This document shows positions 1-64,000 of a stretch of 64,000 nucleotides of DNA, one piece after another. How positions within the stretch are numbered: the stretch's first letter is position 1; every line of letters starts with the position of its first letter. The translations under genes were made by a program, and so were the position numbers. Location of the stretch: positions 102,754 to 166,753 of the forward strand of contig JAENYD010000001.1 in NCBI GenBank assembly GCA_016842005.1, given 5' to 3'. The notes below the pieces were generated by a model. That model was not told the DNA's origin, made no database searches, and saw only the letters and a program-made list of their open reading frames with translations. The DNA is from Clostridium thermobutyricum. GTDB lineage: Bacteria > Bacillota > Clostridia > Ch29.

Positions 1-983
1 GTGGCCGTCGCTCCGCCCACCAGTCCCACTGCCATGGGCATTTCGAGTGTTCCTACAAGATTGCCGTCCATGTTTTTTTCCCAGGCAGTCAGTGAAGTAT
101 ACCTGCCAAAACGGGACGCGTATGCATGGGCCCCTGCTTCCACCGCCCTGGTATCGTTGCCTGTGGCCAGCACTACCGCGGTTACCCCGTTCATTATCCC
201 CTTATTATGGGTGGCGGCCCTGTAGGGGTCAGCCTCTGCAAAGGCCCCTGCCATAACTATCCCGTCAACAACCTCTTCCCCGCCTATATCATCCTTTCCA
301 ATCACTGTCCTCGCCCTGACAAGTCTTTTGACCGCAAGGTTGGACAGTATCCTCAGATATACCTTTCCGCCTGTTATCTTTTCTATCATCGGGGCCAGAG
401 CTTCAGCCATGGAATTTACCGCATTGGCCCCCATGGCATCCCTTGTATCCACTATGAGATGGGTTATTACCATTGCCCCCAGCCTGGTATCAATTACCCT
501 CACTTCGATATCTTTCACTCCTCCGCCCAGCCTTACAAGTATGGGGTCCTGACCGTTGGCCAGTTCCATTATCTCTTCCTTGTTTTCAAGGATGGCCATC
601 TTGGCGCCGAAGGGGTCGGCAATATTTACAGCTTGTATCTGGGCTATCATCACCGGTCCCGAATTGCTTGCAAAAATGCCCCCTTTATTCCTGGTGAATC
701 TGGCTGCATGGCTGGCAGCCGCTACCACCGAAGGTTCTTCGGTGGCCATGGGGACAAAGTATTCTTTCCCATTGACCAGAAAGTTGCTTGCCACACCCAG
801 AGGCACTTCAATCTTTCCTATGACATTCTCTATCATTTTGTCTGCCTTTTCTATGCCAAGGGCCCCCGGATTTTTCAGCAGTTCAATATCTTCTTTTTCC
901 AGTCCTGCAAAGTCTTTCACTATCTCCAGTCTTTCATCTATACTCAGCTTGAAAAAACCTGATATGCGCGATGTCTGTGCCAT
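1..983 (-). CDS. mvaA: Hydroxymethylglutaryl-CoA reductase, class II. N-terminal ~327 aa are present; the C-terminus runs off the left window edge.
   Basis: Reverse-strand translation from the ATG at 981-983 (RBS GAGGAGG 7 nt upstream) gives MAQTSRISGFFKLSIDERLEIVKDFAGL...VPMATEEPSVVAAASHAA...DTRDAMGANAVNSMAE...DPYRAATHNKGIMNGV...LEMPMAVGLVGGAT. This is colinear with class II HMG-CoA reductases such as P. mevalonii and Staphylococcus MvaA. It is absent from the ORF track only because it has no stop inside the window. Confidence 0.85.
   Translation of the reverse strand, partial: MAQTSRISGFFKLSIDERLEIVKDFAGLEKEDIELLKNPGALGIEKADKMIENVIGKIEVPLGVASNFLVNGKEYFVPMATEEPSVVAAASHAARFTRNKGGIFASNSGPVMIAQIQAVNIADPFGAKMAILENKEEIMELANGQDPILVRLGGGVKDIEVRVIDTRLGAMVITHLIVDTRDAMGANAVNSMAEALAPMIEKITGGKVYLRILSNLAVKRLVRARTVIGKDDIGGEEVVDGIVMAGAFAEADPYRAATHNKGIMNGVTAVVLATGNDTRAVEAGAHAYASRFGRYTSLTAWEKNMDGNLVGTLEMPMAVGLVGGATA
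126..962 (+). other. Spurious antisense ORF (not a gene)
   Basis: 278-aa + strand ORF rich in H/Y/C/P with no family resemblance. It lies exactly antisense to the well-supported HMG-CoA reductase reading frame. Confidence 0.7.
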
Positions 984-1056
984 AGTACAGTCCTCCTCAA
1001 ACATTCATAAGATATTATAATTCCGGCAGCGCTGCATAAGACCATGACAGATTATA

Positions 1057-1190
1057 AACAGGATTCTTGGCTTCAGGTGGAGTTTTAACCCCATCTGAAG
1101 CTTAGAAACCGCTATCCAGGGACGTAGCGCCGCTTATCTCCCGCCTGAAAGGACGGGAGTATCAGCGGCGGTGGTCATCGGATAAACAGT
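1057..1190 (+). repeat. Copy A of a ~140-nt structured intergenic repeat family (nested GC-rich hairpins)
   Basis: aacaggattcttggcttcaggtggagttttaaccccatctgaagcttagaaaccgctatccagggacgtagcgccgcttatctcccgcctgaaaggacgggagtatcagcggcggtggtcatcgg... About 75-80% identical to the reverse complement of 5225-5363. The first 36 nt also match the reverse complement of 20840-20877. Stems: GCTTCAG/CTGAAGC, CTCCCG/CGGGAG nested inside GCGCCGC/GCGGCG. Confidence 0.6.
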
Positions 1191-1224
1191 CATCCTTTGG
1201 CAGCGCCGCCGGTAGTTTCCCGGT

Positions 1225-2571
1225 TTAGATTACCAGCAGGTTTACCAGCCATCCTGCACAGTAAAGGGTCATGAACTGGACGCCGTAGTTAACGCCCCAT
1301 CGGTTCAATACCCCCGCAACCAGTGCAACCAGAAGAACGCCTCCGATATTTATCAGTCCGGCATCCATAAATGCCAGCATCATAACCAGTCCGAAGAATA
1401 TCCCCAGCAATGCCTCATGGGATATTCTCTCAAAAACGAATTTGCATATCCTTGTTGAATACTTGATTGTTATGGGATAGGTAACCAAAAGAGCAACTGC
1501 CGCTCCCACAACAACCGGCAGGATAAAGTCTCCGCTGTTCAGAATATGATGCATGTTGTTCTCCAGGGAAAATCTTGGGGGAGCATTGAACAGCGCATTG
1601 GCGGGACCCAGCGCCATGGGGCTCAGGGGTATACCCAACGCAATCAGCGGTATAAGAGTCCCCGAAATATAGGTGGCATTGGTAAGGGCATCCATAGTGG
1701 ATATGGCACGGGAAGCCCTCTTCACGGGATCCTTTACCCGGGACGACAGCGTTTCTCCCAGGAATATTGTCATCCCTACAGGACTCATGAAAAATGTAAC
1801 ACAACCCACTATACTGCCTATTACTGAACTGACTATTTCGGATTTTTCGAGTATCTTGAAGGGGTTGGGAAGCCCCTTGTGTCCTCCGTCTTCCCTCAGG
1901 GTAACAGTCTTATAGGAATGTCTGGTAAGGTTCTCTCTGCTGCTCTTTATCATAAGTTCCAGAATGTTTACAATCATGGGCCCTATTGTTATGGCCAGGA
2001 AGAAAGAAATAAATACCACTTTGCCTTCCTGTACCGCTTCCACTCCCCAGTACAGGTGGCGCAGTCCCTGTATAAGCAGGGCCATCGGTACTATACTTAT
2101 AAGGGATATTACCTTTTCCCTGGCCATCAATGCCAGGAATACAGCCCCGAAGAAGAACAGCTGATTGGAATACTGTTTGATGACCGGCGCCAGCGGTACC
2201 AGCGCATTTGCCAGAATCAGGCTCACCGGTACGGCAATCAATGTGCCTATCACAGAACCCGAAGCCATCTTACGTATACTCACATCAGCCTTTCCGTGAG
2301 ATTTCAATATTACGGCATGCTCCACCATGGGTGCTGCCATAACCCCGCCGGGGATACCTGCCACAGCAACCGGTATGGAATCCGTCAGTTTCTTTGCAAC
2401 AATGGCAGCTATAAAAAATGCCAGGATAACAGCAGGATGCATGCCGGTCAGGACCAGCGCCAGGGTGATTGGCGCCAGCACGGCAGTTTCATCAGTTCCC
2501 GGAGCGACCCCGATAAATGTATAAACCACAGATCCAAGCACAGATGCAATTATCATCTGGACTATTAACAC
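1225..2571 (-). CDS. TctA-family (DUF112) transporter large permease. Start uncertain: GTG at 2571 or ATG at 2556.
   Basis: 448-aa polytopic membrane protein with an internally duplicated pattern (G.aPGtdetAvlaPiTLAL...IPGGvmAAPMVEHAV...RKMASGSVIGTLIA; second half GIPLSPMALGPANALF...) typical of TctA/DUF112. It lies directly downstream of a sigma-54 promoter. Confidence 0.55.
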   Translation of the reverse strand: MLIVQMIIASVLGSVVYTFIGVAPGTDETAVLAPITLALVLTGMHPAVILAFFIAAIVAKKLTDSIPVAVAGIPGGVMAAPMVEHAVILKSHGKADVSIRKMASGSVIGTLIAVPVSLILANALVPLAPVIKQYSNQLFFFGAVFLALMAREKVISLISIVPMALLIQGLRHLYWGVEAVQEGKVVFISFFLAITIGPMIVNILELMIKSSRENLTRHSYKTVTLREDGGHKGLPNPFKILEKSEIVSSVIGSIVGCVTFFMSPVGMTIFLGETLSSRVKDPVKRASRAISTMDALTNATYISGTLIPLIALGIPLSPMALGPANALFNAPPRFSLENNMHHILNSGDFILPVVVGAAVALLVTYPITIKYSTRICKFVFERISHEALLGIFFGLVMMLAFMDAGLINIGGVLLVALVAGVLNRWGVNYGVQFMTLYCAGWLVNLLVI

Positions 2572-2573
2572 GC

Positions 2574-2849
2574 CTAATCATTCCCCTCTTCATATATTAA
2601 ATTTCTTTTCGGCTTGAACACAATTGTACAGATAATAAATCCGATTAAAACACCGGCTAACCCGAAAAACAACGGTTTCGGCGGTGTGTCGGGAGCAATT
2701 ATATAACCCCCCAGCGCCCCCGCAGTACAGATTGCAAGCGAATAAAGCAATTCTTTAAAGTTCACATAATCTCCCCATACTTCTGCCGTTACCACCTTTT
2801 CTTCTGCGCCGCCCTTGTCGGCACTGCCAGCAGTTTTATTGTTATCCAT
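2574..2849 (-). CDS. Small 2-TM membrane protein, putative TctB-like small subunit
   Basis: The ORF track starts at 2867, but a perfect RBS AAAGGAGGTG sits 6 nt before the second ATG (MDNNKTAGS...). It has two hydrophobic helices and is adjacent to, and possibly translationally coupled with, the TctA-like gene. Confidence 0.4.
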   Translation of the reverse strand: MDNNKTAGSADKGGAEEKVVTAEVWGDYVNFKELLYSLAICTAGALGGYIIAPDTPPKPLFFGLAGVLIGFIICTIVFKPKRNLIYEEGND

Positions 2850-2896
2850 CGGAACACCTCCTTTCATATTCTGTTTGTCCTGTTATGATATATTCA

Positions 2897-2912
2897 CGCA
2901 ACTTCCGTGCCA
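2897..2912 (-). promoter_or_regulatory. Sigma-54 (RpoN) -24/-12 promoter
   Basis: The reverse complement reads TGGCAC-GGAAG-TTGC, an exact match to the TGGCAC-N5-TTGCW consensus. It lies ~36-50 nt upstream of the small membrane protein ATG (2849) and directly downstream of the sigma-54 activator gene. Confidence 0.6.
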
Positions 2913-2954
2913 TATTGAAATACCTGGTAATAGCGCCCTTCAGGGAGAATAAAA

Positions 2955-3064
2955 AGCTTACAGTTGTATATTTTGTATACAACTGTAAGCTTTTTGCTTT
3001 CTTCTGCCATGTTTCAGGTGTATATCAAGTATACAGAATTTTGGAGTTGTATACTTAGTATACA
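2955..3064. promoter_or_regulatory. Three TGTATA-N5-TATACA inverted repeats: putative enhancer (UAS) sites for the adjacent sigma-54 activator
   Basis: Site 1 at 2965-2981 is embedded in a 37-bp near-perfect palindrome (AGCTTACAGTTGTATA ttttg TATACAACTGTAAGCT, 2955-2991). Site 2 is at 3019-3035 (TGTATAtcaagTATACA) and site 3 at 3048-3064 (TGTATActtagTATACA). Their centres sit ~65, ~120 and ~150 bp upstream of the -24/-12 element. Confidence 0.45.
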
Positions 3065-3066
3065 CA

Positions 3067-4863
3067 TTATTGGATGTTATATTTCTTCAATTTTTCGTAA
3101 AAGGTCCTGCGGCTTATTCCCAGGAGCTCAATGGCCCGGCTTTTATTGTTGTTGCTCATATCAAGGGCTTTTATGATGGCTTCTTTTTCAACATCGCTGA
3201 TAACCTCATCCAGCTTCCTGAAACCTGTCATCCTTTTCTTGATACCTCTGGAATCAGTCTTTTCGGTCTCCCTGAGGTATGAAGGGATTTTATCTTCAGA
3301 TACGATTTCATGGTCTGCAAGGGCAATGGCATGCTCAATCACATTTTTAAGTTCCCTTATATTCCCGGGCCAATCATATTCAAGAAGCAGTTTGAGGCAT
3401 TTATTGGAAAAAAACGCTTTTTTCCCGAATCTCCGGTTGAAATGCTCTGTATAGTACCTTATCAGGGCGAGGATATCTATTTTTCTTTCCCTTAGGGGAG
3501 GCAGATTGATAGCAAAAACATTCAGCCTGTAAAAAAGGTCTTTCCGGAATTTTTTCTGGTTCACCATACTGTACAGGTCTTTACTGGTAGCGGCAATCAC
3601 CCTGACATCCACCCTGAGAACCTCCTCTCCCCCTACCTTTTCAAATTCACCCTCCTGAAGAAACCTTAACAGCTTGGGTTGCATGGAAAGGGGCATATCC
3701 CCGATTTCATCCAGGAAAAGAGTACCTCTATGGGCCAGTTCAATTTTCCCTCTTTTCCCTCCCTTTTTGGCTCCTGTAAAAGCGCCTTCAACATACCCGA
3801 ACAGTTCGCTCTCTATCAGATTCTCAGGCAGGGCGGAACAGTTTATGGCAACAAAATCCCTGTCCCGTCTTCTACTGGCATGGTGTATGGCCTTTGCCAC
3901 AAGTTCCTTCCCAGTTCCGCTTTCTCCCAATATCAGGACACTTGAATCGGTTTTGGCAATACGGGCTGCCACAGCCAGCTCTTCTCTCAGCTTCTTGCTG
4001 TTTCCTATAATCCTGTCAAAAGCCCCGGGCAGTTTTATCTCGCTTTTCAATTCTTTCTCCAGATAGTAGTTTACTACATTCATCTTTTCCAGCTGGTTGG
4101 CCAGCTGCAGGATCTCGGTAATATCGTGAAAGGTAGAAATGGCACCCACTACCCTGTCACCCGTTTTAATGGGATTTATATTTGCAACAATGGTAGTCCC
4201 AAGGCTCTCTATCTTTATGGTCTGTTCGGTAACCGGCTTTCCTGTTTTCAGGACCTGTATTATCCTCGCGTTGGGTTCCACCTCGGAAAGATACTTGTTG
4301 GTTATATGGTGGGGCTTCACATCCAGTATCCGCATGTATGCCTTGTTTGCAAATACCACCTTTGTACTTGCGTCTACGATTACAACCCCCTCCCGAAGAC
4401 AGTCCAGGGATTCTTTTAAATATATATCATTGTTCAAAGAAAACAAACTGCTGTGCTTTTCTCCATAATTAAAGTCTTTGAATTTTCCTTCCATAAACAG
4501 ATTGAAAATATCGTTCCGGGAGATAATGCCTTTCAATCTCCCGCTGCTGTCAACCACATATCCTACCGAACATTTAGGTCTCTCTATAAACTCCTTTACA
4601 ACCTGTCTGTATGTGTATTCCTCTTCAAACTTTATGAAATTGCTGTCTGACAGCAGTTCAAGCCTGATCCCGTCATCTTGAGCTTCAAGCACATCCTTGA
4701 GCCATACCACTCCTACAAGTTTGCACCGCCCTTCTACCAGAGGAATGGATTTAAAATTATGCCCCTTGAATATCTCCACGGCTTTACGGGCTTTTTCGTC
4801 AACGTTCAGATAAATAACTTTTTCGGACATTATACTTTTCGCATTCATGCTGTTTTCCTCCAA
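3067..4863 (-). CDS. Sigma-54-dependent transcriptional activator with CBS pair, PAS, AAA+ sigma-54 interaction and Fis-type HTH domains
   Basis: N-terminal tandem CBS-like region; central AAA+ domain with GESGTGKE Walker A and GAFTGA-type motif (EGAFTGAKK), then ...TLFLDEIGDMPL...VRVIAAT; C-terminal HTH (ELLGISRRTFYEKLKKYNIQ). Confidence 0.85.
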   Translation of the reverse strand: MEENSMNAKSIMSEKVIYLNVDEKARKAVEIFKGHNFKSIPLVEGRCKLVGVVWLKDVLEAQDDGIRLELLSDSNFIKFEEEYTYRQVVKEFIERPKCSVGYVVDSSGRLKGIISRNDIFNLFMEGKFKDFNYGEKHSSLFSLNNDIYLKESLDCLREGVVIVDASTKVVFANKAYMRILDVKPHHITNKYLSEVEPNARIIQVLKTGKPVTEQTIKIESLGTTIVANINPIKTGDRVVGAISTFHDITEILQLANQLEKMNVVNYYLEKELKSEIKLPGAFDRIIGNSKKLREELAVAARIAKTDSSVLILGESGTGKELVAKAIHHASRRRDRDFVAINCSALPENLIESELFGYVEGAFTGAKKGGKRGKIELAHRGTLFLDEIGDMPLSMQPKLLRFLQEGEFEKVGGEEVLRVDVRVIAATSKDLYSMVNQKKFRKDLFYRLNVFAINLPPLRERKIDILALIRYYTEHFNRRFGKKAFFSNKCLKLLLEYDWPGNIRELKNVIEHAIALADHEIVSEDKIPSYLRETEKTDSRGIKKRMTGFRKLDEVISDVEKEAIIKALDMSNNNKSRAIELLGISRRTFYEKLKKYNIQ

Positions 4864-5224
4864 TTATTAAAAAGCTGTCTGTCAATGGGTCAACAACTGT
4901 GCCCGGAATATAATATAATTCTATAAGATATCAGAAAACCCTTTTTACTATCATTTGCCAGGTTCAGAGACCTTCATCCTGTGCCCGGAGTAAGATAATA
5001 GGGAGTAGATGGTGGATGCATATGAGGTTGTAAAACCTTAAAGGATAGAAAAAAACTCGTGAGGGAAAAGTATCTGAACCTCCGCTCTCTTATACACGAT
5101 AACTCGCCTTGAGGCGCAAGGTTTTTGAGGAAAACCGGCAACAATAATCTTATTCTTTACTGGCGGTGAAGCATACTGCTGAAAATCCAACTGGCTTCCA
5201 TAGAAAAAGCCGGGGTTAGTCCCT

Positions 5225-5363
5225 GGCTTAGAATTTTGTCCGATGTTACCGCCGTCAATACTTCTGTCCTTTTATGCGGGAGATAGTCGGCGCTACGCCC
5301 CCGGATAACGGATTTCAAGCTTCAGATGGGGTTCAAACCCCGCCTGTAGCTTGAAATCCTGTC
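5225..5363 (-). repeat. Copy B of the structured intergenic repeat family, inverted relative to copy A
   Basis: The reverse complement of 5225-5363 aligns with 1057-1190. Shared blocks: ggtttgaaccccatctgaagctt, gaaatccgttatccgggggcgtagcgccg, ctatctcccgc, gacggcggt, catcgga. Confidence 0.6.
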
Positions 5364-6049
5364 TATAGCTTCAGTTCCCCTATATTCCCCAACCCTTCAT
5401 ATGAAATAAGGTTCAATTGAGCTTCTGTTGATTTGATATGCTCTTCTATAGCCTTCACAGATTTTGATGCGTCCTTTTGTCTCAATGCTTCAAGAATATC
5501 ATGATGCTGATCGGGAGTAAAATACTGTTTTTCCAGCATAGGGTCATTGAGTATATAAAACACATCGTATATATCAGTCTTGATAATAATGTCCTTTACG
5601 TAATTATACAGACATTTATTACCGGTGATTTTAGCTATTGCTTTGTGAAAATCTGCTCCAAGTGTATAGGCCTCTGCACGATTTTTTACCATATACGCGT
5701 TTTTTTCTTTTTCCAGTATCTGTTCCAGTCTTTCTATGTCCTCATGGGATGCCCTCTCAGAAGCAATTCTGACAGACATTTTCTCTATTTCAACTCTTAC
5801 CGCAAAAGCATCTTTAATCTCATCATAGGTTTTTTTGGTTACAAATGCACCTTTGTTTGGAATGATTGCCAGCAAGCCATCTCTTTCTAAAAGTTTAAGA
5901 GCCGTGTGCACCGGGGTCCTGCTAACATTAAGAATATCTGCTATCTCACTTTCCACCAGCTTATAGTTGGGAGGGAACTTATTTAACATAATAGCTTTCT
6001 TGAGTTTTTCATATACAATATCATCCAGTGTTTTTTTATCTTTTTTCAA
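5363..6049 (-). CDS. GntR-family transcriptional regulator (FadR/FCD C-terminal domain)
   Basis: N-terminal wHTH (ESEIADILNVSRTPVHTALKLLERDGLL) followed by an all-helical FCD-like domain. Confidence 0.8.
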   Translation of the reverse strand: MKKDKKTLDDIVYEKLKKAIMLNKFPPNYKLVESEIADILNVSRTPVHTALKLLERDGLLAIIPNKGAFVTKKTYDEIKDAFAVRVEIEKMSVRIASERASHEDIERLEQILEKEKNAYMVKNRAEAYTLGADFHKAIAKITGNKCLYNYVKDIIIKTDIYDVFYILNDPMLEKQYFTPDQHHDILEALRQKDASKSVKAIEEHIKSTEAQLNLISYEGLGNIGELKL

Positions 6050-6180
6050 TGCACCTACCTCCTAGGGTCTGCTTAAGAATCATTGTTTATTGGAAACACT
6101 GTTGTCTTTCAATAGATAATCGGCTGAATATATTATATATAAAGATACAGTTTATGCAAAGTATTCTGTTTCTAAAAATA

Positions 6181-7173
6181 TTAAGCATCACAATGACGAT
6201 TGTCTGCAGCAACAGGGCATGCTACAAAGTGGTCTTCACTGATTTGTATCAAATCAGGCCTCTGACGCATACACTGACTGCATGAATACGTGCATCTTGG
6301 ATGAAATGTACATCCCTCCGGCGGATTTATTGGGTTTGGAATATCTCCTTGAAGAATAATTCTATCTTTGATTATTTTTGGATTAGGTTCAGGTATTGCT
6401 GAGAGCAGGGCTTTGGTATAGGGATGGACAGGATTTTTAAATATAGTTTTGCTGTAAGCCAGTTCAACTATTCTTCCCAGGTACATAACCCCTACCTTAT
6501 CACTGATATGCTTTATAACGCTCAAATCATGAGAAATAAAAATATATGTCAGATTAAACTCTTTTTGTAAATCTTTTAAAAGGTTCAATATCTGGGCCTG
6601 TACTGAAACATCGAGGGCAGATACTGCTTCATCACATATTATAAGCTTAGGATGCAGGGATAGGGCTCTGGCAATACAAATTCTCTGTCTTTGACCTCCG
6701 CTGAACTCATGGGGATATCTTCCATAATGTTCACTGTTTAAGCCGACAATTTCAAGTAAATGCCTAACCCTTTTTTCCCTTTCCTTTTTATCGGGAATAA
6801 TATTGAAAACCAGGAGAGGCTCACCAATAATCTTCCCTACCGTCATTTTGGGGTTTAAAGAAGCGTAGGGGTCCTGAAATACAATCTGTATATCCCGTCG
6901 GAGTTTACGCATATCTTTCCCTTTTAGACTATATATGTTAGTACCTTCAAAAATACACTGCCCATCGGTAGGCTCAATCAGCCTCAGGATCAAACGCCCG
7001 AGAGTACTTTTTCCGCAACCGCTTTCGCCGACAAGGCCAAAGGTTTCTCCCCGTCGTATTGCTAAAGAAACACCATCTACTGCCTTGACATAACCTTTAA
7101 TATTTGATAGCATACCTGAGCGCACAGTAAAATATTTTTTCAGGTCTTTGGTTTCAAGTAATACATCCCGCAT
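6181..7173 (-). CDS. Oligopeptide/dipeptide ABC transporter ATP-binding protein (OppF/DppF type)
   Basis: Walker [10 protein letters not shown], signature LSGGQRQR, Walker [13 protein letters not shown], and the C-terminal Cys-rich oligopeptide-ABC extension. Confidence 0.85.
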
Positions 7174-8165
7174 TATGATTCACCCCCAGTACTTCCATTC
7201 AAGGGATTCCAACAGCATATCCTATGATTATTATGCATTATTCGGGATTGTGGCTCTTCTTTCTTGCACTGTTCCGTTACGTATTTGCACCGGGGTGCGA
7301 ATCTGCATCCTTTCGGCATATTAAGAGGATCCGGCAGTCCCCCTTCAATAGTGTTCAGCCTGTCACGATCTTTTTCAAGGGTTGGGATTGAATCCAGCAA
7401 TGCCTGGGTATACGGATGAGCAGGTTTCTCAAAAATGGTCTCAATATCTGCTTCCTCCATAATTTTACCCGCATACATTACGCAAACCCTGCTACACATC
7501 TGTGCTACAACCCCCATATCATGGGTGACCAGTAGTATGGAAGTATTAAACTGTCTGTTAATATCCCTTATGAGATCCAGTATTTGAGCCTGTATAGTGA
7601 CATCCAGGGCGGTGGTGGGTTCGTCTGCAATCAGCAACTGAGGATTACACGCTAATGCCATCGCTATCATTACCCTTTGACGCATACCCCCTGAAAACTG
7701 GTGCGGATAGTTATTGATGCGTTTTTCAGGCGAAGGTATATCTACTAGGTCGAGCAGTTCTATAGACTTTTTTAGTGCTTCCCTATTATTCATACCGGTA
7801 TGTATTGAAAATGCTTCTATTAGCTGGTTTCCTATGGTATACACCGGGTTTAACGAGGTCATTGGTTCCTGAAATATCATTGAAATTTGATTTCCTCTTA
7901 TTCTTCTCATCTGCTCATTGGTCTTCTTTAGCAGGTCTTCACCACGGAAAATTATTTCACCGCCCGCTATTTTCCCCGGAGGATTTGGCACCAACTGCAT
8001 TACCGATAAGGAAGTAACACTTTTACCGCTGCCGCTTTCGCCTACCAGGCCTAAAATTTCACCATTTCCAATGCTGAAACTAATACCATCGACCGCCGTA
8101 ACTCTTCCCCTTTCAGTGTTGAATACAGTTGTTAAGTTCTTAACTTCCAAAGTTATATTACTCAT
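7173..8165 (-). CDS. Oligopeptide/dipeptide ABC transporter ATP-binding protein (OppD/DppD type)
   Basis: GESGSGKS, FSGGMRQR, LLIADEPTTALD. The likely true start is MSNITLEV, preceded by RBS AGGAGTG. Its stop overlaps the downstream ATPase gene. Confidence 0.85.
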   Translation of the reverse strand: MSNITLEVKNLTTVFNTERGRVTAVDGISFSIGNGEILGLVGESGSGKSVTSLSVMQLVPNPPGKIAGGEIIFRGEDLLKKTNEQMRRIRGNQISMIFQEPMTSLNPVYTIGNQLIEAFSIHTGMNNREALKKSIELLDLVDIPSPEKRINNYPHQFSGGMRQRVMIAMALACNPQLLIADEPTTALDVTIQAQILDLIRDINRQFNTSILLVTHDMGVVAQMCSRVCVMYAGKIMEEADIETIFEKPAHPYTQALLDSIPTLEKDRDRLNTIEGGLPDPLNMPKGCRFAPRCKYVTEQCKKEEPQSRIMHNNHRICCWNPLNGSTGGES

Positions 8166-8192
8166 AATTATCACTCCTGCCTGCAACATATA

Positions 8193-9119
8193 TCAGTCTT
8201 CCGCATCAAACCGGATTCTGGGATCAAGGTATGAATATGTTAAATCGGTCAATAAATTTACAGCAACGAAGGTTATAGCTAAAATGAATACTACCGCCTG
8301 AACAACGGGATAATCCCTCTGTCCTATTGCAGTTATTACCAATCTGCCGATCCCAGGCCATTCAAAAACACTTTCTGTTACCACCGCACCCCCAAGAAGT
8401 TTCCCGAACTGCAGTCCTACCACGGTAACCAGAGGTATAAGACTATTTTTTAACGCATGCTTGAGTACTACTACCTTTTCCTTTGCTCCCTTTGCACGGG
8501 CAGTTCTCACATAATCCTCGGATAATACTTCCAGTAAACCGGATCTTGTGAGACGACTTATCATCGCAAGGTAGAATGACCCCAGTGCAACCATAGGGAG
8601 TACAAGATGCCTGAAAGTACCGCGGCCTGAAGTAGGGAATAATCCCAATTTTACAGAAAACACAATGACAAGCATTATACCCAGCCAAAATGTCGGCATA
8701 GACTGCAATCCCAAGGCTATTCCCATGGAGGTGTAGTCTGCCAGTGTATTTCTTTTAACTGCCGCAATTATCCCCATAGGAACTGCAAAAATAATAGCGA
8801 ACACCATAGCCGACACTGCAAGTTCAAGAGTTGCGGGAAGTCTTTCGATAGCAATTTGAAAGGCGGGTCTCCTGTGAACCATCGAAAGGCCAAAGTCGCA
8901 TTTTACAGCACCTTTTAAAAACCTGGCGTATTGTATATAGATAGGGTCATCGTATCCGAGGGAATGCCGGAATTCAGCAATCTGCGCATCGGTTGCATCG
9001 GGAGGCAGCAGTAATTGTGCTGGGTCTCCTGAAAGATGCATGATAAAGAATGTCACTACAGAGACCCCTAAAACTACAATAACAGCCTGTGGGAGCTTCC
9101 TTAACAAGTATTGTACCAT
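8193..9119 (-). CDS. ABC transporter permease (DppB/OppB type)
   Basis: N-terminal MVQYLLRKLPQAVIVVLGVSVVTFF... plus an EAA-like loop, typical of DppB. Confidence 0.85.
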   Translation of the reverse strand: MVQYLLRKLPQAVIVVLGVSVVTFFIMHLSGDPAQLLLPPDATDAQIAEFRHSLGYDDPIYIQYARFLKGAVKCDFGLSMVHRRPAFQIAIERLPATLELAVSAMVFAIIFAVPMGIIAAVKRNTLADYTSMGIALGLQSMPTFWLGIMLVIVFSVKLGLFPTSGRGTFRHLVLPMVALGSFYLAMISRLTRSGLLEVLSEDYVRTARAKGAKEKVVVLKHALKNSLIPLVTVVGLQFGKLLGGAVVTESVFEWPGIGRLVITAIGQRDYPVVQAVVFILAITFVAVNLLTDLTYSYLDPRIRFDAED

Positions 9120-9202
9120 ACCACCACTCCTATGATTAATAAGGTTTGTGGTTAGGGGCCATATGACCCCTAACCATCATCTTATTCTTTCTGCTGTCCT
9201 TT

Positions 9203-10738
9203 TTACCGTTTTTCCACGTTGTACATGAATACCATGCCATCAACCGGTGCTTCAAAGTTGACATTTGCCCTGTATGCATAGTAGGCTTCCTGATTGTACA
9301 GGTAACCCCATGCTGCATCGTCATAAAGCAATTTGTGTATTTGCTTATAGATATCTTCACGGGAGCTTTGGTCCATTGTAGACCTTCCTTTATCAAGAAG
9401 CTCGTCAACCTTGGTATTCTTATAGTAGTAACCTCTTGCTTCAGAATGGAAAAGCGAATACAGGTATCTGTCCGGCTCTATTTGCGTGTCCCAGGTAAAC
9501 AGATAAGACTGGAACTCCCTGTTTTTGTAGCGTTGAAATTGAGTGGCGGGGTCTGTTATATCAAGTTCCACTTTAATTCCAACCTCTCCCAGCTGGGCAG
9601 CTATAGCCTGGGCAACATCAAGGGTATTGGTTGTTCCTTCAACCCCCTGGGGTGGGGTAGCCAACCTAAGGGTGAAACCGTCTTCACATCCTGCTTCCTT
9701 AAGCAGTTGCTTTGCCTTTTCCGGATCATAGGGATATGGTTTAATGCTATCATCAAATCCCTTTGTGCATCTGAATACAGGACCGGCCATAGGCCTTGCT
9801 GTACCCAGAAGAATATTCTCAACTATAGCGTCTTTATCAATAGCATAGTTAATTGCTTGCCGTACCTTCACGTTGTCCAGGGGCGCATTAAAGGTATCAA
9901 GTCCCATATAAAGCATCACACCTGTCTTGGCTGAGGTCTTGATATCCGGATTATCCTGCAATTCTTTCAGCCTATTTGGAGGTACCGATGTTATAATATC
10001 GACTTCCCCTGTAGTCAGGGATGCTACACGGGTTGAAGCTTCAGAAATAGGCCTGAAAATAATCTTATCGACTTTCGGTGCTCCCTTCCAGTAGCCTTTA
10101 TTCGCTTTTAGGACGACCTTTTCTCCGGGTACGAATTCCTCAAAGATGAAAGGCCCGGAACCTATGGGATTTTGTCCAAACTCAATATTCCCCATTTCCT
10201 CAACAGCCTTTGGAGGTACAATAAACATTAGTGTCATTATATTAAGAAGTGCTGCATAGGGCTGCTTTGTTTTAATGATTACCGTTTTTGCATCGGGTGC
10301 CTGAACATCTTCGACCAGGCTGAGCCTCCAGGCCTGGGGAGATTTTACCTCAGGGTCCATTATCCTGTCCAGGGAATACTTAACCGCATTGGCATCAACG
10401 GGTTCACCGTTGGTGAATGTAATGCCTTCTCTCAAATGAAATATCCATGTGTTCTTATCCGGGTTCTCCCATGACTCTGCAAGCCATGGTTCGTATTCGT
10501 AATTCTGATTTATCCTTATCAGTGTATCGAAAATGTTATTCGATATGTTTTGAGTCTCGGTCTGAGATGCAAGGGCATAATCAAGGGCTGTGACATCCCT
10601 TGTCTGTGCTATGACAACGACAATCTCTTCGGCTCCACCGCTGCCAGCATTATCATTTTCTGCACTGTTGGAACACGAAGTGAGTAAAGGTACAATACAT
10701 AATGTTAGTACCAGCACTCCAAACAACATTTTTCTCAT
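9203..10738 (-). CDS. ABC transporter substrate-binding lipoprotein, family 5 (DppA/OppA/NikA-like)
   Basis: Lipoprotein signal sequence (LLTSCSNS) and a 511-aa cluster-C solute-binding protein fold. Confidence 0.8.
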   Translation of the reverse strand: MRKMLFGVLVLTLCIVPLLTSCSNSAENDNAGSGGAEEIVVVIAQTRDVTALDYALASQTETQNISNNIFDTLIRINQNYEYEPWLAESWENPDKNTWIFHLREGITFTNGEPVDANAVKYSLDRIMDPEVKSPQAWRLSLVEDVQAPDAKTVIIKTKQPYAALLNIMTLMFIVPPKAVEEMGNIEFGQNPIGSGPFIFEEFVPGEKVVLKANKGYWKGAPKVDKIIFRPISEASTRVASLTTGEVDIITSVPPNRLKELQDNPDIKTSAKTGVMLYMGLDTFNAPLDNVKVRQAINYAIDKDAIVENILLGTARPMAGPVFRCTKGFDDSIKPYPYDPEKAKQLLKEAGCEDGFTLRLATPPQGVEGTTNTLDVAQAIAAQLGEVGIKVELDITDPATQFQRYKNREFQSYLFTWDTQIEPDRYLYSLFHSEARGYYYKNTKVDELLDKGRSTMDQSSREDIYKQIHKLLYDDAAWGYLYNQEAYYAYRANVNFEAPVDGMVFMYNVEKR

Positions 10739-10758
10739 TTTCTACTCCTCCTTGTAAT

Positions 10759-11661
10759 TTATTCCACCTCTGACACCGACAATTTGGGGTCATATGCGTC
10801 TCTCAATCCATCACCGAAAAGGTTTACCCCCAGCACTGTGAGCATAATTGCAATACCGGGGAAAGTTGCTACCCACCATCCATCATAAATATACTGCCTC
10901 CCCTCGCTGAGCATACCACCCCATGTAGGATGTGGCGGGGGAACACCCAGGCCGAGAAAGCTCAGGGAGGATTCTGATATGATTATTCCAGCCAGAGACA
11001 GGGTTGCTATTACTATGATGGATGCAAATATGTTCGGGAAAATGTGGAAGACCATGATACGAAAATCACTGCAACCTATAGCTCTTGCCGCTTCTATGTA
11101 TTCCTTCTCTTTAACCGACAGAACGGCTCCACGGGTGACCCTGGCATAAACCACCCAGTTGGCGATGCCAAAAACTATGATTAGATTTATTGTGCTGGTA
11201 CCCAAAACCGCAATTACTGCAATTGAAAGTAGTATAAGCGGGAATGCCAGCTGGATGTCCCCCAGTCTGCTGATTACGGAATCCAGTAAACCTCCGTGAT
11301 ACCCGGCAACTAGGCCTAACGCTACTCCTAGAACGCTTGAGATAATGGTAGAAGAGAAACTAACTAACAAAGACTTTCTTGAACCGAAAATTACCCTGCT
11401 AAACACATCTCTCCCCAAACTATCAGTACCCAGCGGATATTTTAAACTCCCACCCTTGAGCCAGAATGGGGGTTTAAGCCTTTGCTCGAGGTTAACCTCT
11501 TCAGGGTCATGGGGAGTAATATATGGAGCAAACAATGCTGTTAAGATTACGAAAATAACTATTATTAAACCTAACACCGCTGTTTTTCTCTTCAATAACC
11601 TTTTCAAACAGTCACCTCCAGCAAGAATATATTTAGAGGGGTACTTAACGCAGCATCGCAT
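10759..11661 (-). CDS. ABC transporter permease (DppC/OppC type). The start is probably an internal alternative codon.
   Basis: Conserved DppC N-terminal domain and EAA motif region (YIEAARAIGCSDFRIMVFHIFPN). Confidence 0.8.
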   Translation of the reverse strand: MRCCVKYPSKYILAGGDCLKRLLKRKTAVLGLIIVIFVILTALFAPYITPHDPEEVNLEQRLKPPFWLKGGSLKYPLGTDSLGRDVFSRVIFGSRKSLLVSFSSTIISSVLGVALGLVAGYHGGLLDSVISRLGDIQLAFPLILLSIAVIAVLGTSTINLIIVFGIANWVVYARVTRGAVLSVKEKEYIEAARAIGCSDFRIMVFHIFPNIFASIIVIATLSLAGIIISESSLSFLGLGVPPPHPTWGGMLSEGRQYIYDGWWVATFPGIAIMLTVLGVNLFGDGLRDAYDPKLSVSEVE

Positions 11662-11736
11662 CAGGTCATAATATGAACACCACCTTTAGATAATCTATTA
11701 CTGTTTAATAGCCTTCGCTGATTACCTCTCAGAAAA

Positions 11737-12855
11737 TTAAAAACCATCTTCAAAGAACCTAATTGTAGACCTGTAGAGGGCCCTTTCATAAGGGTTATCG
11801 CTGTCTATGGAAAGGTTATATCCTTTGTTTACTAAAATGCTTATAAGTGGTATCAACTGGTCTTCGTATATGCGCATAGCCCTTTCAGGGAACACCCCTG
11901 GCCACCCGTTGCAGCTAACTACCACCCTCCTGTGAATAGTGCTGATACCGGGCGGAATATCATTATACTCGGGTGCATCAGTTTCAAAAACATACTTGTC
12001 AAGGGTCCCGTAAGGGATTCCCTCTATCGCCTTGACTTGTACCGGGTCCTTTGATGCATCATACGGGTCGGCAGTCAAATCAAGGATTATTGTGTCTTTC
12101 TTGAAGTATTCTATCAAATCATTGGTTATTATGTATTTTGTAAAATCCACTCGTTTGGTAGCATCAATTAACAGGTCAGTGACAGCAAATATTTTTTTTA
12201 ACTCTTCCTTTAGATGTGTGGTATCCTTTTCCAGATAGGTCAGTATCATTCCCGGTATTTTCTTAGAGACACCCTTATTGTTAATCTTTTCCTCCATATA
12301 TTTAAAACAGGCATATCCCGCATTAATACCCAGGTTTCCCATACCCAGGACCGTAATGTAGTAGGGAGGCCTATCTTCAGAATAAAAGTCGTTTCTTCTT
12401 TTTTCCATTTCATCAACTGCGGTGCATACACCAGCCCATGCAGTTTGTTCATAAGTTACCACCATTCTTTGATTAGCATCGTTCACAATGGAATCTAGAG
12501 AAAATGAGTTCACCTTTTTTTTCTTGAGCGCTTCTCTCAACTCCGGTTTGGAATCGTAATGCAACATGGAAAGAAGGCCGGCGTTCTCTTTCATATTGTT
12601 TATCTCATCATAATTTGGTGCTCTTAATACAATAATCAGGTCCTGCTGGAACACCTCTTTATTGTTTACAAACCGGACTCTTCTGTTTACTTTTTTATAA
12701 TCCTCTTTTGTGAAACCCATTTTGTTCCCGTACCCTTCCTCCATATACACGTCAACATCATATTTATTGAGCTTTTCTATGAAACTGGGAAGAAAGGCTC
12801 TTCTTTCTCCGGCTTCTTTATGCATTACCGGAAGACCAATAGTTTTGATTTTCAT
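11737..12855 (-). CDS. AlaDH/PNT-family NAD(P)-dependent oxidoreductase, N5-(carboxyethyl)ornithine synthase (CEOS)-like opine-type enzyme
   Basis: N-terminal MKIKTIGLPVMHKEAGERRAFLPSFIEKL...DVYMEEGYG and Rossmann motif VLGMGNLGINAGY match the AlaDH/PNT architecture. It is the first gene of the Dpp-family operon. Confidence 0.5.
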   Translation of the reverse strand: MKIKTIGLPVMHKEAGERRAFLPSFIEKLNKYDVDVYMEEGYGNKMGFTKEDYKKVNRRVRFVNNKEVFQQDLIIVLRAPNYDEINNMKENAGLLSMLHYDSKPELREALKKKKVNSFSLDSIVNDANQRMVVTYEQTAWAGVCTAVDEMEKRRNDFYSEDRPPYYITVLGMGNLGINAGYACFKYMEEKINNKGVSKKIPGMILTYLEKDTTHLKEELKKIFAVTDLLIDATKRVDFTKYIITNDLIEYFKKDTIILDLTADPYDASKDPVQVKAIEGIPYGTLDKYVFETDAPEYNDIPPGISTIHRRVVVSCNGWPGVFPERAMRIYEDQLIPLISILVNKGYNLSIDSDNPYERALYRSTIRFFEDGF

Positions 12856-13050
12856 TAGACAATGTGCCTCCTTCTAATTCATCCATATACGCATGCATAA
12901 TAGTATTCATGATTGCATGCAATTTTGTATTTGGCGTAGTATTCTATTTTTATCCTGTGATTCCTTCTTTTTTTTTTATTTAGCGTTAAATTTTTTGGTT
13001 TAAAATAAATCCTGTAAAATACCTTGCCAAATTGCAGGTAAGAAAATAGA

Positions 13051-13113
13051 AAAAAAAAACGATACATCCTTTATCCTGGAATGTACCAACAAACCAAATA
13101 AATAGGATGTATC
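13051..13113 (-). terminator. Rho-independent terminator-like hairpin followed by a 10-nt U tract on the - strand
   Basis: GATACATCCT...AGGATGTATC inverted repeat at 13061-13070 / 13104-13113, with the A10 run at 13051-13060 giving U10 on the - strand. It lies 300 nt downstream of the LysE-family gene inside a 560-nt AT-rich spacer. Confidence 0.4.
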
Positions 13114-13417
13114 GGCCTATTAAGCCCCTACCAGAATTGAACATTGAAAACCTTAATAAAATATAATTCCTCAAGGGGTAGTTAAATTGCAAAACGGAAC
13201 AGAAAACTGCTTACTGATGAAAATAAACCGGGTATCCCCTCTGATAACGGCCCGCAGTTCACATCCCGGATATTCCAAAATCCCTGCAGCGGCCTGGGAA
13301 TGGAGCATGAGAGAATACCATGCAGAGTTCTACAATTCTATGAGGATTTGATGCTTATTGTCCAGATTTAGAAGGTTCATTCGAATACTGAATGACCCCT
13401 GGTATATGTGAATCTCC

Positions 13418-14023
13418 TTATTTCTGAAGGAGGTGTGTAATCCCGCATATGGATATGGCACTGTAGATCAACAACAACCCCATGGCGATGTTAAATGCCT
13501 TTCTGTATTTTGACAGGAACCTTTGAAACACTGCACCGAATAAAGCCCAGCAAGAAGTGGCTATAAGTGCCACCAAAGCCAGCAACACAGAAAACATTAT
13601 TAAAGCTGCATTTGTCTTATAATATGGAATGATGAAATTGGATACAACTGTTATACCATATAATATCACTTTGGGATTGGCAAATTGAAGCGTCATGCCT
13701 GTAAAAAACGAGTTTAAAGCCATATTTCCGTCCCCGTGCCCCGGCTTATCGCTTTTCATAATTCTTACTGCCAGGTATGTCATGTATACTGCCCCCACAA
13801 TTCCCATGAAGAACTTAACCCGGGGAATAATATTAAAAAGTAATAGGTTAAAGTAGCTGCACAGCACCATAATAACGACGAAACCTGTGAATATGCCCAG
13901 TAAGAATTTGAATGTCTTCCTGAATCCAAACTTACCGGCATTGACCATGGACATAATATTGTTCGGTCCCGGTGTAAAGGTTACAACCAATACATAAGAT
14001 AAAAAAGGAACAAGTTCAAGCAT
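13418..14023 (-). CDS. LysE/RhtB-family amino-acid exporter
   Basis: 201 aa, 6 TM, N-terminal MLELVPFLSYVLVVTFTPGPNN consensus of LysE-type translocators. Confidence 0.75.
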   Translation of the reverse strand: MLELVPFLSYVLVVTFTPGPNNIMSMVNAGKFGFRKTFKFLLGIFTGFVVIMVLCSYFNLLLFNIIPRVKFFMGIVGAVYMTYLAVRIMKSDKPGHGDGNMALNSFFTGMTLQFANPKVILYGITVVSNFIIPYYKTNAALIMFSVLLALVALIATSCWALFGAVFQRFLSKYRKAFNIAMGLLLIYSAISICGITHLLQK

Positions 14024-14186
14024 ATCTATACCTCCATCATATCTGTATGTTATAATACACAGGAAGTGCGTTAAAATATGTGTATGTTTTTATTATACAT
14101 CATAATGTATTGCGAGACTTAGTATGGTAATATATTATCCTGAATAACTGCCGGAAGCCGGCCGCTGAAAACATGCTAATTTTCAA

Positions 14187-14456
14187 GTGATCGGGAGAGG
14201 GGTTATATCATTGTATTACGTATATATACTGGAATGTAGAGACGGGACTTTGTATACCGGGTGGACCACTGATATTGACAAGAGGATAGCAAAGCATAAC
14301 CGGGGTAAAGGTGGCAAATATACCCGTTCAAGATATCCGGTATCATTAAAGTATTCTGAAAAATTCATGACAAGAAAAGAAGCCCTGCAGAGGGAATATG
14401 TTATTAAGCAACTGTCAAGGGAAGAAAAGGTTAAACTGATAACCGGGCAATTTTAG
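14187..14456 (+). CDS. GIY-YIG nuclease-domain protein (UPF0213 family)
   Basis: YYVYILECRDGTLYTGWTTDIDKRIAKHN...GKGGKYTR is the canonical GIY-YIG motif. Confidence 0.7.
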   Translation: MIGRGVISLYYVYILECRDGTLYTGWTTDIDKRIAKHNRGKGGKYTRSRYPVSLKYSEKFMTRKEALQREYVIKQLSREEKVKLITGQF

Positions 14457-14617
14457 TATTAGTATCTTACAAGTAAAATTTTGCGCAAATATGGCAAGAA
14501 ATTTTTGTGCAAACCTTTAGACCAGCTTATAGCAGGGATTTCAGAGGATGAAAAAATTTTTCAACTTTTTGGTCCCGGCTTGTCCGGGTTAGGAAGGGAC
14601 AAAAAATAACACGGGGG

Positions 14618-14830
14618 TTATGCCTTTCCCCCATGCTTTTCAATAAATTTTATGTACTCGCATATCAGTTCATCCAGTTTTTCGCTCAGCTCGAGAATCT
14701 TCTCCCCTTTCAGGCCGTTATGTGTCTTCTTTATTTCCTGAGTAAGTTCGGTTTTCAGACTTCTGATCCTTTCAGCCAGGTCATTTCCCCTGTTATCTTT
14801 ACCAACCATCAATAATATGCCTCCTAGCAT
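14618..14830 (-). CDS. Spo0E-like sporulation regulatory protein (aspartyl-phosphate phosphatase family)
   Basis: IRSLKTEL...LSEKLDELICEY is the Spo0E-family signature (SQELDxLI-type). Confidence 0.6.
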   Translation of the reverse strand: MLGGILLMVGKDNRGNDLAERIRSLKTELTQEIKKTHNGLKGEKILELSEKLDELICEYIKFIEKHGGKA

Positions 14831-14835
14831 TTCTG

Positions 14836-15051
14836 TTACCGTATCTTCACCGTTTCCAAAAGCAGCTCATATATCTCGACCAGTTCTGTAGCCGCTTTAA
14901 TCACTCGTTCTCCGTAATGGTATGTCAAATCCCCATAATCCGCTTTTCCCCTAACAAGGACCTCTTTTAAAACCGGATCCCTGTCAATCCTCTCTCCTAT
15001 TCTGCTGAGAACGCCCCTTGCTTCCTTTAGCGGTTCGCTCCCATATGACAT
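14836..15051 (-). CDS. Hypothetical small protein (71 aa)
   Basis: ORF only. It is charged and helical with no motif I recognise, and is co-oriented with the Spo0E-like gene. Confidence 0.3.
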   Translation of the reverse strand: MSYGSEPLKEARGVLSRIGERIDRDPVLKEVLVRGKADYGDLTYHYGERVIKAATELVEIYELLLETVKIR

Positions 15052-15333
15052 TCCCCCTTAAAGGATTTAAGCAAACTTAGATAATATTTGACTTCCAAAG
15101 GGGAAATCCTTCTTTTTGGTAAAAAAATTTCACCGCAAATTTAGGCATAACTGGCTGATATTATTGCATATTATACATAATTATACCATATTCTATAATT
15201 TTCGCATCTTTGGAAGCCGATAATACGGACTGTGCCGATTTTTGCAAACTGTCACTAAAATGGAAAACCCATAGAAGATGCATGATTCAGCCCTGATCTC
15301 CCTGTGGTTATATTCCGGACCTGTTTCTGCCAC

Positions 15334-16836
15334 CTATCTGCAGGGAAGATGAATACTAACCCTGGTACCCTCATTCACATTGCTTCTTATCTCAATCTTA
15401 CCCTTATGGCTGTCAATAATCCATTTCGCTATGGATAATCCCAGACCGTGACCTCCGGTTACCTTTGACCTTGACTTGTCCGAGCGGTAAAACCTGTCAA
15501 AGACATGGGGGATGTCTTCTGCCGGAATGCCAATACCCGTATCTTCAATGACCACAACCAGGTGATTTTTATGGGTATACAGCCCAATCTTTATTTTCCC
15601 CCCTGGCGGAGTAAATTTTATACTGTTGTCTACAAACACCCTGATTGCCTGTTTCAGTGCTTTGCGGTCTGCATAAATCCGGACGTCTCCGCCTGCTTCA
15701 GATATTATCTCATGGTCAGCATCTATAAGCTTTGTTTCCCTTACAACTTCGTCAATAAGTTCATTCATGATGAAATCTTCTTTTTGGAGTCTGTGCAGGT
15801 CCTTATCTGCCCTTGCCAGGAACAGCAGTTTTTCTGTCAGGTCCTTCATGTTCTCGGATTCACTTTTTACCGCACTGATGGACTCTTCCAGCACATTTCT
15901 GTCATCTTTCCCCCAGCGGTCCAGGAGGCTGGCATACCCTTGAATTACCGAGATGGGCGTCCTCAGTTCGTGAGAGGCATCCGATACAAACTGGTTCTGA
16001 CGCTCATAAGAATTCTGTATCCGGTCAATCATCTGGTTGAAAGTCTGAGCCAGTTCTTTCAGCTCATCCTTGGAGCCCCTTACATCAAGGCGTTTGTCTA
16101 GATTGTTAATGGTAATGGATTTGACTGTCTCAGTCATTGTTTCTATAGGCTTCAGCATTTTTCTGCTGACTCTGGAACCCACCAGGACGGATGTTAAGAC
16201 ACTAATGCTGTTTGCTGCCATCAGGACAATAAACAGCATTCTTATATACATGTTTTCGGTTTCCACTCCTTTTGTGATCTGAATGTACAATGGCCGGGCA
16301 TCTTTATTCACAGAAGTATTGAAGACCATTACCTGCCTGCCATCAATATCCCTTAAGACCGGAAGGTCGGGAAAATACTGAAACCTGTTTATCTCGTCAT
16401 TATCTGAAGATGCATATAAAACCTTTTTCCCTTCATCAAATACTGTTATATGATATTCCTCCCGCTGGGCCACCATGGTCAATTGCTCCTCGGGAAGCGC
16501 TGACGACCGGTTTATGATATACCCGATATCCTGGCTGTTCCCCCTGAGCTCTCGCCGTACCTGGTCGAATGCATAAAACCTGAATCCTACCAGGATGACA
16601 GCACTTGAAAAAAGAAGCAGCAGCGAAAACAGAAAAGCATACACCGTTGTAATTTTAAAGGTGATTGAGAACCGAAAAAGTTCTTTGATCTTCTCTACTG
16701 CAAGACCCAACAGGGGGATTGCCCTGAAAGCGGTCCTGAAGATGAGAAAAAGCCCCTTAAAACAGAGCCCCAAAAAAAACAGCAGTATCCTGAAAATCTG
16801 TTTTAATGCACTGTCCGGCTTCCTGTTATTTTTCAT
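15334..16836 (-). CDS. Sensor histidine kinase (2 TM, HAMP, HisKA, HATPase_c)
   Basis: H-box SHELRTPISVIQGYASLL; N, G1 and G2 boxes (DTGIGIPAED...GGHGLGLSI). Confidence 0.85.
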   Translation of the reverse strand: MKNNRKPDSALKQIFRILLFFLGLCFKGLFLIFRTAFRAIPLLGLAVEKIKELFRFSITFKITTVYAFLFSLLLLFSSAVILVGFRFYAFDQVRRELRGNSQDIGYIINRSSALPEEQLTMVAQREEYHITVFDEGKKVLYASSDNDEINRFQYFPDLPVLRDIDGRQVMVFNTSVNKDARPLYIQITKGVETENMYIRMLFIVLMAANSISVLTSVLVGSRVSRKMLKPIETMTETVKSITINNLDKRLDVRGSKDELKELAQTFNQMIDRIQNSYERQNQFVSDASHELRTPISVIQGYASLLDRWGKDDRNVLEESISAVKSESENMKDLTEKLLFLARADKDLHRLQKEDFIMNELIDEVVRETKLIDADHEIISEAGGDVRIYADRKALKQAIRVFVDNSIKFTPPGGKIKIGLYTHKNHLVVVIEDTGIGIPAEDIPHVFDRFYRSDKSRSKVTGGHGLGLSIAKWIIDSHKGKIEIRSNVNEGTRVSIHLPCR

Positions 16837-17551
16837 GTTTTAAGAGATATCCCACCCCTCTGACCGTATAGATGAACTTATCATCAAACCTGTCGTCAAT
16901 CTTGCTTCGCAGGTATCTTATATACACATCCACAACGTTTGTATCGCCAATGTAATCGTATCCCCAGACTTCTTCCATTATCCTGTCCCTTGGCAGCACA
17001 ATATTCTGATTCTCCATAAGGTATTTCAGCAAATCGAATTCTTTTTTGGTTAATTCGATAATACTCCCTTTGTATATTACCTGGTACCTGTCCGGGTCCA
17101 TCTCCAGGGGGCCGGCTGCCAGGCCGGTGCTTTGGACATCAAGATTTTCCGTTCGCCTCAGGACTGTACGTATCCTGGCCAGCAGTTCCTCAATTGCAAA
17201 AGGTTTTGTTATATAATCGTCCGCTCCGATATCAAGACCCATAACCTTGTCCATGGTCTCATCCCTGGCAGTAAGCATTATCACCGGTACATCCGAAGCC
17301 TGTCTGATACGTCTGCAGACCTCCATCCCATTCAACCCCGGCAGCATGATATCCAGCACCACCAGGGATACATCCCCGCTCAACGCCTTTTCAAGCCCTG
17401 TCCTCCCGTCATGTGCCCGGTCGACAGTATATCCTTCATGCCGCAGTTCCAGTTCAAGAAACCGGGCGATCTTCACTTCGTCTTCCACTACCAGAATTTT
17501 GGTCTGTGCCAAGTCCATCACTCCCAAAGACCTTATTGAACCTTCTTTCAT
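16826..17551 (-). CDS. OmpR-family response regulator
   Basis: REC domain (KILVVEDE...VLDIMLPG...) plus a winged-helix C-terminus (YIRYLRSKID...YTVRGVGY). Probable true start at MDLAQTK (17518). Confidence 0.85.
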   Translation of the reverse strand: MKEGSIRSLGVMDLAQTKILVVEDEVKIARFLELELRHEGYTVDRAHDGRTGLEKALSGDVSLVVLDIMLPGLNGMEVCRRIRQASDVPVIMLTARDETMDKVMGLDIGADDYITKPFAIEELLARIRTVLRRTENLDVQSTGLAAGPLEMDPDRYQVIYKGSIIELTKKEFDLLKYLMENQNIVLPRDRIMEEVWGYDYIGDTNVVDVYIRYLRSKIDDRFDDKFIYTVRGVGYLLKHEK

Positions 17552-17614
17552 TTTACTATATTACTTCCATTTTTGCATTCATCAGAATAATTTGAACGAC
17601 CATATATCCAGACA

Positions 17615-17643
17615 AATTGCCTGCACATAAGATGCAGGCAATT
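17615..17643 (-). terminator. 10-bp stem hairpin (ATTGCCTGCA/TGCAGGCAAT), candidate terminator of the DUF4342 gene
   Basis: Perfect 10-bp stem with a 7-nt loop. On the - strand it is followed by UUUGUCUGGAUAUAU. Confidence 0.35.
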
Positions 17644-17759
17644 TGGCGCAAAAGGCAAACAGGTTTTGAAAATATCGGGGACATTCCTGACCGCTGTCAG
17701 AAATGTGGAGGCTTCAGCAGATGTGTCCCCTGGCCGCTGAAGCGGATAGCAGTTTCACT

Positions 17760-18236
17760 CTACCCTTGATCGGTGGGGTCACTGCTGTTGTCCGAACATA
17801 TCCTGTCTGTGAATGAATTTACAGCAGTGGACATTTTATCAAATACTTTATTTATCTCGGTATCTTCCCCATCCTCTTTCTCGATTTTTATTTTGTGCTT
17901 TGTCAGTAATGCGGCAGGTATCCCGATAATGACCACCGGGGTTGCAAAAATGGTAACTATCACTGCAACGGTAAGGGGCAGGTTTACCAGGTCACTGTTC
18001 TTTCCCCTGATAACCAGCTTTGTCCTGTTCCCTTTATGGATAATTTCTTTAACCCCATTCATAAATTTGCTGCAGTCCTTTGGTTTTTTCCCTGGTTTTG
18101 TCCTGTTCTCTTTCTCCAGTAGCACCAGTGTCTCAACAATATCGCCGTTGCACTTCTCCAGGGCCGCCTTTGCCTCTTCATAGCCCACATTTGCCCTTTG
18201 CCTGATCAGGTCAATCTGTTCCAGATTACCGGTCAT
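17760..18236 (-). CDS. DUF4342-type protein with an N-terminal UBA/TS-N-like domain
   Basis: IDLIRQRANVGYEEAKAALEKCNGDIVETLVLL resembles the EF-Ts N-terminal/UBA fold. A hydrophobic helix sits mid-protein. Confidence 0.5.
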   Translation of the reverse strand: MTGNLEQIDLIRQRANVGYEEAKAALEKCNGDIVETLVLLEKENRTKPGKKPKDCSKFMNGVKEIIHKGNRTKLVIRGKNSDLVNLPLTVAVIVTIFATPVVIIGIPAALLTKHKIKIEKEDGEDTEINKVFDKMSTAVNSFTDRICSDNSSDPTDQG

Positions 18237-18584
18237 GTTAAATTCCTCCCCAAAATATGTAAATTATATTTGCCTGAAATGAACGCCACTGACAGTGGCT
18301 TTCCATATCTGCTGATACTATCATATAGGACCATTATTAAAGGATGTTTAGGACAACATTAGAATCTGATTAGAAAATATGCAGTTGGTATACGAAAAGG
18401 GCCTTACATTTATAGGCGCACAGAAACTGCATCGTCATCAGTATTAACAGGAAATATCCGTGATGCTGCGAAGCATAATGTATAAAGGGCTGAAAAGACC
18501 TTTCTTTTTGTGTTAAAATAGACTTATTAACCGGATAATATTTAACAACAGGCTATTCATAGTTGTTTTGAAAGGGATGTTGAT

Positions 18585-20765
18585 ATGAGTAAAGCGTTAG
18601 TACTGGCCGAAAAGCCGTCTGTAGGAAGAGACCTGGCCAGGGTACTGAATTGCAGCAATAAAGGGAACGGCTACCTGGAGGGAAAAGAGTATATAGTTAC
18701 CTGGGCCCTGGGGCATCTGGTTACACTGGCTGAGCCCGAGGTCTACGATAAAAAATACAAATCATGGCGGATAGAAGACCTGCCCATGCTGCCTGAGCAT
18801 TTGAATCTTGTTGTAATAAAACAGAGCAGCCGGCAGTTTGCCTCCGTAAAGCAGCAGATGCACAGAAAGGATGTAAATCAGATTATTATTGCCACCGATG
18901 CGGGTCGGGAGGGTGAGCTTGTGGCCCGGTGGATAATAGAAAAGGCCGGCGTAAGGAAGCCGGTCAAACGTCTGTGGATTTCCTCGGTGACCGATAAGGC
19001 TATCAGGGAAGGCTTCAGCAGATTAAAGGATGGCAAGGAATATGAAAACCTTTATGCCTCTGCCGTTGCCCGGGCTGAAGCGGACTGGCTTGTGGGCATA
19101 AATGCCACACGGGCTTTGACCTGCAAGTATAACGCCCGGCTTTCCTGCGGGAGGGTTCAGACCCCCACCCTTGCCATCATCGCCGGGAAAGAGGAAGAGA
19201 TCCGGAACTTTACACCCAGGCCCTATTACGGTATTGTTGCTGCAGCCGACAGACTGAAGCTGACATGGCAGGACGGCCGGACCAAAAGCTTCAGGACCTT
19301 TGACAGGGATAAAAGAAATAAGGTGTTTATGCAGATACAGGACAAGGATGCTGAAGTTACAGAAGTAAATAAAGTCTACAGGAAAAAATTTGCTCCCCTG
19401 CTTTATGACCTGACAGAGCTTCAACGGGATGCCAACAGGATTTACGGCTATTCGGCAAAGGAAACCCTTTCAATCATGCAAAGACTGTATGAACATCATA
19501 AGGTGTTAACCTATCCCAGAACCGATTCCAGGTATATTTCAACAGATATCGTAGGTACCTTAGATGATAGGATTAAGGCCTGCGGGGTTGGCCCTTACTC
19601 CAAAACCGCCCGTAAAGCCCTTAAATATCCCATAACGAAGAAAATGCCTTTCGTTGATAACAGTAAGGTTTCGGACCATCACGCCATCATCCCCACCGAG
19701 CAGGCGGTTTATCTGGATGAATTGAGCGACAGGGAAAAAAAGATATATGACCTGGTTGTCAAACGCTTCCTGGCTGTCCTTTATCCTCCCTTCGAGTACC
19801 AGCAGACAACAATAAGGGCGACAATTGGAGGGGAACTTTTCATTGCAAAGGGGAAGGTTGTTATGGCTCAGGGCTGGAAGGAGGTCTATGATAACGGCTA
19901 CGACGATGAAGAGCAGGACCAGGATATTTCTGAGCAGATACTGCCGGATGTGAACAAAGGTGATGCCATAAAGATACTCGGCCTCACCCAGACTGAAGGA
20001 GAGACCAAACCACCGGTGCCCTTCAATGAAGGAAGTCTCCTTTCAGCCATGGAAAATCCGGCAAAATATATGGCCGGTGAGAGCAAGGCCCTGCTAAAGA
20101 CCATTGGAGAAACCGGGGGACTTGGAACGGTAGCCACAAGGGCGGATATCATAGACAAACTGTTTAACAGTTTTCTGATTGAAAAAAAAGGGAAAGACAT
20201 CTTTATTACTTCCAAGGGCAGACAGCTTCTGGAGCTGGTTCCCGAAGGCCTTAAGTCTCCGGCCCTGACTGCGGAGTGGGAACAAAAACTGAGCCATATT
20301 TCAAAAGGTTCCCTCAGTAAAAAAGCCTTCATCAGTGAAATGAGGGATTATGCTAAAGAGGTGGTTGAGAAAATAAAAAACAGGGAAGCGGTGTTCCGGC
20401 ATGACAATATTACAAGGACCAGGTGCCCGGATTGCGGCAAGTACATGCTTGAGGTCAACGGAAAGAAGGGCAGAATGCTTGTGTGCCAGGACAGGGAATG
20501 CGGGCACAGGATAGGGCTTGCCAGAAAAACCAATGCAAGGTGCCCGGAATGCCATAAAAAACTCGAACTGCGGGGAGAAGGAGACGGACAGATATTTGTC
20601 TGCCTGTGCGGGTACAGGGAAAAACTCTCTTCCTTTAAGGAAAGAAAAGAAAGGGAAAGCAGCAGGGTTTCAAAGAAAGAGGTGACCAAATACCTTAAAA
20701 AGCAACAGAAAGATAAGCCAATCAATTCCGCCCTTGCAGACGCCCTTTCCAAACTCGACCTTTAA
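18585..20765 (+). CDS. topB: DNA topoisomerase III (type IA) with two C-terminal C4 zinc ribbons
   Basis: TOPRIM N-terminus (MSKALVLAEKPSVGRDLARVL...GHLV), the catalytic region, and C-terminal CPDCGKY...CQDRECGH and CPECHKK...CLCGY motifs. Confidence 0.9.
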   Translation: MSKALVLAEKPSVGRDLARVLNCSNKGNGYLEGKEYIVTWALGHLVTLAEPEVYDKKYKSWRIEDLPMLPEHLNLVVIKQSSRQFASVKQQMHRKDVNQIIIATDAGREGELVARWIIEKAGVRKPVKRLWISSVTDKAIREGFSRLKDGKEYENLYASAVARAEADWLVGINATRALTCKYNARLSCGRVQTPTLAIIAGKEEEIRNFTPRPYYGIVAAADRLKLTWQDGRTKSFRTFDRDKRNKVFMQIQDKDAEVTEVNKVYRKKFAPLLYDLTELQRDANRIYGYSAKETLSIMQRLYEHHKVLTYPRTDSRYISTDIVGTLDDRIKACGVGPYSKTARKALKYPITKKMPFVDNSKVSDHHAIIPTEQAVYLDELSDREKKIYDLVVKRFLAVLYPPFEYQQTTIRATIGGELFIAKGKVVMAQGWKEVYDNGYDDEEQDQDISEQILPDVNKGDAIKILGLTQTEGETKPPVPFNEGSLLSAMENPAKYMAGESKALLKTIGETGGLGTVATRADIIDKLFNSFLIEKKGKDIFITSKGRQLLELVPEGLKSPALTAEWEQKLSHISKGSLSKKAFISEMRDYAKEVVEKIKNREAVFRHDNITRTRCPDCGKYMLEVNGKKGRMLVCQDRECGHRIGLARKTNARCPECHKKLELRGEGDGQIFVCLCGYREKLSSFKERKERESSRVSKKEVTKYLKKQQKDKPINSALADALSKLDL

Positions 20766-20772
20766 ATGTCAA

Positions 20773-20819
20773 GGGGACGGTTCTTCTGACACAAAAAAAT
20801 TGTCAGGAGAACCGTCCCC
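20773..20819 (+). repeat. 19-bp stem hairpin (GGGGACGGTTCTTCTGACA / TGTCAGGAGAACCGTCCCC) with no U tract, followed by CCCCTGACA direct repeats and repeat copy C
   Basis: One G-U wobble in the 19-bp stem. The downstream sequence CCCCTGACAgtgCCCCTGACAtgGGGGG runs into the 20840-20877 repeat core. Confidence 0.4.
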
Positions 20820-20839
20820 CTGACAGTGCCCCTGACATG

Positions 20840-20877
20840 GGGGGTCAAAACCCCGCCTGAAGCCAAGAATCCTGTTT
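20840..20877 (-). repeat. Copy C (core only) of the structured intergenic repeat family
   Basis: ggggtcaaaaccccgcctgaagccaagaatcctgttt is ~90% identical to the reverse complement of 1057-1092. It has the same orientation as copy B. Confidence 0.55.
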
Positions 20878-20948
20878 GTACTTTTCCCAAATTCAATGTA
20901 TTTTTATGGTATAATTATACTTAATATTATAAGGACAGGTGTATTACA

Positions 20949-23900
20949 ATGTTTATAGCTGATTTTCACATACATTCAAAATATTCAAGGGCCACCAGCA
21001 GGGAATGTGTACCTGAAGTGCTTGACATGTGGGCCAGGCGTAAAGGGATTGACGTTATAGGAACGGGTGATTTCACCCATCCGGCATGGCGGGAAGAATT
21101 AAAGGAGAAGCTTGTGCCTTCCGGAGAAGGTCTCTATGTCCTTAAGGATGATTTCAGTATAGGGGACAAGGTCTCAGAAGCACGTTCGAAGCCTCGTTTC
21201 ATGGTTTCCGGGGAAATAAGCTCAATATACAAGAAAAACGGAAGGGTAAGAAAGGTCCACAACCTGATACTTCTGCCCGGCCTGGAGTATGCTGAATCAA
21301 TATCCCGGCGGCTTGAGGCCGTAGGCAATTTGCATTCCGACGGCAGGCCGATATTGGGCCTGGACAGCAGGGACCTGCTTGAGATAGTCCTTGATATGTG
21401 CCCGGATGCCATATTCATCCCTGCCCATATATGGACCCCGCATTTCTCCCTGTATGGTGCATATTCCGGCTTTGACAACATCAGGGAATGTTTCGAAGAC
21501 CTTACCGGTTGTATATATGCCCTTGAAACGGGCCTTTCCTCTGATCCTCCAATGAACTGGCGTCTTTCCGCACTGGATGAGTTCACACTGGTTTCCAACT
21601 CTGATGCCCATTCCCCGGCAAAACTGGGAAGGGAGGCAAACATTTTTGATACCGGGCTTTCTTATACGTGTATATTGAATGCTTTGAAAAACCGCAGGAC
21701 AAAAGAATTTTACGGTACAATAGAGTTTTTCCCGGAGGAAGGAAAATACCACTACGACGGTCACAGGGCATGTAAGGTATGCTGGAAGCCTTCGGATACA
21801 AAGGCTGCACGAGGCGTATGCCCTGTATGCGGCGGCAGGATTACAGTGGGAGTGCTTCACCGGGTTGAAGACCTTGCAGACAGGGAAGAGGGGTTTGTCC
21901 CTCCGGCAGCAAGGCATTTTGAAAGCCTTGTTCCGCTTGATGAGATAATAGCCTCCTCAATGGGTTTTACTACTGCCAGCGCGAAGGTAAAGGGAAAGTA
22001 CGATGACCTGATACGGAGCCTCGGACCGGAGCTGTTTATACTCCGTGAGGCCCCGCTGAAGGATATTGAACTGGCGGCAGGACCATGCATAGCTGAAGGC
22101 ATCCGCCGGCTGCGATGCGGCAAGGTTGAAATACAACCCGGATTTGATGGAGAATACGGCAGAATTAAAGTAATAGACAAAAGCGAAATAGATATGCTTT
22201 CAGGTCAGCTGAGCTTTATTGCCCCTGAAATTATTGAAGATAAAAAGAACTTCACCGGTGAAGCCCAACCGGCACCGGTTTTAGCAGATAACTGTCCCTC
22301 AGGCGGCAGCGAGGACACTGTTAAAACTGCTCCCCCGGACATCCCCTACAGGTTGAACCGGGAGCAGTGGGAGGCTGTTTCGTCCTCCAGCCCGGCCATT
22401 GCGGTAATCGCAGGCCCCGGAACCGGAAAAACAAAAACACTGGTGTCCCGTATCGCATACCTTGTTGAAAAATGTGATGTACATCCCTCCCGGATAACCG
22501 CCGTTACCTTTACCAATAAAGCCGCAAACGAGATGCGCACCCGTCTGGAAAAACACTTTGGAGATAAGAGGACGGCAGATGCAATGGCCATAGGAACCTT
22601 CCACTCCATATGTCTTCAGATTTTATCCGGATGGAAGGGCAAGAATAACATAACCGTTATTGATGAGTATAACGCCCTTTCAATAGTCGAGGAAATATTA
22701 AAGGCCATGGAATTGAAAATTTCTCCGCGGGATGCGATGAGAGAAATATCACTGATTAAAAGCGGTGCATCGCCGGGAGAAAATAAAGAAATATCGATTC
22801 AAAAGGGGACATTCCGCAGCAAGGAATACCCGCATCGCAGCGGTGTGTCCCCTGACCTTATATATGATTTATACTGTTCACAGCTTGAACGTTACGGTGT
22901 AATGGACTATGACGATATTCTCCTCGAAGTGCTCAAAAGGTTTGAAGCTACAAATACAGAGGATATACCGGGCAGGAACCTGGATAACTCTTTCTCATAT
23001 CTGCTGGTGGATGAATTCCAGGATATAAATGGAATTCAGTACCGCTTGATAAAGGAATGGGGCAGAAAAAGCAAAAGTATTTTCATCATAGGTGACCCTG
23101 ACCAGTCCATCTATGGTTTCAGGGGCTCGGATTTCCGCTATTTTGAAAGGTTCAAAGAGGATTTTCCCGACACCCAGCATGTCCGGCTAACACAGAATTA
23201 CCGGTCCACACCTGAAATAATTGTTTGTGCCAAATCGGTAATCTCAAAGGAAACTGCAGGGGCGCTCACCCGTTCCCTGGATGCAACAAGGAAAAGCGGT
23301 GCCAAGGTACGCCTTGTAGAGACCCGTGATGAATTTTCAGAGGCTATTTTTGTTGCAAAGGAGATAAACCGTATGGTCGGCGGCGTTGACATGCTTGATG
23401 CCCATGCGCTGCCGGCATCCGGCGGAAAAAGGCCCGTGACAGGACACCCGAGAGGCTTTTCGGATATTGCCGTGCTATACCGTACCAACCGCCAGGCAGA
23501 AATTCTGGAGCACTGTCTCCGAAAAGAGGGCATCCAGTATGTGGTGGTGGGGCGGGACCAGTTCCTTTCGGATAAACCGGTCCGTGAAGCCATCGCCTTC
23601 TTCAAACTTTTGCTCAACCCCGGAGATATTGCTTCACTACGGGTATGCCTTAATGCAGAAGGCCTATATCCGGCAGACCTGAGCCAAAAGGTCCTGGAAA
23701 TCTATGCTGGGGCTGAGAAAAGCGTAGCTTCCCTTGCAAAAATCATAGAAGGCATCCAACTGCCACCGCATATCCCGGACAAACCCCTGCATTTGGCAGA
23801 GGTGTTAAGGAAATATAAAGGCACCATCAATAAAGAAAAACCGTATAAGATTATAGATGCATGGATCAACGACAACAACCTGTCAGGCATCAGGTCCATG

Positions 23901-24317
23901 GAACTGCTTTTAAACACGGCGGTTATGCATGATCAGATGTCTTCCTTCATTCAAACCCTTGTACTGGGACGTGAAAGTGATGTTGTCCGCAGCGGCAGCA
24001 AGGTTTATTCTCCGGATGCGGTATCACTGATGACCATACACGGAGCAAAAGGTCTTGAATTCCCCGCAGTGTTCATATGCGGCGTAGACGACGGCATGAT
24101 CCCTCTGAGGAACAGCAGGCATGCCCTTAATATCGGAGAGGAGAGACGGCTTTTCTATGTGGGGATGACAAGGGCACAGGATGAACTTATACTTCTGACT
24201 TCCCGTACCCCGTCGCCTTTTATTGCCAGCATACCTCAAGAGCATCTTGTAACAGAAAGGGCCTTTATCCAAAAGCCGTCGCCCCAGTGTGAGCAAATCA
24301 GCCTTTTTGACATATGA
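20949..24317 (+). CDS. Fusion protein: N-terminal EndoQ-like PHP-domain nuclease (TIGR00375 type, with Zn-ribbon) plus C-terminal UvrD/PcrA-family SF1 helicase
   Basis: N-terminus MFIADFHIHSKYSRATS...GIDVIGTGDFTHPAW (PHP). Zn ribbon CKVCW...CPVCGG. From aa ~470 the helicase motifs: Walker A GPGTGKT, DEFQD, QNYRST, TIHGAKGLEF, YVGMTRAQ. Confidence 0.8.
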   Translation: MFIADFHIHSKYSRATSRECVPEVLDMWARRKGIDVIGTGDFTHPAWREELKEKLVPSGEGLYVLKDDFSIGDKVSEARSKPRFMVSGEISSIYKKNGRVRKVHNLILLPGLEYAESISRRLEAVGNLHSDGRPILGLDSRDLLEIVLDMCPDAIFIPAHIWTPHFSLYGAYSGFDNIRECFEDLTGCIYALETGLSSDPPMNWRLSALDEFTLVSNSDAHSPAKLGREANIFDTGLSYTCILNALKNRRTKEFYGTIEFFPEEGKYHYDGHRACKVCWKPSDTKAARGVCPVCGGRITVGVLHRVEDLADREEGFVPPAARHFESLVPLDEIIASSMGFTTASAKVKGKYDDLIRSLGPELFILREAPLKDIELAAGPCIAEGIRRLRCGKVEIQPGFDGEYGRIKVIDKSEIDMLSGQLSFIAPEIIEDKKNFTGEAQPAPVLADNCPSGGSEDTVKTAPPDIPYRLNREQWEAVSSSSPAIAVIAGPGTGKTKTLVSRIAYLVEKCDVHPSRITAVTFTNKAANEMRTRLEKHFGDKRTADAMAIGTFHSICLQILSGWKGKNNITVIDEYNALSIVEEILKAMELKISPRDAMREISLIKSGASPGENKEISIQKGTFRSKEYPHRSGVSPDLIYDLYCSQLERYGVMDYDDILLEVLKRFEATNTEDIPGRNLDNSFSYLLVDEFQDINGIQYRLIKEWGRKSKSIFIIGDPDQSIYGFRGSDFRYFERFKEDFPDTQHVRLTQNYRSTPEIIVCAKSVISKETAGALTRSLDATRKSGAKVRLVETRDEFSEAIFVAKEINRMVGGVDMLDAHALPASGGKRPVTGHPRGFSDIAVLYRTNRQAEILEHCLRKEGIQYVVVGRDQFLSDKPVREAIAFFKLLLNPGDIASLRVCLNAEGLYPADLSQKVLEIYAGAEKSVASLAKIIEGIQLPPHIPDKPLHLAEVLRKYKGTINKEKPYKIIDAWINDNNLSGIRSMELLLNTAVMHDQMSSFIQTLVLGRESDVVRSGSKVYSPDAVSLMTIHGAKGLEFPAVFICGVDDGMIPLRNSRHALNIGEERRLFYVGMTRAQDELILLTSRTPSPFIASIPQEHLVTERAFIQKPSPQCEQISLFDI

Positions 24318-24332
24318 CAAAAATAACCGTTT

Positions 24333-25088
24333 CTACTGTTTGCCTACTGTCTGGAGCACTTCCTTGAGTTTCTCGCCTGTGGTTTTTTTTCTGCATTTAT
24401 CGCATAGTAATCCGTCCATGTCTATTCCTTTCTTATTCTTTATATACTCATACTGCTCCCGGGTCATGAAGTGATCTCCACACCGGGTGCATTTGAGGAG
24501 TTCAAAGGTCTTGTTCCATATCCTTCTTTTTCCCTGATGTTCTTCGATTTCTATGGCACCGGTAGGACATACATAGGCGCATGCCCCGCATCCGATACAT
24601 TCTGGAGGGGTTTCCTCAAAGGGTGTCGATACTTTTTTTATTGTCCCTCTGTTTACCATGGAAATGGCATGGGCGCCCACTTCATCGCATGCCCTTACAC
24701 ACAGGCCGCACAGGATGCATTTTTCCTCATTATCAATCTTAAATCTGGTTTCAGGAGGGATATTATATTCTTCGGATAACCGCTTAATAAAGTCACTGCC
24801 GGGGGCCCTGGCAGAGAGTAACCTCATAATGGTCCTCCGCATTTCCTTTATTCTTTCCGAGCAGGTGATGACCTCTATCTCTTTTGTAACAGGGTATGAG
24901 CAGGAAGTAACAATTTTCCGCCTTGAACCGTCGACAATCTCAACAATGCACATCCTGCAGTTTCCCTGCCCCGGCAGGGCTTCAGAGTGGCATAATGCAG
25001 GTATGTGTATACCGTTTCTTTCAGCTACGTTCAGAATGTATTCACCGTGCTCCGCACTGCACTCTTTACCGTCTATAATAATATTCAT
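24333..25088 (-). CDS. NuoG-N-terminal-like Fe-S protein ([2Fe-2S] ferredoxin domain plus two [4Fe-4S] motifs): putative electron-transfer subunit
   Basis: MNIIIDGKECSAE...IPALCH...CRMC (2Fe-2S); CILCGLCVRAC and CIGCGACAYVCP (4Fe-4S). Its start overlaps the stop of the NuoF-like gene. Confidence 0.7.
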   Translation of the reverse strand: MNIIIDGKECSAEHGEYILNVAERNGIHIPALCHSEALPGQGNCRMCIVEIVDGSRRKIVTSCSYPVTKEIEVITCSERIKEMRRTIMRLLSARAPGSDFIKRLSEEYNIPPETRFKIDNEEKCILCGLCVRACDEVGAHAISMVNRGTIKKVSTPFEETPPECIGCGACAYVCPTGAIEIEEHQGKRRIWNKTFELLKCTRCGDHFMTREQYEYIKNKKGIDMDGLLCDKCRKKTTGEKLKEVLQTVGKQ

Positions 25089-26935
25089 TCCGCCACCCCT
25101 CCCTTTATCTTAACAGCATTGAACCTGCAGACGTCCCTGCATGCTCCGCATTTAATACATTTTGAAGCATCTATCGTGAAATTCGACTTCAGTTGCCCTG
25201 AAATAGCCCCGGACGGGCAATTTTTCCGGCACAGACCGCAGCCTTTGCAGGCATCACCGTCGATGTAGTAACTGGTCAGCTCTTTACACGTACCTGCCGG
25301 ACAGCGTTTGTTGACTATATGCTCAAGGTATTCTTCCCGGAAGTATTTTATGGTGGTAATGACCGGGTTGGGGGCAGTCTTCCCGAGCCCGCACAGTGAT
25401 GCCTCTTTTATTGTCCCGGACAATTCAAGCAGCAAATCAATGTCTTCTTCCCGTCCCTTTCCCGCACAAATACCCTCTACCAACTCCAGCATCCTCTTTA
25501 TCCCTTCCCGGCAGGGAACACACTTGCCGCAGGATTCTCCGGCCAGGAAGTTCAGATAATATCTGGCCACCTCAACCATACAGGTATCTTCATCCATTAC
25601 TATCATTCCGCCTGACCCCATCATTGAACCGGCTTCATCCAGGGAATCGAAATCCACCTTCAGGTCCACCAGACTTTCGGGTACACAACCGCCTGAAGGA
25701 CCGCCGGTCTGAACTGCCTTAAACTTCTTGTTCCCCGGTATCCCTCCTCCGATATCAAAGATTATCTCTCTGAGGGTTATTCCCATGGGGACTTCTATCA
25801 ACCCGGTATTGTTTACTTTCCCCACGAGGGAGAATACTTTTGTACCTTTGCTTTTCCCGGTACCAATCGAGCTAAACCACCCGGCCCCTTTGATTATTAT
25901 CTCGGGGACGTTTGCCCAGGTTTCAACGTTGTTAAGCACCGTAGGCTGTCCCCACAGGCCCCTTTCGGTTGAATGAATATATTTTGTCCTGGGTTCTCCC
26001 ACATTGCCCTCAATAGAAGACATGAGCGCCGTGGATTCGCCGCATACAAAGGCCCCCCCGCCTCTCACGATCTGGATATCGAAATTGAACTCTCTACCAA
26101 GGATATTGCTTCCCAGAAATCTTCTCTCTTTAGCTTGTTCTATTGCCTTCGACATGTTTTCTATTGCCAGGGAATATTCGTCCCTGATATATATATATCC
26201 CTGTTCGGCCCGGATAGCATATGCACAGATGAGCATACCTTCAATAACACTGTGCGGGTCACCTTCCATTATGCTTCTGTCCATAAATGCACCCGGATCC
26301 CCTTCATCACCGTTGCAGACAACGTACTTGGGAAAACTGTTTACTTTATTGCACTGTTCCCACTTGCTGCCTGTGGGATATCCGCCTCCGCCTCTGCCTC
26401 TCAAACCGGATTTTTTTATCTCTGATATGACATCACCAGGGGATAAATTAAACAATGCCTTTTTCAATGCCTGGTAACCGCCGCGCTCGATATAGTCTTC
26501 AATGTTTGCCGGGTCCACCTCTCCTATATTCCGCAGGGCGATCTTTTTCTGTCTGCCGTAGAATTGGCTGTCTTTATGGGATTTTACCCTTTGCCCTGTG
26601 GAGGTATCCAGATATAGCAGCCTGTCAATTATTTCATCGTTTTTTATGGTTCTGTCTATTATTTCATCCACATCTGACACTTTTACATTACAATAAAAGA
26701 TGTCATCAGGATAAATTTTTACTATGGGCCCTTTTTCGCACAGTCCGTTACACCCTGTGGCCTTGACTACAGGACGGATTTTTGCTTTTATACCCGATGC
26801 CCCGGCTTTTCGTTTAAGCTCCTTATATATCTCAAGACTGTTATTAGCCAGACAGCCTGTACCACAGCAAACAAGAACCGTTTTTTTCTTCCTGCTATTG
26901 AATATCTTCACTGTTCCGGCCTCCAAACCCGTCAA
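25085..26935 (-). CDS. NuoF-like NADH-binding flavoprotein with an N-terminal thioredoxin-like [2Fe-2S] domain and a C-terminal 2x[4Fe-4S] ferredoxin domain (HydB/BfuB-type)
   Basis: GRGGGGYPTGSKWE (FMN/NADH site); ESCGKCVPCREG (N3 cluster); C-terminal CKGCGLCRKNCP and CIKCGACRDVC; N-terminal CCGTGC...C..C. Confidence 0.85.
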   Translation of the reverse strand: MTGLEAGTVKIFNSRKKKTVLVCCGTGCLANNSLEIYKELKRKAGASGIKAKIRPVVKATGCNGLCEKGPIVKIYPDDIFYCNVKVSDVDEIIDRTIKNDEIIDRLLYLDTSTGQRVKSHKDSQFYGRQKKIALRNIGEVDPANIEDYIERGGYQALKKALFNLSPGDVISEIKKSGLRGRGGGGYPTGSKWEQCNKVNSFPKYVVCNGDEGDPGAFMDRSIMEGDPHSVIEGMLICAYAIRAEQGYIYIRDEYSLAIENMSKAIEQAKERRFLGSNILGREFNFDIQIVRGGGAFVCGESTALMSSIEGNVGEPRTKYIHSTERGLWGQPTVLNNVETWANVPEIIIKGAGWFSSIGTGKSKGTKVFSLVGKVNNTGLIEVPMGITLREIIFDIGGGIPGNKKFKAVQTGGPSGGCVPESLVDLKVDFDSLDEAGSMMGSGGMIVMDEDTCMVEVARYYLNFLAGESCGKCVPCREGIKRMLELVEGICAGKGREEDIDLLLELSGTIKEASLCGLGKTAPNPVITTIKYFREEYLEHIVNKRCPAGTCKELTSYYIDGDACKGCGLCRKNCPSGAISGQLKSNFTIDASKCIKCGACRDVCRFNAVKIKGGVAE

Positions 26936-27392
26936 TAATTTTTTTTACCATTTTAGGAGTAACTTTCCCAAAGTATTTGCCATCAACAACCATAACAGGC
27001 GCTATTGCGCAGGAACCCAGGCAGTTTACCGTTTCAAGGGAAAACAGGCCATCTTCTGTAGTTTCCCCCGGTGAGATATTGAGCAGCTTTTGAATTTCAT
27101 CAATTATCAGGCCTGAGCCCCTTATATGGCATGCTGTTCCGTCACATACCTTTATTACATACCTGCCTTTGGGTTTCAGGCTTAATGCCTTGTAGAATGT
27201 AGCCATGCTGTACAGCTTGCTCATAGGAATATCAAGATATTCATGTATGACTGTCAGCGATTCCCTCGGCAGGTAGTTATATTGCTTCTGTATATCCTGG
27301 AGTATTGCAAGCAAGAACCTCTGTTCTTCAGGATATCTTTTCAGTATTGAGCGGGTACAAGAAATTATTTCCTGTGTCTTTTCAGAGGACAT
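26895..27392 (-). CDS. NuoE-like thioredoxin-fold [2Fe-2S] protein (HydC/BfuC-type)
   Basis: CDGTACHIRG...CLGSCAIAPVMVVDGKY is the canonical NuoE/HoxE motif set. Confidence 0.85.
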   Translation of the reverse strand: MSSEKTQEIISCTRSILKRYPEEQRFLLAILQDIQKQYNYLPRESLTVIHEYLDIPMSKLYSMATFYKALSLKPKGRYVIKVCDGTACHIRGSGLIIDEIQKLLNISPGETTEDGLFSLETVNCLGSCAIAPVMVVDGKYFGKVTPKMVKKIIDGFGGRNSEDIQ

Positions 27393-27429
27393 ATATGTTA
27401 CACCTTCTCCCAGATTAATAATCTATCGT

Positions 27430-27708
27430 TTAACCTCCTGCTACAACGGGAAAGATACTTATCTCGTCATCCGGCCTTAAAGGAGTGTCCAGAAATTCCA
27501 TATGAACGATATTCCTGCCGTTTACCAGAATAATTATCTCATCACTTAATTGACGGTCACCGGTAAATATTAATTCCCGGAATTTTTTACCGTATTTTAT
27601 GCACAGTTCATCCAGAAGCTCCTGAACAGTAGTACACCGGTTATATTCAATTTCCCTGGAACCTGTGTAGTCCCTTATATATGCAAAAAACTTTATTTTC
27701 ATGACCAT
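27430..27708 (-). CDS. MoaD/ThiS-family small sulfur-carrier-like protein (C-terminal GG)
   Basis: ~92 aa from MVMKIKFFAYIRDYTG..., ending ...ISIFPVVAGG. The ORF-track start at 27762 is probably too far upstream. Confidence 0.6.
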   Translation of the reverse strand: MVMKIKFFAYIRDYTGSREIEYNRCTTVQELLDELCIKYGKKFRELIFTGDRQLSDEIIILVNGRNIVHMEFLDTPLRPDDEISIFPVVAGG

Positions 27709-27800
27709 TAACCCCGATAAAGAAATTTTACCCGTGAGTTGACCGCACGAATATGCCGCCAACTCACAGGTAAGTATTCCATATTAATATTTTTTGTCCT

Positions 27801-29606
27801 TTACTTGAGCGCAAGCTCCTTCAACTTATTATCCTCAGGCACACCTTCACTGTTCCATCCTCTTACCTCATAGTACTCCTTGAGCATTACATCCAGTTCA
27901 ACTACTTTGCCTTTGGCGGGACCCGATGGCAGTGGTTCATTCAGCAGTCTGGGCGGCAGGGTATCATCCGCTTTGGTAAAGCCTGCTTCCAGATTGAACA
28001 GCCTCTCCAGGTTCCATATACGCTCTCCCTTTTGAAGTATTTCTTCATCAGTACAGTCAATGCCCAGGGCTGTCCTCAGCATGGAAGAAATCTCGGGAAG
28101 TCCGAGACCAAAGGTTGTAAAAAGACATATCCCGGCAGAATCTATGACTGCAGTAAGGTCCTGGAAGGTTTTCAGCCAGGATGCCTTGTCGGTTGTTACC
28201 AGGGGATCAAGTTTCTCAGGAACACCCAGAATTTCAGGTGATGTCAGGTATCCTCTTACATGGCAGGCCCCGCGGTTGGATGTCGCATATTCAAGACCCA
28301 TGCCCTGTACGCCCCTTGCATCGTATGCAGGCATCTCCTGTTTCTTGACCGTCATGGACAGTTCAGGGTGCCCGTAACCGGATGCCATCCTGTAAGACCC
28401 TTCCGCCAGTTTGTCTCCAAAGCCTTCCCTCAGACCGGTCATTTTTGTCAGCTCGACAATGGCGTCCGCATCCCCGAATCTCAGTTTCCTGCCCACTTCT
28501 TCTTCCGGGAGAATGCCTTTTTCACTCATTTCCATGGCGCATGCTATTGTAGAACCCATGGTAATCGGGTCAAGTCCCAGCTCATTACAGATGAAATTTG
28601 CCTTGCAGATCGCAGCCAGGTCTTTAACTCCGCAGTCCGCACCATAGGCCCAGCCTGCTTCATATTCAGGTCCTTCCCCAAAACCCTTGAATTTGCCTTC
28701 AGGAACCCTGGTAATCCTTCCGCAGCCTATGGAACATCCGAAACAGCCTTTGTTTCTTACAAGAAATTTTTCAGTCAGCGATTCTCCTCCTGTTTCGTCC
28801 GCATCTTCAAAATAACCGCCATCTCGCCAGTTCCTGGTCGGCAGGGCTCCCGATTGATTCAATATATTCACGAGTACTTCAGTTCCATAGGTAGGAAGCC
28901 CCGTACCCGCTACAGGGTCTTCTTTAAGTTTCCTTCTTGCATCAATGCATTTTTCGAGGAATGCGTCAGGCTCAGCGACCTGTACAGACCTGGACCCTCT
29001 TACAGCTACGGCCTTCAGATTTTTTGACCCCATTACCGCACCAAGGCCCGAACGCCCGGCGGCCCTGTGCTTATCGTTCATTACAGTGGCAAAGAGTACC
29101 AGTTTCTCACCTGCCGGTCCTATGCATGTAACTCTGGCATCCTCCGCCGTTTCTTCCAGCAGCTGGTCTGTGGTTTCAAATACGTTTTTGCCCCACAGGT
29201 GCCTGGCATCCCTCAGTTCTACATGGTCATCGTTTATCCAGAGATAAACAGGTTTTTTAGACTTGCCTTCAAAAATAATACCGTCGTAGCCGGCAAACTT
29301 CAGTTCGGGTCCGAAGTGTCCACCCGAGTTTGAAGCACCTATTGTTCCTGTAAGGGGGGCCTTTGCAATAACTTCATATCTCCCCGCACTTGCCGCAAAT
29401 GTGCCGGTAAGCGGACCCGTCATGAATATGAGTTTGTTGTCAGGGCTGAGGGGGTCAACCCTGGGGTCCACCTCATCCATCATTATTTTTGTACCCAGAC
29501 CTCTTCCTCCTATATATGCCCTGGCATCTTCCATGTTCAAGGCCTCTTTTTTAACAGTGCCTTCGGTCAGGTTTACACGGAGTAAAGTACCGACAAAACC
29601 GAACAT
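27801..29606 (-). CDS. aor: Tungsten-containing aldehyde:ferredoxin oxidoreductase (AOR family)
   Basis: N-terminal [46 protein letters not shown] is the AOR family consensus. 601 aa, full length. Confidence 0.9.
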
Positions 29607-30109
29607 TATTCACTCACCTCCCCGAACAAATCCTTGAACTTCTCGGCAATTACCTTTTTCCTGCCTACTGTGTTGGGCGCAGCCTCTTTAAATTCAATGG
29701 CCCCTGACGGGCAGAACTCCGCACATTTTGGTTCTCCTTCACAAAGGTCACATTTGACGATTTTCTTTTCTGTCGGGCTGAATGTTATGTTGCCAAGGGG
29801 ACATGCACTTACGCACAGTTTGCAGCCTATGCACTTCTTCTCGTCAATCACAACCGTCCCATCTTCGGCCTTACGTATGGCTGAAGTGGGACATACCTTC
29901 ATACAGGAAGGCTCTTCGCACTGCATGCACATGACAGGTACGGATATAGCTGCTTCATCGTATGATAGAACGGATACCCTGGAGTTTTTGGGGTTAAATG
30001 CTTTGATTTTGCTGAAGGAACATATCAGCTCACATGTCCTGCAGCCAATACATTTTTCGGGCGACAGCATCAGTATTTTACCCACTTTGCTTCTGGTCAC
30101 CATTTTCAC
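29606..30109 (-). CDS. Poly-ferredoxin with four CxxCxxCxxxCP [4Fe-4S] motifs (AorA-like electron-transfer subunit)
   Basis: [37 protein letters not shown] and [15 protein letters not shown]. Its stop overlaps the AOR start. Confidence 0.8.
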
Positions 30110-30577
30110 CTGGCACCAGATTGCACCTCCTTTTATTTGATATATAACCTTGTGTGAGACTGCAGCCCTTGGCTATCTGCATTCTGCACACAAAAAAATT
30201 TCATTATTTAAGATGCAAGAGACAGGTTGCATATAAAAAGCAAAGGAACCTCATCCTTCAAGGTGCAAAACACCTCAATTATTGATTCGGCTCCTTTGCT
30301 CATGGCAGGCATAACGATTGCTCCTTACACCCTTTCGCCTCACAAATCCCGCAGGGATCGGCAAGGTCGGAGTCTCGCTCATTATCTCATTATAATTTAT
30401 GAAATCTTTTAAAAAATCAGACCTGCAAATCATCAGGGTATTAGGTATACAGGATCGGTTGGTTATTTGATATAATCAAATTAGATTTGATATTATTCTC
30501 CTGATTTTATTATAATAAACAGTGCCCATAAAAATCAAACTGTTTTGCTATTTTTTTAATCATTTTTTATAAAAAAA

Positions 30578-30612
30578 AAGAGCCCGGGTATTCAGACTCT
30601 TTTCCTGTCCTG
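30578..30612. terminator. Bidirectional terminator-like hairpin flanked by an A run and a T run
   Basis: aaaaaaaaAGAGcccgggtattcagaCTCTtttcc, immediately 3' of the IclR gene. Confidence 0.4.
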
Positions 30613-30634
30613 TTCCAAAATATGTTAGCTCTGA

Positions 30635-31429
30635 TTACAGCACCACATTATGAACCATATCCGACATAACACGGCCGTAATGGGTTAGATGCCTGACCAT
30701 CCCCTTAATCTCCCGGTCGGGTAGTTTCTCAATGAACCCTATAACCGACAGGGCCCCCACTATTTTGTCCCCGAAACCTACGACAGGTACCGCAATTTCG
30801 CGGAAATCCCCGTATTCTCCGTCGCTTAGAATATAGCCCTGAAGACGAGCCTCGATCATTTCTTTTTCCAGCAGACCGGGATCGGTAATGGTCTTTTCGG
30901 TATAGGCCGGCATCCCGGTCATATTTAATATATGGTCCCTTTCGGCTTTGCTGATATAAGCCAGAAAAACCTTGCCGGAAGCGCTCGCATGCATGGGCAA
31001 AGCAGTGCCCAAATCCAAATGGATGCTGTCTCTTGAAGGACTTTCTTTTGCCAGGATGCAGCTCACCTTTGTATCGGTACGCAGGAAAAAATAGGTGCTC
31101 TGATGCACCTTTTCATGGAGTTCCCGGAGAACCTTGCCCATCTCGTCATAGGGGAAGTCCTTTCTCAAATAGCATTCTCCCACCCTGAAAGCCTCGGGTC
31201 CGATGCGGTAATCCTTGGTCTTTGGGTTCTGGATTATGAAGCCTTCCAGTAACAGGGTCGAAAGATAATGGTGCATACTGCTTTTGTTGATATCCATAGC
31301 TTCAGCCAGCTGGTTGAGACTGAGCCCTTCATTTACATGGGCCATGTATTTCAGGATCTGAAGGCATTTTTGAGCCGATGAAATAATTTTAGCTTCCTTA
31401 TTCATATTTTCACTCTTCTCCAAATACAA
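30635..31429 (-). CDS. IclR-family transcriptional regulator
   Basis: Typical N-terminal HTH (LSLNQLAEAMDINKSSMHHYLSTLLLEGFI) and a C-terminal effector domain. Confidence 0.8.
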   Translation of the reverse strand: MYLEKSENMNKEAKIISSAQKCLQILKYMAHVNEGLSLNQLAEAMDINKSSMHHYLSTLLLEGFIIQNPKTKDYRIGPEAFRVGECYLRKDFPYDEMGKVLRELHEKVHQSTYFFLRTDTKVSCILAKESPSRDSIHLDLGTALPMHASASGKVFLAYISKAERDHILNMTGMPAYTEKTITDPGLLEKEMIEARLQGYILSDGEYGDFREIAVPVVGFGDKIVGALSVIGFIEKLPDREIKGMVRHLTHYGRVMSDMVHNVVL

Positions 31430-32561
31430 GCATAGTTAAAGTTTGATTGATATGCAGCCCTTCGTACTGTTCCCCATAAGTGTTGAACCCACAGACGGGA
31501 GCTACGCTCAGCATCTTTGATATTTCCAGGGTGTTTCTCTGTACTTCTGATTCTATATATCTCAGGAGGCAGTTGAAAACAATCATTGCACTTATTTTAC
31601 CCAGTTTATCCCGGGCTGTGTCAATAGCCTTTCCGGTTTCCGCAATCAGATTTCCGGGGTCCATAACCGTAAGCCTGCTGTTTTCGGTTATCCTGCTGAA
31701 AAACTTCAGGCCTCCGTCTTTTTCCGCCCGCAATGGGCTTCTCAGATAATAATTCCCTCCGATGTTGATACCCAAAGGATGTGTAACAAACATCTCCGGA
31801 TTTAAATTATTGGTTTTTGAGCCAATGGCTCTGCAGTACTCGCTTACGGCAGGCCTTCCGTTAAACTCGTATACCACCCTTTTTTCGGGGTCAGCTTTGG
31901 TAACCCTTAATTTCTTCTGGGTGGGCAGATAATTATTTGTACAAATGGTGGCAAAAGGCGTGTTGGTCTTTATCAGGATAAATATCAGGGCATTGCTGAA
32001 TATTTCAAAATTAAGATGCAGGAAAACCTTATTGAAACTATAGTCGTCTCCTGCGGAACCCCCTACTGTTTTTAACCGCCGGGCGGTTTTTGTAATCCCC
32101 ATGATTACAAACTCTTCCACTTCGGAGGTCCCATCGATCAATACAATTCCCACATATTTGTCATCCAGCTGGTCCGGCGTGGTGTCCAGCTGACGGGCGG
32201 CTTCGGTAACTGCGACCCTGGCAGCACTGATCGGGTCTTTGTCAATATTTTTCCCCAATCCGATACCCACCTTCATGCTATCGGAGTTAAAGCTCATAGC
32301 TGCAAGGCTATTGCTTTGAAAACCCCGGGAGGTAATGACTACACCGGTAGTACAGCCGGCAAATATAGCCGAGGCAAGACAGGGATCCCGGGATGCTCCT
32401 TGGAATGCCTTTGCTATTTTTGCCTGGTCAAATTGACTGGAACAGAAGTATAAGACCAGCCGGGTATTCTCCTGCTTTATCTGTTCTATAACACTGGTTA
32501 CCGTTTTTTCTTCCTGCCCGAATTCTGCATGACCCACCTTTACCCCAAAATTCCCCCCCAC
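31410..32561 (-). CDS. FIST-domain (FIST_N + FIST_C) sensory protein
   Basis: 383 aa with the two-part FIST architecture. It overlaps the downstream IclR gene by 20 nt. Confidence 0.65.
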   Translation of the reverse strand: MGGNFGVKVGHAEFGQEEKTVTSVIEQIKQENTRLVLYFCSSQFDQAKIAKAFQGASRDPCLASAIFAGCTTGVVITSRGFQSNSLAAMSFNSDSMKVGIGLGKNIDKDPISAARVAVTEAARQLDTTPDQLDDKYVGIVLIDGTSEVEEFVIMGITKTARRLKTVGGSAGDDYSFNKVFLHLNFEIFSNALIFILIKTNTPFATICTNNYLPTQKKLRVTKADPEKRVVYEFNGRPAVSEYCRAIGSKTNNLNPEMFVTHPLGINIGGNYYLRSPLRAEKDGGLKFFSRITENSRLTVMDPGNLIAETGKAIDTARDKLGKISAMIVFNCLLRYIESEVQRNTLEISKMLSVAPVCGFNTYGEQYEGLHINQTLTMLVFGEE

Positions 32562-33105
32562 GTTAGCACCTCCTCATACTTCTAAATCCGTAAACCCTTA
32601 CTAATTATTATACCTTATCCGGCAATTACTTCAATGACAGATGAATATACCTTACTCTCATCCAATAGAATACTTTAAAAAAGTCAGCCCTAGTAAAACG
32701 GGAAACCCAGAACCGACTTTGCGTCATTTTTACCTGGAAGGAAATACATCTCATACCGTCTTGGGACGTACCATTTACCCGTTTTAAACCAATATCATCG
32801 ATGTATAACCATCGCCCCTTGGGTAGACGCAACCCTGTCCCCAGTGGGCTTTTGTTTATAAGTTTGTCGCCTATAAACTCATCTAGGCTGGGGTTGGTCG
32901 CAGTATACTACTAAGCATATCGCTCAATAGTACCACTTCCTTCCCTCTTGGGACTTAGTAGAAACGAGTGAACCCCGCTCCTACTCAAGTTTATTATATA
33001 CAAAATATTATAGTTCGTATAGTATTCAAATGGGTAATCATGTTGATTTTTGTTTATGTAGTGATACCTTTAGACCCAAAAAAATGGAGTTATTTTATGG
33101 ATTTG

Positions 33106-33146
33106 AGAATCAAAAAACCCTTGAAAATCAAGGGTTTTATTTTTGG
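33106..33146. terminator. Bidirectional rho-independent terminator at the 3' end of the tRNA operon
   Basis: AAAAAACCCTTGAaaatCAAGGGTTTTATTTTT. Confidence 0.65.
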
Positions 33147-33220
33147 TGCGCCCTGAGGGACTCGAACCCCCGACCAACTGATTCGAAGTCAGCGACTCTA
33201 TCCAACTGAGCTAAGGGCGC
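33145..33220 (-). tRNA. tRNA-Arg (anticodon TCG)
   Basis: Reverse complement GCGCCCTTAGCTCAGTTGGATAGAGTCGCTGACTTCGAATCAGTTGGTCGGGGGTTCGAGTCCCTCAGGGCGCACCA. Cloverleaf with encoded CCA. Confidence 0.85.
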
Positions 33221-33229
33221 ATATGAACC

Positions 33230-33303
33230 TGGAGCGGATGAAGGGAATCGAACCCTCGCGACTGGCTTGGAAGGCCAGGGCTCTACCACTGAGCTACACC
33301 CGC
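33230..33303 (-). tRNA. tRNA-Gly (anticodon TCC), copy 1
   Basis: Reverse complement GCGGGTGTAGCTCAGTGGTAGAGCCCTGGCCTTCCAAGCCAGTCGCGAGGGTTCGATTCCCTTCATCCGCTCCA. Confidence 0.85.
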
Positions 33304-33323
33304 ATCATGCCTGAAGAAAATAA

Positions 33324-33401
33324 TGGTGACCCATCCGCGACTCGAACGCGGGACACCCTGATTAAAAGTCAGGTGCTCTACCGACTGAGCTAATGGGCCA
33401 C
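33324..33401 (-). tRNA. tRNA-Lys (anticodon TTT)
   Basis: Reverse complement GTGGCCCATTAGCTCAGTCGGTAGAGCACCTGACTTTTAATCAGGGTGTCCCGCGTTCGAGTCGCGGATGGGTCACCA. Confidence 0.85.
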
Positions 33402-33405
33402 AAGA

Positions 33406-33482
33406 TGGCTGGGGCGGCAGGACTCGAACCTGCGGAATGCCAGAGTCAAAGTCTGGTGCCTTACCGGCTTGGCGACGCCCCA
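33406..33482 (-). tRNA. tRNA-Gln (anticodon TTG)
   Basis: Reverse complement TGGGGCGTCGCCAAGCCGGTAAGGCACCAGACTTTGACTCTGGCATTCCGCAGGTTCGAGTCCTGCCGCCCCAGCCA. It has the U1-A72 pair and the bacterial tRNA-Gln pattern. Confidence 0.85.
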
Positions 33483-33501
33483 AAGAAAACTGATTTGTAG
33501 A

Positions 33502-33579
33502 TGGGGTGGATAGTGGGAATCGAACCCACGACCTCCAGAGCCACAATCTGGCGCTCTAACCAACTGAGCTATACCCACC
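33502..33579 (-). tRNA. tRNA-His (anticodon GTG) with encoded G-1
   Basis: Reverse complement GGTGGGTATAGCTCAGTTGGTTAGAGCGCCAGATTGTGGCTCTGGAGGTCGTGGGTTCGATTCCCACTATCCACCCCA. The extra 5' G pairs with discriminator C73. Confidence 0.85.
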
Positions 33580-33603
33580 ATATTAACATTATATTAAGAT
33601 AAA

Positions 33604-33680
33604 TGGTGCGCCTGCAGGGACTCGAACCCCGGGCACACGGATTAGAAGTCCGTTGCTCTATCCACCTGAGCTACAGGCGC
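33604..33680 (-). tRNA. tRNA-Arg (anticodon TCT)
   Basis: Reverse complement GCGCCTGTAGCTCAGGTGGATAGAGCAACGGACTTCTAATCCGTGTGCCCGGGGTTCGAGTCCCTGCAGGCGCACCA. Confidence 0.85.
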
Positions 33681-33688
33681 ATGTAACA

Positions 33689-33762
33689 TGGAGCGGGTGA
33701 AGGGAATCGAACCCTCGCGACTGGCTTGGAAGGCCAGGGCTCTACCACTGAGCTACACCCGC
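33689..33762 (-). tRNA. tRNA-Gly (anticodon TCC), copy 2 (one substitution relative to copy 1)
   Basis: Reverse complement GCGGGTGTAGCTCAGTGGTAGAGCCCTGGCCTTCCAAGCCAGTCGCGAGGGTTCGATTCCCTTCACCCGCTCCA. Confidence 0.85.
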
Positions 33763-33783
33763 ATTTATCTCCGACAATTAATT

Positions 33784-33812
33784 ATTATAGCAAAGTAGCA
33801 AATCTATGTCAA
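33784..33812 (-). promoter_or_regulatory. Consensus sigma-A promoter (TTGACA-17-TATAAT) driving the tRNA operon
   Basis: - strand TTGACAtagatttgctactttgcTATAAT, ~25 nt upstream of the first tRNA 5' end. Confidence 0.6.
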
Positions 33813-33894
33813 TATGTTTATTTTCCCAGAGCACACATTATACAAAGGTTGCAGCCTCATCTCAAATCATTATATGCATGGCTGCAATGAAAAA

Positions 33895-34425
33895 TTATAT
33901 ATAAATTATCTCAGAAATAATATTGCCCTCTGCAATTTCAATTATTCCGAAGCTGGGTTTGAATAAACCGCGGGGATTCCCGGTGCTCCCTGGATTTACA
34001 AAAATCATTCCTTCTTCCCGGATTATGCGGGGTTGGTGAGTATGTCCGTAAAGCACAATATCTGCATCCAGTTCTTTTCCCCGGTAATACAGGGAAGTCA
34101 GACCTTCCTTCACCCTGTATCTGTGTCCATGGGTGGCGAAAAACCTTTTGCCCTGGATATCCACCACCAGTTCGGCGGTAATTTCATCCCCGGACGGCCT
34201 GTGCCCAAATATCCGGTCGCAGTTTCCTATAATGGTGTACACTTTTCCGGAGTACACTTCTTTTATATATTGCGCATCCGAAACAAAATCCCCCAGATGA
34301 AAAACAAGGTCAATATTTCCCATTTTCTTAACAGCCTTCAGCAGATCGGCCTTTCTGCCGTGACTGTCACTTACAATGCCGATTTTCAACCTTTTTCCCC
34401 CTTCAACGGGCCCTTCAGTATACAC
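33895..34425 (-). CDS. YfcE/MJ0936-family metallophosphoesterase (B. subtilis YsnB-like)
   Basis: IGIVSDSHG...LGDFV...GHTHQP motifs. It lies downstream of rph-rdgB as in Bacillus. Confidence 0.75.
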   Translation of the reverse strand: MYTEGPVEGGKRLKIGIVSDSHGRKADLLKAVKKMGNIDLVFHLGDFVSDAQYIKEVYSGKVYTIIGNCDRIFGHRPSGDEITAELVVDIQGKRFFATHGHRYRVKEGLTSLYYRGKELDADIVLYGHTHQPRIIREEGMIFVNPGSTGNPRGLFKPSFGIIEIAEGNIISEIIYI

Positions 34426-34997
34426 TTTATTTTATGCAGTGCCTTTGACCTGTGGCTTATGGCATTCTTCTCCTCCGGTTTCAATTCTGCAAAGGTTTTT
34501 TGGTGTTCAGCCACATAGAATAGGGGGTCATAGCCAAACCCGCCGTTCCCCCGGGGCTCCAAAAGAATCTGCCCGTGACATTCCCCCAAGGCCTGGATAT
34601 GCGTCCCATCGGGAAATACCACCACAACCGCACATACAAACCTGGCCCTTCTCTCTCCCCCTGGTATATCTTGCATTAACTCAAGGAGCTTCCGGTTATT
34701 GTCTTCATCCGATGCCCCTTCCCCTGCAAACCTGGCGGAGTATACTCCCGGTTTGCCATCCAGGGCATCTACCACCAGCCCGGAATCATCTGCCAGGACT
34801 GTTTCTCCCGTTGCCTGCATAACCTCGAATGCCTTCTTGTACGCATTGGCTTCAAAAGTCGCTCCATCTTCCACCACATTCACATTTATTCCCGTTTCTT
34901 CAAGGGATATCACCGAATAACCCGTATCGTCCAGTATTGTTTTGATTTCCTCAACCTTATTCCTGTTCCTGCTGGCCACTATTATTCTTTTCTCCAT
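34386..34997 (-). CDS. rdgB: Non-canonical purine NTP pyrophosphatase (RdgB/HAM1, dITP/XTP pyrophosphatase)
   Basis: [15 protein letters not shown]...FGYDPLFYV...[12 protein letters not shown]. Start taken at MEKRIIV. Confidence 0.85.
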
Positions 34998-35742
34998 CCT
35001 TCGGCAAACCCCCAATCAAGTCTTTACCCAGGGCCTTTTTCTGTGCTTCAATAAGCTGCGCAATACCCTTTTCCCCCAGACGCATCATCCGGTACATCTC
35101 ATCCATGCTGAAGGGGAACCCTTCGGCTGTACCCTGTATTTCAACAATCTTATTGCTGCCGGTCATGACCAGGTTCATATCCACCTGGGCCCTGCTGTCT
35201 TCCTCGAAACACAGGTCCAGCATGGGCTGTCCGTCCACTATGCCCACACTGACGGCGGCTATCATGTTTATAAGGGGTATTTCTTCCACTATACCTTCCC
35301 GCTTCATATAGTTCAGGGCATCAACCAGGGCAATAAAGGAGCCGGTAATGGAAGCGGTTCTGGTACCGCCATCAGCCTGCAATACATCGCAGTCTATCCA
35401 GATGGTGTACTCCCCGCCGAGCTTGTCCAGTTCAACTATAGAACGGAAGGCCCTGCCAATAAGCCTCTGAATTTCATGGGTTCGGCCCTGTATTTTCCCT
35501 CTTGAAGCCTCCCTTGCCTTTCTGACCTGGGTTGACCGGGGAAGCATGGAATATTCGGCGGTAATCCATCCCTGACCCGTGCCTTTTACAAAAGGGGGAA
35601 CTCCTTCCTGAAGAGAAGCGGTGCATAAAACCTTGGTATCACCTGTCTCCATCAGCACTGAACCCTCTCCGTATTTCGTATAGTATCTTGTGATTTTAAC
35701 AGGTCTGAGCTGGTCAAACGCCCTGCCATCAATTCTGTCCAC
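34957..35742 (-). CDS. rph: Ribonuclease PH
   Basis: [43 protein letters not shown]... is the RNase PH consensus. Its 3' end overlaps rdgB. Confidence 0.9.
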
Positions 35743-35826
35743 TATCTCATCTCCTTCTACGAAGATATTACATCATTATCATATATTTTTCAACAATGTC
35801 AATGCCTGCTCATGCAGGCATATGGA

Positions 35827-36852
35827 CTAATATATATTGGCAAACACAGGGACATCAATGGTCCTGTCAAGTACCGTTCCGCCGGGCAGTTCGGCAAACT
35901 TGCCGTCCACCAGCAGCTGCACGCCTACAACCGATGGGTATTCCCTCAGGGTCAGGGTCACTGACCTGACGATATTCTCCGCTATCCTCTCACTCCCCTG
36001 GTAATCGAATACCCCTTTCTCAAAATTTATGTAGACAATACCGTTTTTTAACCCCATACCCATAATCTTTGAGTTTTCAGGAATATCCGACTTCAGTCCC
36101 GAACCTTCGGGAGGCCCCTCCAAAAGGCATTTCATTGCCGCATCCATGCCACTGCCTGCGCTCCCTACCCCGACAGTGAGAGGGACGAAATACTGAAAGC
36201 CTTTATCATTTTGCCTGTAAAAATAGACAGTAACCTTTGAGCCTGACGCACTGCCTGTAAGGTTTATGTCCCCCCTGGTTATGGGCCCATCCACCCGGGT
36301 ACCGAATTCAAGAGTATCAAGAAATTTCCCTTCAAACATGAACTGTACACTGTCCACGGTATTGAATTCGGTAAGGGTATATACGATGGATTTTATCATC
36401 AATTCTTCTTCACCGGCATTGCGGCAGTCAAGGGCTTCTCCCGACAGGTCTATCCTGGCCAGCCCGTCCCTTATGGTAAGTCCCAGTATTTTTGTCCCTG
36501 CCGGTATGGTAGGATACAGCCCTGCATCTTCTGCTATCTCCGCAGCTTCCTGCCCGTCAATTATCTTTTCCAGGGCCGCCCTGGCAATACCCTCTTCCCA
36601 TTCGATTTCCCGCATTACAGGGACAAGATAGCCCATGTCATCTTTATAATAGAGCACGGTTTCTCTCAACCTGACCTCCGTATCCTCCGGCACAGATTCT
36701 TCCTCCCCTGTGTCAATATTATCGCGGGGCTCCGGTTCTGCCTGCTCCTCCCCGGATATGAAGTCCTTCAGAGCCTGTATAGGGTTGAAACATCCCGTCA
36801 TCAGCAAGACAATGCAAAATATGCTCAGTCCCAGTATTACCTGTCTTCGCAT
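35827..36852 (-). CDS. gerM: GerM-like lipoprotein (tandem Germane domains), spore germination/sporulation protein
   Basis: Lipobox LLMTGC. Two GerMN-like repeats. Gene order gerM-rph-rdgB-ysnB as in B. subtilis. Confidence 0.7.
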   Translation of the reverse strand: MRRQVILGLSIFCIVLLMTGCFNPIQALKDFISGEEQAEPEPRDNIDTGEEESVPEDTEVRLRETVLYYKDDMGYLVPVMREIEWEEGIARAALEKIIDGQEAAEIAEDAGLYPTIPAGTKILGLTIRDGLARIDLSGEALDCRNAGEEELMIKSIVYTLTEFNTVDSVQFMFEGKFLDTLEFGTRVDGPITRGDINLTGSASGSKVTVYFYRQNDKGFQYFVPLTVGVGSAGSGMDAAMKCLLEGPPEGSGLKSDIPENSKIMGMGLKNGIVYINFEKGVFDYQGSERIAENIVRSVTLTLREYPSVVGVQLLVDGKFAELPGGTVLDRTIDVPVFANIY

Positions 36853-36919
36853 CCCTATTCCTCCCTAATAATACTTATCTATCAAATTATATATATTAGA
36901 AAGCAAGGGACACTATGAG

Positions 36920-37450
36920 TTATTTTTTCTTTATTTTTTTCATATAACCTCCAACGGCAGTCCTGGTATCGCTGATGGTCACAAAAGCTCCCTCATCCAC
37001 CTCATGGACTGTATTCATGAGCCTGTGCAGTTCTTTTCTGGGCATTACCACATACAGGAGACACCTGGGACCCTCTTTGCCCATACCCTGCACCTCGGTA
37101 ACCCCGAACCCCATATCCCTCAGACTCTGGACCATCTCCTCATTGCACCGGTTGGATATTACCCTTGCGGTAATGGTTCCTATGGCCATTTTATCCTCAA
37201 TAAAGCTTCCTACAATATTGCCGGTGGCAAAACCGAGGGCGTATGCCAGTATGTTTCCCACATTGTACAAATTGCTGACCACTTTGAGCAGTACCACTAT
37301 ATATATGGTAACTTCAAAGAAACCAATGATTGCAGCATAATATTTCTTTCCCCTCATCAGCATGAGAATCCTGATGGTTGTAAGGGAAACATCGGCTACC
37401 CGTGCCAGGAATATCAAAAGATAACCCAAAAATAATTCCATTAAAATCAC
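36920..37450 (-). CDS. DUF2179/UPF0316-family membrane protein
   Basis: 176 aa with an N-terminal 3-TM region plus a C-terminal soluble domain. Resembles the UPF0316 family. Confidence 0.45.
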   Translation of the reverse strand: MILMELFLGYLLIFLARVADVSLTTIRILMLMRGKKYYAAIIGFFEVTIYIVVLLKVVSNLYNVGNILAYALGFATGNIVGSFIEDKMAIGTITARVISNRCNEEMVQSLRDMGFGVTEVQGMGKEGPRCLLYVVMPRKELHRLMNTVHEVDEGAFVTISDTRTAVGGYMKKIKKK

Positions 37451-37581
37451 CCCATAGAGTTTAATATTGTTAAATACTGATATATTATGCCTGTAAAATA
37501 TAGATAATACTATACTTAATTCCGGGAGAAGTCAACCCATAAAACCGGGTTATAAAAAAAGAGGAGAAAAATTTCCCCCTC

Positions 37582-39630
37582 TCACTGGTTGCTGTTTGCC
37601 ATTAATATTTCATTCACATAACGCTTTATACCGTTGACCAGTGCCACAGCACACTTCTGGCGGTAATCATCCGTCCTGAACAATGCCTCTTCATTTTTGT
37701 TTGTCAGGAACCCCAGCTCTGCTATAACAGCAGGCATTTTTGTCTCCCTGGTCACCACCAGTTTTTCCCTGGGGTCGAGACCCCTGTCGGCAGTATTCAG
37801 CTCCTTGATCATTTCCTCCTGTATTATCCTGGCAAAGGTATAGTTATCCCTGTTGTCCTCTTCGCTTTTTGAGCTGGGATAGTATAGGGTTTCCACGCCG
37901 TACATTGAACTGCTGGGATGGGCGTTTATGTGTACGCTCACAAAAAGGTCCGCATTTGCCTGGTTGGCTATCTCCGCCCGCTTGTACAGGTCAACCAGGT
38001 AGTCATCCGTCCTGGTCATAAGAACGTTGAACCCGGCCTCCTCAAGCAAAGCTTTAAGCCTGAATGAAATATCCAGGTTGAGGTCTTTTTCCTTAAGGCC
38101 GCTTTTTGCCATGCCTCCGGGGTCTTCTCCGCCATGACCGGGGTCAATGGCAATAAGCATATTCTGATAAAGGGCAGGGACGCCGGATATCTGCAAAGTA
38201 ATCCTGTCTGTTTTCTCCGGTGAAGTAACTTCATACTTTATTCCGTCTTTAAGGTAGAGCACCACATAACTGGCCCCTGGGAACTCGCTGAAAGGGACTG
38301 TCTCAATCTTGTCCACAATTCCATCGTCTATAATTACTTCGCCTTCTTCCAGATTAATCCCCCCGCCCAGAATCTCAATCAGCAGCGTCTTGCTGTTGCT
38401 GTCATATATTACTTTGTATTCAACCTCTTTATCCACATTTACAGCAAGAGAAGATGTTTTCCATTCTGTTTCCTTATACTCCACTGCATCAATGAGGGCA
38501 CCGTCAAGAAAAATCTTCATCCCATCCTGGCCGTTCTCCACACTGTACTGCAGGGGGGTCTCGAGGTCCACAACAACCCTTACGGTATTTTTTTCGAACT
38601 GTGAATACCTGACCGCTATGATACCGTCTTTGTCAACAGGTATGGAGCCGTCTGTAAAACCGTCCAGATAGGCGTTGTGAAGGTCCACCACTATCCTGTC
38701 CGGCTGCTCCAGGACCATTGCCCGGTATTCCATTCTGGAAGAGGAATTTATTGACACCATATTCCTTCCGTCTTTTTGGTCAAAACTTATCCCTTTGACA
38801 CTGTTCATGGTCCGTATTTTAAGTTCCCTGTTTTCTTCGTCATATACCGTGCTGTAACCGGAAGGACTTTCAAGGTCTATGACAACCCTGGAGATATTGG
38901 GTCCTGTCTCGAACTGGGAGGCCCGCACCCTTATCATGTTGCCGCTGTTTATATCCAGACTGTTTACAGGAGACCTGAAAACAGTGTTGGGAAAGTCTAT
39001 TACAAGCCTGCCCGGTTCCTGGAGAAACATGGTTTTGTACATCACCCTGCCGGTGGTCTTCAGTATGACCGCATCCTCTTCAGTATCATAGGATATACCA
39101 AGTATATCGGCTGCAGGATAATCCAGCAGCACCGTATAAGTGGCGGCATCCCACCCTACCTCAAGGCCAAGGGATTCTCCTATGGCCCTCACCGGAACCA
39201 TGGTCCTGTCATTGATTATTTTGGCGGGCACATCCAGGGATATGTTTTTATCGTTTATCAGCATTTGGTCGCTGTTTATCTTTAGCTTTACAATCTTGTC
39301 CTGGGTGGTGACAGTAACCTCATATTCCTCGGCGTCCCAGTCCACCCTGGCGCCGGCGCTTTCGGATATAACCCTTACAGGGACAAGGGTTCTGCCTTCC
39401 AGTATTACAGGAGGCACATCGGTTTGTATTACCTTCCCGTTAAGCTTCAGAGTAACCGGAGGGGCATTGTATGTAATCTGCTTGCCATCCATGAACAATA
39501 TAAGGGTTTCTGCTTTCAGTGCCAGAGCAGGGACTGCAGATATCAATAATACCATTATTACTACCACAATTACTGCAAACTTCTTCACCATCATTACCTC
39601 CTGCTGAGAAATATTGTGTATTGGCTGCAT
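37582..39630 (-). CDS. N-acetylmuramoyl-L-alanine amidase (Amidase_3 catalytic domain) with N-terminal Cu-amine-oxidase-N-like repeats and AMIN domains
   Basis: C-terminal LIAIDPGHGGEDPGG...FVSVHINA (amidase_3). N-terminal repeats TLVPVRVISESAGARVDWD and TMVPVRAIGESLGLEVGWD. Signal sequence present. Confidence 0.8.
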   Translation of the reverse strand: MQPIHNISQQEVMMVKKFAVIVVVIMVLLISAVPALALKAETLILFMDGKQITYNAPPVTLKLNGKVIQTDVPPVILEGRTLVPVRVISESAGARVDWDAEEYEVTVTTQDKIVKLKINSDQMLINDKNISLDVPAKIINDRTMVPVRAIGESLGLEVGWDAATYTVLLDYPAADILGISYDTEEDAVILKTTGRVMYKTMFLQEPGRLVIDFPNTVFRSPVNSLDINSGNMIRVRASQFETGPNISRVVIDLESPSGYSTVYDEENRELKIRTMNSVKGISFDQKDGRNMVSINSSSRMEYRAMVLEQPDRIVVDLHNAYLDGFTDGSIPVDKDGIIAVRYSQFEKNTVRVVVDLETPLQYSVENGQDGMKIFLDGALIDAVEYKETEWKTSSLAVNVDKEVEYKVIYDSNSKTLLIEILGGGINLEEGEVIIDDGIVDKIETVPFSEFPGASYVVLYLKDGIKYEVTSPEKTDRITLQISGVPALYQNMLIAIDPGHGGEDPGGMAKSGLKEKDLNLDISFRLKALLEEAGFNVLMTRTDDYLVDLYKRAEIANQANADLFVSVHINAHPSSSMYGVETLYYPSSKSEEDNRDNYTFARIIQEEMIKELNTADRGLDPREKLVVTRETKMPAVIAELGFLTNKNEEALFRTDDYRQKCAVALVNGIKRYVNEILMANSNQ

Positions 39631-39764
39631 TTCATGCTAAAAGACAATATGTATACTTTCGACCTGTTTTGCCAAAATCCCTGCCCGTTTTCCGTCATTT
39701 TCACCCATTTCTTCAAGTTTAATCTTGCTGTAATAATGCTGTAATATTGCTGTAACATGCTTAT

Positions 39765-40013
39765 TTGGTGTATATTTTTGGGATTATTTCTAAAACTATT
39801 ACAGACAGATGTCTGATGGGAGGGACAGGGGTATTGCACGCAGAAGCAAAAGAATTACTTAAGACAATTCAGCAAATCAGGCACAAATTGGAGATATTAA
39901 TTGAAGCAAAAGGCACGGACGATAACGAAGTCATTGCCACAAGCAAAGAATTGGATGAACTGTTGAACAATTATCACAGTATATCCGGCAAAAACGAATA
40001 CAATACAGAATGA
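39765..40013 (+). CDS. Spo0E-like sporulation regulatory protein
   Basis: IQQIRHKLEILIE...SKELDELLNNY is the Spo0E-family motif. The true start is probably an internal Met. Confidence 0.55.
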   Translation: MVYIFGIISKTITDRCLMGGTGVLHAEAKELLKTIQQIRHKLEILIEAKGTDDNEVIATSKELDELLNNYHSISGKNEYNTE

Positions 40014-40243
40014 CCGGACAGTATCCCTGTTTACCCGTATTATACTCCCTTCAGTCATTTTTAAGCTGAATTTAATATACCCTTCCATGATTTTAGACCG
40101 TGATAGGCCGTTATAAGTTCCTTTTCCGGGGTGGATGAAGCCTGTTTATAATCCCCGGGGCACCGGATTAATGGAAAAGTACCGCAGGCATTTGACAATT
40201 AAACCCGGCGGTACTTAATCACAGCAGTCGTTATCCTTCAAAC

Positions 40244-41221
40244 TCATAATACCTTATACAGTTCATCACTTTCAGGGGGAGATATCGGTACTTCCCTGCC
40301 CTCCTCCACCAGGACCCTGTCTTTTTCTATTATTTCACCAATCTCTACCGCCTGTATGCCTGTCTCCTTCAGGGCGTTCAGCATCCTGTCGCTGTTTTTA
40401 CAGGTTATTATCATGCACCCGCTGGAAATCAGTTTCAAAGGGTCCAGGCCCAGTTCTTCACATATGACCCTGGTTTCCTCCCTTACCGGAATTTTGTCCC
40501 TGTACACCCTCATACCTGTCCCGGAGGCCTCTGCTATCTCCCACAGGGCACCCAGCACGCCCCCTTCGGTGACATCGTGCATGGCTGTAGCCCCATTCCG
40601 TCCCCCTATTATCCCTTCTTTCACCACGCTTATGAATTCCATGAAAGAACGGGCCCGGGACAACACGGTACTGCCCACCTTGCCTTTCAGCCGGCTTTCA
40701 AGGTCATATGCCAGTATGGCAGTGCCTTCCAGTCCTGCCCATTTTGTCATGATTATTCTGTTTCCTGTTTCCGCCCCGGACGAATTCACCGTTTTCCCCT
40801 TGGGTGCCCTGCCTATGGCAGTGGTGGACACAACCAAACGGTTTACCGCAGGGGTAATCTCGGTATGTCCCCCTATTATCTCCACCTTCAGTGAAGCCGC
40901 CTGCTCCGCCGCCTGGGTAACAACCTGGCGGATTTCCTCCACAGCGGTCCCCTCCGGGGCCATTATTGTCATGAGAAGGCCCAGGGGCTCCACGCCGTTG
41001 GCCGCCACATCATTGCACGATATATGCACCGCCAACCGTCCCACTTCGCTGGCAGCACCTGTTATAGGGTCTGTGGAAAGAACACACACATATTCTCCAA
41101 AGTCCAGTACACTACAATCTTCCCCTATCTTCGGCCTGACCAGTACTTCTTCCCTCCTGAACTCAAATGCGGAGAAAATCTCATCCTGGAGTACATGGTG
41201 GGGAAGTTTGCCGCTTTGCAT
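40244..41221 (-). CDS. AIR-synthase-related (PurM-like superfamily) protein, HypE/ThiL-like
   Basis: PurM N- and C-domain pattern (DCSVLDFGE...STDPITGA...GGHTEIT...MHDVTEGGVLGALWEIA). Start set at MQSGKLP (41221) with RBS AGAGGGGA. The upstream extension in the ORF track is probably not coding. Confidence 0.6.
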   Translation of the reverse strand: MQSGKLPHHVLQDEIFSAFEFRREEVLVRPKIGEDCSVLDFGEYVCVLSTDPITGAASEVGRLAVHISCNDVAANGVEPLGLLMTIMAPEGTAVEEIRQVVTQAAEQAASLKVEIIGGHTEITPAVNRLVVSTTAIGRAPKGKTVNSSGAETGNRIIMTKWAGLEGTAILAYDLESRLKGKVGSTVLSRARSFMEFISVVKEGIIGGRNGATAMHDVTEGGVLGALWEIAEASGTGMRVYRDKIPVREETRVICEELGLDPLKLISSGCMIITCKNSDRMLNALKETGIQAVEIGEIIEKDRVLVEEGREVPISPPESDELYKVL

Positions 41222-41331
41222 GTCTGATCCCCTCTTTACGCTAGATTGTACTTGAAGTGAAAACAGGTAATATGCCGTTGAATAAACCTGTCCTTTCATA
41301 CACCGGCATACAGTATGATTATACCATGGAA

Positions 41332-41919
41332 TCATCTGCCGCAAAATACCTCTTTCCATTTCTCCACCGTCAACATCCTGTGGTCGGACACTATGGCAAT
41401 ATATTCTATATCTTCCGGTTCCACAGGATGAAAAATCATCACTTCTGCATCATAGCCCTGTTCCCGGTCTTTCCTTCGCATAAGATTATCCTTGAAGCTC
41501 AGGGAGGTTTCCCAGTATTCTTCTGCAATGCGCTTTCCTTCGTTTGCCAGAAATCCTTCTGCCTTTTGGAATTCTTCCAGGCTGCGCAGCACGAAAGGCT
41601 CATAGAGAATGTTTGCCTTATTCTCATTGGCTATCCAGCACCGCTCCGGGTCTATTCTCAATGCCAGAAGCATGCTGTGGGAATGCCAGCGATGACCGTC
41701 ATTGAAATTCATACTGGCAAAAACAGCCCTGCTCCTGTCCACCCAGCATGGTATGCGGGACGGTCTATGGGAGTTCATAAAACCGTGGAAATCCTGGTAT
41801 CGGCTTCTGTACGTGGTTTTGTTGTCATATCTGACGCCTTCCTTTTTTATCCCGGGCAAATCGTTCAGATTGACAATATGATACACAACCCCTGTCTCCG
41901 TATAATCAGGAAAAATCAT
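41332..41919 (-). CDS. Hypothetical protein, possible DUF4433 (DarT-like ADP-ribosyltransferase fold)
   Basis: Strong RBS AGGAGG. N-terminal VVYHIVNLNDLPGIKKEGV and C-terminal EVMIFHPVEPEDIEYIAIV are reminiscent of DUF4433/DarT motifs. There is no macrodomain neighbour. Confidence 0.3.
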   Translation of the reverse strand: MIFPDYTETGVVYHIVNLNDLPGIKKEGVRYDNKTTYRSRYQDFHGFMNSHRPSRIPCWVDRSRAVFASMNFNDGHRWHSHSMLLALRIDPERCWIANENKANILYEPFVLRSLEEFQKAEGFLANEGKRIAEEYWETSLSFKDNLMRRKDREQGYDAEVMIFHPVEPEDIEYIAIVSDHRMLTVEKWKEVFCGR

Positions 41920-42375
41920 GGCATGTCCTCCTGCAATCCATATCAGTCAGTAATTAAGTTTTGATATGCCGCTGATTTTTATACTGTCAATTAATAGAGA
42001 CAGACATTAACCGGCTTCATGGAAATCCACTCATGCGAAAATGCTTTAAAGGAAACTTGAGTTTGCCAAACCATTCAAAGCGTGCACTGTTTTCCATGAA
42101 GCCCCATTACCCCAAAAATTGTTTTCAGATTCAGCCAGAGACGTACCGCAGAATGCTGCGGTACGTCTCTGGCTTTTAATATATTATTTGTCTTATATTT
42201 GGGAAAGCTAATCATCGGAGGTGAGTTTCCTTGACCAATATTAACTGCGCGGAAAACTGCATACACCAGAAAAATGGAAAATGCCAGCTTACTCACATCA
42301 GTATTGTTTCTGAAGTCCGCGATTCCAAGTGTGCCTATTTCCAGGCCAGGGAGGCACCGGGCACAGCCGGCAAGC

Positions 42376-43758
42376 CTAAATAATGAACATGGCAATAATT
42401 GTTGTTACTATCAGTCCTATCATAACCGGCTTGAAATTCCTGCGGGCCAGGTCAACGGGCAGCACTCTGCAGATAGCGGCCGCCGGAATCAGCCCCCAGG
42501 GCACCAGGGTGCCTCCCCCGACCCATATGGCAGCTATCTGTCCGAGAGCGGCAAGGGCCGCTATGCTGCCATTAACAGCCGTACCGAATACCTTTGCCAG
42601 GGAACCGGCCAGAGACATACCCGAGAATCCCGAGCCGTCCAGCCCGGTGATGGCACCTACCACCGTTTCCATGGTTGCCACCGCCGGCGTGTTCATTGGT
42701 ACTGCAGCCGCCATGGCCCTTCCGATATCCGACAGGATACCCTGGGAACCGGCGGGCAGTATCCCTTCTCCGAACACCGCGTCAATGGGAGATATCTCCC
42801 CCATATAGAAAAAAGCTGCGATGGGAATTATGGGCCCGAATACCTCCATGCCGAATCTGAAACCCTCTATCAAGAACCGGGTTATCTCCTCCAGGGCCTT
42901 TTTCCCGTACAGCAGAATGCACACTGCCATTAATACAAGAACTGCCGTCCCGCCTATGAGAGCCGTGGCTTCCCCTCCCCTTAAACGCAGGAAAAACATG
43001 ATTACTACGTCCAGCAGAAAGGCCAGGGGTACCAGCCATGCAGTAAATCTGCTTATCCAGGTTATCTCCGCCTCTTTTTTTTCTTCAAATTCCTCTATCA
43101 CTGTTTCCTCGATATTTCCCAGCCTCATATCCCTTTTCAGGAATATATATGCGACCACCACCGTGGTGACGCCCATTACCATTACCAGGGGAATACCTCC
43201 GGCCATCACATCCACAACCCCTATTCCCGCTGCAGTGGCGGTTATAGTGGGTGCCCCCTGTATGATATAGTCACTGGACAGGGCTATACCGTGACCGAAG
43301 AGATTTATCGCCATGGCGACACCTATTGCCGGCAGTCCCGCCCTGATACCTGCAGGCAGCAATACTGCCCCTACAAGGGCAGTGGCCGGGGAAGGCCAGA
43401 AAAACCACGATGCCAGCAGCATTATTATCCCGATAAACCAGAATGCGATATCGGGATTTTTTATCAATCTGGCGAAAGGTGATACCATAAGTACATTGGC
43501 CCCAATCTTCTCCATCATCTTTGACATGGCAACAATCAGAGATATAACCAGTATAATGCCCAGAAGCTCGTTACCTGCCACAATAAAAGAATCAAAAATT
43601 GCCCTGGTTGCCCCTGTTATGGATCCTGTGCCGGCCAAACCCAATAAAAAAATACCTGCTATGCATGGAATGACCGTATCCTTGCGCATCACCATCACAG
43701 CAAGTATTACAACAACCATTACGGCATATATCCAGTGAAGCAGTGTAAGGTGAACCAT
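42376..43758 (-). CDS. Polytopic membrane permease (ion-transporter superfamily, YfcC/DcuC/NhaC-like), family uncertain
   Basis: ~460 aa with 10-12 TM helices and an internal amphipathic loop (EETVIEEFEEKKEAE). No specific family motif recognised. Confidence 0.4.
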   Translation of the reverse strand: MVHLTLLHWIYAVMVVVILAVMVMRKDTVIPCIAGIFLLGLAGTGSITGATRAIFDSFIVAGNELLGIILVISLIVAMSKMMEKIGANVLMVSPFARLIKNPDIAFWFIGIIMLLASWFFWPSPATALVGAVLLPAGIRAGLPAIGVAMAINLFGHGIALSSDYIIQGAPTITATAAGIGVVDVMAGGIPLVMVMGVTTVVVAYIFLKRDMRLGNIEETVIEEFEEKKEAEITWISRFTAWLVPLAFLLDVVIMFFLRLRGGEATALIGGTAVLVLMAVCILLYGKKALEEITRFLIEGFRFGMEVFGPIIPIAAFFYMGEISPIDAVFGEGILPAGSQGILSDIGRAMAAAVPMNTPAVATMETVVGAITGLDGSGFSGMSLAGSLAKVFGTAVNGSIAALAALGQIAAIWVGGGTLVPWGLIPAAAICRVLPVDLARRNFKPVMIGLIVTTIIAMFII

Positions 43759-44042
43759 TTTTCCCGCTCCCTTCAAAAAATGTCCTTAATATCAGTATAC
43801 GCTCCCGTTCAAATATTGTGACATCCCATTGGCACCCCATCGGAGGCGTTCACTGAATTCCCATCGAAGACGTTCCTTAAATTTCGCTTCTGCAGTCGTT
43901 CAAAGTAAAAAAATAAACCGGCACTGGTATGAGGTACCGATTTATATTTTTTCTTGAAATTAATAAAAGCTTATTCTGCCTGCACATATAAGGGCGGGCA
44001 CTGTTTTGAATTCGAATAGAAACATTACTTATTCATCATCAA

Positions 44043-44774
44043 TTAATATCCCAGTCCTCTTACAATCTCATGATCAAGAATTTTTTTCCGTTCCTTCCAG
44101 TCTGGCATATGAACGGTTAAAAAATCATAGAATTCTTTATTATGCTTAGGATAAAGAAAGTGTGTTAACTCATGTAAGACAACATAATCAATACAGGATG
44201 GCGGAGCTTTGTACAAATAATAATTAAGATTAATTTTACTGTGCTTTCTGGAGCAGCTACCCCAAAGGGTCTTCATTTTCCTTACTTGAAGTATCGGTTT
44301 AGCAATATCATGTTTAGCAATAATGGGATATAGCTTATCAATAACCGTTAGAAAATACGACTTGCTTTGTTTTTGCCACCAACGCTCAAATTGCTTTTGC
44401 AAAGCCTGTTTATCATCAGGAACAGGAGATTGTATATTAATAAAGCCTTCTTTTTGTTCTACTTTATATATTTTAGATTCACTGACAATAATCCTCTTCT
44501 GCCTCCCTAGAATACGCGTTGATACTCCACTGTGTATTCTTGTTTCAACTTCATTAGCCTCCGCTTCTTTATAATAATTTAATGACTTTTCTATCCATGC
44601 AGTCTTGCTGTTCAGATATTCATGTATCCATGCATCTGATGCGCCAAACGGAGTAGTTAGCTTAACAGTACCATTTGGAAACACTTTAAGCCGGATTCGT
44701 TTTACATTTTTACGCTCAATAATTACTTCCACTTTATTCAATGAGCCTGTTAAAGATATCTCTATTTTATTCAT
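44043..44774 (-). CDS. YgjP-like (DUF45/WLM, SprT-like) zinc metallopeptidase-motif protein
   Basis: HELTHFLYPKHNKEF (HExxH). The family is typically linked to hsdR loci. Confidence 0.8.
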   Translation of the reverse strand: MNKIEISLTGSLNKVEVIIERKNVKRIRLKVFPNGTVKLTTPFGASDAWIHEYLNSKTAWIEKSLNYYKEAEANEVETRIHSGVSTRILGRQKRIIVSESKIYKVEQKEGFINIQSPVPDDKQALQKQFERWWQKQSKSYFLTVIDKLYPIIAKHDIAKPILQVRKMKTLWGSCSRKHSKINLNYYLYKAPPSCIDYVVLHELTHFLYPKHNKEFYDFLTVHMPDWKERKKILDHEIVRGLGY

Positions 44775-44777
44775 GGC

Positions 44778-47700
44778 CTAATACCTGCTCACCGCCGTTT
44801 TCATGAGAGCCTCCAACATAATATCTATTTCTTCTACTGTTAGACCAACATCATGTTCATCAATAAAATCCCAAATCAAATCATCAAGGGCTTGCTCCAT
44901 GTCTTTATGCACAGCTACATTATGACGCCAGTCTACTTTTGCTCGATCGGCAATGGCCTTCTTTATTTCTATGGCCAATTGTCCCATAGCTTCTTCTAAT
45001 TCCGGCGAAATATCCCTTATCGCCCTGGAAACAACATCCTGAACAGATCCATAAAAAGCTTTTGCATCACTATCGTTATCTATACAGGTCGGGTAATGAT
45101 GACCGGTATAACCCCTTTTAAAATCCTCTGCTATTCTTTCCATATTTGACAAATAGGAAGCATCGTTCCTAGACGCTTTGTATTCAGCAAGAGTTTCTCT
45201 TACTTGCTCAGAAAATTTCTTGTATAGTAACGGATCATCATAACGATATGTTTCCAATTCTCCTACCATACGGGTACGGATGGCATCCCCCTTTGCAGAT
45301 TTGCTTTCCAACATTTCCAACTGCTTCTTCATATCTTCAGTGTTGTGTATAGAAACGGGTTCCACAACGATTTGACTGGGTTCGGAGAGCACAAAATTAT
45401 TTAATAGACTTCTAATACCATCTTCATATTTACTGAAATCTACTTTCTCATAGTATCGAAGCAAAACCGCCCCTCGCAGTTTCTGAAAGTGGAGTAGATC
45501 CTTTTTGTATTCTTGAATCTGTTCATATCCTATAGAATTATACAGAGCATAGCTTCCCATAGCCAAATCCAAAAGGCGTGAGTAGATTGAAAGCTTTTCA
45601 TAAAATTTCTTTCTTATATCATCGTCCGCTAATACGCTTTGCCAACCTTCAGAATTATTTCGGTCAAACTCCTTCCCTTCGAATATTGCCCACAGTTCCT
45701 GATATGCATTTTTTAGCTTGAGCTTTTGGTCTTCTGCCCCAAGGATAGCGTTCTTAATGTCTTCCGTATCATACCCATCCATTCCGGATTTTGTATCAGA
45801 ATACATATCCATGGCAGTATTCAGTTTGCCAAAGATACCCCAATAATCCACAATAAGGCCAAAATCTTTGCCCGGGTATACCCGATTTACGCGGGCAATG
45901 GCCTGCAATAATGAATGCTCCTTCATTGGTTTGTCCACATATATCACAGCAGCAACAGGTGCATCAAAGCCGGTTAGCAGTTTATCCTTTACGATAAGCA
46001 TTTCCACATCTTCACCGCCAACAAAGCTATTCTTTGCCCAATCGTCATATTTCTCATAATTGTTCCCGAAAAGTGGTTCCACCTCTTCTTTAAAGAATGT
46101 CTTTATCTTCTCTTTACTTTCGCTGGTAAGTTCGTCCCCTTCTTTAACATCTTCGGGCGATATTACCACCGCCGTCTTAATACCGCCAAGCCTCTTTAAC
46201 GACTTATGAAGCTCAATAGCGGCGGGGCGGGATGAGGCTGCTACCATAGCCTTAAAACCCTTTGGCTTGGCATAACTGATAAAGTGTTCGTGAATATCAA
46301 AAGCTACCATATCTATACGCTGTCGTGTTTGAGCCAACGGCAAAAAACGACTCCATTTCCTCTTCATGTCCTCCTGTTCACTGGGCTTCAATGGTGCAAT
46401 GATGTATTTAAGATAATCATCAATCTTATCACTCGTCACATCTTGCGGAATTATCCTGCCTTCGTAGACAAGTGGAACAATGACACCATCTTTCACCGCC
46501 TTATCTATAGGATAACTATCAATAAGCGGACCAAACCTCGCGTAGGTATTAAACTTATCTTTCTTAAGCAAAGGAGTACCGGTGAAACCTATTTTAGTCG
46601 CATTGGGTAGTACATCAACCATAAAATTGTGAAGTTGTCCCGATTGTGTCCTATGGCTTTCATCCACTAGTAAAAAAATATTGTCATCCTTAATCCTGAC
46701 TCTGGTTTTTGCCGCTGTATCAAATTTATGCACAAGGGTAGTAATAACAATTTCTCCTTTATCCTTCAAGAGACCAATTAACCCTTTACCTGTCTTGGCT
46801 CGGCTCGGACTCATCTGTGCCTTTACGAAATTATCTCTAAGTTGCTTATCTAAATTGATACGGTCGCTGACAAGCACAAAGCGGGGATTCTTGATATCGG
46901 GATCCGATATTATTTTCTTTACCAGCATCACCATGGTAAGGGATTTACCGCTGCCCTGCGTATGCCAGATTACACCGTTTTTCGTATTCTTTCCATCTTC
47001 GCCTTTTATACGTTTCATAGCTTTCTGTATGCCAAAGAACTGCTGATAACGGGCAATTTTTTTTACATTATTATCATACAGAATGAAATAACGAATAATC
47101 TCCAGTAACCTCTCCCTAGAAAGCATTGATACAATAGTTCTATCCTGTTCAACTATTTTTCCATCAGGACTAACATTGCCGCATTTTTCTTGCTGCCATT
47201 TATAATCCTTTTCCCTCCATATACTGAAGTGCTCGAAAAGCGTTCCGCAGGTCCCATATTTAACGATATTGGGGTTCATCGCCATTACGATTTGGACGAA
47301 TTTAAAAAGATGGGGGATATAATCAGGCTGCCAGTTACGTATGTTTTGTGTTACACCTTCATCCACATTTATACCGGATTTTTTACATTCAATCACCACT
47401 ATTGGAATACCGTTTATAAGTAGCACAATATCAGGCCGTGTATATTTTCCATTAGACCTTTCAACCGAAAATTCGTCTGTAACCTGCCATATATTGTTCT
47501 CCGGATGTTCCCAATCAATGAACTTCAAGTCAAAGGACTGACGCCCTCCGTCAAACAGTTCTTCTTCATAGCTGCTGCCGGAAATTAACATATCATAAAC
47601 AGTCTTGCTTGCCGACATCAGGCCTGAGACAAGCGGTACATCAATATCATTTATTGCCTTACCTATAGAGCGGTCAGAGAAAGGGGTTTGCTTTCCTCTG

Positions 47701-47885
47701 TAAAAGAAGGACTGGCGCTGCAGAAATTCACGCAGAACGTCAGTAAAAATTACGTTTGAAAGTCGGCCACGCAGGATTTCCGCCTGTGAACGTGGAACAT
47801 ACTGATACCCTAGTTTTTCCAGCACTTTTATCGCCCTGTCCTGGCTCTCCGGACGTTCATTGAACATAGTATGGTCTGGCATCAA
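44778..47885 (-). CDS. hsdR: Type I restriction enzyme R subunit
   Basis: 1035 aa. Helicase motifs TQGSGKSLTM (I) and LLVDESHRTQSG (II). N-terminal nuclease region. Confidence 0.9.
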   Translation of the reverse strand: MMPDHTMFNERPESQDRAIKVLEKLGYQYVPRSQAEILRGRLSNVIFTDVLREFLQRQSFFYRGKQTPFSDRSIGKAINDIDVPLVSGLMSASKTVYDMLISGSSYEEELFDGGRQSFDLKFIDWEHPENNIWQVTDEFSVERSNGKYTRPDIVLLINGIPIVVIECKKSGINVDEGVTQNIRNWQPDYIPHLFKFVQIVMAMNPNIVKYGTCGTLFEHFSIWREKDYKWQQEKCGNVSPDGKIVEQDRTIVSMLSRERLLEIIRYFILYDNNVKKIARYQQFFGIQKAMKRIKGEDGKNTKNGVIWHTQGSGKSLTMVMLVKKIISDPDIKNPRFVLVSDRINLDKQLRDNFVKAQMSPSRAKTGKGLIGLLKDKGEIVITTLVHKFDTAAKTRVRIKDDNIFLLVDESHRTQSGQLHNFMVDVLPNATKIGFTGTPLLKKDKFNTYARFGPLIDSYPIDKAVKDGVIVPLVYEGRIIPQDVTSDKIDDYLKYIIAPLKPSEQEDMKRKWSRFLPLAQTRQRIDMVAFDIHEHFISYAKPKGFKAMVAASSRPAAIELHKSLKRLGGIKTAVVISPEDVKEGDELTSESKEKIKTFFKEEVEPLFGNNYEKYDDWAKNSFVGGEDVEMLIVKDKLLTGFDAPVAAVIYVDKPMKEHSLLQAIARVNRVYPGKDFGLIVDYWGIFGKLNTAMDMYSDTKSGMDGYDTEDIKNAILGAEDQKLKLKNAYQELWAIFEGKEFDRNNSEGWQSVLADDDIRKKFYEKLSIYSRLLDLAMGSYALYNSIGYEQIQEYKKDLLHFQKLRGAVLLRYYEKVDFSKYEDGIRSLLNNFVLSEPSQIVVEPVSIHNTEDMKKQLEMLESKSAKGDAIRTRMVGELETYRYDDPLLYKKFSEQVRETLAEYKASRNDASYLSNMERIAEDFKRGYTGHHYPTCIDNDSDAKAFYGSVQDVVSRAIRDISPELEEAMGQLAIEIKKAIADRAKVDWRHNVAVHKDMEQALDDLIWDFIDEHDVGLTVEEIDIMLEALMKTAVSRY

Positions 47886-49186
47886 GACACCCCCTGTTCT
47901 CTGACTCTTACTATTCCTGTTAGCAATAATTGCATCAGGGCTTTCTTCTGCCTTTTTAACTCCTCAAGCTGCTTTTCATGCAGGTTAATTTCGCGGTCTG
48001 CGGTGGAGAGGATTTCTGCAATGGCAGTTTGCTCAGATATAGTGGGCAACTTAACAGAAATTTTAGTAAGGCTAGCCCTCGATAGATTAAACCTTATTGC
48101 TCCTTGAGCCAACATGTAAAGAATCTTTCTGAAAGCTAACCCTCTAAAATAATAGCATGCAAATTCAGGTAATAAAGTATTGAAATCATTCAATCTGAAG
48201 CCCATACAAAAACTATTCAGATATACCTCATCTATATCACCAAGATAAACGGCAGACATCCCCACTTCATTCTGAGTTTCAGAAGAAGTTGTGAAAAATA
48301 TATCCCCATAACGGACTTTGTTCTGTTTTTCATTATCCAGAATATTTACAAGCTCCAACTTCCTTACATCAATTACAGGGTTTTCATAAATATTATTGTA
48401 CGGAATATAATACTTCCCATATCCGAAATCTTCTTTGCTTTTCCCGCTTAGACCAGCATAGGTATGCCCTATATCTCCTAATCTAATCTCCTTCCATTTA
48501 CCTGTAAATCCAGGAAGACGTTTTCTGCCTGTAAGCAGGTTCTGCATCAGCCATTTTTTCTGTTGCTTTTTCTCTGCAATTAGCCGCTCTTTCAATTTAA
48601 TGGCTTTGTCCCATATAGACAAAACTCCTGCAATTTTCTTCTGCTCGGATATAGGAGGCATATGAACCCAAAGATTCATAAAAGATTTTTTACTCATAAC
48701 CCTGTTCCTTCCTGCTCCGCCCGGCGATATATCTGATAACATCTTTTTAAAATATGGCTGAATCACATAATACTTATAAAAATTTGGACAGGCATTTTCC
48801 CTGAATACATAGGTTGGAAACCTATGTGATACCAATTTGCCCGCATCGTTTTTATCTGCCAGTGCTATTGCGTGTTCCCACGCGAATGTGATATTAACAA
48901 CCAGATCCTTTTCGGCAACTAAGAATAACTCCTCCATGGCAACAGTATCCGGGTCATCTATAAACTCATGGAATGTTCCCTTTGCATGACTTCTAAGCCC
49001 CAAGCGCCAGTAACCTTTCTTAGGCTTAGGCACTTTTCTTTCTACATGGTCAAGTATATAGTTTAGTTGTTTTACATCCCAATCCTTAGGGTTAATACCT
49101 GCTTTTGTTTTTTTATACCCCTCAGGCACCACACCTTTTCTTATCTGCTCTATACGTTCCCTTATCTCAGGCTTCAATTTTTTCAC
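47882..49186 (-). CDS. hsdS: Type I restriction-modification specificity subunit (two TRDs)
   Basis: Two target-recognition domains separated by, and ending with, conserved coiled-coil regions (ISEQKKIAGVLSIWDKAIKLKERLIAEKK...; ISEQTAIAEILSTADREINLHEKQLEELKRQKKALMQ). Confidence 0.85.
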   Translation of the reverse strand: MKKLKPEIRERIEQIRKGVVPEGYKKTKAGINPKDWDVKQLNYILDHVERKVPKPKKGYWRLGLRSHAKGTFHEFIDDPDTVAMEELFLVAEKDLVVNITFAWEHAIALADKNDAGKLVSHRFPTYVFRENACPNFYKYYVIQPYFKKMLSDISPGGAGRNRVMSKKSFMNLWVHMPPISEQKKIAGVLSIWDKAIKLKERLIAEKKQQKKWLMQNLLTGRKRLPGFTGKWKEIRLGDIGHTYAGLSGKSKEDFGYGKYYIPYNNIYENPVIDVRKLELVNILDNEKQNKVRYGDIFFTTSSETQNEVGMSAVYLGDIDEVYLNSFCMGFRLNDFNTLLPEFACYYFRGLAFRKILYMLAQGAIRFNLSRASLTKISVKLPTISEQTAIAEILSTADREINLHEKQLEELKRQKKALMQLLLTGIVRVREQGVS

Positions 49187-50038
49187 CTACAATTCTTTGG
49201 TTTTATTTTTACTGCTAATTCTTTTAAACTCTTTTTTTTCAAGCTGTTTTATGCTTTCATCCGGGGTAGGCAGGTCTTCAGGCATGGTTCCTCCCAGTTT
49301 TCTAATTGTATCCCGTACGGTTTTACCCACTTCATAATGAGTTTTATTTGCCTCTTCTTTTCCCTTTATTTTTTCTCTTCTCATTTTTTCATCAGTTTGA
49401 GTTGCACGGAATAGATTGGCTGCAAGTTAAGTACTGCCCATATGGTCAAGTATTTTTTGATTCTTTTTTAGTTTCTTTCTTCTATGTATTTCTTTAACCC
49501 CTAGCCCTCCATAAAGGCCCTGATAGCCCTTATTTTGGAACACCGCATACTCTTGCGGAGTTTCAATCCCTGCCATCTGTGCTGCTTCAGCCAAAGATTT
49601 ATTATGCTCACGGATTTCTCTCCGGATTGTCAGACGTTTTGTGTTTTCATCCAATTCATCGAACTCATCCTGCAATTCCTGTCGTCTTGTCTGAATGGCA
49701 AAATAGGTCTGACCAAGAGCTATAATTTTCTTCCTCGGATCCGCATTCTGCACGATTAAATAACATGCATACCGCGAAAGCTCAATATCTTCTATTCTAC
49801 GTTGAGCGCCTTTAGGCAATTTTATCATTTTCGTGACGTCACGAAAATGATCTTTTACATTGACATTACTATTTTCACATGCTTCCTTTGCTTTTTCCAA
49901 AACCTTGTGAAAATTCTCCCAGCGGGCATATTCGAGAACTGGAGCCAATTCCCTTGCCAACCAGCATTCTACTCCATATTCGTTAATATGCTTTATTTCA
50001 TCAAAGGTTTTGAAACTGTATTTTTCAATATTACTCAT
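49187..50038 (-). pseudogene. dinD: dinD/rhuM-family gene (DNA-damage-inducible protein D-like) interrupted by a single in-frame TAA
   Basis: The 203-aa ORF (…AGQTYFAIQTRRQEL…KNQKILDHMGST*) and the downstream 65-aa ORF (…ANKTHYEVGKTVRDTIRKLGGTMPEDLPTP…) are the same frame. The only break is the TAA at 49427-49429. Read-through gives ...HMGST*LAANLFRATQTDEKMRREKIKGKEEANKTHY..., colinear with E. coli DinD ...HMGSTELAANLFRATQTEEKLKRDG...ANTTHF.... Confidence 0.75.
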
Positions 50039-51627
50039 AATCCCAACTCCTCCAGATATCTTGCCATCTGTGTTTCCACTTCGGCAAGTTCCTTTTGGAT
50101 GTTTACAATATTGGATCTAACTTCTTCAATATCCACCAAAGCTTCTTCTTCAAAAGTATCGACATATCGGGGAATATTCAAATTGTACTCGTTGGATACT
50201 ATCTCTTCAGCATCCGCTACATGTGCAAACTTTGCGATATCTGTCCGATTCTCATAGGCTTTTACAATATCGTTTATATGTTTTGTTTCAAGCTTATTCT
50301 GATTCTTATCTTTTCTATATCGGAGATTGCCTTTTTCATCTTTACCTGAAGCATCTATGAAAAGCACATCATTACGATTGCGGTTTTTCTTGAAAACCAG
50401 TATACAGGCTGGAATGCTTGTACCATAAAACAGATTGGCAGGTAGCCCGATAACCGCATCCAATAGATTCTTATCGATCACGGCTTTTCTTATTCTTCCT
50501 TCAGACGCACCCCTAAACAAGACGCCGTGAGGAGCAACGGCAGCAATTCTACCGCCGCTTTTCAAGCTGGCAATCATGTGTAACAAGAACGCCCAGTCTC
50601 CTTTACTGGCCGGTGGTACTCCCCAATCAAAGCGATGATACCTGTCAAGTGATGCTTCCATCTTGAATCTTTTCCCTTTATCAGCCATTTCCCCGGATGA
50701 ATTAAAACCGGCTGCCCATTTATCCTGCGAGAATGGCATATTGGCCACTATAACGTCAAACTGCATGAGATTGCCGTCAGCGTCCAAATGCAGAGGGTTA
50801 GCAATCGTATCACCCCAAGCAATACTAGCGTCTAAAATGTCATGTATAAACATATTCATTCTTGCCATTGCCCAGGAAGAACCGTTCATTTCCTGACCGT
50901 ACAGAGCCAGTTTTTTTTCATAACCGTTGCCCTCCTCCTTTTCAATGGCTATTTTCCCGGTCCGTATTAGTAATGAACCGGATCCACAGGTGGGATCGTA
51001 TATGGTATCGCTTATTTTGGGATTTACAATACGCGCCATAAGCTCCGATACCTCTGGCGGGGTAAAGAACGAGCCTGCCTTTTTGCCTGCCTGGCTAGCA
51101 AACTCACCAATCATGTATTCATATGCATCGCCTATTGTGTCGGCAGCTACTTTACCTTCCTCCGGTTGTATGGAAGACGGACGTAAGTCAAGGGATACAA
51201 AATCCTCAAGCAATTCTCTTAGACGGGTATTTCTTTGCTTATGGTTGCCCAACATGGCTTCGCTGTTAAAATCGACACTTCTAAAGACGCCTGCAAGTTG
51301 GGATGGATTGTCATCTTCTATACCACGCAAAGCAATGTTTATGAGTTCTCCCAAATTATCTCTATACCTGTTTTCATATAACCATGAAAATGTATGTTCT
51401 TTTTTTATTACAAATGGAAGCCTGTTAATAGCTCTCTGTAACCTTATTGGGTCATTGTATTTTTTTCTTAATCCGTCAACGCTGTCCATATATTTATCGC
51501 TGAGATATTTAACAAAGAGCATTGACAAAACGTAATCCTTATAGTTAGCTGCATCAATGGTCCCCCTGAATGTATTGGCACCTCTCCAGAGTGCGGCCTC
51601 AATGTCTTTTCTCGTGGTAGCCATCAC
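50035..51627 (-). CDS. hsdM: Type I restriction-modification N6-adenine DNA methyltransferase subunit
   Basis: HsdM N-terminal domain (MMATTRKDIEAALWRGANTFRG), AdoMet motif I (DPTCGSGSLL) and motif IV (NMPF). Confidence 0.9.
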   Translation of the reverse strand: MMATTRKDIEAALWRGANTFRGTIDAANYKDYVLSMLFVKYLSDKYMDSVDGLRKKYNDPIRLQRAINRLPFVIKKEHTFSWLYENRYRDNLGELINIALRGIEDDNPSQLAGVFRSVDFNSEAMLGNHKQRNTRLRELLEDFVSLDLRPSSIQPEEGKVAADTIGDAYEYMIGEFASQAGKKAGSFFTPPEVSELMARIVNPKISDTIYDPTCGSGSLLIRTGKIAIEKEEGNGYEKKLALYGQEMNGSSWAMARMNMFIHDILDASIAWGDTIANPLHLDADGNLMQFDVIVANMPFSQDKWAAGFNSSGEMADKGKRFKMEASLDRYHRFDWGVPPASKGDWAFLLHMIASLKSGGRIAAVAPHGVLFRGASEGRIRKAVIDKNLLDAVIGLPANLFYGTSIPACILVFKKNRNRNDVLFIDASGKDEKGNLRYRKDKNQNKLETKHINDIVKAYENRTDIAKFAHVADAEEIVSNEYNLNIPRYVDTFEEEALVDIEEVRSNIVNIQKELAEVETQMARYLEELGL

Positions 51628-52226
51628 TTTCCCTCCTTATCATTTGATACTACACTGTTCATTACTGCCGCCATAAGTCGCCGGTCTTCTATAATCAGTT
51701 GATTTAATAACTGCTTTTTCTTCTTATATAGCAGCCACATCTGACCAATTATTTTCTGTTTTTTATATTCAATAATGGGAATTTCCAGTGCTTTTAATGC
51801 TTTAATTGATATTGTCTTTATTGCCGAAACTGAGCCAATAATATTACTATTTAACCAAGCCAATCCTCCATTTTCCAACAGACAGGCAATATAGGCCGGA
51901 TAATAGCCTTTTAGCGCACGGATAATAAAAAGATTGCTTGAAAAGGTAGTGTATGGCATTTCTATAGTTATTAATGTTGCAGTATCCGGGTTTAACCGTT
52001 TCAACAGAATATCATTTTTCCGAATAAAATAACTTTCATCAATAACAGCCTGCCTTGCTATTTTAGTAAGGCCTTGTATTTCATTGAAATCTCCTAGATT
52101 ATTCGGCTGAATGATGCTATATGTTGTTGTTCCTTTATTATATTGTAGCACTGATTGTCTAGTATCAGATACACCATTCAATACATCGGCAATATCGCCT
52201 AATTTAACTTTATTTAATAATGCCAT
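51624..52226 (-). CDS. Half-size type I specificity subunit (single TRD plus conserved C-terminal helix)
   Basis: ~200 aa: one TRD followed by a conserved coiled region (IEYKKQKIIGQMWLLYKKKKQLLNQLIIEDRRL). Its stop overlaps the hsdM start. Confidence 0.65.
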   Translation of the reverse strand: MALLNKVKLGDIADVLNGVSDTRQSVLQYNKGTTTYSIIQPNNLGDFNEIQGLTKIARQAVIDESYFIRKNDILLKRLNPDTATLITIEMPYTTFSSNLFIIRALKGYYPAYIACLLENGGLAWLNSNIIGSVSAIKTISIKALKALEIPIIEYKKQKIIGQMWLLYKKKKQLLNQLIIEDRRLMAAVMNSVVSNDKEGK

Positions 52227-52337
52227 TTCATCACTCCTTTTCAACAACCGTTACAGGAGAACAAATTCATAAATATAGTTTAAATACTTGAAAGTCAAAG
52301 CCATCTATCTTATATGATGATGGTTTTGGCTTCGATT

Positions 52338-52535
52338 AAGCTAACCTCTTGGCGGAAACGGGCGTTACCATAGCTATCTTTTTGTCTTATCCTTCCGTCC
52401 TCTCTATGGATAACAAGTTCAGAGCCTTGATTTCTCGCTATTTCCTGCGCAATGTCAATTACTTCTTTTTGTGTATCGGTACGAATAGTAGCTTTTTCGT
52501 TTCCTCCCCTTTAACCGCCAACCGCCATCGGGATC
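52338..52535 (-). pseudogene. DUF2188-family small-protein remnant with several frameshifts and an in-frame stop
   Basis: Three - strand frames carry consecutive pieces of the DUF2188 consensus: KLYHDPDGGW / RLAVKGEE / NEKATIRTDTQKEVIDIAQEIARNQGSELVIHREDGRIRQKDSYGN, then APFPPRG after another 1-nt slip. Confidence 0.5.
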
Positions 52536-52918
52536 ATGGTATAATTTGCATATCAAAAATTCATTGACACCCCATTTCTCACAAAAGTCTTTGACGAACC
52601 TAGTGGAATTATATCACAATAATCCCATTAGTCAATATGTATTTTTTTATGTTAAGCTTTAACATATATAATATTGGTTATTTTTTGTTGCCTTAACGTA
52701 TACTTTCCGCTTAAGTTATCACATCACATATGAAAAATAGAAACCGCTGGCCTTATGGATCAAATGCCCACTAACATAAGTCCACAGATAATATGATTTA
52801 GCTATGAACGGGAAAAAAGAACATCTCTTCTGCCCGTTTTTAGAATATTTCCATTGACATATGTGTACATATAATATATAGTGTGTATATACTATATATG
52901 CAATGAAGGGAGAACAGC

Positions 52919-53299
52919 ATGTTCATCACTATTTCTCCGAACAATCCGGACCCGCTGTACAAGCAGATAAAAGACCAGATTAAAACCGCCATAATGGCGG
53001 GCGAAGTAAAACCTGGAGATACGCTGCCTTCCATCCGGGGTCTGGCAAAAGAACTGAAGACCAGTGTCATAACCATAAAAAGGGCATATACCGACCTGGA
53101 ACAGGAAGGATTTATAACAACGCGGCAGGGCATGGGTTCTTTTGTCACTGACATAAGCCGGGAGAGGCTCAGACTTGAAAAGCTAGGCGAAATCCGCAAA
53201 AAGCTGGCGCATCTCACCGAAGATGCCGCCCGCTTCGATATTTCCGCCGGCGATATTATCCGCATACTTAAAGAATTGGAGGGAAGATTTGATGGATAA
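52919..53299 (+). CDS. GntR-family regulator, YtrA subfamily (short C-terminus)
   Basis: wHTH (TLPSIRGLAKELKTSVITIKRAYTDLEQEGFI) with a ~50-aa C-terminal tail. It is the first gene of an ABC-exporter operon. Confidence 0.8.
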   Translation: MFITISPNNPDPLYKQIKDQIKTAIMAGEVKPGDTLPSIRGLAKELKTSVITIKRAYTDLEQEGFITTRQGMGSFVTDISRERLRLEKLGEIRKKLAHLTEDAARFDISAGDIIRILKELEGRFDG

Positions 53300-54173
53300 C
53301 ATACTGGAGGTTGTGAACCTTCGCAAGGAATACAGGGAATTCACATTGAAGGATATATCATTTTCACTGCCCAGGGGATACATCATGGGCCTTATAGGTC
53401 CCAACGGTGCGGGAAAAACCACCACAATAAAGCTGATTATGAACATTATAAACCCCGACGGCGGTAAGGTAAGTGTTTTCGGCCGGTCTTACAGGGACAG
53501 CGAAGAAGAAATAAAGAATAGAATTGGTTATGTGGGTGAAACACAGTATTTCTTCGAAGATATGACAGTGGACTGGACCGAAAGATTTATCTCAGCGTAT
53601 TATGAAAAATGGGACCCGGGGATGTTTGACAGCCTGATCAAACGTTTCGGGGTTAGCAGGACCAAAAAGACCAAAGAGCTTTCAAAGGGGATGAAGGTAA
53701 AACTATCCCTTGCCCTCGCCCTTGCCCATCACCCGCAGCTGCTCATCCTTGACGAACCCACATCGGGTCTTGACCCGGTTGTGCGGAGAGAAATACTGGA
53801 TATGCTCCTGGACCTGATACAGGATGACGGGAAATCGGTGCTGATGTCTTCCCATATAACCGAAGATATTGAGAAGATTGCCGACTATGTCACATATATT
53901 GTTGACGGGAATATAACCCTTACGGATGAAAAGGAGAATATACTGTCCAGCTGGAAAAAAATTCACATCAAGGGAGAGCTGGCGACCCCCTGGATAAAAT
54001 CAAAGCTAAAGGCCGTGCAGGAGAACATCTTCGGCATATCGGGCATGACCGACGATTACAGGGCGATACTGGAGCATACAGGCGGTTCAAAGGGCAGCAG
54101 CGGTATAAGGGTGGAAAACGCAACCCTTGACGATATACTCATATCCTTTGTAAAGGGGGGAAAACAATGCTGA
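53292..54173 (+). CDS. ABC transporter ATP-binding protein (ABC-2/bacitracin-type exporter ATPase)
   Basis: Walker A GPNGAGKTT, signature LSKGMKVK, Walker B LLILDEPTSGLD. Start at ATG 53292 overlaps the GntR stop. Confidence 0.85.
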   Translation: MDNILEVVNLRKEYREFTLKDISFSLPRGYIMGLIGPNGAGKTTTIKLIMNIINPDGGKVSVFGRSYRDSEEEIKNRIGYVGETQYFFEDMTVDWTERFISAYYEKWDPGMFDSLIKRFGVSRTKKTKELSKGMKVKLSLALALAHHPQLLILDEPTSGLDPVVRREILDMLLDLIQDDGKSVLMSSHITEDIEKIADYVTYIVDGNITLTDEKENILSSWKKIHIKGELATPWIKSKLKAVQENIFGISGMTDDYRAILEHTGGSKGSSGIRVENATLDDILISFVKGGKQC

Positions 54174-54829
54174 ATCTCATATTAAAGGATATCTACAATT
54201 CAAAGAAAATCATTATACTCTATGCGCTTGTGGGAATAGGATTAATTCTCTCCATGAACATGTCTTCACCGAACACAGGCAGTGTAGGCGCTTTTGTATT
54301 CATTATGGCGTACGGCGTGGTCATCAGGAACGAATACCTTGAGGACAAAAATAATGCATACACGCTGTACAGAACCCTGCCCATAAGACCGTATAAAGTG
54401 GTTGTAAGCAAGTATATAACCGGTATCCTGGTAATAATGCTGGCTATGGTATTATCCGTCTCGGTACAGTGTTTTGCCTCCCGGTTTTTCCTCACCGGCT
54501 TGCCGGTATCCCCGCAACAGTTCTACCTGCCCGCTGTGTCGGCAGGCTGCTCTGCACTGATGTTCGTGGGAGGATTCTATGTAATGGCGTTTAAATACGG
54601 TACAGTGAAGGCTATAAACTATGCAAGATTGATATTGTTCGCCCTGTTCTGCGGGCTGATGTTTCTTATAACCATTTTAAAAAGAATGGCAGTGGATATG
54701 AACCTCAGCGGCATCGCATCCATCATTGAAAATATACGCGGCATATGGATTGTATTAATTGTAATGGCTGTATACATCATGTTCATGGTGATAAGTATAA
54801 GGCTTTACGGGCAAAAAAATGAGATATAG
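54167..54829 (+). CDS. ABC-2-type membrane permease (6 TM)
   Basis: 220-aa polytopic protein translationally coupled to the ATPase. Typical of YtrA-controlled exporter modules. Confidence 0.65.
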   Translation: MLNLILKDIYNSKKIIILYALVGIGLILSMNMSSPNTGSVGAFVFIMAYGVVIRNEYLEDKNNAYTLYRTLPIRPYKVVVSKYITGILVIMLAMVLSVSVQCFASRFFLTGLPVSPQQFYLPAVSAGCSALMFVGGFYVMAFKYGTVKAINYARLILFALFCGLMFLITILKRMAVDMNLSGIASIIENIRGIWIVLIVMAVYIMFMVISIRLYGQKNEI

Positions 54830-54874
54830 GGTACGAAGAATGGACAGGGGAAGAATCCCTCTGTCCATTCCTGT

Positions 54875-56308
54875 TTATGCGTCCAGCAGTTCTTTCAGTA
54901 TAGCGTTTACCAGTTGCGGGTTGGCCTTTCCTTTGGTTTCTCTCATGGTCTGACCCACCAGGAACCCGAAGGCCTTTGTCTTCCCGCCTTTATAATCTTC
55001 CACAGAGGCAGGATTTTTATCCAGTATACCCTGTATAATCTCTTTCAGTGCCTCTTCATCGTTTATCTGCACCAGCCCCAGCCTCTCCACTATAGTCTCC
55101 GGCTTTTCCCTGCTGTCAAACATCTCTTCGAAAACCTTCTTGGCAGCGGAACCGCTTATGGTCCCCTTATCAATCAGCCCAAGCAGCTCAGCCAGATATC
55201 CTGCCGGGAACGGGATCTCCTCCGCCTCCAGGCCCCTGTCGTTCATAATTCTCATCAGTTCACCCATAACCCAGTTGCTGACGGTTTTTGCATCCCCATG
55301 ATAGTTTTTGTTACATTCCTCAAAGAACAGGGCCAGGGTCAGTGATGCGGTAATCACTCCGGCATCGTACCCGGGAAGTCCCAGTTCCTTTACATACCTT
55401 TCCTTCTTGACATGGGGCAGTTCAGGCAGTTCGGACCTTAACCGCTCTACATAGTTTCTTTCCAGCACCACCGGTACCAGGTCGGGTTCCGGAAAATACC
55501 TGTAGTCATGGGCTTCTTCCTTGCTTCTTAATGATGTGTTCTTACCTTTGGCGTCATCCCATTTTCTGGTCTCCTGCACCACCTCGCCGCCGGATTCCAG
55601 TACCCTGACCTGCCTCTTCCTCTCGTTTTCTATGGCATTGACAAGGGATTTGAACGAATTGAGGTTCTTCATCTCGGTTCTTGTACCCAACTGGGTGCTT
55701 CCTTCCGGCCGCACGGAAAGATTTACGTCAAACCTGAGGGAACCCTCCTGCATCTTGCAGTCGGATACGCCGACATATTCCAGTATGGATTTTATCTTTT
55801 CTGCATAGGCCCTGGCCTCTTCGGCACTGCGTATATCCGGCTCGGACACTATCTCTATCAATGGTACGCCGCACCGGTTGTAATCCACCAGGGTGCTGCC
55901 GTCATCCGTATCATGGAGCAGTTTCCCCGCATCCTCTTCTATGTGAATCCTGGTAATGCCAATATTCTTACTTCCCTTTTCACCTTCTATGGTAATATAT
56001 CCCCCTTTGCACAGGGGAAGATCGAACTGGGATATCTGATATGCCTTGGGCAGATCCGGGTAAAAATAGTTTTTCCTGTCCAGTTTGCTGAACTCCGCTA
56101 TCTCGCAGTTGGTGGCAAGACCGGCCTTTACAGCGTATTCGACCACCTTTTCATTCAATACCGGCAGTACCCCCGGCAGTCCCGTACAGATGGGGCAGCA
56201 ATGGGTATTCTCTTCACCGCCGAATTGGGTGGTACAGTCGCAGAATATCTTGGTTCTGGTACACAATTCCGCATGTATTTCAAGACCTATAACGGTTTCA
56301 TATTTCAA
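54875..56308 (-). CDS. gatB: Asp-tRNA(Asn)/Glu-tRNA(Gln) amidotransferase subunit B
   Basis: [15 protein letters not shown]...KIFCDC...[12 protein letters not shown] is the GatB consensus. Confidence 0.9.
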
Positions 56309-56323
56309 CAGTATTCACCTCCA

Positions 56324-57784
56324 CTATATTTCCGGGTTCCTGGTATGGTAATCGGTATCTTGCTCGAAGGCATAAGCAACCCTTAAAACGGTCCCTTCAT
56401 CAAAGGCCTTGCCGATTACCTGCAGGCCCACCGGAAGTCCGTCTGCAAAACCGCAGGGAATGGATATTCCCGGAAGTCCCGCAATATTTACCGGAATGGT
56501 ACAGATATCCGACAGGTACATCTGTACCGGGTCCTGGGTCTTGGCTCCTGCCTTAAAGGCCACATCCGGCGAAGTAGGGCATATAACCGCATCATAATTC
56601 TCAAAAACTTTGTCGAAATCCTGTTTTATCAGTGTCCGCACCTTTTGCGCTTTCTTGTAATAGGCATCATAATAACCGGAACTCAGAGTATAGGTGCCGA
56701 GCATTATGCGCCTTTTCACCTCTGCTCCGAAGCCCTCGCTCCTGCTCTTGACAAACAGGTCTCTCAGGTCGGAGAAGTTCTCCGCCCTGTAACCGTACCT
56801 TATGCCGTCATAACGGGCCAGGTTGGAACTGGCTTCAGCAGATGCAATTATGTAATAAACAGGCAGGGCGTAATCGGTATGGGGCAGGGATACTTCCTCA
56901 CATACAGCCCCCAGGGCCTCAAACTTTTTAATAGCGCTCAGAACCGCATCCTTAACTTCTTTATCTATTCCTTCACCGAAATATTCCCGGGGAATGGCAA
57001 GTTTCATGCCCTTTATATCCTCAACAAGGCTTCTGGTAAAGTCCGGTACCTCTATATCCACTGAAGTGGAGTCATACCTGTCATATCCGGAAATATAGTT
57101 CATGACCAGGGCACAGTCGGTTACATCCCGGGTAAAGGGACCTATCTGGTCCAGTGAAGAAGCGAAGGCAATCAGACCATACCTGGATATCCTCCCGTAA
57201 GTGGGTTTCATGCCTACCACCCCGCAGAGGGCAGCCGGCTGTCGGATGGAGCCCCCTGTATCCGAACCCAGGGCAAAATAGGACATCCCTGCGGCAACCG
57301 CCGCGGCGGACCCCCCGCTGGAGCCTCCGGGCACCCTCTCCAGGTCCCATGGGTTACAGCTCCTGAAGTAAGCCGAATTTTCGGTGGATGAACCCATGGC
57401 AAACTCGTCCAGATTGGTCTTGCCCACCAGAACGGCATCGGCGTCAGCCAGTCTTTCATATACTGTGGCACTGTAAGGGGGGATGAAATTATGTAGAATT
57501 TTAGAGGAACAGGTTGTCCTTACCCCTTCGGTACACATATTGTCCTTTAATCCCATAGGTATCCCGGCCAGAAGTGACACTTCCCGGCCTTCCCTGATCT
57601 TGTGGTCTACTTCACGGGCTTTGTCCAAAGCCTCTTCTTCGACTACCGTCATAAATGCCTTTACTCTGCCATCTATGTCTTTAATCCTGTCCAGTGCGGC
57701 CCGGGTAACTTCTTCGGCACTTATTTCCCTTTTCCTGATCATATCCGACAGTTGACGGATTGACATATAATGCAGCTTGTCCAT
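56324..57784 (-). CDS. gatA: Glu-tRNA(Gln) amidotransferase subunit A (amidase signature family)
   Basis: Amidase signature [14 protein letters not shown]...; N-terminal [20 protein letters not shown]. Confidence 0.9.
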
Positions 57785-57803
57785 ATTATTTCCTCCAATC
57801 CTT

Positions 57804-58088
57804 TTACTCAATCACCCTTGGTACCCTGAAACACCCTTTATCCTTGTCAGGGGCATTCATCAGCAGTTTGTCCCTGTCCATGGAAGGACGCACTTGGTCT
57901 TTTCTGAAGATATTCTTAACAGGCAGTATATGTGCTGTAGGCGGAACACTGTCGGTATCCACCTGTTTGAGTTTCTCGGCGTATTCCAGAATGTCGTTAA
58001 GGGTCCGGGTGTACATATCCTTTTCATCTTCGGAAAATTCGAGCCGTGCCAGCCCTGCAACATATTCAACATCCTTTCTGGTAATCAT
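57804..58088 (-). CDS. gatC: Glu-tRNA(Gln) amidotransferase subunit C
   Basis: [23 protein letters not shown]..., RBS GGAGGTGAAACA-ATG. The ORF-track upstream extension is not coding. Confidence 0.85.
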
Positions 58089-58108
58089 TGTTTCACCTCC
58101 ATATATAT

Positions 58109-58135
58109 CCCTGAATAAATATTGAGGGGGGGTAT
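58109..58135 (-). terminator. GC-rich hairpin (GGGAGGGG/CCCCCCCTC) between the small ORF and gatC: terminator or leader attenuator
   Basis: - strand GGGAGGGGttttcataCCCCCCCTCaatatttattc. Confidence 0.4.
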
Positions 58136-58213
58136 GAAAACCCCTCCCAGCATACATAACGCTATCTATTCTATTATAATCCAATTACGCCAAAAGTAAA
58201 AAATCTGTACGTA

Positions 58214-58354
58214 TTATTTGCCTTTATCTCTGATAAGCGTAACTTTCCAGCCGTTCATCCTCATGCTGAGCAACCACATAAGCTTGTTAAACATGGAATT
58301 GAAGCTGCAGTCTTCAATATAGTACACCTTGCCTCTTCTGACTTTGTATTTCAA
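58214..58354 (-). CDS. Candidate unannotated small ORF (46 aa, TTG start) between ligA and gatC
   Basis: RBS GGAGGGGTG 9 nt upstream of TTG. Translation MKYKVRRGKVYYIEDCSFNSMFNKLMWLLSMRMNGWKVTLIRDKGK. It is followed by the GC hairpin. Confidence 0.25.
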   Translation of the reverse strand: MKYKVRRGKVYYIEDCSFNSMFNKLMWLLSMRMNGWKVTLIRDKGK

Positions 58355-58500
58355 ATTTTACACCCCTCCGGAAATTTTCACCTTCAAGCCCATCCCTGAT
58401 ACAGACGGGTATAGTGTTACCCGCCTGCATGAGGACGCAGCTCAGATTTAACAAATAGACCTATAGGTATTATTATATCCACTTTTATCAGCAGCTTCAA

Positions 58501-60534
<2,034 letters not shown>

Positions 60535-60772
60535 CTAACCGTATTTTATCCTACATTAATTGATTTTACCATTAAAACACAGCCTGTGCCATAACAAATA
60601 CCCTCTGCACGGATTGCATCAGGAAGGAGACAGCCTTATAATCAAACCCCATCAGGAACACTCATGCACAGCCATTGAAGATACCGAGGACATCAACACC
60701 TTTTACCCCATAAGAGAAGACTATTTGTAAGGCGAAACTTCATTAAGGCGGAATTTTTACCCCGCCTGAGTG

Positions 60773-61726
60773 CTAGACTGACCCGTCAAAAAACGCCGCT
60801 ATCCTGTCTATGCTTTGGTACCCGCTGATATCATATTCCATTAGAGGAATTGTGCATAACACCCTGTCCCCGAACTTTTCCTCTATCTGTTTCAAAAATT
60901 TTTCTTCCACTTCTTTTCGTTTCATCAGGAAATCACTGTCAACCCTTTCAGGCAAAACCCTGTTCACAATTACCCCCTCCACAGGAATACCGTATCTTTC
61001 CAGAAAACCAATTGCCTTTTCGGTCTCGATAACGGGAAGCCGTTGTGGATTCAGGACAAAAACAAATCCTGCCCTTTTGTGGTCAACCAGAAAAGTCCTG
61101 GCTTTTTCAAAGCTTATCTTTCTTTTGAACAGTATGTCGATTATCGGGTCTTCCCTGGCCCTTTCCTCAAGGGATTTTTCCACTTTGGAAACCATGTTGA
61201 ACAGTTCATTCACATCTTTCCTGCGCTTTATGATGCCGTCCAGCCATCCTCCCATAAGTTCCGGCAGCGACAGCAGTCGCATTGTATGGCCGGTGGGGGC
61301 GGTGTCAAAGACCACCCTGTCATATTCCCTGCCCACAACATCAATAATCTCTATAAACTTGTCAAAGATGGCGGCTTCTGCGGCGCCGGGAGAATGATAG
61401 GCAGCATCCAGCTGTTTCTCTATTTCATTGATTATCAGCGGACTGAAGCCACCCTTCATCTGCTTTTTTATCCGGTCAATATATTTCTTGCTTTCTATCT
61501 CAGGGTCTATCTCTATACCATACAGATTTTCCGCCAGCTTTACCGCTTCATTCCCCAGCTCGGTCTCAAATATGTCACCCAGGGAATGGGCAGGGTCGGT
61601 AGACAAAACAAGGGTTTTATAGCCTTTTCTTGACAGGTATAGGGAAAAGGCGGAAGAACAGGTGGTCTTGCCTACTCCGCCCTTGCCCCCGAAGAAAACA
61701 ACCTGCTTATTTATCAAACCATCCAT
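60773..61726 (-). CDS. ArsA/Get3-family anion-transporting-type ATPase
   Basis: GGKGGVGKTT (deviant Walker A), STDPAHSL and DTAPTGHT motifs. Confidence 0.8.
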   Translation of the reverse strand: MDGLINKQVVFFGGKGGVGKTTCSSAFSLYLSRKGYKTLVLSTDPAHSLGDIFETELGNEAVKLAENLYGIEIDPEIESKKYIDRIKKQMKGGFSPLIINEIEKQLDAAYHSPGAAEAAIFDKFIEIIDVVGREYDRVVFDTAPTGHTMRLLSLPELMGGWLDGIIKRRKDVNELFNMVSKVEKSLEERAREDPIIDILFKRKISFEKARTFLVDHKRAGFVFVLNPQRLPVIETEKAIGFLERYGIPVEGVIVNRVLPERVDSDFLMKRKEVEEKFLKQIEEKFGDRVLCTIPLMEYDISGYQSIDRIAAFFDGSV

Positions 61727-61741
61727 ATCAATACCCCTCTC

Positions 61742-62035
61742 TCATCCCACATGGATATCGTATTTGCCCATCTGCTCGCTTATTATGTCTGTTTTGATGG
61801 ACATCCGTTTCTGCCATCCCTCCAGCTCTTTTGTCATATAGGGCAGCATCTCAAGTGTATAATAGGAAACAGGCGAAGGTATGCCAAGGAAATCAGAAAA
61901 ACATAAAAGCGTAAAATAATCATTGTAATCGATGGCATCCTTTTTTAATACATTGATGGAATTGTCCTTCAGACCTCCTGCATAGCCCGAAAAAAAATCC
62001 TTCAGTCCGGACATAAATCTGTTCTTTTTACCCAT
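61742..62035 (-). CDS. Hypothetical 97-aa protein paired with the ArsA-like ATPase
   Basis: ORF only. It sits 16 nt upstream of and co-oriented with the ATPase gene. Confidence 0.3.
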   Translation of the reverse strand: MGKKNRFMSGLKDFFSGYAGGLKDNSINVLKKDAIDYNDYFTLLCFSDFLGIPSPVSYYTLEMLPYMTKELEGWQKRMSIKTDIISEQMGKYDIHVG

Positions 62036-62214
62036 CGGCAGAACCTCCTCTGTTTAATTTTATCCCTATTCGGCCTTGGTTTCAATATTATGAGTAAAAT
62101 TGCCGGACCGGTATCCGGGATAAAAAAACAGGACAGGCCGTTACGCCTGCCCTGTCCTCGTTTGTTCACCGGCTTCCCGTTGCCGGTAATCCCTGATATG
62201 TCAAACCGTCCTTG

Positions 62215-63405
62215 CTATCCAAGAACCTTCCTGATTCTGTCTATGGCCCAGTCAATCTCCTCTTTTGTGATTACAAGGGGTGGGGCAAAACGGATAACAG
62301 TATAATGGGTCTCAAAACAAAGTACCCCTTCTTCCTTAAGCCTCATACAATAAGGCCTGGCATCCTCATTCAATTCCACACCAACCAGGAGACCCCTGCC
62401 CCTTACCTCTTTTATCACAGGGTTCTCTATCTCCCTCAGTCTGCCCATAAAGTATTCTCCCATTTCCCGGGCACGCTCCACCAGGTTCTCTTCTTCTATG
62501 ACCTCAAGGGCCGCGATGGCACAGGCACAGGCCAGGGGATTTCCGCCAAATGTGGAACCGTGGGATCCGGGCTCAAAAACCCCGAGAATCTCCTTATCGG
62601 CCGCTACGGCTGAAACCGGCATAACTCCGCCGCCCAGAGCCTTGCCCAGGACATAGATGTCCGGTGTTACTCCTTCCCAGTCCACTGCAAACTTTTTCCC
62701 GGTCCGTCCAAAACCTGTCTGGATTTCATCCGCAATAAACAATACATTATTTTGTTTGCACAGCTGATAGGCCTCTTTCAGGAATCCATCCCTCGGAATC
62801 AATATGCCTCCTTCCCCCTGGATGGGCTCGACCATAAATGCAGCCGTGTTCTCATTAATTGAAGCTTTCAATGCATCAATGTCACCATAGGGGATAATCC
62901 TGAACCCGGGGGTGAGGGGGCCATAACCTCTCTTGTAGGCCGGCTCGGATGAAAATGAAACTATAGTTATTGTACGCCCGTGAAAATTGCCCGAACACAC
63001 TATTATTTCCGCTTTGTCCTCTGCAACTTTCTTGACATCATAAGCCCAGCGCCTGGCAGCCTTTAATGCCGTTTCAACAGCCTCTGCCCCCGTATTCATG
63101 GGCAGTATCATGTTTTTGCCTGTAAAGGATGCCAGTTTTTCAAAGTACGGGCCCATCCGGTCGTTATTGAATGCCCTGGACGTCAATGTCACTTTATCCG
63201 CCTGTTCCTTCAGCGCTGCTATTACCTTCGGGTGCCTGTGCCCGTGGTTAAGGGCGGAATATGCGCTGAGCATATCCATATAGCGGTTCCCTTCCGGGTC
63301 CTCCACCCATACGCCTTCCGCCCTGGATATAACAATGGGCAGAGGATTGTAGTTGCGGGCGCCGTATTTCCCTGCAAGTCTGATTATCTCTTCGCTTTTT
63401 GTCAT
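62215..63405 (-). CDS. rocD: Ornithine--oxo-acid aminotransferase (class III PLP aminotransferase)
   Basis: LTSRAFNND (OAT hallmark) and the PLP-Lys region. Start set at MTKSEEII (ATG 63405). Confidence 0.75.
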
Positions 63406-63448
63406 TGATAAAATCCCCCCTATATGTTTTTGTATTATATATAAAGTA

Positions 63449-64000
63449 TTAAAACCTGAGTGACAGGCATGTGAGCCCTCCGTCCAGTTTTCTGAATTCG
63501 GACATGCCCACTTCCAAAGTCTTGTAGCCGGCCCTTTCCACCAGGGCTTTGGTCTTTTCAAATCCTTCCGGCACAATTACGTACCGGTTTATCCTTATGC
63601 AGTTTACCGAATAGCTTTCATCATCGTCCACCGCAATGACGTTGAAGTCTTCAAAATCAGGGCAGTCAATAAACTCGCCCGCTGCAAGAATATTATTATC
63701 GCCAAGGTATACCACCCCTGTTTTCAGGTGAAGCACTTCCCTGACAGGTATGGTTGACCCGGTATAACCGTACTTTTTCAGATACTGTATTAACTGCCTG
63801 GCCCCCTCCTCATTGGTCCTCTTTGAAAGCCCGATGAAGAAATGGTTCTCAACCCTCATCACATCCCCGCCTTCAAGAGTCCCGGGTGCTTTTATGGTTT
63901 CGATATCGCTGTAGAATTCTTTCAGCGCTTCCCTGATTTCAATTTCTTCTCCTTTTCTGCTTGGCGCCCCCGGATTGGTGATTATTGCACAATGCCCGGT
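63449..64000 (-). CDS. DDAH/amidinotransferase-superfamily protein (C-terminal catalytic Cys, GGLTCLSL). The N-terminus is beyond the right window edge.
   Basis: The reading frame is open to position 64000 (…[22 protein letters not shown]…). The C-terminal TCLSLRF is the DDAH active-site motif. Confidence 0.7.

What the first reader, a model, noticed from the sequence alone, without database searches (positions are those of the whole stretch)
1057..1190. Novel ~140-nt structured intergenic repeat family: three copies, two full-length in opposite orientation and one core-only
Three stretches align:
- 1057-1190 (+)
- the reverse complement of 5225-5363
- 20840-20877, which carries only the 36-nt core GGGGTYAAAACYCCRCCTGAAGCCAAGAATCCTGTT

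The first two are ~75-80% identical over ~135 nt. All three sit in intergenic DNA. Each contains nested GC-rich stems (GCTTCAG/CTGAAGC; GCGCCGC..CTCCCG..CGGGAG..GCGGCG) and a GGGGTT-N-AACCCC hairpin.

Their orientation relative to the flanking genes is inconsistent, which argues against a cis-regulatory riboswitch. It favours a mobile or recombinogenic element: MITE-like, REP/BIME-like, or att-site-like.

Copies B and C are direct repeats that bracket 15.5 kb (5363-20840) containing topoisomerase III and the Dpp operon. That raises the possibility that they are relic attachment or recombination sites. Copy C abuts a 19-bp perfect hairpin and CCCCTGACA direct repeats.
Basis: seen in the sequence. 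Interest (0 to 1): 0.6.

Follow-up and report, generated by a model that had tools for sequence, protein, structure and literature searches.

The report
Small hairpin transposon copies (TTTAT-targeting)
The three stretches are two full copies and one stump of a roughly 130-base gene-less mobile DNA element found in many Firmicutes (dozens per Sporomusa genome), which inserts next to the five bases TTTAT; it is a selfish repeat, not a regulator or the scar of an inserted island.

Summary
Copy A (1054-1186) and copy B (5235-5366, opposite strand) are 80% alike over 120 nt. Copy C (20841-20879) keeps only about 39 nt of one end.

They belong to a large dispersed repeat family, and no Rfam family matches. 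Other hits were in Syntrophomonas, Desulfoscipio, Peptococcaceae and Peptostreptococcaceae MAGs, a Clostridium tetani plasmid and 18 prophage contigs.

The unit has sharp borders (ATAAAG...CATCGG ATAAA) and two hairpins, with 16 of 33 base pairs showing compensatory change.

Orthologous loci in related Sporomusa genomes give filled and empty sites. The empty site carries one TTTAT; the filled site has TTTAT on both sides.

The two flanking pentamers behave differently. The one beside hairpin 1 is invariant (64/70). The one beside hairpin 2 varies (44/70), and never in the same way at both ends. That fits insertion 3' of a host TTTAT without duplication, as in IS200/IS605 single-strand transposons and their gene-less PATE derivatives. 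It also recalls Bacillus cereus bcr1.

No transposase partner was found, so this mechanism is inferred. The idea that B and C are attachment-site relics is not supported.

The parts
1054..1186 (+). Copy A: a full, intact unit, read here as ATAAACAG...CATCGGATAAA. The inferred transposon top strand is the - strand: TTTAT|CCGATGAC...CCTGTTTAT|. It lies inside an operon, between the tctA stop (1225) and the HMG-CoA reductase start (983), antisense to both.
   Evidence: cmsearch 130 bits, E 7e-29, model positions 1-133. Folds. Flanking genes identified. Two relatives have only a 38-51 nt spacer here and no element.
1054..1058 (+). Element-borne pentamer ATAAA (TTTAT on the - strand). This is the inferred transposon-encoded motif at the right end, next to hairpin 1.
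   Evidence: This motif is exactly ATAAA in 64 of 70 independent family copies.
1061..1110 (+). Hairpin 1 of copy A (GGATTCTTGGCTTCAGGTGGAG...CCCCATCTGAAGCTTAGAAACC).
   Evidence: MFE structure. Helices 1-2 of the family structure are 94-97% paired with 8 compensatory pairs.
1113..1184 (+). Hairpin 2 of copy A. It has an outer stem TATCC/GGATA, then GAC/GTC, GCCGC/GCGGC and CTCCCG/CGGGAG.
   Evidence: MFE structure. Helices 3-6 are 90-99% paired with 8 compensatory pairs.
1182..1186 (+). Pentamer ATAAA after ...CATCGG. This is the inferred host-derived target motif (TTTAT on the - strand), lying 5' of the element's left end.
   Evidence: This position is ATAAA in only 44 of 70 family copies, with variants such as ATTAA, ATGAA, ATCAA, ATAAG and ACAAA. 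In copy A the identity extends to 8 nt (ATAAACAG at 1054-1061 and 1182-1189).
5235..5366 (-). Copy B: a full-length but decayed unit. Hairpin 2 is broken (CTCCCGC / CAGAAG). The pentamers are degenerate: ATAGA at 5362-5366, overlapping the GntR stop codon 5363-5365, and ACAAA at 5235-5239.
   Evidence: cmsearch 98.5 bits, E 2e-21, with mismatched pairs marked. Weaker fold. ORF end.
20841..20879 (-). Copy C: a stump holding only the pentamer (ACAAA, degenerate), the 5' arm and loop of hairpin 1, and the first bases of the 3' arm. It lies between the topoisomerase III stop (20765) and the UvrD-like gene start (20949).
   Evidence: One mismatch to the 35-nt core. nhmmer matches model positions 2-43. 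The low-scoring cmsearch extension over the neighbouring hairpin (27.6 bits) is not convincing.

Best explanation
The three stretches are copies of a gene-less, non-autonomous mobile DNA element about 128 nt long.

Architecture, read on its inferred top strand:
- a host TTTAT-like pentamer;
- then the element, starting CCGATGAC;
- hairpin 2;
- a conserved unpaired GGATAAGGG centre;
- hairpin 1;
- the element ends with its own TTTAT.

Settled here. The family is dispersed, it moves, and it lands beside TTTAT.

Inferred mechanism. It is moved in trans by a Y1 (HUH) transposase of the IS200/IS605 type, in these steps:
1. The top strand is excised as a single-stranded circle.
2. The two subterminal hairpins are the recognition handles.
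3. The circle is pasted 3' of a TTTAT on single-stranded target DNA.
4. No target duplication is made.

On this reading the element is a PATE-like derivative of an IS605-type element.

Status of the window copies:
- A is intact and sits antisense inside the tctA-HMG-CoA reductase operon.
- B is an old, decayed copy.
- C is a stump.

None of the three is likely to have a host function.

My confidence is about 0.9 that this is a non-autonomous mobile element. It is about 0.5-0.55 that the mover is an IS200/IS605-type transposase.
For: Family and borders
91 rows are Sporomusa or Sporomusaceae, and 11 are other Bacillota genomes, mostly MAGs.
- Many matches sit at MAG contig ends, as expected of a high-copy repeat.
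- Flanks become random immediately outside ATAAAG... and ...GGATAAA.

Mobility
Orthologous Sporomusa loci at 92-95% identity differ by presence of the element.
- Empty: ggaatTTTATagagtta.
- Filled: ggtatTTTAT[CCAATGACC...GTCTCGCTTTAT]agagtta.
- Two further filled/empty pairs were found.
- The window's tctA-HMGR spacer is 240 nt with copy A. Two relatives have 38-51 nt and no element.

Pentamer asymmetry
- The pentamer beside hairpin 1 is ATAAA in 64/70 copies. The one beside hairpin 2 is ATAAA in 44/70.
- The two never deviate in the same way. Fisher p is 1e-3 to 1e-4.
- This is expected if one pentamer travels with the element and the other is host target. It is not expected for a target-site duplication.

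Structure
- 95.6% of cells are paired. 16 of 33 pairs show compensatory change, against 2-6 in slid controls and 0/500 shuffles.

No orientation preference relative to genes: 21 co-directional, 23 antisense, 10 convergent, 10 divergent.

Precedent
- ISGst2 (IS605 family, Geobacillus) uses TAM TTTAT with a similar transposon-encoded end motif, and has gene-less PATE relatives (PMC10055086).
- Group A IStrons, including some in Negativicutes, insert after TTGAT, ATTAT or TTTAT without duplication or terminal inverted repeats (PMC4227781).
Against: - No transposase partner was found. tblastn with an IS200 TnpA sequence that I recalled from memory gave nothing in about 880 kb of loci plus the window, nor in 168 kb of prophage contigs.
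- ORFs next to truncated copies look like ordinary genes, judged only from the start of their translations and not run against any family library.
- Replication-strand bias, strong for IS200/IS605, is only weak here. The TTTAT strand lies on the G-rich strand in 54 of 89 copies. It is on the expected strand in 24 of 38 copies in complete genomes, assuming the origin is at position 0.
- The left-end hairpin starts only 2-5 nt from the cleavage point, closer than in IS608.
- A sub-lineage with the central TTATCC replaced by AACTTCC has still multiplied. This weakens the idea that the centre is an essential DNA guide.
- Hairpin feet are alike at both ends only in the Sporomusa lineage, not in the window copies.
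Confidence: 0.55

Rival explanations
1. A MITE in the usual sense. A DDE transposase cuts and pastes the element into TTTAT and duplicates those 5 bp. This is how bcr1 of Bacillus cereus has usually been described.
For: TTTAT (ATAAA) stands at both ends of most copies, and once in the cleanest empty site. In Sporomusa copies the ends show a weak inverted similarity: GTAGACTTAGC against GATGACTAACC, 7 of 11 (sequences).
Against: The two pentamers are not equivalent (64/70 against 44/70 exact), and deviations are never shared. No terminal inverted repeat is conserved across sub-lineages; the window copies have none. A strict five-base target is unusual for DDE elements.
Confidence: 0.2
2. A REP/REPIN-type repeat maintained by a single-copy domesticated tyrosine transposase (RAYT). 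It would have a host role such as mRNA stabilisation or termination.
For: It consists of GC-rich intergenic hairpins. Each hairpin is an inverted pair of about 19-nt arms. A GTAGC or TTAGC tag sits at the foot of hairpin 2. RAYTs are Y1 enzymes, like IS200 TnpA.
Against: The unit is a fixed 128-133 nt two-hairpin module with sharp ends and a pentamer target, not a 20-40 nt palindrome in alternating arrays. No RAYT-like gene was seen in the loci (weak test).
Confidence: 0.08
3. A functional structured RNA (a small RNA, a cis-regulatory leader, or a guide-RNA scaffold) whose many copies are kept by selection.
For: There is strong compensatory change. A conserved G-U position exists in hairpin 1, G-U in 22 of 27 sequences. 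Several copies end 15-40 nt before a ribosome-binding site. One copy is conserved at the same site in 18 prophage contigs.
Against: No Rfam match even at E = 10. Orientation relative to genes is random. Neighbouring genes are unrelated. Presence/absence differs between close relatives. Decayed copies and stumps, such as B and C, are common. Both strands fold equally well.
Confidence: 0.07
4. B and C are relic attachment or recombination sites left by integration of the 15.5 kb between them.
For: B and C lie in direct orientation.
Against: The interval carries transporters, a two-component system, LysE, an AlaDH-like gene and topoisomerase III, with no integrase or phage genes. C is 90% like A but 78% like B. 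The element occurs by the dozen elsewhere, so two copies in direct orientation is a 50% chance event.
Confidence: 0.02

Closest known systems
PATEs: palindrome-associated, gene-less derivatives of IS200/IS605 elements (Haloquadratum; ISGst-type PATEs of Geobacillus stearothermophilus, TAM TTTAT for ISGst2)
   Same: No protein gene and no terminal inverted repeats. A subterminal hairpin at each end. Insertion beside a T-rich pentamer (TTTAT). One pentamer belongs to the host and a similar one to the element. Many copies per genome, presumably moved in trans.
   Different: No matching autonomous IS or TnpA was found here. There is no detectable sequence relation to a described IS. The left hairpin is unusually close to the cleavage point. 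The element-borne motif is identical to the target motif (TTTAT), whereas ISGst2 has TTCAC. Replication-strand bias is only weak.
bcr1 (group A repeats bcr1-bcr3) of the Bacillus cereus group
   Same: A roughly 130-155 bp interspersed repeat. TTTAT at both ends. Variable copy number and location between relatives. Many partial copies. Predicted stable secondary structure. Mobility mechanism unknown.
   Different: bcr1 is reported as specific to the B. cereus group, whereas this family is in Negativicutes, Desulfotomaculia, Syntrophomonadia and Clostridia. Sequence homology could not be tested because no bcr1 sequence was available. blastn of three family members against 72,556 plasmids hit only Clostridium.
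REP/BIME and REPIN elements with RAYT transposases
   Same: Intergenic GC-rich hairpins, probably handled by a Y1 HUH enzyme, with a mosaic or modular build.
   Different: REPs are 20-40 nt units in alternating arrays with a GTAG or CGTC tag and no defined insertion pentamer. This family is a fixed two-hairpin unit with sharp ends.
Classical bacterial MITEs (RUP, Correia/NEMIS, ERIC)
   Same: Size class, intergenic location, high copy number and hairpin potential.
   Different: Those have terminal inverted repeats and a true TA or short target duplication made by a DDE transposase. Neither feature holds here.

Membership tests
IS200/IS605-derived non-autonomous element (PATE) | No terminal inverted repeats; subterminal imperfect palindromes at both ends | tested here: met
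   The two hairpins are supported by covariation. The ends of the window copies show no inverted similarity. Sporomusa copies show only 7 of 11.
IS200/IS605-derived non-autonomous element (PATE) | Insertion 3' of a specific tetra- or pentanucleotide, without target-site duplication | tested here: met
   Three filled/empty pairs place the element beside TTTAT or TTAT. The host-side pentamer varies (44/70 exact) while the element-side one does not (64/70), with no shared deviations. This is indirect: no de novo insertion was observed.
IS200/IS605-derived non-autonomous element (PATE) | Ends match those of an autonomous IS encoding a Y1 TnpA in the same or related genomes | tested here: inconclusive
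   No TnpA was found by tblastn in about 880 kb of loci or 168 kb of prophage contigs. The query was recalled from memory, and whole genomes could not be scanned.
IS200/IS605-derived non-autonomous element (PATE) | Top strand preferentially on the lagging-strand template | tested here: inconclusive
   54 of 89 by local GC skew. 24 of 38 in complete genomes, with the origin assumed at position 0. The direction is right but the effect is weak, and the copies are not independent.
bcr1 / group A Bacillus cereus repeats | TTTAT motif at each end; variable location between relatives; many partial copies | tested here: met
   The bcr1 features are taken from PMC6542083 and PMC6199540.
bcr1 / group A Bacillus cereus repeats | Sequence similarity to the bcr1 consensus | not testable with these tools
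   The papers holding the consensus are not in the library. No Bacillus hit came from three blastn searches of plasmids.
bcr1 / group A Bacillus cereus repeats | Restricted to the Bacillus cereus group | tested here: not met
   The hosts are Sporomusa, Syntrophomonas, Desulfoscipio, Peptococcaceae and Clostridium.
Classical MITE (DDE-mobilised) | Terminal inverted repeats plus a symmetric target-site duplication | tested here: not met
   No conserved terminal inverted repeats. The flanking pentamers are asymmetric.
REP/BIME | A 20-40 nt palindromic unit with a GTAG or CGTC tag, in alternating arrays, linked to a RAYT gene | tested here: not met
   The unit is a fixed ~133 nt with sharp ends, occurring singly. 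A RAYT was not searched for genome-wide.
Riboswitch or cis-regulatory RNA | Fixed orientation upstream of a conserved gene set; match to a curated family | tested here: not met
   Orientation counts were 21, 23, 10 and 10. There is no Rfam match.
Attachment sites of an integrated element | A pair of near-identical direct repeats bracketing DNA with an integrase or other mobile-element genes | tested here: not met
   B and C are 78% alike over 40 nt. There is no integrase in 5367-20840.

The most novel reading that the evidence does not exclude
The element may be more than a passive passenger. It could be a minimal PATE that also encodes a guide-RNA scaffold. Transcripts would run through hairpin 1 and the terminal TTTAT into the flank, and would programme a TnpB-type nuclease made elsewhere to re-cut emptied sites (TTTAT + flank).

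More broadly, the TTTAT-flanked hairpin repeats of Bacillota, including the mechanistically unexplained bcr1 of Bacillus cereus, may all be IS605-type single-strand transposon derivatives.
Probability: 0.15. Interest if true: 0.55.

Novelty: new member of a known kind. Interest (0 to 1): 0.3.

Why it matters
For annotating this window, the result removes a false lead. There is no riboswitch and no island boundary here.

More generally, it defines a repeat family with exact borders, a target motif and a covariance model. I could not find this family in Rfam or in the searchable literature. It breaks MAG assemblies of Sporomusa and spans several classes of Bacillota.

The asymmetry between the two TTTAT motifs gives a concrete, testable mechanism: IS605-type single-strand transposition. 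The same argument could be applied to the long-unexplained bcr1 repeats. Intact copies such as A, sitting inside an operon, are also natural markers for strain typing and for testing polar effects on expression.

Tried and rejected
- Rfam. At gathering thresholds over the whole window, and at E up to 10 over both full copies, only meaningless microRNA-type hairpin hits appeared.
- tRNA fragment idea. No tRNA lies near any copy.
- Window genome in the assembly index. An exact-protein look-up of the window's GntR and topoisomerase III found nothing, so the window's own genome is not indexed.
- Close relatives. The nearest TctA relatives are only 78-80% identical. They give a size comparison of the spacer, not a base-level empty site.
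- Partner transposase. ORFs next to seven hairpin-1-only copies looked like ordinary genes from the start of their translations; none was run against a family library. tblastn with a recalled IS200 TnpA was negative.
- bcr1 sequence. The two key papers are not held, and the Meers et al. preprint has no text supplement.
- Phage collection blastn gave no match. The general core pattern was absent from IMG/VR.
- Sigma-54 promoter or activator-binding site (the neighbour is a sigma-54 activator). I considered this by eye and dropped it: there is no GG-N10-GC match, and the family is unrelated to such genes elsewhere.
- Integron attC site. I considered this and dropped it: the GTTRRRY core is absent.
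- Metagenome scan. I did not run it, because gene-less copies would swamp any rare autonomous copy.

Full report

Yes. Reading the three places and aligning them shows two full-length copies and one stump.
- Copy A is 1054-1186 on the + strand.
- Copy B is 5235-5366 on the - strand.
- Copy C is 20841-20879 on the - strand.

The repeat finder reports the A/B arms as 120 nt and 80% complementary. It reports A/C as 40 nt and 90%, and B/C as 78%.

The 35-nt core is expected 0.00 times in shuffles of the window. A shorter core pattern hits exactly the three places, against 0.03 expected.

Both full copies fold into two hairpins far better than shuffled sequence.
- As RNA, z = -7.1 for A and -4.4 for B.
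- As single-stranded DNA on either strand, z = -4.9 to -6.2.

A covariance model built later from the family finds nothing else in the window.

**2. Gene context**

Copy A lies between the stop of a TctA transporter gene (1225-2571, - strand) and the start of an HMG-CoA reductase gene (start at 983, - strand). It is antisense to both.

Copy B begins inside the stop codon of a GntR/FCD regulator gene (5363-6049, -). It lies upstream of a sigma-54 activator gene (3067-4863, -).

Copy C lies between topoisomerase III (18585-20765, +) and a UvrD-type helicase gene (20949-24317, +).

**3. It is not a known RNA**

Rfam finds tRNAs and a molybdenum-cofactor riboswitch elsewhere in the window, and nothing at the three sites. 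With permissive thresholds over A and B, only microRNA-precursor models score, far below their cut-offs. These are generic long hairpins.

**4. The family**

I scanned one genome per GTDB species for the exact core GCTNCAGGYGGRGTTTNNACCCC. By record title they break down as follows:

| Source | Stretches |
|---|---|
| One Sporomusa MAG (SMAG_U13137) | 47 |
| Sporomusa malonica | 17 |
| S. aerivorans | 10 |
| One Sporomusaceae MAG | 5 |
| S. rhizae | 4 |
| S. silvacetica | 3 |
| S. acidovorans | 2 |
| Another Sporomusa MAG (SMAG_U13131) | 2 |
| S. ovata | 1 |
| Other Bacillota: Syntrophomonas wolfei, Syntrophomonadaceae, Desulfoscipio geothermicus, Peptococcaceae, Peptostreptococcaceae, unclassified | 11 |
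| Unrelated chance hits (Poribacteria, Solibacteraceae, Sphingomonadaceae) | 3 |

Many matches in the MAG sit within 40 nt of a contig end. That is what a high-copy repeat longer than the assembly k-mer produces.

Further hits came from other collections.
- blastn against plasmids adds a full copy on Clostridium tetani plasmid p12124569 and remnants on other C. tetani plasmids.
- A pattern for the window's sub-lineage (ATAAACAGRRTTCTTGGCTTYAG) hits 18 IMG/VR prophage contigs.
- The window copies align to Sporomusa copies over the full length at 72-82%. The closest relative of A is in a Bacillota MAG (L018, 82%).

**5. Anatomy**

The printed copies and the flank logos show a unit with sharp borders. 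The sequence is random up to ATAAAG and random again straight after ...GTCATCGGATAAA.

The basic form is 130-135 nt:
- ATAAA;
- hairpin 1;
- an unpaired, highly conserved CCCTTATCCAGGGAC;
- hairpin 2;
- GTCATCGG;
- ATAAA.

Variants include:
- a short form, hairpin 1 joined directly to GTCATCGGATAAA;
- forms with palindromic extensions at the tip of hairpin 2;
- a form with TTATCC replaced by AACTTCC;
- many truncated copies (35 of 118 non-overlapping hits are not full-length).

On a 27-sequence alignment (A2), RNAalifold predicts 33 pairs, 16 of them with compensatory changes. Counting the pairs gives 95.6% paired, against 31-47% when partners are slid. It gives 16 compensatory pairs, against 2-6 in slid controls, and 0 of 500 shuffles reach any observed measure.

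The structure is therefore conserved. This holds equally for RNA and for single-stranded DNA.

**6. It moves**

All-against-all comparison of the fetched loci found orthologous pairs. Three presence/absence differences are visible at 92-95% flank identity.

- L063 has ...ggaatTTTATagagtta... where L100 has ...ggtatTTTAT[CCAATGACC...AAGTCTCGCTTTAT]agagtta....
- L100 has ...gggagttacTATGctgag... where L063 has ...gggaagttacTTAT[CCGATGAC...GTCTCACTTTAT]Gctgag....
- L032 has ...aaaagTTATacactg... where L038 has ...aaaaagTTTTAT[CCGATGAC...GTCTTCTTTAT]ACtgtagc....

The element is thus gained or lost as a unit beside a TTTAT-like site.

For the window itself no close relative exists in the collections. 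The nearest TctA proteins are 78-80% identical. In those two lineages the same operon has a tctA-HMGR spacer of 38 and 51 nt, with no match to the model. The window has 240 nt containing copy A.

**7. How it probably moves**

Orientation relative to flanking genes is random: 21 co-directional, 23 antisense, 10 convergent, 10 divergent. This argues against a cis-acting RNA role.

The key result is an asymmetry between the two pentamers.
- In 70 copies with distinct flanks, the pentamer next to hairpin 1 is exactly ATAAA in 64.
- The one after ...CATCGG is exact in only 44. Its variants include ATTAA, ATGAA, ATCAA, ATAAG, ATAAC, ATAAT, ACAAA and ACGAA.
- The two ends never share a deviation. Fisher p is 9e-5, or 1e-3 after dropping six doubtful parses.

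A target-site duplication would make the two equal at birth, and they would decay equally. Instead, one pentamer behaves as part of the element and the other as host DNA chosen with some tolerance.

Read on the other strand, the picture is host TTTAT | CCGATGAC-hairpin 2'-GGATAAGGG-hairpin 1'-GTCTAC-TTTAT |.

This is the architecture of IS200/IS605 elements:
- no terminal inverted repeats;
- a subterminal hairpin at each end;
- insertion 3' of a T-rich tetra- or pentamer;
- a similar motif at the element's own right end;
- no duplication.

TTTAT is the experimentally shown target-adjacent motif of ISGst2 in Geobacillus stearothermophilus. That organism also carries gene-less PATE-like derivatives moved in trans (PMC10055086). 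Group A IStrons, including ones in the Negativicutes Megasphaera and Megamonas, insert after TTGAT, ATTAT or TTTAT (PMC4227781).

In Sporomusa copies the two hairpins share the same foot (GACTTAGC...GGTTAGTC). That would suit one enzyme recognising both ends. The window copies do not show this.

**8. What remains unproven**

- I found no transposase. tblastn with an IS200 TnpA sequence recalled from memory was negative on all fetched DNA.
- ORFs beside truncated copies look like ordinary genes. I judged this from the first residues of each translation and did not run them against a family library.
- Whole genomes could not be re-scanned.
- The replication-strand bias expected for single-strand transposons is only weakly present. 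It is 54 of 89 by local GC skew, p about 0.05 by my own normal approximation, and the copies are not independent. It is 24 of 38 in complete genomes if the origin is at coordinate 0.

I therefore put about 0.9 on "non-autonomous mobile element inserting beside TTTAT". I put about 0.5-0.55 on "moved by an IS200/IS605-type Y1 transposase".

**9. Comparison with known families**

The nearest described analogue by behaviour is bcr1 of the Bacillus cereus group. It is a ~155-bp interspersed repeat with TTTAT at each end and variable location, with many partial copies and a predicted structure. Its mobility mechanism is unresolved (PMC6542083, PMC6199540).

Homology to bcr1 could not be tested because no bcr1 sequence was available. 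bcr1's defining restriction to B. cereus is not met.

The membership table gives the reasons why classical MITEs, REP/BIME, riboswitches and attachment sites each fail a tested defining feature.

**10. The three window copies**

- A is intact. Both pentamers are exact, both hairpins are intact, and it scores 130 bits.
- B is decayed. Its pentamers are TTTGT and TCTAT on the top strand, hairpin 2 is broken, and it scores 98.5 bits.
- C is a stump of the hairpin-1 end.

The interval between B and C contains an Opp/Dpp-type ABC transporter, an alanine-dehydrogenase-like gene, LysE, a histidine kinase with its response regulator, and topoisomerase III. There is no integrase. C is also closer to A than to B. 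The relic-attachment-site idea is therefore not supported.

**11. Verdict**

This is a real and well-defined repeat, and an ordinary kind of thing: a small selfish mobile element. It is a new member of a known kind.

The modest interest lies in three points:
- its breadth across Bacillota;
- its clean TTTAT logic;
- the hint that bcr1-type repeats are IS605-style single-strand transposon derivatives.

Noticed in passing
window 30275-30384 (-): Molybdenum/tungsten cofactor riboswitch, just above the Rfam gathering score (39.4 against 36 bits).
   Followed up: no
window 33144-33762 (-): Cluster of seven tRNA genes: Arg-tcg, Gly-tcc, Lys, Gln, His, Arg-tct, Gly-tcc. The two tRNA-Gly copies are 98% identical.
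   Followed up: no
window 2950-2996: Perfect 20-bp-stem AT-rich palindrome (TAAAAAGCTTACAGTTGTATA...TATACAACTGTAAGCTTTTTG). It lies between the small ORF 2574-2867 and the sigma-54 activator gene. It could be a bidirectional terminator or an activator binding site.
   Followed up: no
window 20767-20837; L025 460-565: Next to stump C there is a 25-nt-arm hairpin plus direct repeats of TGTCAGGGG[GC]AC. In the Desulfoscipio copy (L025), a ~170-nt insert inside hairpin 2 is made of six tandem GGGGACATTCCGAY units and ends with GTCCCCTGAC...CTGACAGGAC. The shared GGGGAC/GTCCCC motif beside or inside elements in two genomes is unexplained.
   Followed up: partly
window 1054-1061 and 1182-1189: In copy A the identity between the two junctions runs to 8 nt (ATAAACAG), three more than the pentamer. 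It may be chance (1 in 64). It may also be the remnant of an older copy's end, since the element's own TTTAT end is itself a target.
   Followed up: no
window 5207-5234: Copy B's host-side pentamer (TTTGT) is the T-tail of a terminator-like hairpin AAGCCGGGGTTAGTCCCTGGCTT. T-rich terminator tails may be frequent landing sites.
   Followed up: no
L100 ~5400-5490; also L016, L032, L005, L033 and L044 flanks: A second Sporomusa repeat family (…TAAAGAAAACACGGCTTGCGCCGAGCCTTTGGCGAAAGCGGAAG…CCCTTATCCAGACGGAAAGTTATACTTTCTTACAGGA). It is present in L100 and absent in L063. It shares ATAAAG and CCCTTATCCAG with the family studied, and sometimes abuts it.
   Followed up: partly
L110-L127 (IMG/VR prophage contigs), e.g. 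L111 5963-6097: The ATAAACAG sub-lineage sits at one conserved site in 18 low-GC prophage contigs. Its ATAAA contains the TAA stop of a 187-aa gene downstream of the replication genes. That gene's function was guessed by eye (late-gene regulator?) and not tested. About 470 nt of AT-rich non-coding DNA follows. Several copies carry an extra hairpin-1-like module inserted between the two hairpins.
   Followed up: partly
Sporomusa loci, e.g. L010, L015, L034, L044: Hairpin 2 grows by matched palindromic insertions (GCCTGTGCCCTTTGGGTATAAC on one arm and TATACCCTAAAGGGCACAGG on the other). Some copies have only one half.
   Followed up: no

Follow-up and report, generated by a model that had tools for sequence, protein, structure and literature searches.

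A putative operon for the uptake and catabolism of mevalonate under sigma-54 and activator control in Clostridium thermobutyricum

The 64,000-nucleotide stretch of Clostridium thermobutyricum DNA analyzed here (the window) raises the question of what is controlled, and in response to which signal, by the intergenic region between a gene for a sigma-54 activator and an operon that encodes a small membrane protein and a TctA-family permease. An earlier note, made from the sequence alone, had described an activator, operator, promoter, and target in this region, had predicted that uptake is gated by nitrogen or by a ligand, and had called a link to the adjoining HMG-CoA reductase gene speculative. 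What the present analysis observed directly is the sequence features, how far they are conserved in orthologous loci (given here by L numbers), how they occur together with the activator gene, and which genes lie nearby. From these observations, it is likely that the region controls a sigma-54-dependent, activator-gated operon for the uptake and catabolism of mevalonate.

The putative promoter and activator sites

On the minus strand, an exact match to the sigma-54 (-24/-12) promoter TGGCAC-N5-TTGC (TGGCACggaagTTGC) was found at positions 2898 to 2912, with the GG and GC doublets ten bases apart; the promoter described previously is exact, although its coordinates had been given as 2897 to 2912. 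It is co-oriented with the small-protein gene, and its 3' end lies 48 nt upstream of the ATG at 2849, which had been proposed as the start codon together with its ribosome-binding site. That site (AAAGGAGGTG; 2855 to 2864, minus strand) contains a GGAGG that ends 7 nt before the ATG (2849 to 2847), and the orthologues favor this start as well; an alternative in-frame ATG at 2867 has no ribosome-binding site. From the usual spacing to the -12 element, transcription is predicted to start near 2886, which would give a leader of about 37 nt. The match at 2898 to 2912 is the only exact TGGCAC-N5-TTGC in the 64-kb window, where shuffled sequences would lead one to expect 0.10. It is not significant by itself, because at least one exact match also appeared in 9 of 100 shuffles. 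When one mismatch was tolerated, 5 matches were found in the window, compared to 3.6 expected. A second promoter candidate, TGGCACAGACATCGC at 968 to 982, was discarded because the same bases form codons 1 to 6 of the reductase gene. No RpoN box was found in a six-frame translation of the 64-kb window.

Upstream of the promoter are three TGTATA-N5-TATACA palindromes, all of them exact and centered at 2973, 3027, and 3056, as had been reported. The promoter-proximal putative activator site (UAS1; TGTATATTTTGTATACA) spans 2965 to 2981, the middle site (UAS2; TGTATATCAAGTATACA) spans 3019 to 3035, and the distal site (UAS3; TGTATACTTAGTATACA) spans 3048 to 3064, with centers 74.5, 128.5, and 157.5 bp, respectively, from the GC of the -12 element; UAS3 begins 2 nt past the activator stop codon. 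Three exact sites were found against 0.12 expected in the window, a count that none of 100 shuffles reached, and no further site was present in the window with up to one mismatch allowed. All three lie between the activator gene and the small-protein/permease operon. They fit the TGT-N10-12-ACA class of UAS, the members of which occur in several copies, have TGT/ACA ends, and lie about 70 to 250 bp upstream of the promoter.

UAS1 is embedded in a long perfect palindrome, as the earlier note had stated, although the length of this palindrome is 45 bp and not 37 bp. It is an inverted repeat of 20+5+20 bp at 2951 to 2995 (minus strand), with arms that are 100% complementary and with A5/T5 flanks. 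The minus-strand RNA of this repeat folds at -29.7 kcal/mol (z = -7.7) and is followed by UUUUUAUU. A terminator scan reported the palindrome on the plus strand, and a search of Rfam yielded no family for the hairpin and only chance microRNA-like matches on the palindrome. Similar hairpins carry the palindrome site in L081, L089, L169, and L083. Judged by these features, the 45-bp palindrome looks like an intrinsic terminator for the activator gene as well as like an operator, and it would insulate the sigma-54 promoter from read-through.

Conservation of the circuit and identity of the activator

The comparison covered seven non-redundant loci in which a CBS-PAS activator gene is present (the window, L169, L170, L081/082, L089, L083-085, and L171). 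In all seven, TGGCA[CT]-N5-[TA]TGC was present 39 to 54 nt before the operon ATG, and six had between two and four palindromes, each with no more than one mismatch; L171 has kept the promoter but has a single degenerate palindrome with two mismatches. When nine promoters of orthologous loci were aligned, the only conserved bases were TGGCA-N6-tTGCa, and the flanks had diverged. In four lineages (window, L081, L083, and L089), the center of the proximal palindrome is 73.5 to 74.5 bp from the -12 GC; in L169 and L170, it is farther away, at 82.5 and 93.5 bp, respectively. The differences amount to about one and two helical turns, a series suggestive of phase dependence. Likewise, the 54-bp spacing between UAS1 and UAS2 recurs in L169 and L170, and the 29-bp spacing between UAS2 and UAS3 recurs in L169. 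A sigma-54 promoter was absent from all of the approximately 80 related transporter loci that have no adjacent activator gene, and across 1.7 Mb of loci, exact palindromes and site clusters were confined to the intergenic regions of the CBS-PAS loci. In L083, a second, divergent sigma-54 promoter in the same region appears to drive the lyase gene. L086, in which the activator is of the PAS-only type, has a sigma-54 promoter of its own together with related TGTTTC-N5-GAAACA sites. The layout of activator, operator, promoter, and target described previously thus holds beyond the window, with the promoter recurring in six other non-redundant orthologous loci, palindromes in six of the seven, and the spacing conserved. 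On this comparative evidence, the operon is very probably under the control of sigma-54 and the activator.

Alternatively, the -24/-12 match might be a coincidence, and transcription of the operon might begin at a sigma-A promoter or run on from the activator gene. The -24/-12 site does overlap with a weak sigma-70-like sequence (ATGGCA-17-TATCAT; 9/12), and 9% of the 64-kb shuffles contained an exact -24/-12 match as well. However, sigma-70-like matches occur in the region at chance level (11 found and 8.4 expected), the -24/-12 elements are the only bases conserved in the nine orthologous promoters and are found only beside activator genes, and the hairpin with its U-run should block read-through. 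Transcription independent of sigma-54 is therefore very improbable.

A related question is whether the palindromes are activator sites at all. The 45-bp palindrome might be a terminator only, and the other two might be chance AT-rich sequences or might belong to another regulator, e.g., the GntR/FCD protein encoded upstream. Indeed, the long palindrome shows every feature of an intrinsic terminator, and in orthologues the activator gene likewise ends in such a hairpin, even in L083, where the hairpin is not followed by a promoter. Terminator stems normally drift, yet the TGTATAC/GTATACA core has been kept across lineages in which the rest of the intergenic sequence has diverged. Moreover, UAS2 and UAS3 have no T-run, the sites cluster only where a CBS-PAS activator gene is present, and their distance from the -12 element has been maintained. 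As for the GntR/FCD gene, it does not recur at the orthologous loci. TGT-N11-ACA is a known site class for HTH domains of this kind (PMC6615313). Such an origin for the palindromes is improbable, and it is highly likely that the three palindromes are sites of the activator.

The activator gene (3067 to 4848, minus strand; 593 amino acids) starts at the ATG at 4848, with GGAGG 8 nt upstream. The description of its product as a sigma-54 activator with a CBS pair and a PAS domain was confirmed by Pfam, which identified the CBS pair, PAS_9, Sigma54_activat (PF00158; 239 bits), AAA_lid_14, and HTH_8 (52 bits), and by the GAFTGA loop in the translation, which also contains a Walker A motif (GESGTGKE) and a Walker B motif (FLDEIG). 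The protein therefore has the AAA+ domain with Walker and GAFTGA motifs, the C-terminal Fis-type HTH, at about residues 540 to 593, and the N-terminal sensory module by which bacterial enhancer-binding proteins are recognized. Its orthologues are 45 to 58% identical and carry GAFTGA, GAFSGA, or GAFTGS, and the HTH is conserved among six CBS-PAS activators. The closest named relative is PrdR, the activator of proline reductase genes. The NCBIfam model for PrdR (NF041552) matched over its full length with 529 bits, a score below the equivalog cut-off of 795, and by this measure the activator is a PrdR paralogue of the same architecture and not PrdR itself. A scan of a genome collection with the activator returned 80 loci, all of them paralogues, and none had the permease, small protein, or reductase nearby.

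Gating by nitrogen, which the earlier note had named as one of two options and which would follow the NtrC paradigm, is the least probable of the alternatives, and nothing was found to tie the circuit to nitrogen. All that speaks for it is that sigma-54 has historically been linked to nitrogen control. The activator lacks a receiver domain, being a one-component CBS/PAS protein most similar to PrdR and not an NtrC-type response regulator, and the targets are genes of carbon catabolism. In addition, the sigma-54 regulons of the Clostridiales have been reconstructed as serving fermentation and amino acid catabolism under substrate-specific activators (PMC6615313).

Those clostridial regulons, with their one-component enhancer-binding proteins, were reconstructed by Nie, Dong, and Yang in 2019 (PMC6615313), and the locus in the window resembles them in that the activator gene adjoins a single target operon, multiple TGT-N10-12-ACA sites are present, and the promoter is of the TTGGCA-N6-TTGC type. 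The AdhR sites in that study include TGTATAAGAAATATACA, which is similar to the sites found here, whereas the sites of PrdR are TGTC-N7-8-GACA, 15 to 16 nt in length (PMC6615313), and differ from TGTATA-N5-TATACA. Also different is the position of the proximal site, which is about 74 bp from the promoter, compared to a typical 100 to 250 bp in the reconstructed regulons, and which doubles as a terminator stem. HMG-CoA reductase, mevalonate, and TctA appear in none of the 39 groups of PMC6615313, nor do they appear in a 2025 survey (PMC12316311). The sites are further comparable to those of the NifA/FhlA type (TGT-N10-ACA) in their inverted TGT...ACA half-sites for a Fis-type HTH, in their multiple copies upstream of a -24/-12 promoter, and in the DNA looping that is predicted here; they differ in having an 11-nt spacer with extended TGTATA arms and in being associated with a sensory CBS pair plus PAS rather than with GAF. 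No IHF-type site was noticed. As regulation, then, the circuit is ordinary: it is one more activator group, with its own DNA motif and geometry, among the known clostridial sigma-54 regulons.

The permease pair and its candidate cargo

The first gene behind the promoter encodes a small membrane protein of 91 amino acids with two predicted helices (2574 to 2849, minus strand), for which no Pfam or NCBIfam family was found; 2 nt separate its stop codon from the start of the permease gene. Its orthologues have 80 to 91 amino acids and two hydrophobic segments, and the motifs EVW-D, APxxPPKPL, and KPKR are conserved in eight of them. In most of 91 related loci, tblastn placed the small protein immediately in front of the permease. 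This protein had been called TctB-like. The canonical TctB has four helices. The eight orthologues gave no match to TctB (PF07331) at an E value of 10 or less and only noise (TauE and BrkB), and this, together with the two predicted helices, argues against the designation.

The permease gene (1225 to 2571, minus strand) encodes a 448-amino-acid protein of the TctA family (PF01970; 96.1 bits over residues 8 to 428; cut-off, 28.9) that is a candidate mevalonate importer. The permease family is 47 to 80% identical across Firmicutes, and organisms in culture that have it include Niallia circulans (L087), Pseudalkalibacillus sp. A8 (L086), and a Virgibacillus. No relative was found among solved structures by sequence, and an AlphaFold model built from an 18-sequence alignment was poor (pLDDT, 61), its best Foldseek match to the PDB having a TM of 0.22 and an E value above 0.1. 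The absence of TctC had been regarded as atypical. TctC is indeed missing, but this is a trait of the whole subfamily and not of the locus alone, as there was no TctC among the Pfam matches of the neighbors in eleven annotated loci or of eight scanned window proteins. Compared with the TctABC transporters of the TTT family, the system has in common a TctA subunit that scores above the Pfam gathering threshold and a small membrane protein encoded immediately upstream, with adjacent or overlapping stop and start codons. It differs in the missing TctC gene in the annotated loci, in the two-helix small protein with no TctB match, and in its predicted substrate, the monocarboxylate mevalonate.

Downstream, the first 327 codons of a gene for a class II (degradative-type) HMG-CoA reductase occupy positions 1 to 983 (minus strand) and extend past the left end of the window. 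The reductase is 81% identical to its L169 orthologue, and its best solved relatives are 6dio and the Pseudomonas mevalonii enzyme 1qax, with E values of about 1e-112 (8e-112 for 1qax), whereas chains 5wpj, 3qae, and 7m3h gave weaker values of 1e-76 to 1e-64. These last three we take to be biosynthetic enzymes of Gram-positive cocci. The L081 orthologue scored 466 bits on TIGR00532 (cut-off, 260). In orthologous loci, the gene order small protein, TctA, HMG-CoA reductase, and HMG-CoA lyase is conserved, and an HMGL-like gene is found either after the operon or facing it in L081, L083, L089, L169, L170, and L171. The best NCBIfam match of the orthologous lyases is HMG-CoA lyase, with 232 and 155 bits, scores that are below the cut-off of 246. 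In the locus analyzed here, the position of the lyase falls beyond the left end of the window. No HMG-CoA synthase gene was found in the annotated orthologous loci. L171 has, in addition, CoA-transferase and thiolase genes, with which the route to three acetyl-CoA would be complete.

The gap between the permease and reductase genes contains a structured insert of 241 nt (984 to 1224, minus strand) that folds at -99.6 kcal/mol (z = -6.25). The insert belongs to a dispersed intergenic repeat, of which partial copies lie near 5237 to 5340 and 20841 to 20900, and it lies outside the conserved circuit; the orthologous loci have no such insert, and their gap is only about 40 to 50 nt. No Rfam family matched it. 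The insert may carry its own TATAAT box. Because this repeat may terminate the transcript or supply a separate promoter, cotranscription of the reductase gene is uncertain at this locus.

To what extent mevalonate is the cargo was judged from a neighborhood census of 73 non-redundant permease-pair loci, of which 61 had usable flanks. The HMG-CoA reductase gene adjoins the permease pair in 20 of the 73 loci (with the lyase also within reach in nine of the 20), and genes of the lower mevalonate pathway (mevalonate kinase, decarboxylase, phosphomevalonate kinase, and IDI2) adjoin it in 32; the permeases of the lower-pathway operons are more distant relatives within the same family. Among the 61 loci with usable flanks, 52 had reductase or lower-pathway neighbors, and nine loci with good flanks had neither reductase nor kinase genes nearby. 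Since mevalonate is the sole metabolite common to the two enzyme sets, the permease pair is a strong candidate for a mevalonate importer. The once-speculative link to the HMG-CoA reductase gene is strengthened by the conserved synteny and by the distant permeases in lower-mevalonate operons, and together these point to mevalonate rather than to HMG. The substrate assignment rests on gene neighborhood, from which mevalonate is the probable substrate of the permease pair.

Characterized members of the TctA family take up tricarboxylates and other carboxylates. It is conceivable, if unlikely, that the circuit is real and that the permease carries another organic acid, such as 3-hydroxy-3-methylglutarate, acetoacetate, citrate, or another tricarboxylate, the link to mevalonate being indirect. 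Membership of the permease in the TctA family and the nine loci with no mevalonate gene nearby are in keeping with another cargo, as are L155 and L156, in which a family III CoA-transferase could activate free HMG. Against this, two unrelated enzyme sets, reductase plus lyase and kinase plus lower pathway, share only mevalonate, and uptake of HMG or acetoacetate would leave the kinase operons unexplained. The modest Pfam TctA score (96 bits) and the lack of TctB and TctC also weaken the argument from family membership. Mevalonate thus continues to be the preferred cargo.

Proposed mechanism and significance

Activator binding, sigma-54 dependence, the ligand, and the substrate and direction of transport are what we infer from these observations, and the circuit would operate as follows. 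The activator would be made from its own transcript, ending at the 45-bp hairpin, and its dimers would occupy the three palindromes, whose centers precede the predicted transcription start by about 87, 141, and 170 bp. An active sensory module would allow the AAA+ ring to form and to contact, by DNA looping, the closed complex of RNA polymerase and sigma-54 on TGGCAC-N5-TTGC, and ATP hydrolysis with the GAFTGA loop would then open the promoter. The resulting transcript would encode the two-helix small subunit and the TctA-family permease, presumably with no need for a periplasmic binding protein, and would probably include the HMG-CoA reductase gene. Mevalonate imported by the permease pair would be oxidized by the reductase to HMG-CoA, which the lyase, predicted to be encoded beyond the window edge as in all orthologues, would cleave to acetoacetate and acetyl-CoA. 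The likely signal would be mevalonate or a pathway intermediate acting at the PAS domain, a domain that is also present in an orthologue with no CBS pair. The CBS pair may contribute an adenylate or CoA-type input. That the PAS domain senses mevalonate itself is a tentative proposal, for which the chances are somewhat below even.

Mevalonate uptake by bacteria is known. P. mevalonii grows on mevalonate via the HMG-CoA reductase reaction (PMC13412983). Among the closest counterparts to the operon is mvaAB of that organism, which encodes an NAD-dependent HMG-CoA reductase and an HMG-CoA lyase; the reductase in the window is likewise of class II, and orthologous loci pair it with a lyase-like gene. 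The position of the operon beside a dedicated activator gene suggests induced expression, as for mvaAB. On the other hand, the host belongs to an anaerobic Clostridia lineage and is not a pseudomonad, control is assigned to an enhancer-binding protein acting with sigma-54, the operon includes a dedicated two-subunit permease, and the lyase lies outside the window. In a search with LigA, the best match was 80% identical, and Mahella, Caldicoprobacter, and Thermoanaerobacterium followed at about 60% identity. Searches of the literature on bacterial mevalonate transporters, on mevalonate with TctA or tripartite tricarboxylate transporters, and on mvaA/mvaB operons returned no prior gene assignment; most subscription journals fall outside the coverage of these searches, so that this absence is no proof. 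One co-mention of mevalonate and TctA turned out to be a primer sequence.

The value of the finding lies in what the switch would control, namely, a conserved two-gene permease with mevalonate-linked neighborhoods. We consider it reasonably probable that the small protein and the TctA permease form an offshoot of the TTT family that imports mevalonate independently of a binding protein and is widespread in Firmicutes. This offshoot would serve degradation, under sigma-54 and a CBS-PAS activator here and under MocR-type regulators elsewhere, or salvage for isoprenoids together with the lower pathway, and the activator would be a switch responsive to mevalonate or HMG-CoA. If so, the pair would fill a gap by providing a gene for bacterial mevalonate uptake, none having been found in the searchable literature. 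Metabolic engineers would gain an importer for isoprenoid production that is fed with mevalonate or based on consortia, and the activator, promoter, and operators would form a candidate mevalonate-sensing set for biosensors. For the organisms themselves, it would mean that anaerobic Firmicutes degrade or salvage mevalonate from their environment.

The predicted sigma-54 promoter and its palindromes

On the minus strand, between the stop codon of the activator gene (3069-3067) and the ATG of the small protein gene (2849), were three TGTATA-N5-TATACA palindromes (distal, TGTATACTAAGTATACA, 3064-3048; middle, TGTATACTTGATATACA, 3035-3019; proximal, TGTATACAAAATATACA, 2981-2965), a sigma-54 (-24/-12) promoter (TGGCACggaagTTGC, 2912-2898), and a ribosome-binding site (AAAGGAGGTG, 2864-2855). 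This confirmed the promoter and palindromes described in an earlier note, with coordinates correct to within one base. A perfect palindrome around the proximal site was likewise present, flanked by A5 and T5, but it was 45 bp long (2995-2951, minus strand) rather than the 37 bp claimed. The three 17-mers were the only sites with at most one mismatch in the 64 kb (GC content, 45%); shuffles gave an expectation of 0.12, and three sites were reached in 0 of 100 shuffles. The promoter was the sole exact match in the window. Since at least one exact match also occurred in 9 of 100 shuffles, its weight comes from position and conservation and not from count. No rpoN gene was found in the 64-kb window. 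The window's LigA shared at most 80% identity with any recorded sequence and approximately 60% with those of named relatives, in keeping with an uncultured Clostridia lineage.

The 45-bp palindrome, read as sense-strand RNA, folded into a 20-bp stem (-29.7 kcal/mol; z = -7.7) followed by UUUUUAUU, and it was detected in a terminator scan. A hairpin embedding the proximal site and followed by a U-run also closed the activator gene in related loci L081 (9598-9618), L089 (5544-5572), and L169 (1934-1973). We read this as one sequence with two jobs, which would end the activator transcript ahead of the sigma-54 promoter and whose double-stranded form is the predicted proximal activator site. Because the TGTATAC core is conserved, unlike ordinary terminator stems, the hairpin is probably not merely a terminator. 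In related locus L083, the activator-gene hairpin (8152-8200) also carries the palindrome, and a convergent gene, not a promoter, comes next. One possibility is a further action of the activator at the 3' end of its own gene, where the palindrome in the terminator could be an autoregulatory roadblock.

Conservation of the circuit and its activator

Contigs of close permease relatives together with metagenome scans provided a set of 91 loci. The CBS-PAS activator gene was found beside the operon in six further non-redundant loci (L169, L170, L081/082, L089, L083-085, and L171), all of which carried TGGCA[CT]-N5-[TA]TGC 39 to 54 nt upstream of the small protein ATG; when nine promoters were aligned, conservation was limited to TGGCA-N6-tTGCa. 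Wherever an activator gene adjoined the operon, the strict promoter pattern lay 5' of that operon; among approximately 80 loci lacking such a neighbor, it was found in none. Each of the CBS-PAS activator loci had two to four palindromes with at most one mismatch except L171, where a single site had two mismatches. The distance from the proximal site center to the -12 GC was 74.5 bp in the window and in L089, and 73.5 bp in L081 and L083. In L169 (82.5 bp) and L170 (93.5 bp), the site was displaced by approximately one and two helical turns, respectively. The window and L169 share inter-site spacings of 54 and 29 bp, the first of which L170 has as well. Across all fetched loci (1.7 Mb), exact sites and site clusters were confined to these operon intergenic regions, the background consisting of 11 scattered singletons with one mismatch. 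The layout of activator, operator, promoter, and target that had been predicted was thus supported, since promoter and palindromes recur with the adjacent activator gene.

Two variations support this circuit model. In L083, a divergent lyase gene has its own sigma-54 promoter (TGGCACattttTTGCA, about 9386-9403, opposite strand) facing the same sites, so that both promoters appear to share a single palindrome-bearing enhancer region. In the Pseudalkalibacillus locus (L086), the promoter is TGGCACgtttcTTGC and the sites are TGTTTC-N5-GAAACA and TGTATC-N5-GAAACA, with the 6-5-6 geometry unchanged. In another lineage (L099, L100, L104, L110, and L112), the operon of small protein, permease, and reductase genes instead has a divergent gene just 5' of the small protein gene for a MocR-type regulator, in which a GntR HTH is joined to an aminotransferase fold; therefore, sigma-54 control is one of several solutions.

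The 593-aa activator combines a CBS pair and a PAS domain with a Fis-type HTH, a lid, and a Sigma54_activat AAA+ domain (239 bits) in which both Walker motifs (A and B) and GAFTGA are present. Its best curated family was PrdR, the activator of proline reductase genes, with a full-length match of 529 bits that was below the cut-off of 795; this ruled out PrdR itself and indicated a PrdR-type paralogue. A genome scan with the activator as query returned paralogues only. The CBS-PAS activators of the six related loci were 45 to 58% identical to it, with an almost invariant C-terminal HTH (NKSRAIELLGISRRTFYKKLKEYNI). The L086 activator has no CBS pair but has a PAS domain, and it is 45% identical from that domain onward. 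PAS is therefore the better candidate sensor of a pathway signal, for which mevalonate or HMG-CoA is our tentative guess; a further input, of the adenylate or CoA type, may come through the CBS pair. Nothing was found to support nitrogen gating, which the earlier note had considered.

Under the established model for this activator class, as applied here, activator dimers would bind the palindromes, their AAA+ domains would form a ring, DNA looping would place the ring at the closed complex of the sigma-54 holoenzyme, and ATP hydrolysis via the GAFTGA loop would form the open complex, at a time set by the sensory module. The regulatory design is the same as in the clostridial sigma-54 regulons of Nie et al. 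(PMC6615313), in which TGT-N10-12-ACA sites occur in 15 of 39 activator groups, a single neighboring operon is the target of most activators, and more than one site is found at most operons; the PrdR sites in that study are unlike the window's palindromes. Neither HMG-CoA reductase, mevalonate, nor TctA appears in any group of that study or in a 2025 cross-phylum survey. With the design known and the target absent from both surveys, the circuit is a further instance of a known regulatory design.

The operon and a putative mevalonate importer

The small protein (91 aa) has two hydrophobic helices, conserved motifs EVW-D, APxxPPKPL, and KPKR, and no family match; by sequence it is not TctB, as it had been labeled. 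The permease gene starts 2 nt past its stop codon and encodes a 448-aa TctA-family protein (PF01970, 96 bits) with more than 1,000 relatives, at 47 to 80% identity across Firmicutes. No TctC gene adjoined the pair in any annotated locus. The class II HMG-CoA reductase gene that follows extends past the window edge. Its nearest solved structures were 6dio and Pseudomonas mevalonii 1qax (E about 1e-112), compared with 1e-76 to 1e-64 for chains 5wpj, 3qae, and 7m3h, which we take to be biosynthetic reductases of Gram-positive cocci.

The permease and reductase genes are separated by 241 nt (984-1224), a gap peculiar to the window, compared to approximately 40 to 50 nt in orthologues. The insert is strongly structured (-99.6 kcal/mol; z = -6.25), matched no Rfam family, and has partial copies in two other window intergenic regions (near 5237-5340 and 20841-20900); it is a dispersed intergenic repeat. 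A TATAAT box forms the end of two copies, approximately 30 to 35 nt upstream of a start codon, and the insert may block read-through or supply a TATAAT promoter to the reductase gene. Elsewhere in the window were a molybdenum/tungsten cofactor riboswitch (30275-30384, minus strand; Rfam RF01055, 39.4 bits; gathering score, 36), which lies 5' of, and shares its strand with, a region holding an aldehyde:ferredoxin oxidoreductase-like ORF (27801-29606); seven clustered tRNA genes (33147-33762, minus strand); and a type I restriction-modification system (44778-51627, minus strand) with a 434-aa ORF between hsdR (44778-47885) and hsdM (50035-51627).

In close relatives, the order small protein, permease, HMG-CoA reductase, and HMG-CoA lyase-like gene was kept, and HMG-CoA synthase was absent from all annotated orthologous loci. 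L171 additionally encodes two CoA-transferase subunits, and its activator gene shares a transcript with a thiolase gene and another lyase-like gene. Mevalonate, CoA, and 2 NAD+ would give HMG-CoA and then acetoacetate and acetyl-CoA. The same logic, a reductase and lyase-like gene without the synthase, is that of mevalonate catabolism in P. mevalonii, which grows on mevalonate by this route (PMC13412983, with reference to Gill, Beach and Rodwell 1985).

Distant permease relatives (47 to 66% identity), e.g., in Niallia circulans, are encoded directly 5' of lower-mevalonate-pathway genes. The genes directly 3' of the pair in N. circulans (L087/L088, 7756-13630), as in about 30 metagenome loci, are those for mevalonate kinase, diphosphomevalonate decarboxylase, phosphomevalonate kinase, and type 2 IPP isomerase, an arrangement that resembles an operon for mevalonate salvage. 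For a neighborhood census, the loci were clustered at 95% nucleotide identity, which left 73. The pair adjoined HMG-CoA reductase in 20 and lower-pathway genes in 32; 9 had good flanks with neither, and 12 had flanks too short for judging. An enzyme using mevalonate as a substrate was therefore beside the pair in 52 of 61 informative loci, and mevalonate is the sole substrate common to both sets. The exceptions were either stand-alone or had a downstream alpha/beta hydrolase gene; in L091 (7412-8710) and L092 (7501-8859), this 430- to 450-aa hydrolase could be a lactonase for mevalonolactone.

The link to HMG-CoA reductase, offered earlier as speculation, is stronger than was thought, given the conserved gene order and the mevalonate-gene neighborhoods. 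The best reading of gene neighborhood, the only basis used, is that the pair would be a two-subunit, binding-protein-independent mevalonate importer. No bacterial mevalonate transporter gene was found in the searchable literature, outside which most subscription journals lie, and prior work may exist. The permease assignment is a newer element than the regulatory circuit: the switch itself is ordinary, but the operon behind it provides a candidate mevalonate importer that can be tested.

Follow-up and report, generated by a model that had tools for sequence, protein, structure and literature searches.

A bacterial family of endonuclease Q-PcrA/UvrD-like helicase fusions with a candidate sliding-clamp motif

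The fusion gene and its surroundings

The fusion gene and the features found at its 5′ side and at the junction of its two halves are listed below. Coordinates refer to the 64-kb stretch of DNA that was analysed (the window).

20767..20825, unstranded: long hairpin directly 3′ of the topB stop (25-nt arms; RNA fold -54 kcal/mol, z=-8.3)
20907..20915, + strand: TGGTATAAT, candidate extended -10 promoter element of the fusion gene, read directly from the sequence
20937-20941, + strand: AGGTG, candidate ribosome-binding site, 7 nt upstream of the ATG
20949..24317, + strand: endonuclease Q (EndoQ)-helicase fusion gene, complete, with an ATG start, 1122 aa and a TGA stop
22224..22349, + strand: poorly conserved linker, aa 426-467, in which the consensus of alignment A1 has no majority residue and AF2 pLDDT is <50

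The reading frame from 20949 to 24317 (+) contained no internal stop in the ORF list of the window, and its product is identical to an entry of the public protein collection (P0001). The first-pass annotation had described a single in-frame fusion of 1122 aa; this was borne out by the unbroken ORF and by recurrence of the same layout across phyla. Apart from the general possibility of such events, the unconserved linker is what would speak for two genes merged by sequencing or assembly error, or for a decaying gene with one dead half. Against this reading, an unbroken ORF of at least 950 aa from the EndoQ N-terminus was present in 70 of 80 independent related loci. Among the 150 best cluster representatives, helicase sequence followed EndoQ in 145, and in 128 the protein continued from EndoQ through to the helicase end. 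Moreover, catalytic residues were invariant in both halves. A frameshift or assembly artefact is ruled out by this continuity, and the artefact or decay reading, to which we attach a negligible probability, is effectively refuted.

Within the window, the fusion gene is flanked by topB (18585-20765; TIGR01056 score 879 bits, cut-off 516) and a convergent redox operon. Its location directly downstream of topB and a spacer was as first annotated, but the spacer, which had been described as repeat-rich, held one long inverted repeat (20767-20825), found once within the 64-kb window. The + strand of this hairpin carries no T-run. It is probably the topB terminator, a predicted role, and would separate topB from the fusion gene. 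A consensus promoter scan, which requires a -35 hexamer, raised no flag at 20907..20915.

A functional linkage to topB was considered and rejected, as tblastn with the proteins that neighbour the fusion in the window gave, over the 80 related loci, one weak and distant topB match. The homologue in Pelotomaculum terephthalicicum (77 % identical) has different neighbours, and when 681 flanking ORFs were clustered de novo to look for conserved partner genes, no cluster was present in more than 6 of the 80 loci. The position next to topB is incidental, and no operon has been conserved. The lack of a conserved neighbour fits a self-sufficient enzyme.

Nuclease, helicase and C-terminal tail

The full-length AF2 model, built from a 33-sequence alignment, was too poor (mean pLDDT 63, pTM 0.44) for the domain arrangement to be read from it. 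It was used neither for this purpose nor for fold searches, and folds were assigned by sequence matches to solved structures. The domains and motifs so delimited were as follows.

20949..21731, + strand: EndoQ catalytic PHP domain, aa 1-261, from the PfuEndoQ alignment and residue map
21732..21932, + strand: EndoQ Zn-binding domain, aa 262-328, with a C4 ribbon (C275, C278, C291, C294)
21933..22223, + strand: EndoQ C-terminal helical (DNA-binding) domain, aa 329-425, of which residues 329-410 were aligned to PfuEndoQ 304-384 at the sequence level
22350..24209, + strand: PcrA/UvrD-like SF1A helicase core, aa 468-1087, with all SF1A motifs
24210..24314, + strand: variable C-terminal tail, aa 1088-1122, in place of the PcrA C-terminal domain
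24294..24308, + strand: QISLF, candidate beta-sliding-clamp-binding motif, aa 1116-1120 of 1122

The N-terminal half aligned end to end with EndoQ. Residues 4-410 matched chain residues 5-384 of the 400 in the PfuEndoQ structure 5zb8 (E=2.7e-45, 33 % identity), and the TIGR00375 profile was covered from position 2 to 374 of 374 (E=5e-55) with a score of 187.4 bits, below the curated cut-off of 326.6 bits. Generic Pfam PHP models gave no match to the fusion protein at E<=0.01 apart from a weak one to PHP_C, whereas Pfam MJ0043_C (PF27218) was precomputed for P0001 and named for a 77 %-identical homologue (P0007). Together with the metal ligands, lesion pocket and C4 zinc ribbon described below, these matches uphold the original assignment of the domain to EndoQ specifically, as opposed to a generic PHP domain.

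All six metal ligands of PfuEndoQ (H8, H10, E76, H84, H139 and D193), the roles of which have been published (PMC5961232), were aligned and identical in the fusion protein (H7, H9, E89, H104, H160 and D219, plus H221). The lesion pocket (H160, T163, E193, G195, L196, S197 and N217) was similarly retained. Eight of the nine Pfu pocket residues (H139, T142, E167, L168, G169, L170, S171, N191 and D193) were identical, and L168 was replaced by T194. Roles have been described for the catalytic and pocket residues of EndoQ (PMC5961232, PMC8307549), and those reported to exclude T and A (PMC8307549) are the counterparts of H160, G195 and S197, all three of which were invariant in 71 family members. 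Indeed, ligand and pocket residues were invariant throughout these members, with the exception of N217 (65/71). By homology to EndoQ, the fusion protein is predicted to cleave 5′ of dU, dI or AP sites.

The zinc ribbon has the pattern C275-x2-C278 ... C291-P-V-C294-G-G, and its two Cys pairs are separated by a loop that is 3 aa shorter than that of PfuEndoQ. Its cysteines were invariant in alignment A1; in the broad alignment, the column of the second one (C278) was Cys in 53 of 71 members, probably through an alignment shift. W144 of PfuEndoQ corresponds to His165 in the fusion protein. The idea that this represents loss of a 'wedge' residue was dropped, since in the EndoQ-DNA complex structure the base is reported to be flipped without a side-chain wedge, and the change is probably unimportant.

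The second half was confirmed as a PcrA/UvrD-like SF1A helicase with its full set of motifs. It aligned with PcrA (1pjr; E=9e-77, query 468-1087), the best helicase match, and with Pfam UvrD-helicase (1.4e-65) and UvrD_C (7e-49). The motifs quoted in the first-pass annotation were all located, for EndoQ at 7-17 (HIHSKYSRATS), 38-47 (GTGDFTHPAW), 275-279 (CKVCW) and 291-296 (CPVCGG), and for the helicase at 489-495 (I, GPGTGKT), 688-692 (II, DEFQD), 749-754 (IV, QNYRST), 1029-1038 (V, TIHGAKGLEF) and 1071-1077 (VI, VGMTRAQ); motifs Ia (TFTNKAA) and III (GDPDQSIY) start at 520 and 715. Walker A and B and motifs III, IV, V and VI were invariant over the 71 members, which come from several phyla (K494, T495, D688, E689, Q719, R752, G1035, E1037 and R1075). 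The alignment to PcrA 11-622 was continuous, though weak in the 2B region, and should include domains 1A, 1B, 2A and 2B. ATP-dependent 3′-5′ translocation and unwinding would be expected from the homology to PcrA/UvrD.

Equivalog cut-offs were missed for PcrA (380 vs 911 bits), Rep (331 vs 951) and UvrD (310-325 vs 965-1144), and the sequence places the helicase in a paralogous subfamily, not among PcrA, UvrD or Rep orthologues. As scores fell under the curated cut-offs of both TIGR00375 and PcrA, the fusion protein constitutes a diverged subfamily and not an 'equivalog', and its substrate range could therefore differ.

The PcrA alignment stopped at chain residue 622 of 724, with 35 residues of the fusion protein remaining. 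The C-terminal domain that follows motif VI, which is the RNA-polymerase-binding domain of PcrA/UvrD, is missing from the fusion protein. The short tail in its place ends in QISLF, a sequence that resembles the beta-clamp motif consensus QL[S/D]LF / QxxLF (PMC12309361), and such a motif was present within the last 11 residues of 102 of 107 members, compared with a background of 1.3 % in internal windows. The same motif was tabulated by Shiraishi et al. 2016 for long bacterial 'EndoQ homologs' (PMC4858679, Suppl. Fig. S1). Archaeal EndoQ carries a C-terminal PIP motif that binds PCNA, which stimulates the enzyme, and QISLF may be the bacterial counterpart of this PIP box, making it a candidate for clamp binding. 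The conserved C-terminal motif did not figure in the first-pass annotation.

Distribution, conservation and prior record

Tracing the distribution of the fusion, as had been suggested, showed it to be very widespread and not unusual, with relatives in at least 597 species-level genomes. All 80 retained loci were fused, and these came from Bacillota, Desulfobacterota, Gemmatimonadota, Chloroflexota, Spirochaetota, Rhodothermaceae and KSB1. Carriers included sulfate reducers and the abundant human-gut Clostridia Blautia, Dorea, Enterocloster and Anaerostipes. Identity to the window protein was 78-84 % in Pelotomaculum-like relatives and 38-43 % in other phyla. Pairwise identities of the EndoQ and helicase halves were correlated (r=0.90), which suggests one ancient fusion that evolves as a unit. 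The fall in identity with taxonomic distance and the co-variation of the halves are typical of a housekeeping gene passed on mainly by vertical descent. Mean identity was 63 % for the EndoQ half and 43 % for the helicase half; the lower conservation of the latter makes EndoQ look like the constrained core function.

These patterns bear on the proposal that the protein is an anti-phage or foreign-DNA defence nuclease-helicase. Its targets would be phage DNA that contains uracil or is unusual in other ways, which would first be cut and then degraded or unwound. Such a role is suggested by analogy with the UvrD-like GajB of Gabija, by matches of PADLOC GajB and DRT helicase models to the helicase half (E down to 6e-75) and by a possible antiviral role of bacterial EndoQ, namely that of Bacillus against dU-containing phage (PMC8307549). 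The PADLOC matches, however, covered the generic UvrD fold (residues 468-1085), with none on the EndoQ half, and the GajB match (E=6e-75) involved the generic helicase core only and was weaker than that of PcrA. Neither a GajA-like or other conserved partner nor a defence-island pattern was found in the 80 loci, and the inheritance pattern is one typical of a housekeeping gene. In tblastn searches with the EndoQ half, none of 50,697 phage records matched and one of 72,556 plasmid records did, a chromosome-like 733-kb replicon; no relatives of the fusion were found in a scan of viral contigs, and no copies on mobilisable plasmids. A defence system was rejected as the main reading, and we consider it highly improbable.

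The usual NCBI label of the fusion is 'UvrD-helicase domain-containing protein', in agreement with the expectation that it might be annotated only generically. That expectation did not hold throughout, as at least one record, MBA1335645.1 (P0002; 84 % identical to the window protein over its full length), is named 'Endonuclease Q ... / ATP-dependent DNA helicase UvrD/PcrA-like'. In the literature searched on EndoQ with helicase or UvrD, or on TIGR00375, no description of an EndoQ-helicase fusion was found, nor were biochemical or genetic data on any fused member; Shiraishi et al. 2016 (PMC4858679) never mention the helicase of the long homologs. The window gene is a new member of a large, already catalogued but biochemically uncharacterised bacterial family.

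Proposed function and comparison with known systems

The best reading of these data, which we regard as probable with modest confidence, is that the fusion protein repairs uracil, hypoxanthine and abasic sites on its own, nicking and unwinding DNA while tethered to the clamp. Clamp binding and the direction of unwinding are predictions, as are the catalytic activities and the coupling between them. The EndoQ module would recognise either an abasic site or a deaminated base (uracil or hypoxanthine) that has been flipped out, and cut the phosphodiester immediately 5′ of the lesion, leaving a 3′-OH and a lesion-bearing 5′-phosphate. The fused SF1A motor would then unwind from the nick at the expense of ATP, peeling off the lesion-bearing strand and/or dislodging the nuclease from the DNA that it has nicked. 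Persistent binding to nicked product is reported for archaeal EndoQ (PMC5961232), and the discoverers of EndoQ proposed a helicase-dependent branch after incision. The C-terminal QxSLF would tether the enzyme to the beta sliding clamp, mirroring the PIP-PCNA link of archaeal EndoQ, and could link incision with repair synthesis at the clamp or with DNA that has just been replicated. The role of the motor may be other than strand removal, because in bacteria that have Pol I, repair starting from an EndoQ nick could be completed with no helicase involved.

The conserved clamp motif, the best helicase match to PcrA and the properties of archaeal EndoQ, which is clamp-bound, is active on both ssDNA and dsDNA and for which a review suggests a link to the replication complex (PMC8307549), would also fit a replication-associated accessory helicase. 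Its PcrA/Rep-like motor would ride with the clamp or replisome, and EndoQ would handle template uracil or hypoxanthine at or behind the fork, in replication-coupled surveillance rather than general excision. The helicase half, however, is the less conserved one, falls far under the PcrA, UvrD and Rep equivalog cut-offs and lacks the PcrA C-terminal domain. Clamp motifs are common to many repair proteins and hence do not discriminate between the readings. This role was judged unlikely.

A broader proposal can also be made, to which we give slightly less than an even chance. In bacteria, EndoQ may occur chiefly in the helicase-fused, clamp-tethered form, which is possibly also the commonest EndoQ architecture of all and may define a glycosylase-independent, ATP-driven 'nick-and-peel' excision of uracil, hypoxanthine and AP sites. 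In such a pathway the built-in SF1A motor would take over the task given in archaea to polymerase strand displacement and Fen1, or to an unidentified helicase. In the literature EndoQ is viewed as essentially archaeal, with bacterial carriers in 'limited groups', a view that the proposal, if true, would contradict. EndoQ is regarded as mainly archaeal with its downstream pathway unsettled, while the fused form with its clamp motif is common in bacteria. As a natural 'Rosetta stone', the fusion would indicate that incision by EndoQ is followed by a helicase step and by a link to the clamp, and it offers mesophilic bacterial systems for genetic tests of the EndoQ pathway. Meanwhile, hundreds of genomes contain a lesion-specific endonuclease that is concealed behind the label 'UvrD-helicase domain-containing protein'.

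Archaeal EndoQ (PfuEndoQ/TkoEndoQ; PDB 5ZB8, 7K30) shares with the fusion protein its three-domain body (PHP, Zn-binding and C-terminal helical), metal ligands, U/Hx pocket (with L168 as Thr), C4 ribbon and a clamp motif at the extreme C-terminus. It differs in its length of ~400-424 aa without a motor domain, in a PIP box for PCNA in place of QxxLF for the beta clamp, and in the Trp at position 144 that is His in the fusion. Stand-alone bacterial EndoQ (Bacillus pumilus, B. subtilis; Brevibacillus laterosporus WP_031414379.1) has the same fold, but at ~390 aa lacks a helicase. The B. pumilus enzyme was reported to have the same lesion specificity (PMC8307549). The Brevibacillus protein is 28 % identical to the EndoQ half of the window protein, adjoins a NUDIX hydrolase gene and has a C-terminus without QxxLF. 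The long 'EndoQ homologs' of Shiraishi et al. 2016 and MBA1335645.1 (~945-1244 aa, QL[S/D]LF-like ends) belong to the same family as the window protein.

PcrA, UvrD and Rep (PDB 1PJR, 2IS1, 1UAA) have all the helicase motifs; the fusion differs from them by its N-terminal nuclease, its 35-aa tail with the clamp motif and the absence of a domain after motif VI. Neither a partner nuclease, such as the GajA that accompanies GajB in Gabija, nor a defence operon lies beside the fusion in the window. AddA/RecB likewise joins an SF1A motor to a nuclease, and the AddA and RecB models matched the helicase region of the fusion only. The nuclease domain of AddA/RecB, of the PD-(D/E)XK type, lies at the C-terminus and works on DNA ends, whereas that of the fusion is N-terminal and of the lesion-specific PHP/EndoQ type. 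Repair by nicking and then unwinding is known from nucleotide excision repair, in which UvrC incision is followed by UvrD, and from mismatch repair, in which a MutH/MutL nick is followed by UvrD. By analogy, the fusion protein would follow the same logic of a lesion-directed nick, SF1A unwinding of the damaged strand and enzyme turnover; in those systems nuclease and helicase are separate, partner-recruited proteins, whereas here they are combined in one polypeptide, which would bring its own clamp tether.

Modules of the fusion protein

The first-pass annotation had described, at 20949-24317 (+) of the window, an endonuclease Q (EndoQ) joined in frame to a UvrD/PcrA-type helicase in a single gene. 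Indeed, this stretch is a single 1122-codon ORF that starts at an ATG, has zero internal stops and carries AGGTG 7 nt ahead of the ATG, which bears out the in-frame fusion. The motifs quoted in that annotation were all found where expected.

Motifs of the fusion protein, by residue
7-17: HIHSKYSRATS, PHP signature
38-47: GTGDFTHPAW, PHP signature
275-296: CKVCW...CPVCGG, zinc ribbon
489: GPGTGKT, helicase motif
688: DEFQD, helicase motif
749: QNYRST, helicase motif
1029: TIHGAKGLEF, helicase motif
1071: VGMTRAQ, helicase motif

Over residues 4-410 the protein aligns from end to end with PfuEndoQ, the Pyrococcus furiosus enzyme of known crystal structure (5ZB8, 7K30; chain residues 5-384/400), at E about 1e-45 and 33 % identity, and this EndoQ half covers the TIGR00375 profile in full (E=5e-55). 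Because the TIGR00375 score of 187 bits is under the curated cut-off of 326.6 bits, the protein is assigned, as judged by its sequence, to a diverged EndoQ subfamily. A residue-by-residue check was built on published structure-function work (PMC5961232, PMC8307549). The six metal ligands are kept (Pfu H8, H10, E76, H84, H139 and D193 correspond to H7, H9, E89, H104, H160 and D219), the SNSDAH motif is present, and the pocket residues are retained, including H160, G195 and S197, whose EndoQ equivalents sterically exclude thymine and adenine (PMC5961232, PMC8307549). The C4 ribbon is formed by C275, C278, C291 and C294, with a loop 3 residues shorter than that of PfuEndoQ. Substitutions relative to PfuEndoQ are L168 -> T194 and W144 -> H165; the latter is probably irrelevant, since the base was reported to be flipped without a side-chain wedge in the EndoQ-DNA complex. 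Apart from a weak PHP_C hit, the generic Pfam PHP models gave no match to the fusion protein at E<=0.01, and Pfam MJ0043_C (PF27218) is precomputed for an identical database protein. The full PfuEndoQ and TIGR00375 coverage, the retained residues, the MJ0043_C match and the near-absence of generic PHP matches identify the N-terminal domain as EndoQ proper, as had been proposed, and not a generic PHP phosphoesterase. The generic PHP alternative was ruled out by retention of the EndoQ-specific ligands, pocket and zinc ribbon.

The C278 column (window 21780-21782) is Cys in 53/71 family members of several phyla and otherwise R, S or V, and the three other zinc-ribbon Cys columns are invariant across the 71. 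The variation at C278 probably reflects a shift of the alignment within the variable CxxC loop.

The helicase half follows after some 40-55 poorly conserved linker residues. Residues 468-1087 match residues 11-622 of Geobacillus PcrA (E=9e-77), with UvrD and Rep next best; Pfam UvrD-helicase and UvrD_C also match, and with the motifs in place these results agree with the earlier assignment to the SF1A UvrD/PcrA type. The scores are far under the equivalog cut-offs for PcrA, UvrD and Rep (e.g. 380 vs 911 bits). Unlike PcrA, the fusion protein lacks a C-terminal domain past the helicase core, as just 35 residues follow the core. Relative to the family consensus, there appear to be ~15 extra residues (…ENKEISIQKGTFRSKEYPHRSG…) in the helicase 1B region (aa ~608-632, window ~22770-22850), a segment of low AF2 confidence.

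Past a variable tail, the extreme C-terminus of the family reads Q-[LMVI]-x-[LF]-F. The window protein has ...EQISLFDI at its end, members from distant phyla stop exactly at QLSLF, QLDLF, QLELF or QLNLF, and the beta-clamp-binding consensus is QL[S/D]LF / QxxLF (PMC12309361). Within the last 11 residues, a loose QxxLF-type pattern was found in 102/107 members vs 1.3 % of internal windows, and a strict clamp-motif pattern in 74/107 vs 0.27 %. The terminal QISLF would thus constitute a third module, a putative clamp-binding tail. Clamp motifs in bacterial EndoQ homologs are not new; putative ones were tabulated in 2016 for 44 bacterial 'EndoQ homologs' (Shiraishi et al. 2016, PMC4858679, Supplementary Fig. 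S1). The tabulated motif ends at residues 945-1244 in 34/44 homologs, which are therefore of the fused form, and 10/44 are short (405-464 aa).

Distribution and conservation

By protein search, at least 120 full-length homologues (about 1100 aa, 61-84 % identity) were retrieved; they belong to Pelotomaculum, Peptococcaceae, Negativicutes (Sporomusa, Propionispora, Acetonema), Oxobacter, Halanaerobiales and others. A scan of one genome per species gave at least 597 confirmed relatives. All 80 fusion loci kept from the scan match the query from residue ~1 to ~1120 where the contig allows, 70 of them in a single uninterrupted ORF of at least 950 aa. The kept loci come from gut Lachnospiraceae, Oscillospiraceae and Christensenellaceae (Blautia, Dorea, Enterocloster, Anaerostipes, Hungatella), and further from Moorellaceae, Syntrophomonadaceae, Dethiobacter, Gemmatimonadota, Caldilineaceae, Desulfobacteraceae, Desulfonema magnum, Rhodothermaceae, KSB1 and Treponema. 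When 1.84 billion cluster representatives were searched exhaustively by HMMER with just the EndoQ half as query, 3886 hits came back, 1111 of them at E<=1e-30; among the best 150, 128 reach the end of the helicase, 17 hold part of it (fragments) and 5 are without it. The clamp motif is present in 110 of the 128 full-length representatives.

The catalytic residues of both halves are all invariant in 71 sequences. Between pairs of members, identity in one half correlates with identity in the other (r=0.90), and conservation is higher in the EndoQ half (mean identity 63 %, against 43 % for the helicase half). This pattern fits a single ancient fusion kept as a unit, with purifying selection on both activities. 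The conservation rules out a fusion artefact as well as a dead domain.

The expectation that the fusion might be annotated only generically held for the NCBI PGAP name, 'UvrD-helicase domain-containing protein', and failed for MBA1335645.1 (NCBI, 84 % identical), in which the architecture is named explicitly as 'Endonuclease Q, cleaves 5' to damaged DNA bases / ATP-dependent DNA helicase UvrD/PcrA-like'; the JGI name is 'TIGR00375 family'. The window protein, whose nearest public relative is 84 % identical, adds one more member to a very large family. The architecture, named in public records, and the long members and clamp motif of the 2016 supplement were thus already known. New relative to the EndoQ literature are the helicase, which is mentioned neither anywhere in Shiraishi et al. 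2016 (PMC4858679) nor in the other published EndoQ papers found, and the true breadth of the bacterial distribution, which those papers describe as confined to 'limited groups'.

Genomic surroundings

The first-pass annotation had placed the gene directly downstream of topB and a repeat-rich spacer. The gene upstream is a genuine topB and the spacer is a hairpin; the adjacency is not conserved. Only one weak topB match was found in 80 loci, topB is absent at the Pelotomaculum terephthalicicum locus (homologue 77 % identical), and clustering of 681 flanking ORFs gave no neighbour common to more than 6/80 loci.

Features around the fusion gene
20767-20837, directly after the topB stop: hairpin, near-perfect inverted repeat with 25-nt arms, plus a partial third arm copy
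20907-20915, upstream of the fusion gene: TGGTATAAT element, read from the sequence
24333-25088 (-): HoxU-like subunit
25085-26935 (-): NuoF-like subunit
26895-27392 (-): NuoE-like subunit
27430-27762 (-): small 110-aa ORF
27801-29606 (-): aldehyde:ferredoxin oxidoreductase-like
29606-30109 (-): 4Fe-4S ferredoxin-like
30275-30384 (-): Moco (molybdenum/tungsten-cofactor) riboswitch, 39.4 bits vs gathering score 36
33144-33762 (-): tight cluster of seven tRNAs (Arg-TCG, Gly-TCC, Lys-TTT, Gln-TTG, His-GTG, Arg-TCT, Gly-TCC)

The hairpin (RNA fold -54 kcal/mol, z=-8.3) is unique within the window and lacks a + strand T-run; the partial third arm copy that follows it contains CCTGACA. The hairpin probably serves as the terminator of topB or as a bidirectional hairpin, and the fusion gene may be transcribed from a candidate promoter of its own. 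The Moco riboswitch sits upstream of the six (-) genes, an apparent operon that ends convergently 16 nt from the fusion gene. Together, topB and the fusion gene (18585-24317) are the sole large + strand genes in ~1-53 kb free of overlap with a longer - strand ORF, and GC and AT skew show a local sign change at 18-24 kb because the coding strand changes there.

Among 2.9 million viral contigs, scanned by pattern, no fusion relative was confirmed, and the EndoQ half had zero matches in 50,697 phage records. Its sole match in plasmid records is on a plasmid-labelled 733-kb Brevibacillus laterosporus replicon of chromosome-like content (NZ_CP011075.1; region L081, 4989-6170). This 393-aa, stand-alone Bacilli-type EndoQ lies directly downstream of a NUDIX hydrolase gene (order nudix-endoQ-spoIIM-fur-xerD-deoB). 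Unlike the fusion protein, it has neither helicase nor QxxLF end, and at 28 % identity to the fused EndoQ half it stands further from that half than archaeal PfuEndoQ does (33 %). PADLOC matches were generic UvrD-fold matches to the helicase half only. A role of the fusion as a defence system is unlikely because of the distribution of the family, its lack of partner genes and its absence from the mobile elements searched.

Proposed mechanism and known EndoQ systems

The best-supported reading is that the fusion protein would act as a self-sufficient repair enzyme; we infer its activities, their coupling, the strand of the motor and clamp binding from sequence. The EndoQ module would cut on the 5' side of U, Hx or AP and so produce a 3'-OH and a 5'-P, which is the chemistry of characterised EndoQ enzymes. 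The tethered SF1A motor would then unwind from the nick, displacing the lesion-bearing strand and/or clearing the nuclease off its nicked product, on which archaeal EndoQ is reported to remain (PMC5961232). Docking of the QISLF tail on the beta clamp would link the enzyme with repair synthesis or with recently replicated DNA. The protein might instead be an accessory helicase of replication that carries an added nuclease; this reading and that of a defence system are weaker than that of a self-sufficient repair enzyme.

The incision-plus-unwinding function suggested in the first-pass annotation is reasonable. The EndoQ discoverers drew a branch with the damaged segment 'removed by helicase activity', and the fusion offers comparative-genomic support for a helicase step after EndoQ incision. 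What makes these data valuable is the hypothesis for the family as a whole, a clamp-tethered nick-and-unwind pathway, rather than this one locus. Through a PIP box at its C-terminus, archaeal EndoQ binds PCNA, which stimulates it (Shiraishi et al. 2016, PMC4858679); in Thermococcales EndoQ, this PIP-PCNA link plays the coupling role that is proposed here for QISLF and the beta clamp.

Follow-up and report, generated by a model that had tools for sequence, protein, structure and literature searches.

What kind of enzyme is encoded where a gene for a tungsten aldehyde oxidoreductase (AOR) lies beside genes resembling nuoE, nuoF and nuoG? Such an arrangement occupies positions 24,333 to 30,109 of a 64,000-nucleotide stretch of Clostridium thermobutyricum DNA (the window), and an earlier note, made from the sequence alone, had described it as six co-oriented minus-strand genes. 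Open reading frame (ORF) analysis and domain searches recovered all six with the expected domains, and the region is very probably a Class IV tungsten-containing oxidoreductase (WOR) operon (WorABCSL; Wor-Bfu; a Type 2 Bfu enzyme). In Class IV WOR clusters the genes run SLCBA (type 1) or CBASL (type 2), and worX is found in some of them (PMC13328260, where the class, the type 1 SLCBA operon and WorX are described), and the gene order found here, worS-worL-worX-worC-worB-worA, is the published type 1 order. The locus is a further copy of an enzyme that has already been purified and solved by cryo-EM, and its kind is already known.

By sequence comparison, all five enzyme subunits are clear orthologs of Acetomicrobium mobile WorABCSL. 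The best solved-structure match for WorL, WorB, WorC, WorA and WorS alike was PDB 9mqx, the A. mobile WorABC(SL)3 complex, with identities of 63%, 59%, 51%, 43% and 41.5% respectively. At least 90% of 51 orthologous operons keep the ligands of B1-B5, C1, A1/A2/A4 and S1-S4, of the WorL cluster and of the WorA Zn finger. The purified A. mobile and Eubacterium limosum WOR1 enzymes oxidize aldehydes while reducing NAD+ and ferredoxin together (PMC9304861, PMC12318220, PMC11725836), which supports the earlier proposal of a Bfu-type AOR that is linked to NAD(H) and ferredoxin and is probably bifurcating. The premise that accompanied this proposal, namely that characterized AORs are linked only to ferredoxin or to an FAD subunit (AorC), predates 2021 and no longer holds. 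Only the A. mobile and E. limosum enzymes have been shown to contain tungsten and FMN and to couple the two reductions obligately (PMC9304861, PMC12318220); for the present locus, we infer tungsten content, a 1:3 stoichiometry and obligate coupling from the 41-63% identity to the characterized enzyme.

The predicted catalytic subunit, a tungsten-bis-pyranopterin aldehyde oxidoreductase of 601 aa, is encoded by worL (27801..29606, minus strand). It carries the Pfam domains AFOR_N (3e-88) and AFOR_C (6e-154), and its [4Fe-4S] ligands C288, C291, C295 and C494 are conserved. Its best PDB match is 9mqx_D (1.9e-261, 63% identity), followed by the P. furiosus AOR (1aor, 9e-219). The four best solved WorL relatives include AmWOR1, PfAOR and AaAOR, which are named members of clade 87; in the published WOR tree, which has 92 clades, Class IV WorL falls in clade 87 (PMC12318220, PMC13328260). 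FOR, WOR5 and BamB scored far lower. A Class IV benzoyl-CoA reductase (BamB-I) was rejected as a candidate, the alignment to BamB (4z3w) being partial at 6e-68 versus 1e-203 to 1e-261 for AORs, and ORF and Pfam scans found no Hdr-like (HdrABC/BamDE) genes nearby.

Electrons leaving WorL would be received by the product of worS (29606..30109, minus strand; start codon uncertain, 30085-30109), a polyferredoxin of 167 aa with Pfam Fer4 dicluster domains, four predicted [4Fe-4S] clusters and the C-terminal helix extension of a nanowire subunit. Its 16 cysteines are all kept in at least 90% of 51 orthologs, and its two best PDB matches are 9mqx_E (1.9e-37) and AorA (8c0z_C, 5e-36). The alignment to 9mqx_E includes the C-terminal helix, in which K143 and F149 are kept and I stands instead of F145, while D156 of WorL occupies the place of the salt-bridge partner E156 in the alignment to 9mqx. 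The helix is present, and its use in nanowire assembly is predicted.

The small gene worX (27430..27702, minus strand) encodes a MoaD/ThiS-like protein of 90 aa, counted from a likely ATG at 27702, that ends in VVAGG; the ORF extends over 27430-27762 and offers an alternative TTG start. The protein matches Pfam ThiS (1e-18) and TIGR01687 moaD_arch (79 bits; cut-off 49.5), and of 50 syntenic loci 42 have a homolog placed between worL and worC. The earlier note had compared this MoaD-like gene inside the operon with aorD; the gene is properly named worX (PMC13328260, PMC11725836), and its product is presumed to be an accessory factor for maturation of the pterin/tungsten cofactor, not an enzyme subunit (PMC13328260).

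The remaining three genes encode the Bfu core. The 165-aa product of worC (26895..27392, minus strand) is a NuoE/HydC-like [2Fe-2S] subunit (C1 cluster; Pfam 2Fe-2S_thioredx, 1e-50) with conserved C83, C88, C124 and C128, and 9mqx_C is its best PDB match (2e-46, 51% identity). Next, worB (25085..26911, minus strand) encodes an extended NuoF of the BfuB type. Its ORF reaches 26935 (616 aa), and the likely start is a GTG at 26911, 8 nt after GGAGG, which gives 608 aa, the same length as in the closest relative. The domains run from an N-terminal thioredoxin-like 2Fe-2S domain through Complex1_51K, SLBB and NADH_4Fe-4S to a C-terminal pair of Fer4 domains, with predicted sites for FMN/NAD(H), B1 [4Fe-4S], B2 Zn, B3/B4 2x[4Fe-4S] and B5 [2Fe-2S]. 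Each corresponding residue set is kept in at least 90% of 51 orthologs: the N-terminal C23/24, C28, C62 and C66; C469, C472, C475 and C515; the 3Cys-1His site C452, H539, C545 and C550; and two C-terminal CxxCxxCxxxC motifs (C563/566/569/573 and C593/596/599/603). The extra N-terminal [2Fe-2S] and C-terminal 2x[4Fe-4S] domains noticed earlier in this protein are present, as is the 3Cys-1His site, an outcome in favor of the earlier proposal by its own test. The suggested comparison of HydB/BfuB with respiratory NuoF also favored the former: after 9mqx_B (1.8e-237, 59% identity), the nearest solved relatives are HydB and NfnB subunits of bifurcating enzymes, the alignment to respiratory NuoF is confined to the core at residues about 135-545, and the protein falls below the NuoF equivalog cut-off (486.5 versus 558.65).

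The last gene, worA (24333..25088, minus strand), encodes a short BfuA of 251 aa with Fer2_4 and two Fer4 domains, predicted to bind A1 [2Fe-2S] and the A2 and A4 [4Fe-4S] clusters, followed by a C-terminal Cys4 Zn finger and a helix that would dock WorS. It matches 9mqx_A over its full length (best PDB match, 4.5e-58), and its closest match overall is 88%, on one JGI metagenome contig. In our alignment of orthologs, 16 invariant cysteines fall into four sets (C33/44/47/63, C124/127/130/134, C164/167/170/174 and C200/203/229/232), no His-Cys3 motif lies between C63 and C124, and the subunit is without A3 and A5 clusters. An AlphaFold model (pLDDT 75) places a helix at 230-249 and has 9mqx_A as its best fold match, along the whole chain (TM 0.69, E 7e-23). 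In the 9mqx_A alignment, the basic/hydrophobic pattern of this helix is kept in part, with K for R236, L for F242 and T/G for Y238/A239. Respiratory complex I NuoEFG was considered as an identity for the core genes and rejected: WorB is extended, WorA has 251 aa versus about 600-800 for NuoG, and no nuo membrane-arm genes lie within the window.

The six genes are tightly packed. The worS and worL genes overlap by 1 nt, worC and worB by 17-41 nt depending on the worB start, and worB and worA by 4 nt (ATGA); the junctions with 1-nt, 17-nt and 4-nt overlaps are translationally coupled. The gaps are 98 nt between worL and worX (38 nt with the TTG start) and 37 nt between worX and worC, and a convergent helicase gene ends 15 nt downstream of worA. 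A survey of related loci in Clostridia, Coriobacteriia, Treponema and metagenome-assembled genomes labelled as methanogens bore out the expected co-conservation of the AOR and NuoEF(G) genes, with S-L-C-B-A colinear in 50 of 66 informative loci. The other 16 hold WorA-like CBA genes without worSL, adjoining formate dehydrogenase and [FeFe]-hydrogenase or CO dehydrogenase, so the CBA module is portable.

By homology to the A. mobile enzyme, whose structure and electron path have been described (PMC12318220), the complex may work as follows. WorL would oxidize an aldehyde to the acid at its tungsten-bis-pyranopterin site and pass electrons through its [4Fe-4S] cluster to the four clusters of WorS, the WorS units being chained into a short nanowire by their C-terminal helices. 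WorA, docked by its Zn finger and C-terminal helix, would accept electrons at A4 and relay them via A2 and A1 to B1 and the WorB FMN. Two aldehydes would supply four electrons, which would then be split: in one branch a hydride would reduce NAD+, while in the other two low-potential electrons would travel through the mobile WorC [2Fe-2S] cluster and the C-terminal [4Fe-4S] pair of WorB to ferredoxin. Obligate coupling of the two reductions and the definition of Type 2 Bfu enzymes come from the work on the purified A. mobile homolog, in which neither acceptor was reduced without the other (PMC9304861).

Other readings of the same genes must be weighed against this scheme. The NuoEFG-like module could be a diaphorase only, on the pattern of AorABC or of NAD-dependent HydAB or formate dehydrogenase enzymes, making the enzyme a non-bifurcating NAD-linked AOR for which ferredoxin is no co-substrate. 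NuoF/NuoE modules do act simply as NADH dehydrogenases in complex I, NAD-dependent formate dehydrogenase and Hox hydrogenase, which are among the weaker WorB and WorC matches, and with a potential of about -560 mV aldehyde oxidation might in principle drive NAD+ reduction directly (PMC9304861). However, non-bifurcating BfuB homologs are without B2-B5 (PMC9304861), whereas this WorB has all of them, conserved; its closest solved relatives are all bifurcating, with respiratory NuoF matching the core alone; and the A. mobile ortholog reduces neither acceptor singly (PMC9304861). We consider this reading improbable. It is more improbable still that the enzyme runs in reverse in vivo, as a confurcating carboxylic-acid reductase that forms aldehydes or alcohols at the expense of NADH and reduced ferredoxin. 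WOR/AOR catalysis is reversible, and in acetogens a monomeric AOR uses reduced ferredoxin to reduce acids (PMC12727526); Bfu enzymes, too, are reversible in principle (PMC9304861). Yet the mean potential of NADH (about -280 to -320 mV) and ferredoxin (about -500 mV) lies well above that of the acid/aldehyde couple (about -560 mV; PMC9304861), so that acid reduction with the pooled donors would be more uphill than with ferredoxin alone, and the earlier note's option of such a reaction is thermodynamically unlikely. Characterized members act in aldehyde detoxification (PMC11725836, PMC12318220), and Pfam scans of the window ORFs found no alcohol dehydrogenase in the neighborhood.

The operon could also house two independent enzymes side by side, with WorSL as an aldehyde:ferredoxin oxidoreductase and the Bfu core working for another partner, as the 16 of 66 loci with CBA genes but no worSL might suggest. 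In E. limosum, moreover, worSL transcripts are ~3-fold more abundant than those of worXABC (PMC11725836). The homologous complex, however, co-purifies as WorABC(SL)3, a stoichiometry that explains the 3:1 transcript ratio (PMC12318220). The five subunit genes stay together in 50 of the 66 loci, the window holds no other catalytic partner, with the convergent helicase gene ending just beyond worA, and a promoter/terminator scan called no strong promoter or terminator between worX and worC. This reading is the hardest to credit of all, and a single bifurcating WorABCSL complex is the interpretation we retain.

The leader of worS carries a feature overlooked in the earlier note, a Moco/Tuco riboswitch aptamer (Rfam RF01055) at 30275..30384 on the minus strand. 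It scores 39.4 bits, the gathering score being 36, and its alignment shows a deletion of the P3 stem; since absence of P3 is the criterion for the tungsten-cofactor (Tuco) subtype (PMC11725836), we assign the element to that subtype. Using a search model built from the window sequence and three relatives, we found that 22 of 50 syntenic loci have a homologous element 160-250 nt ahead of worS and that a further locus has one at a distance of ~2 kb. In the aptamer alignment, paired cells make up 91.6% and 21 of the 28 pairs are changed on both sides (strong covariation), and the link between riboswitch and worS reaches well beyond Eubacterium. Gating of expression by such an element would mean that apo-enzyme is made only when the cofactor is available.

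As for the expression platform, a candidate terminator hairpin with U-tract lies at 30229..30301 on the minus strand (GCAAAGGAGCC / GGUUCCUUUGC, then UUUUUAUAU), shares the 3' P1 strand of the aptamer and is present in the minimum-free-energy fold of the leader (z = -4.6). This terminator may compete with aptamer P1, which would make the element an ON switch. A crude pattern search of relatives did not find the same platform, which was seen in the window only. Upstream of the riboswitch, a sigma-70-like promoter candidate (TTGATT-18-TATAAT, 30509..30538, minus strand) scored 10/12 in a consensus scan, a pattern match that returned 19 promoter-like sites in the region versus 13.2 expected by chance.

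Farther upstream of the operon lie genes for an IclR regulator (30635-31429) and a FIST protein (31410-32561), which overlap each other. Both had been taken as divergent regulators; they are on the minus strand like the operon and are therefore co-directional. A terminator-like hairpin with T9, read by eye at about 30571-30603, follows them, though the terminator scan made no call there, and tblastn with both proteins, run on 80 related loci, found no homolog of either at 9 kb or less from worA. On the strength of this absence and the hairpin, we rejected IclR/FIST as part of the system. A transcriptional ON Tuco riboswitch, with the 3' P1 strand as the terminator 5' arm, combined with a second control by a NosP-like FIST/IclR pair, is an unlikely composite. 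If true, it would add regulatory layers beyond those described for E. limosum, with the FIST/IclR control dependent on a signal such as NO, the redox state, an aromatic acid or an aromatic aldehyde. In 30 further ORFs, Pfam scans revealed nothing but genes for ABC transport of the opp type, two-component and sigma-54 regulators, type I R-M, gatCAB, ligA and sporulation genes; genes for tungstate uptake, pterin synthesis and alcohol or lactate metabolism were absent, and no neighboring gene gave a clue to the physiological aldehyde.

The proper annotation of the locus is worSLXCBA, a bifurcating tungsten aldehyde oxidoreductase. Judging from database names of relatives, such genes are usually labelled as "NADH:ubiquinone oxidoreductase" or "hydrogenase diaphorase" subunits. 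With this locus the catalog of Class IV WORs gains a Clostridia lineage, whose LigA shares 80% with its best match and no more than 61% with cultured species (Mahella or Caldicoprobacter). The locus also implies that the organism uses tungsten and detoxifies or metabolizes aldehydes, conserving energy as reduced ferredoxin; beyond correct annotation its importance is small.

Among known systems, A. mobile WorABCSL (AmWOR1; PDB 9mqx; Schut 2021, Feng 2025) agrees with the window in its five subunit types and in the predicted cofactor set, including a WorA without A3/A5 but with the Cys4 Zn finger and helix, a WorB with B1-B5, and a WorS with 4x[4Fe-4S] and the C-terminal extension. With subunit identities of 41-63%, the two differ in gene order (type 2 CBASL in A. 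mobile, type 1 SL(X)CBA in the window; PMC13328260), in several WorA helix contact residues, and in lineage (Synergistota versus Clostridia). The operon architecture is identical to that of E. limosum WOR1 (wor1SLXABC; Putumbaka 2025), where worS, worL, worX and three Bfu genes lie behind an RF01055 riboswitch without P3 (Tuco) (PMC11725836). Both organisms belong to the Bacillota, and the nearest Eubacterium locus among those compared, from E. barkeri (L075), shares 65% (WorL), 58% (WorB) and 44% (WorA). The E. limosum platform is reported to sequester the ribosome-binding site and act on translation, whereas the window leader looks terminator-based. A CcpA link to lactate metabolism has been described for E. 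limosum WOR1 (Putumbaka 2025).

Aromatoleum aromaticum AorABC, a Class III WOR (PDB 8c0z), has in common with the window an AOR-clade catalytic subunit (matching at 9.5e-203), a polyferredoxin (AorA) and a MoaD-like accessory gene in the operon. In AorABC, however, a single FAD subunit, AorC/WorN, reduces NAD+, where the window instead has a NuoE/F/G-N-type Bfu core; an AorC/WorN gene was not found in or next to the operon, and the Class III type was rejected. The bifurcating hydrogenases and transhydrogenase of the Bfu family (HydABC, NiFe-HydABCSL and NfnABC) share the BfuBC core (1e-194 to 1e-232 for WorB, 1e-36 to 1e-41 for WorC). The BfuA of these enzymes is long and carries an H-cluster, a remnant or an FAD domain, whereas that of the window has about 250 aa, and the third substrate would be handled by the separate WorSL subunits.

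The six minus-strand genes of the tungsten aldehyde oxidoreductase (AOR) operon occupy the positions assigned to them in the earlier note, and Pfam and NCBIfam models support the description given for each. worS (29606-30109) encodes a 167-aa protein with 16 Cys and dicluster-ferredoxin domains, worL (27801-29606) a 601-aa protein with the AFOR_N (3e-88) and AFOR_C (6e-154) domains, and worX (27430-27702) a ThiS/MoaD family protein of 90 aa from its ATG that ends in GG and scores 79 bits against TIGR01687 (cut-off 49.5). These are followed by worC (26895-27392; 165 aa, thioredoxin-like [2Fe-2S], NuoE/HoxE-like), worB (25085-26935; a 616-aa open reading frame) and worA (24333-25088; 251 aa, [2Fe-2S] plus 2x[4Fe-4S], of the NuoG/HoxU N-terminal type). 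The genes are tightly packed, with overlaps of 1 nt between worS and worL and 4 nt (ATGA) between worB and worA, while worX and worC are 37 nt apart. The likeliest start of worB is GTG 26911, 8 nt downstream of a GGAGG, giving a protein of 608 aa, which is also the called length in the closest relative, and an overlap of 17 nt with worC.

The start of worS is less clear. Between the ribosome binding site and worS (30085-30130, minus strand), the stretch GGAGGTG-AACTGGCATCGG...(A/G)TGACCAG is conserved in several relatives (loci L010, L011, L017, L020, L022 and L023) and codes for M/V-T-R-x-K. In two of them, L011 and L020, the frame is closed by a TAA overlapping the beginning of the 'MSKIL' reading frame of worS and resembles a tiny leader open reading frame. 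In the window the frame continues into worS, so the true start is ambiguous among candidates at 30109, 30103, 30100 and 30085. At the other end of the operon, a 1122-aa UvrD/REP-type helicase is encoded on the plus strand (20949-24317), with 15 nt between its end and the stop codon of worA; about 460 aa at its N-terminus form an extension for which Pfam gave no match at E <= 1e-5.

For each of the five enzyme subunits the top solved-structure match is PDB 9mqx, the cryo-EM structure of the Acetomicrobium mobile electron-bifurcating tungstopyranopterin aldehyde oxidoreductase WorABC(SL)3 (PMC12318220). Identities to the corresponding chains are 63% for WorL (E 1.9e-261), 59% for WorB (1.8e-237), 51% for WorC (2.2e-46), 43% over the full length of WorA (4.5e-58) and 41.5% for WorS (1.9e-37). 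The runner-up matches are bifurcating HydB/HydC and NfnB/NfnC subunits for WorB and WorC, the P. furiosus AOR and other AORs for WorL, and AorA, from the Aromatoleum nanowire enzyme, for WorS. The AlphaFold model of WorA (mean pLDDT 75), which has a terminal helix at residues 230-249, is closest in fold to 9mqx_A (E 7e-23, TM 0.69, 241 columns).

The cofactor sites are likewise retained. In WorB, respiratory NuoF covers only the core (residues about 135-545), which consists of Complex1_51K, SLBB and NADH_4Fe-4S; the additional Fe-S domains that the earlier note had described, an N-terminal thioredoxin-like [2Fe-2S] domain and a C-terminal 2x[4Fe-4S] ferredoxin domain, are present on alignment. 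When orthologues from 51 syntenic loci were aligned, the WorB residues kept in at least 90% included the ligands of the N-terminal [2Fe-2S] cluster B5 (C23/C24, C28, C62, C66), of B1 (C469, C472, C475, C515) and of B3 and B4 (C563/566/569/573 and C593/596/599/603), together with a 3Cys-1His set (C452, H539, C545, C550) that agrees with the B2 zinc site described in PMC11829005. The same threshold was reached by WorC C83, C88, C124 and C128, by all 16 Cys of WorS and by WorL C288, C291, C295 and C494. A 17-sequence alignment of WorA contains four invariant Cys sets, corresponding to a [2Fe-2S] site, two CxxCxxCxxxC motifs and a C-terminal CxxC...CxxC, and no His-Cys3 motif between the first two. 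This pattern is the published WorA signature, which lacks A3 and A5 and has a Zn finger and adaptor helix instead (PMC12318220, PMC9304861).

The association of the AOR with the NuoEF(G)-like genes is also conserved in other genomes. A scan with the WorA alignment, restricted to one genome per species, returned 566 relatives, from which 80 loci were fetched; 66 of these had sufficient upstream sequence, and in 50 the order worS-worL-...-worC-worB-worA is colinear; 42 of the 50 also have a MoaD-like gene separating worL from worC. Hosts include Clostridia, Coriobacteriia (Slackia), Treponema and metagenome-assembled genomes (MAGs) labelled as methanogens. The window itself comes from a Clostridia lineage whose LigA matches one assembly at 80%, "Bacillota bacterium" MAGs at 73% and cultured Mahella or Caldicoprobacter at no more than 61%. 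The nearest WorA (88%) lies on a 7.4-kb JGI metagenome contig (L081) that has the L-X-C-B-A order of the window and a similar large convergent gene downstream of worA. Contigs of MAGs assigned to Methanobacteriota and Methanocorpusculum (L073, L074; binning taken as labelled) carry complete or partial wor-Bfu (bifurcating-enzyme family) clusters, in line with PMC13328260, where some methanogens are reported to have Class IV WORs. The same paper describes worX as missing from archaeal clusters, unlike L073, where a MoaD-like match lies between worL and worC.

By analogy with the scheme in PMC12318220, the WorL tungsten site would oxidise aldehyde and pass electrons from its [4Fe-4S] cluster through WorS S1-S4 and along the WorS nanowire into WorA (A4-A2-A1), and thence via WorB B1 to FMN. 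There the four electrons that two aldehydes supply would be split: a hydride would go to NAD+, and two electrons of low potential would reach ferredoxin by way of the mobile WorC cluster and WorB B3/B4. The A. mobile enzyme reduces NAD+ and ferredoxin each solely when both are present (PMC9304861), and bifurcation is proposed to let aldehyde be oxidised at very low concentrations even where acid concentrations are high. For the window enzyme, orthology, ligand sets, synteny and the riboswitch come directly from the sequence comparisons, and we infer metal content, stoichiometry, coupling and natural substrate by the same analogy.

Other readings of the operon are disfavoured. The NuoF core of WorB could belong to a plain NAD-linked diaphorase, but the protein carries the B2-B5 sites. 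An acid reductase running in reverse is opposed by the thermodynamics tabulated in PMC9304861. Two independent enzymes could be adjacent by chance, but synteny and the lack of another catalytic partner in the window argue against this. In the remaining 16 of the 66 loci, a WorA-like CBA module adjoins a different catalytic partner. A short BfuA and BfuBC without worSL lie beside a molybdopterin formate dehydrogenase, an [FeFe]-hydrogenase and polyferredoxins in Clostridium drakei (L021, 5699-13446), and beside CO dehydrogenase and a polyferredoxin in Sporomusa silvacetica (L013, 7706-13317). The two correspond to FdhFeFe-Bfu, a published type, and Codh-Bfu, a predicted one; CBA modules with such partners have been published as further Type 2 Bfu enzymes (PMC9304861). 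The functional reading of a NAD(H)- and ferredoxin-linked, Bfu-type AOR, as first proposed from the sequence, is the one we judge correct, as a prediction by homology.

A feature overlooked in that first reading is a riboswitch within the 525-nt operon leader. An RF01055 element (30275-30384, minus strand) scores 39.4 bits in Rfam against a gathering score of 36, and its P3 stem is deleted, which PMC11725836 takes to mark the tungsten-cofactor (Tuco) subtype. With a covariance model built from the element in the window and three relatives, the aptamer was located in 22 of 50 syntenic loci at a distance of 160-250 nt upstream of worS; in a further locus it lies about 2 kb upstream. In the 30 matches aligned, 91.6% of cells are paired, both sides change in 21 of 28 pairs, and sliding the partners lowers the paired cells to 41-51%, though an alignment fitted to the model is biased towards the proposed structure. 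A promoter-like TTGATT-18-TATAAT lies at 30538-30509 (minus strand). Beyond the stop codon of an IclR-family gene, inspection by eye shows a hairpin with a T9 run after it (about 30571-30603), which the terminator scan did not call. The leader's minimum-free-energy fold (z = -4.6) pairs the conserved aptamer 3' strand GCAAAGGAGCC with GGUUCCUUUGC, and UUUUUAUAU follows immediately; from this fold we infer a terminator competing with stem P1. Binding of the cofactor would then permit read-through, making the leader an ON switch, a polarity that would be sensible for an enzyme that needs the cofactor. The GCAAAGGAGCC/GGUUCCUUUGC arrangement was not recovered from relatives in a crude search, so the terminator and ON-switch step is offered as a proposal. 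Five relatives have a second Tuco-type riboswitch immediately after worA (L043 11037-11164, L053 7368-7494, L077 10948-11083, L068 11830-11960 and L016 10894-11021), where it presumably heads the following operon; Eubacterium limosum has elements of this type upstream of tupABC and iron transporters.

The IclR-family gene (30635-31429) and a FIST-domain gene upstream of it (31410-32561), which overlap by 20 nt, had been taken as divergent regulators; both lie upstream of the operon on its own minus strand. Since homologues of either were found within 9 kb of worA in none of the 80 loci, we do not count them within the system. The FIST protein scores 285 bits against NosP (NF041558), under the cut-off of 450. 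NosP-like sensors are usually described together with kinases or c-di-GMP enzymes, so a pairing with IclR is unusual. Elsewhere in the window are a seven-tRNA cluster upstream of the FIST gene (33147-33762, minus strand; RF00005, 60-72 bits), a type I restriction-modification system (44778-51627, minus strand; HsdR 1035 aa, HsdS 434 aa, HsdM 530 aa) in a region with G+C of about 0.38-0.42, under that of its surroundings, and a YgjP-like metallopeptidase gene (44043-44774).

The wor system itself is already well characterised. The premise that characterised AORs are either ferredoxin-only or linked to AorC was superseded in 2021; PMC9304861 credits the bifurcating activity to Schut et al. 2021. 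WorABCSL serves as the prototype of Type 2 Bfu enzymes and has a large group in Firmicutes (PMC9304861), and E. limosum wor1SLXABC sits behind an RF01055 Tuco riboswitch (PMC11725836). A 2026 classification recognises 102 Class IV WORs in two operon types, type 1 having the order SLCBA, sometimes with worX between SL and ABC (PMC13328260). The window operon is of type 1, with worX in the published position, and adds one more member to this family.
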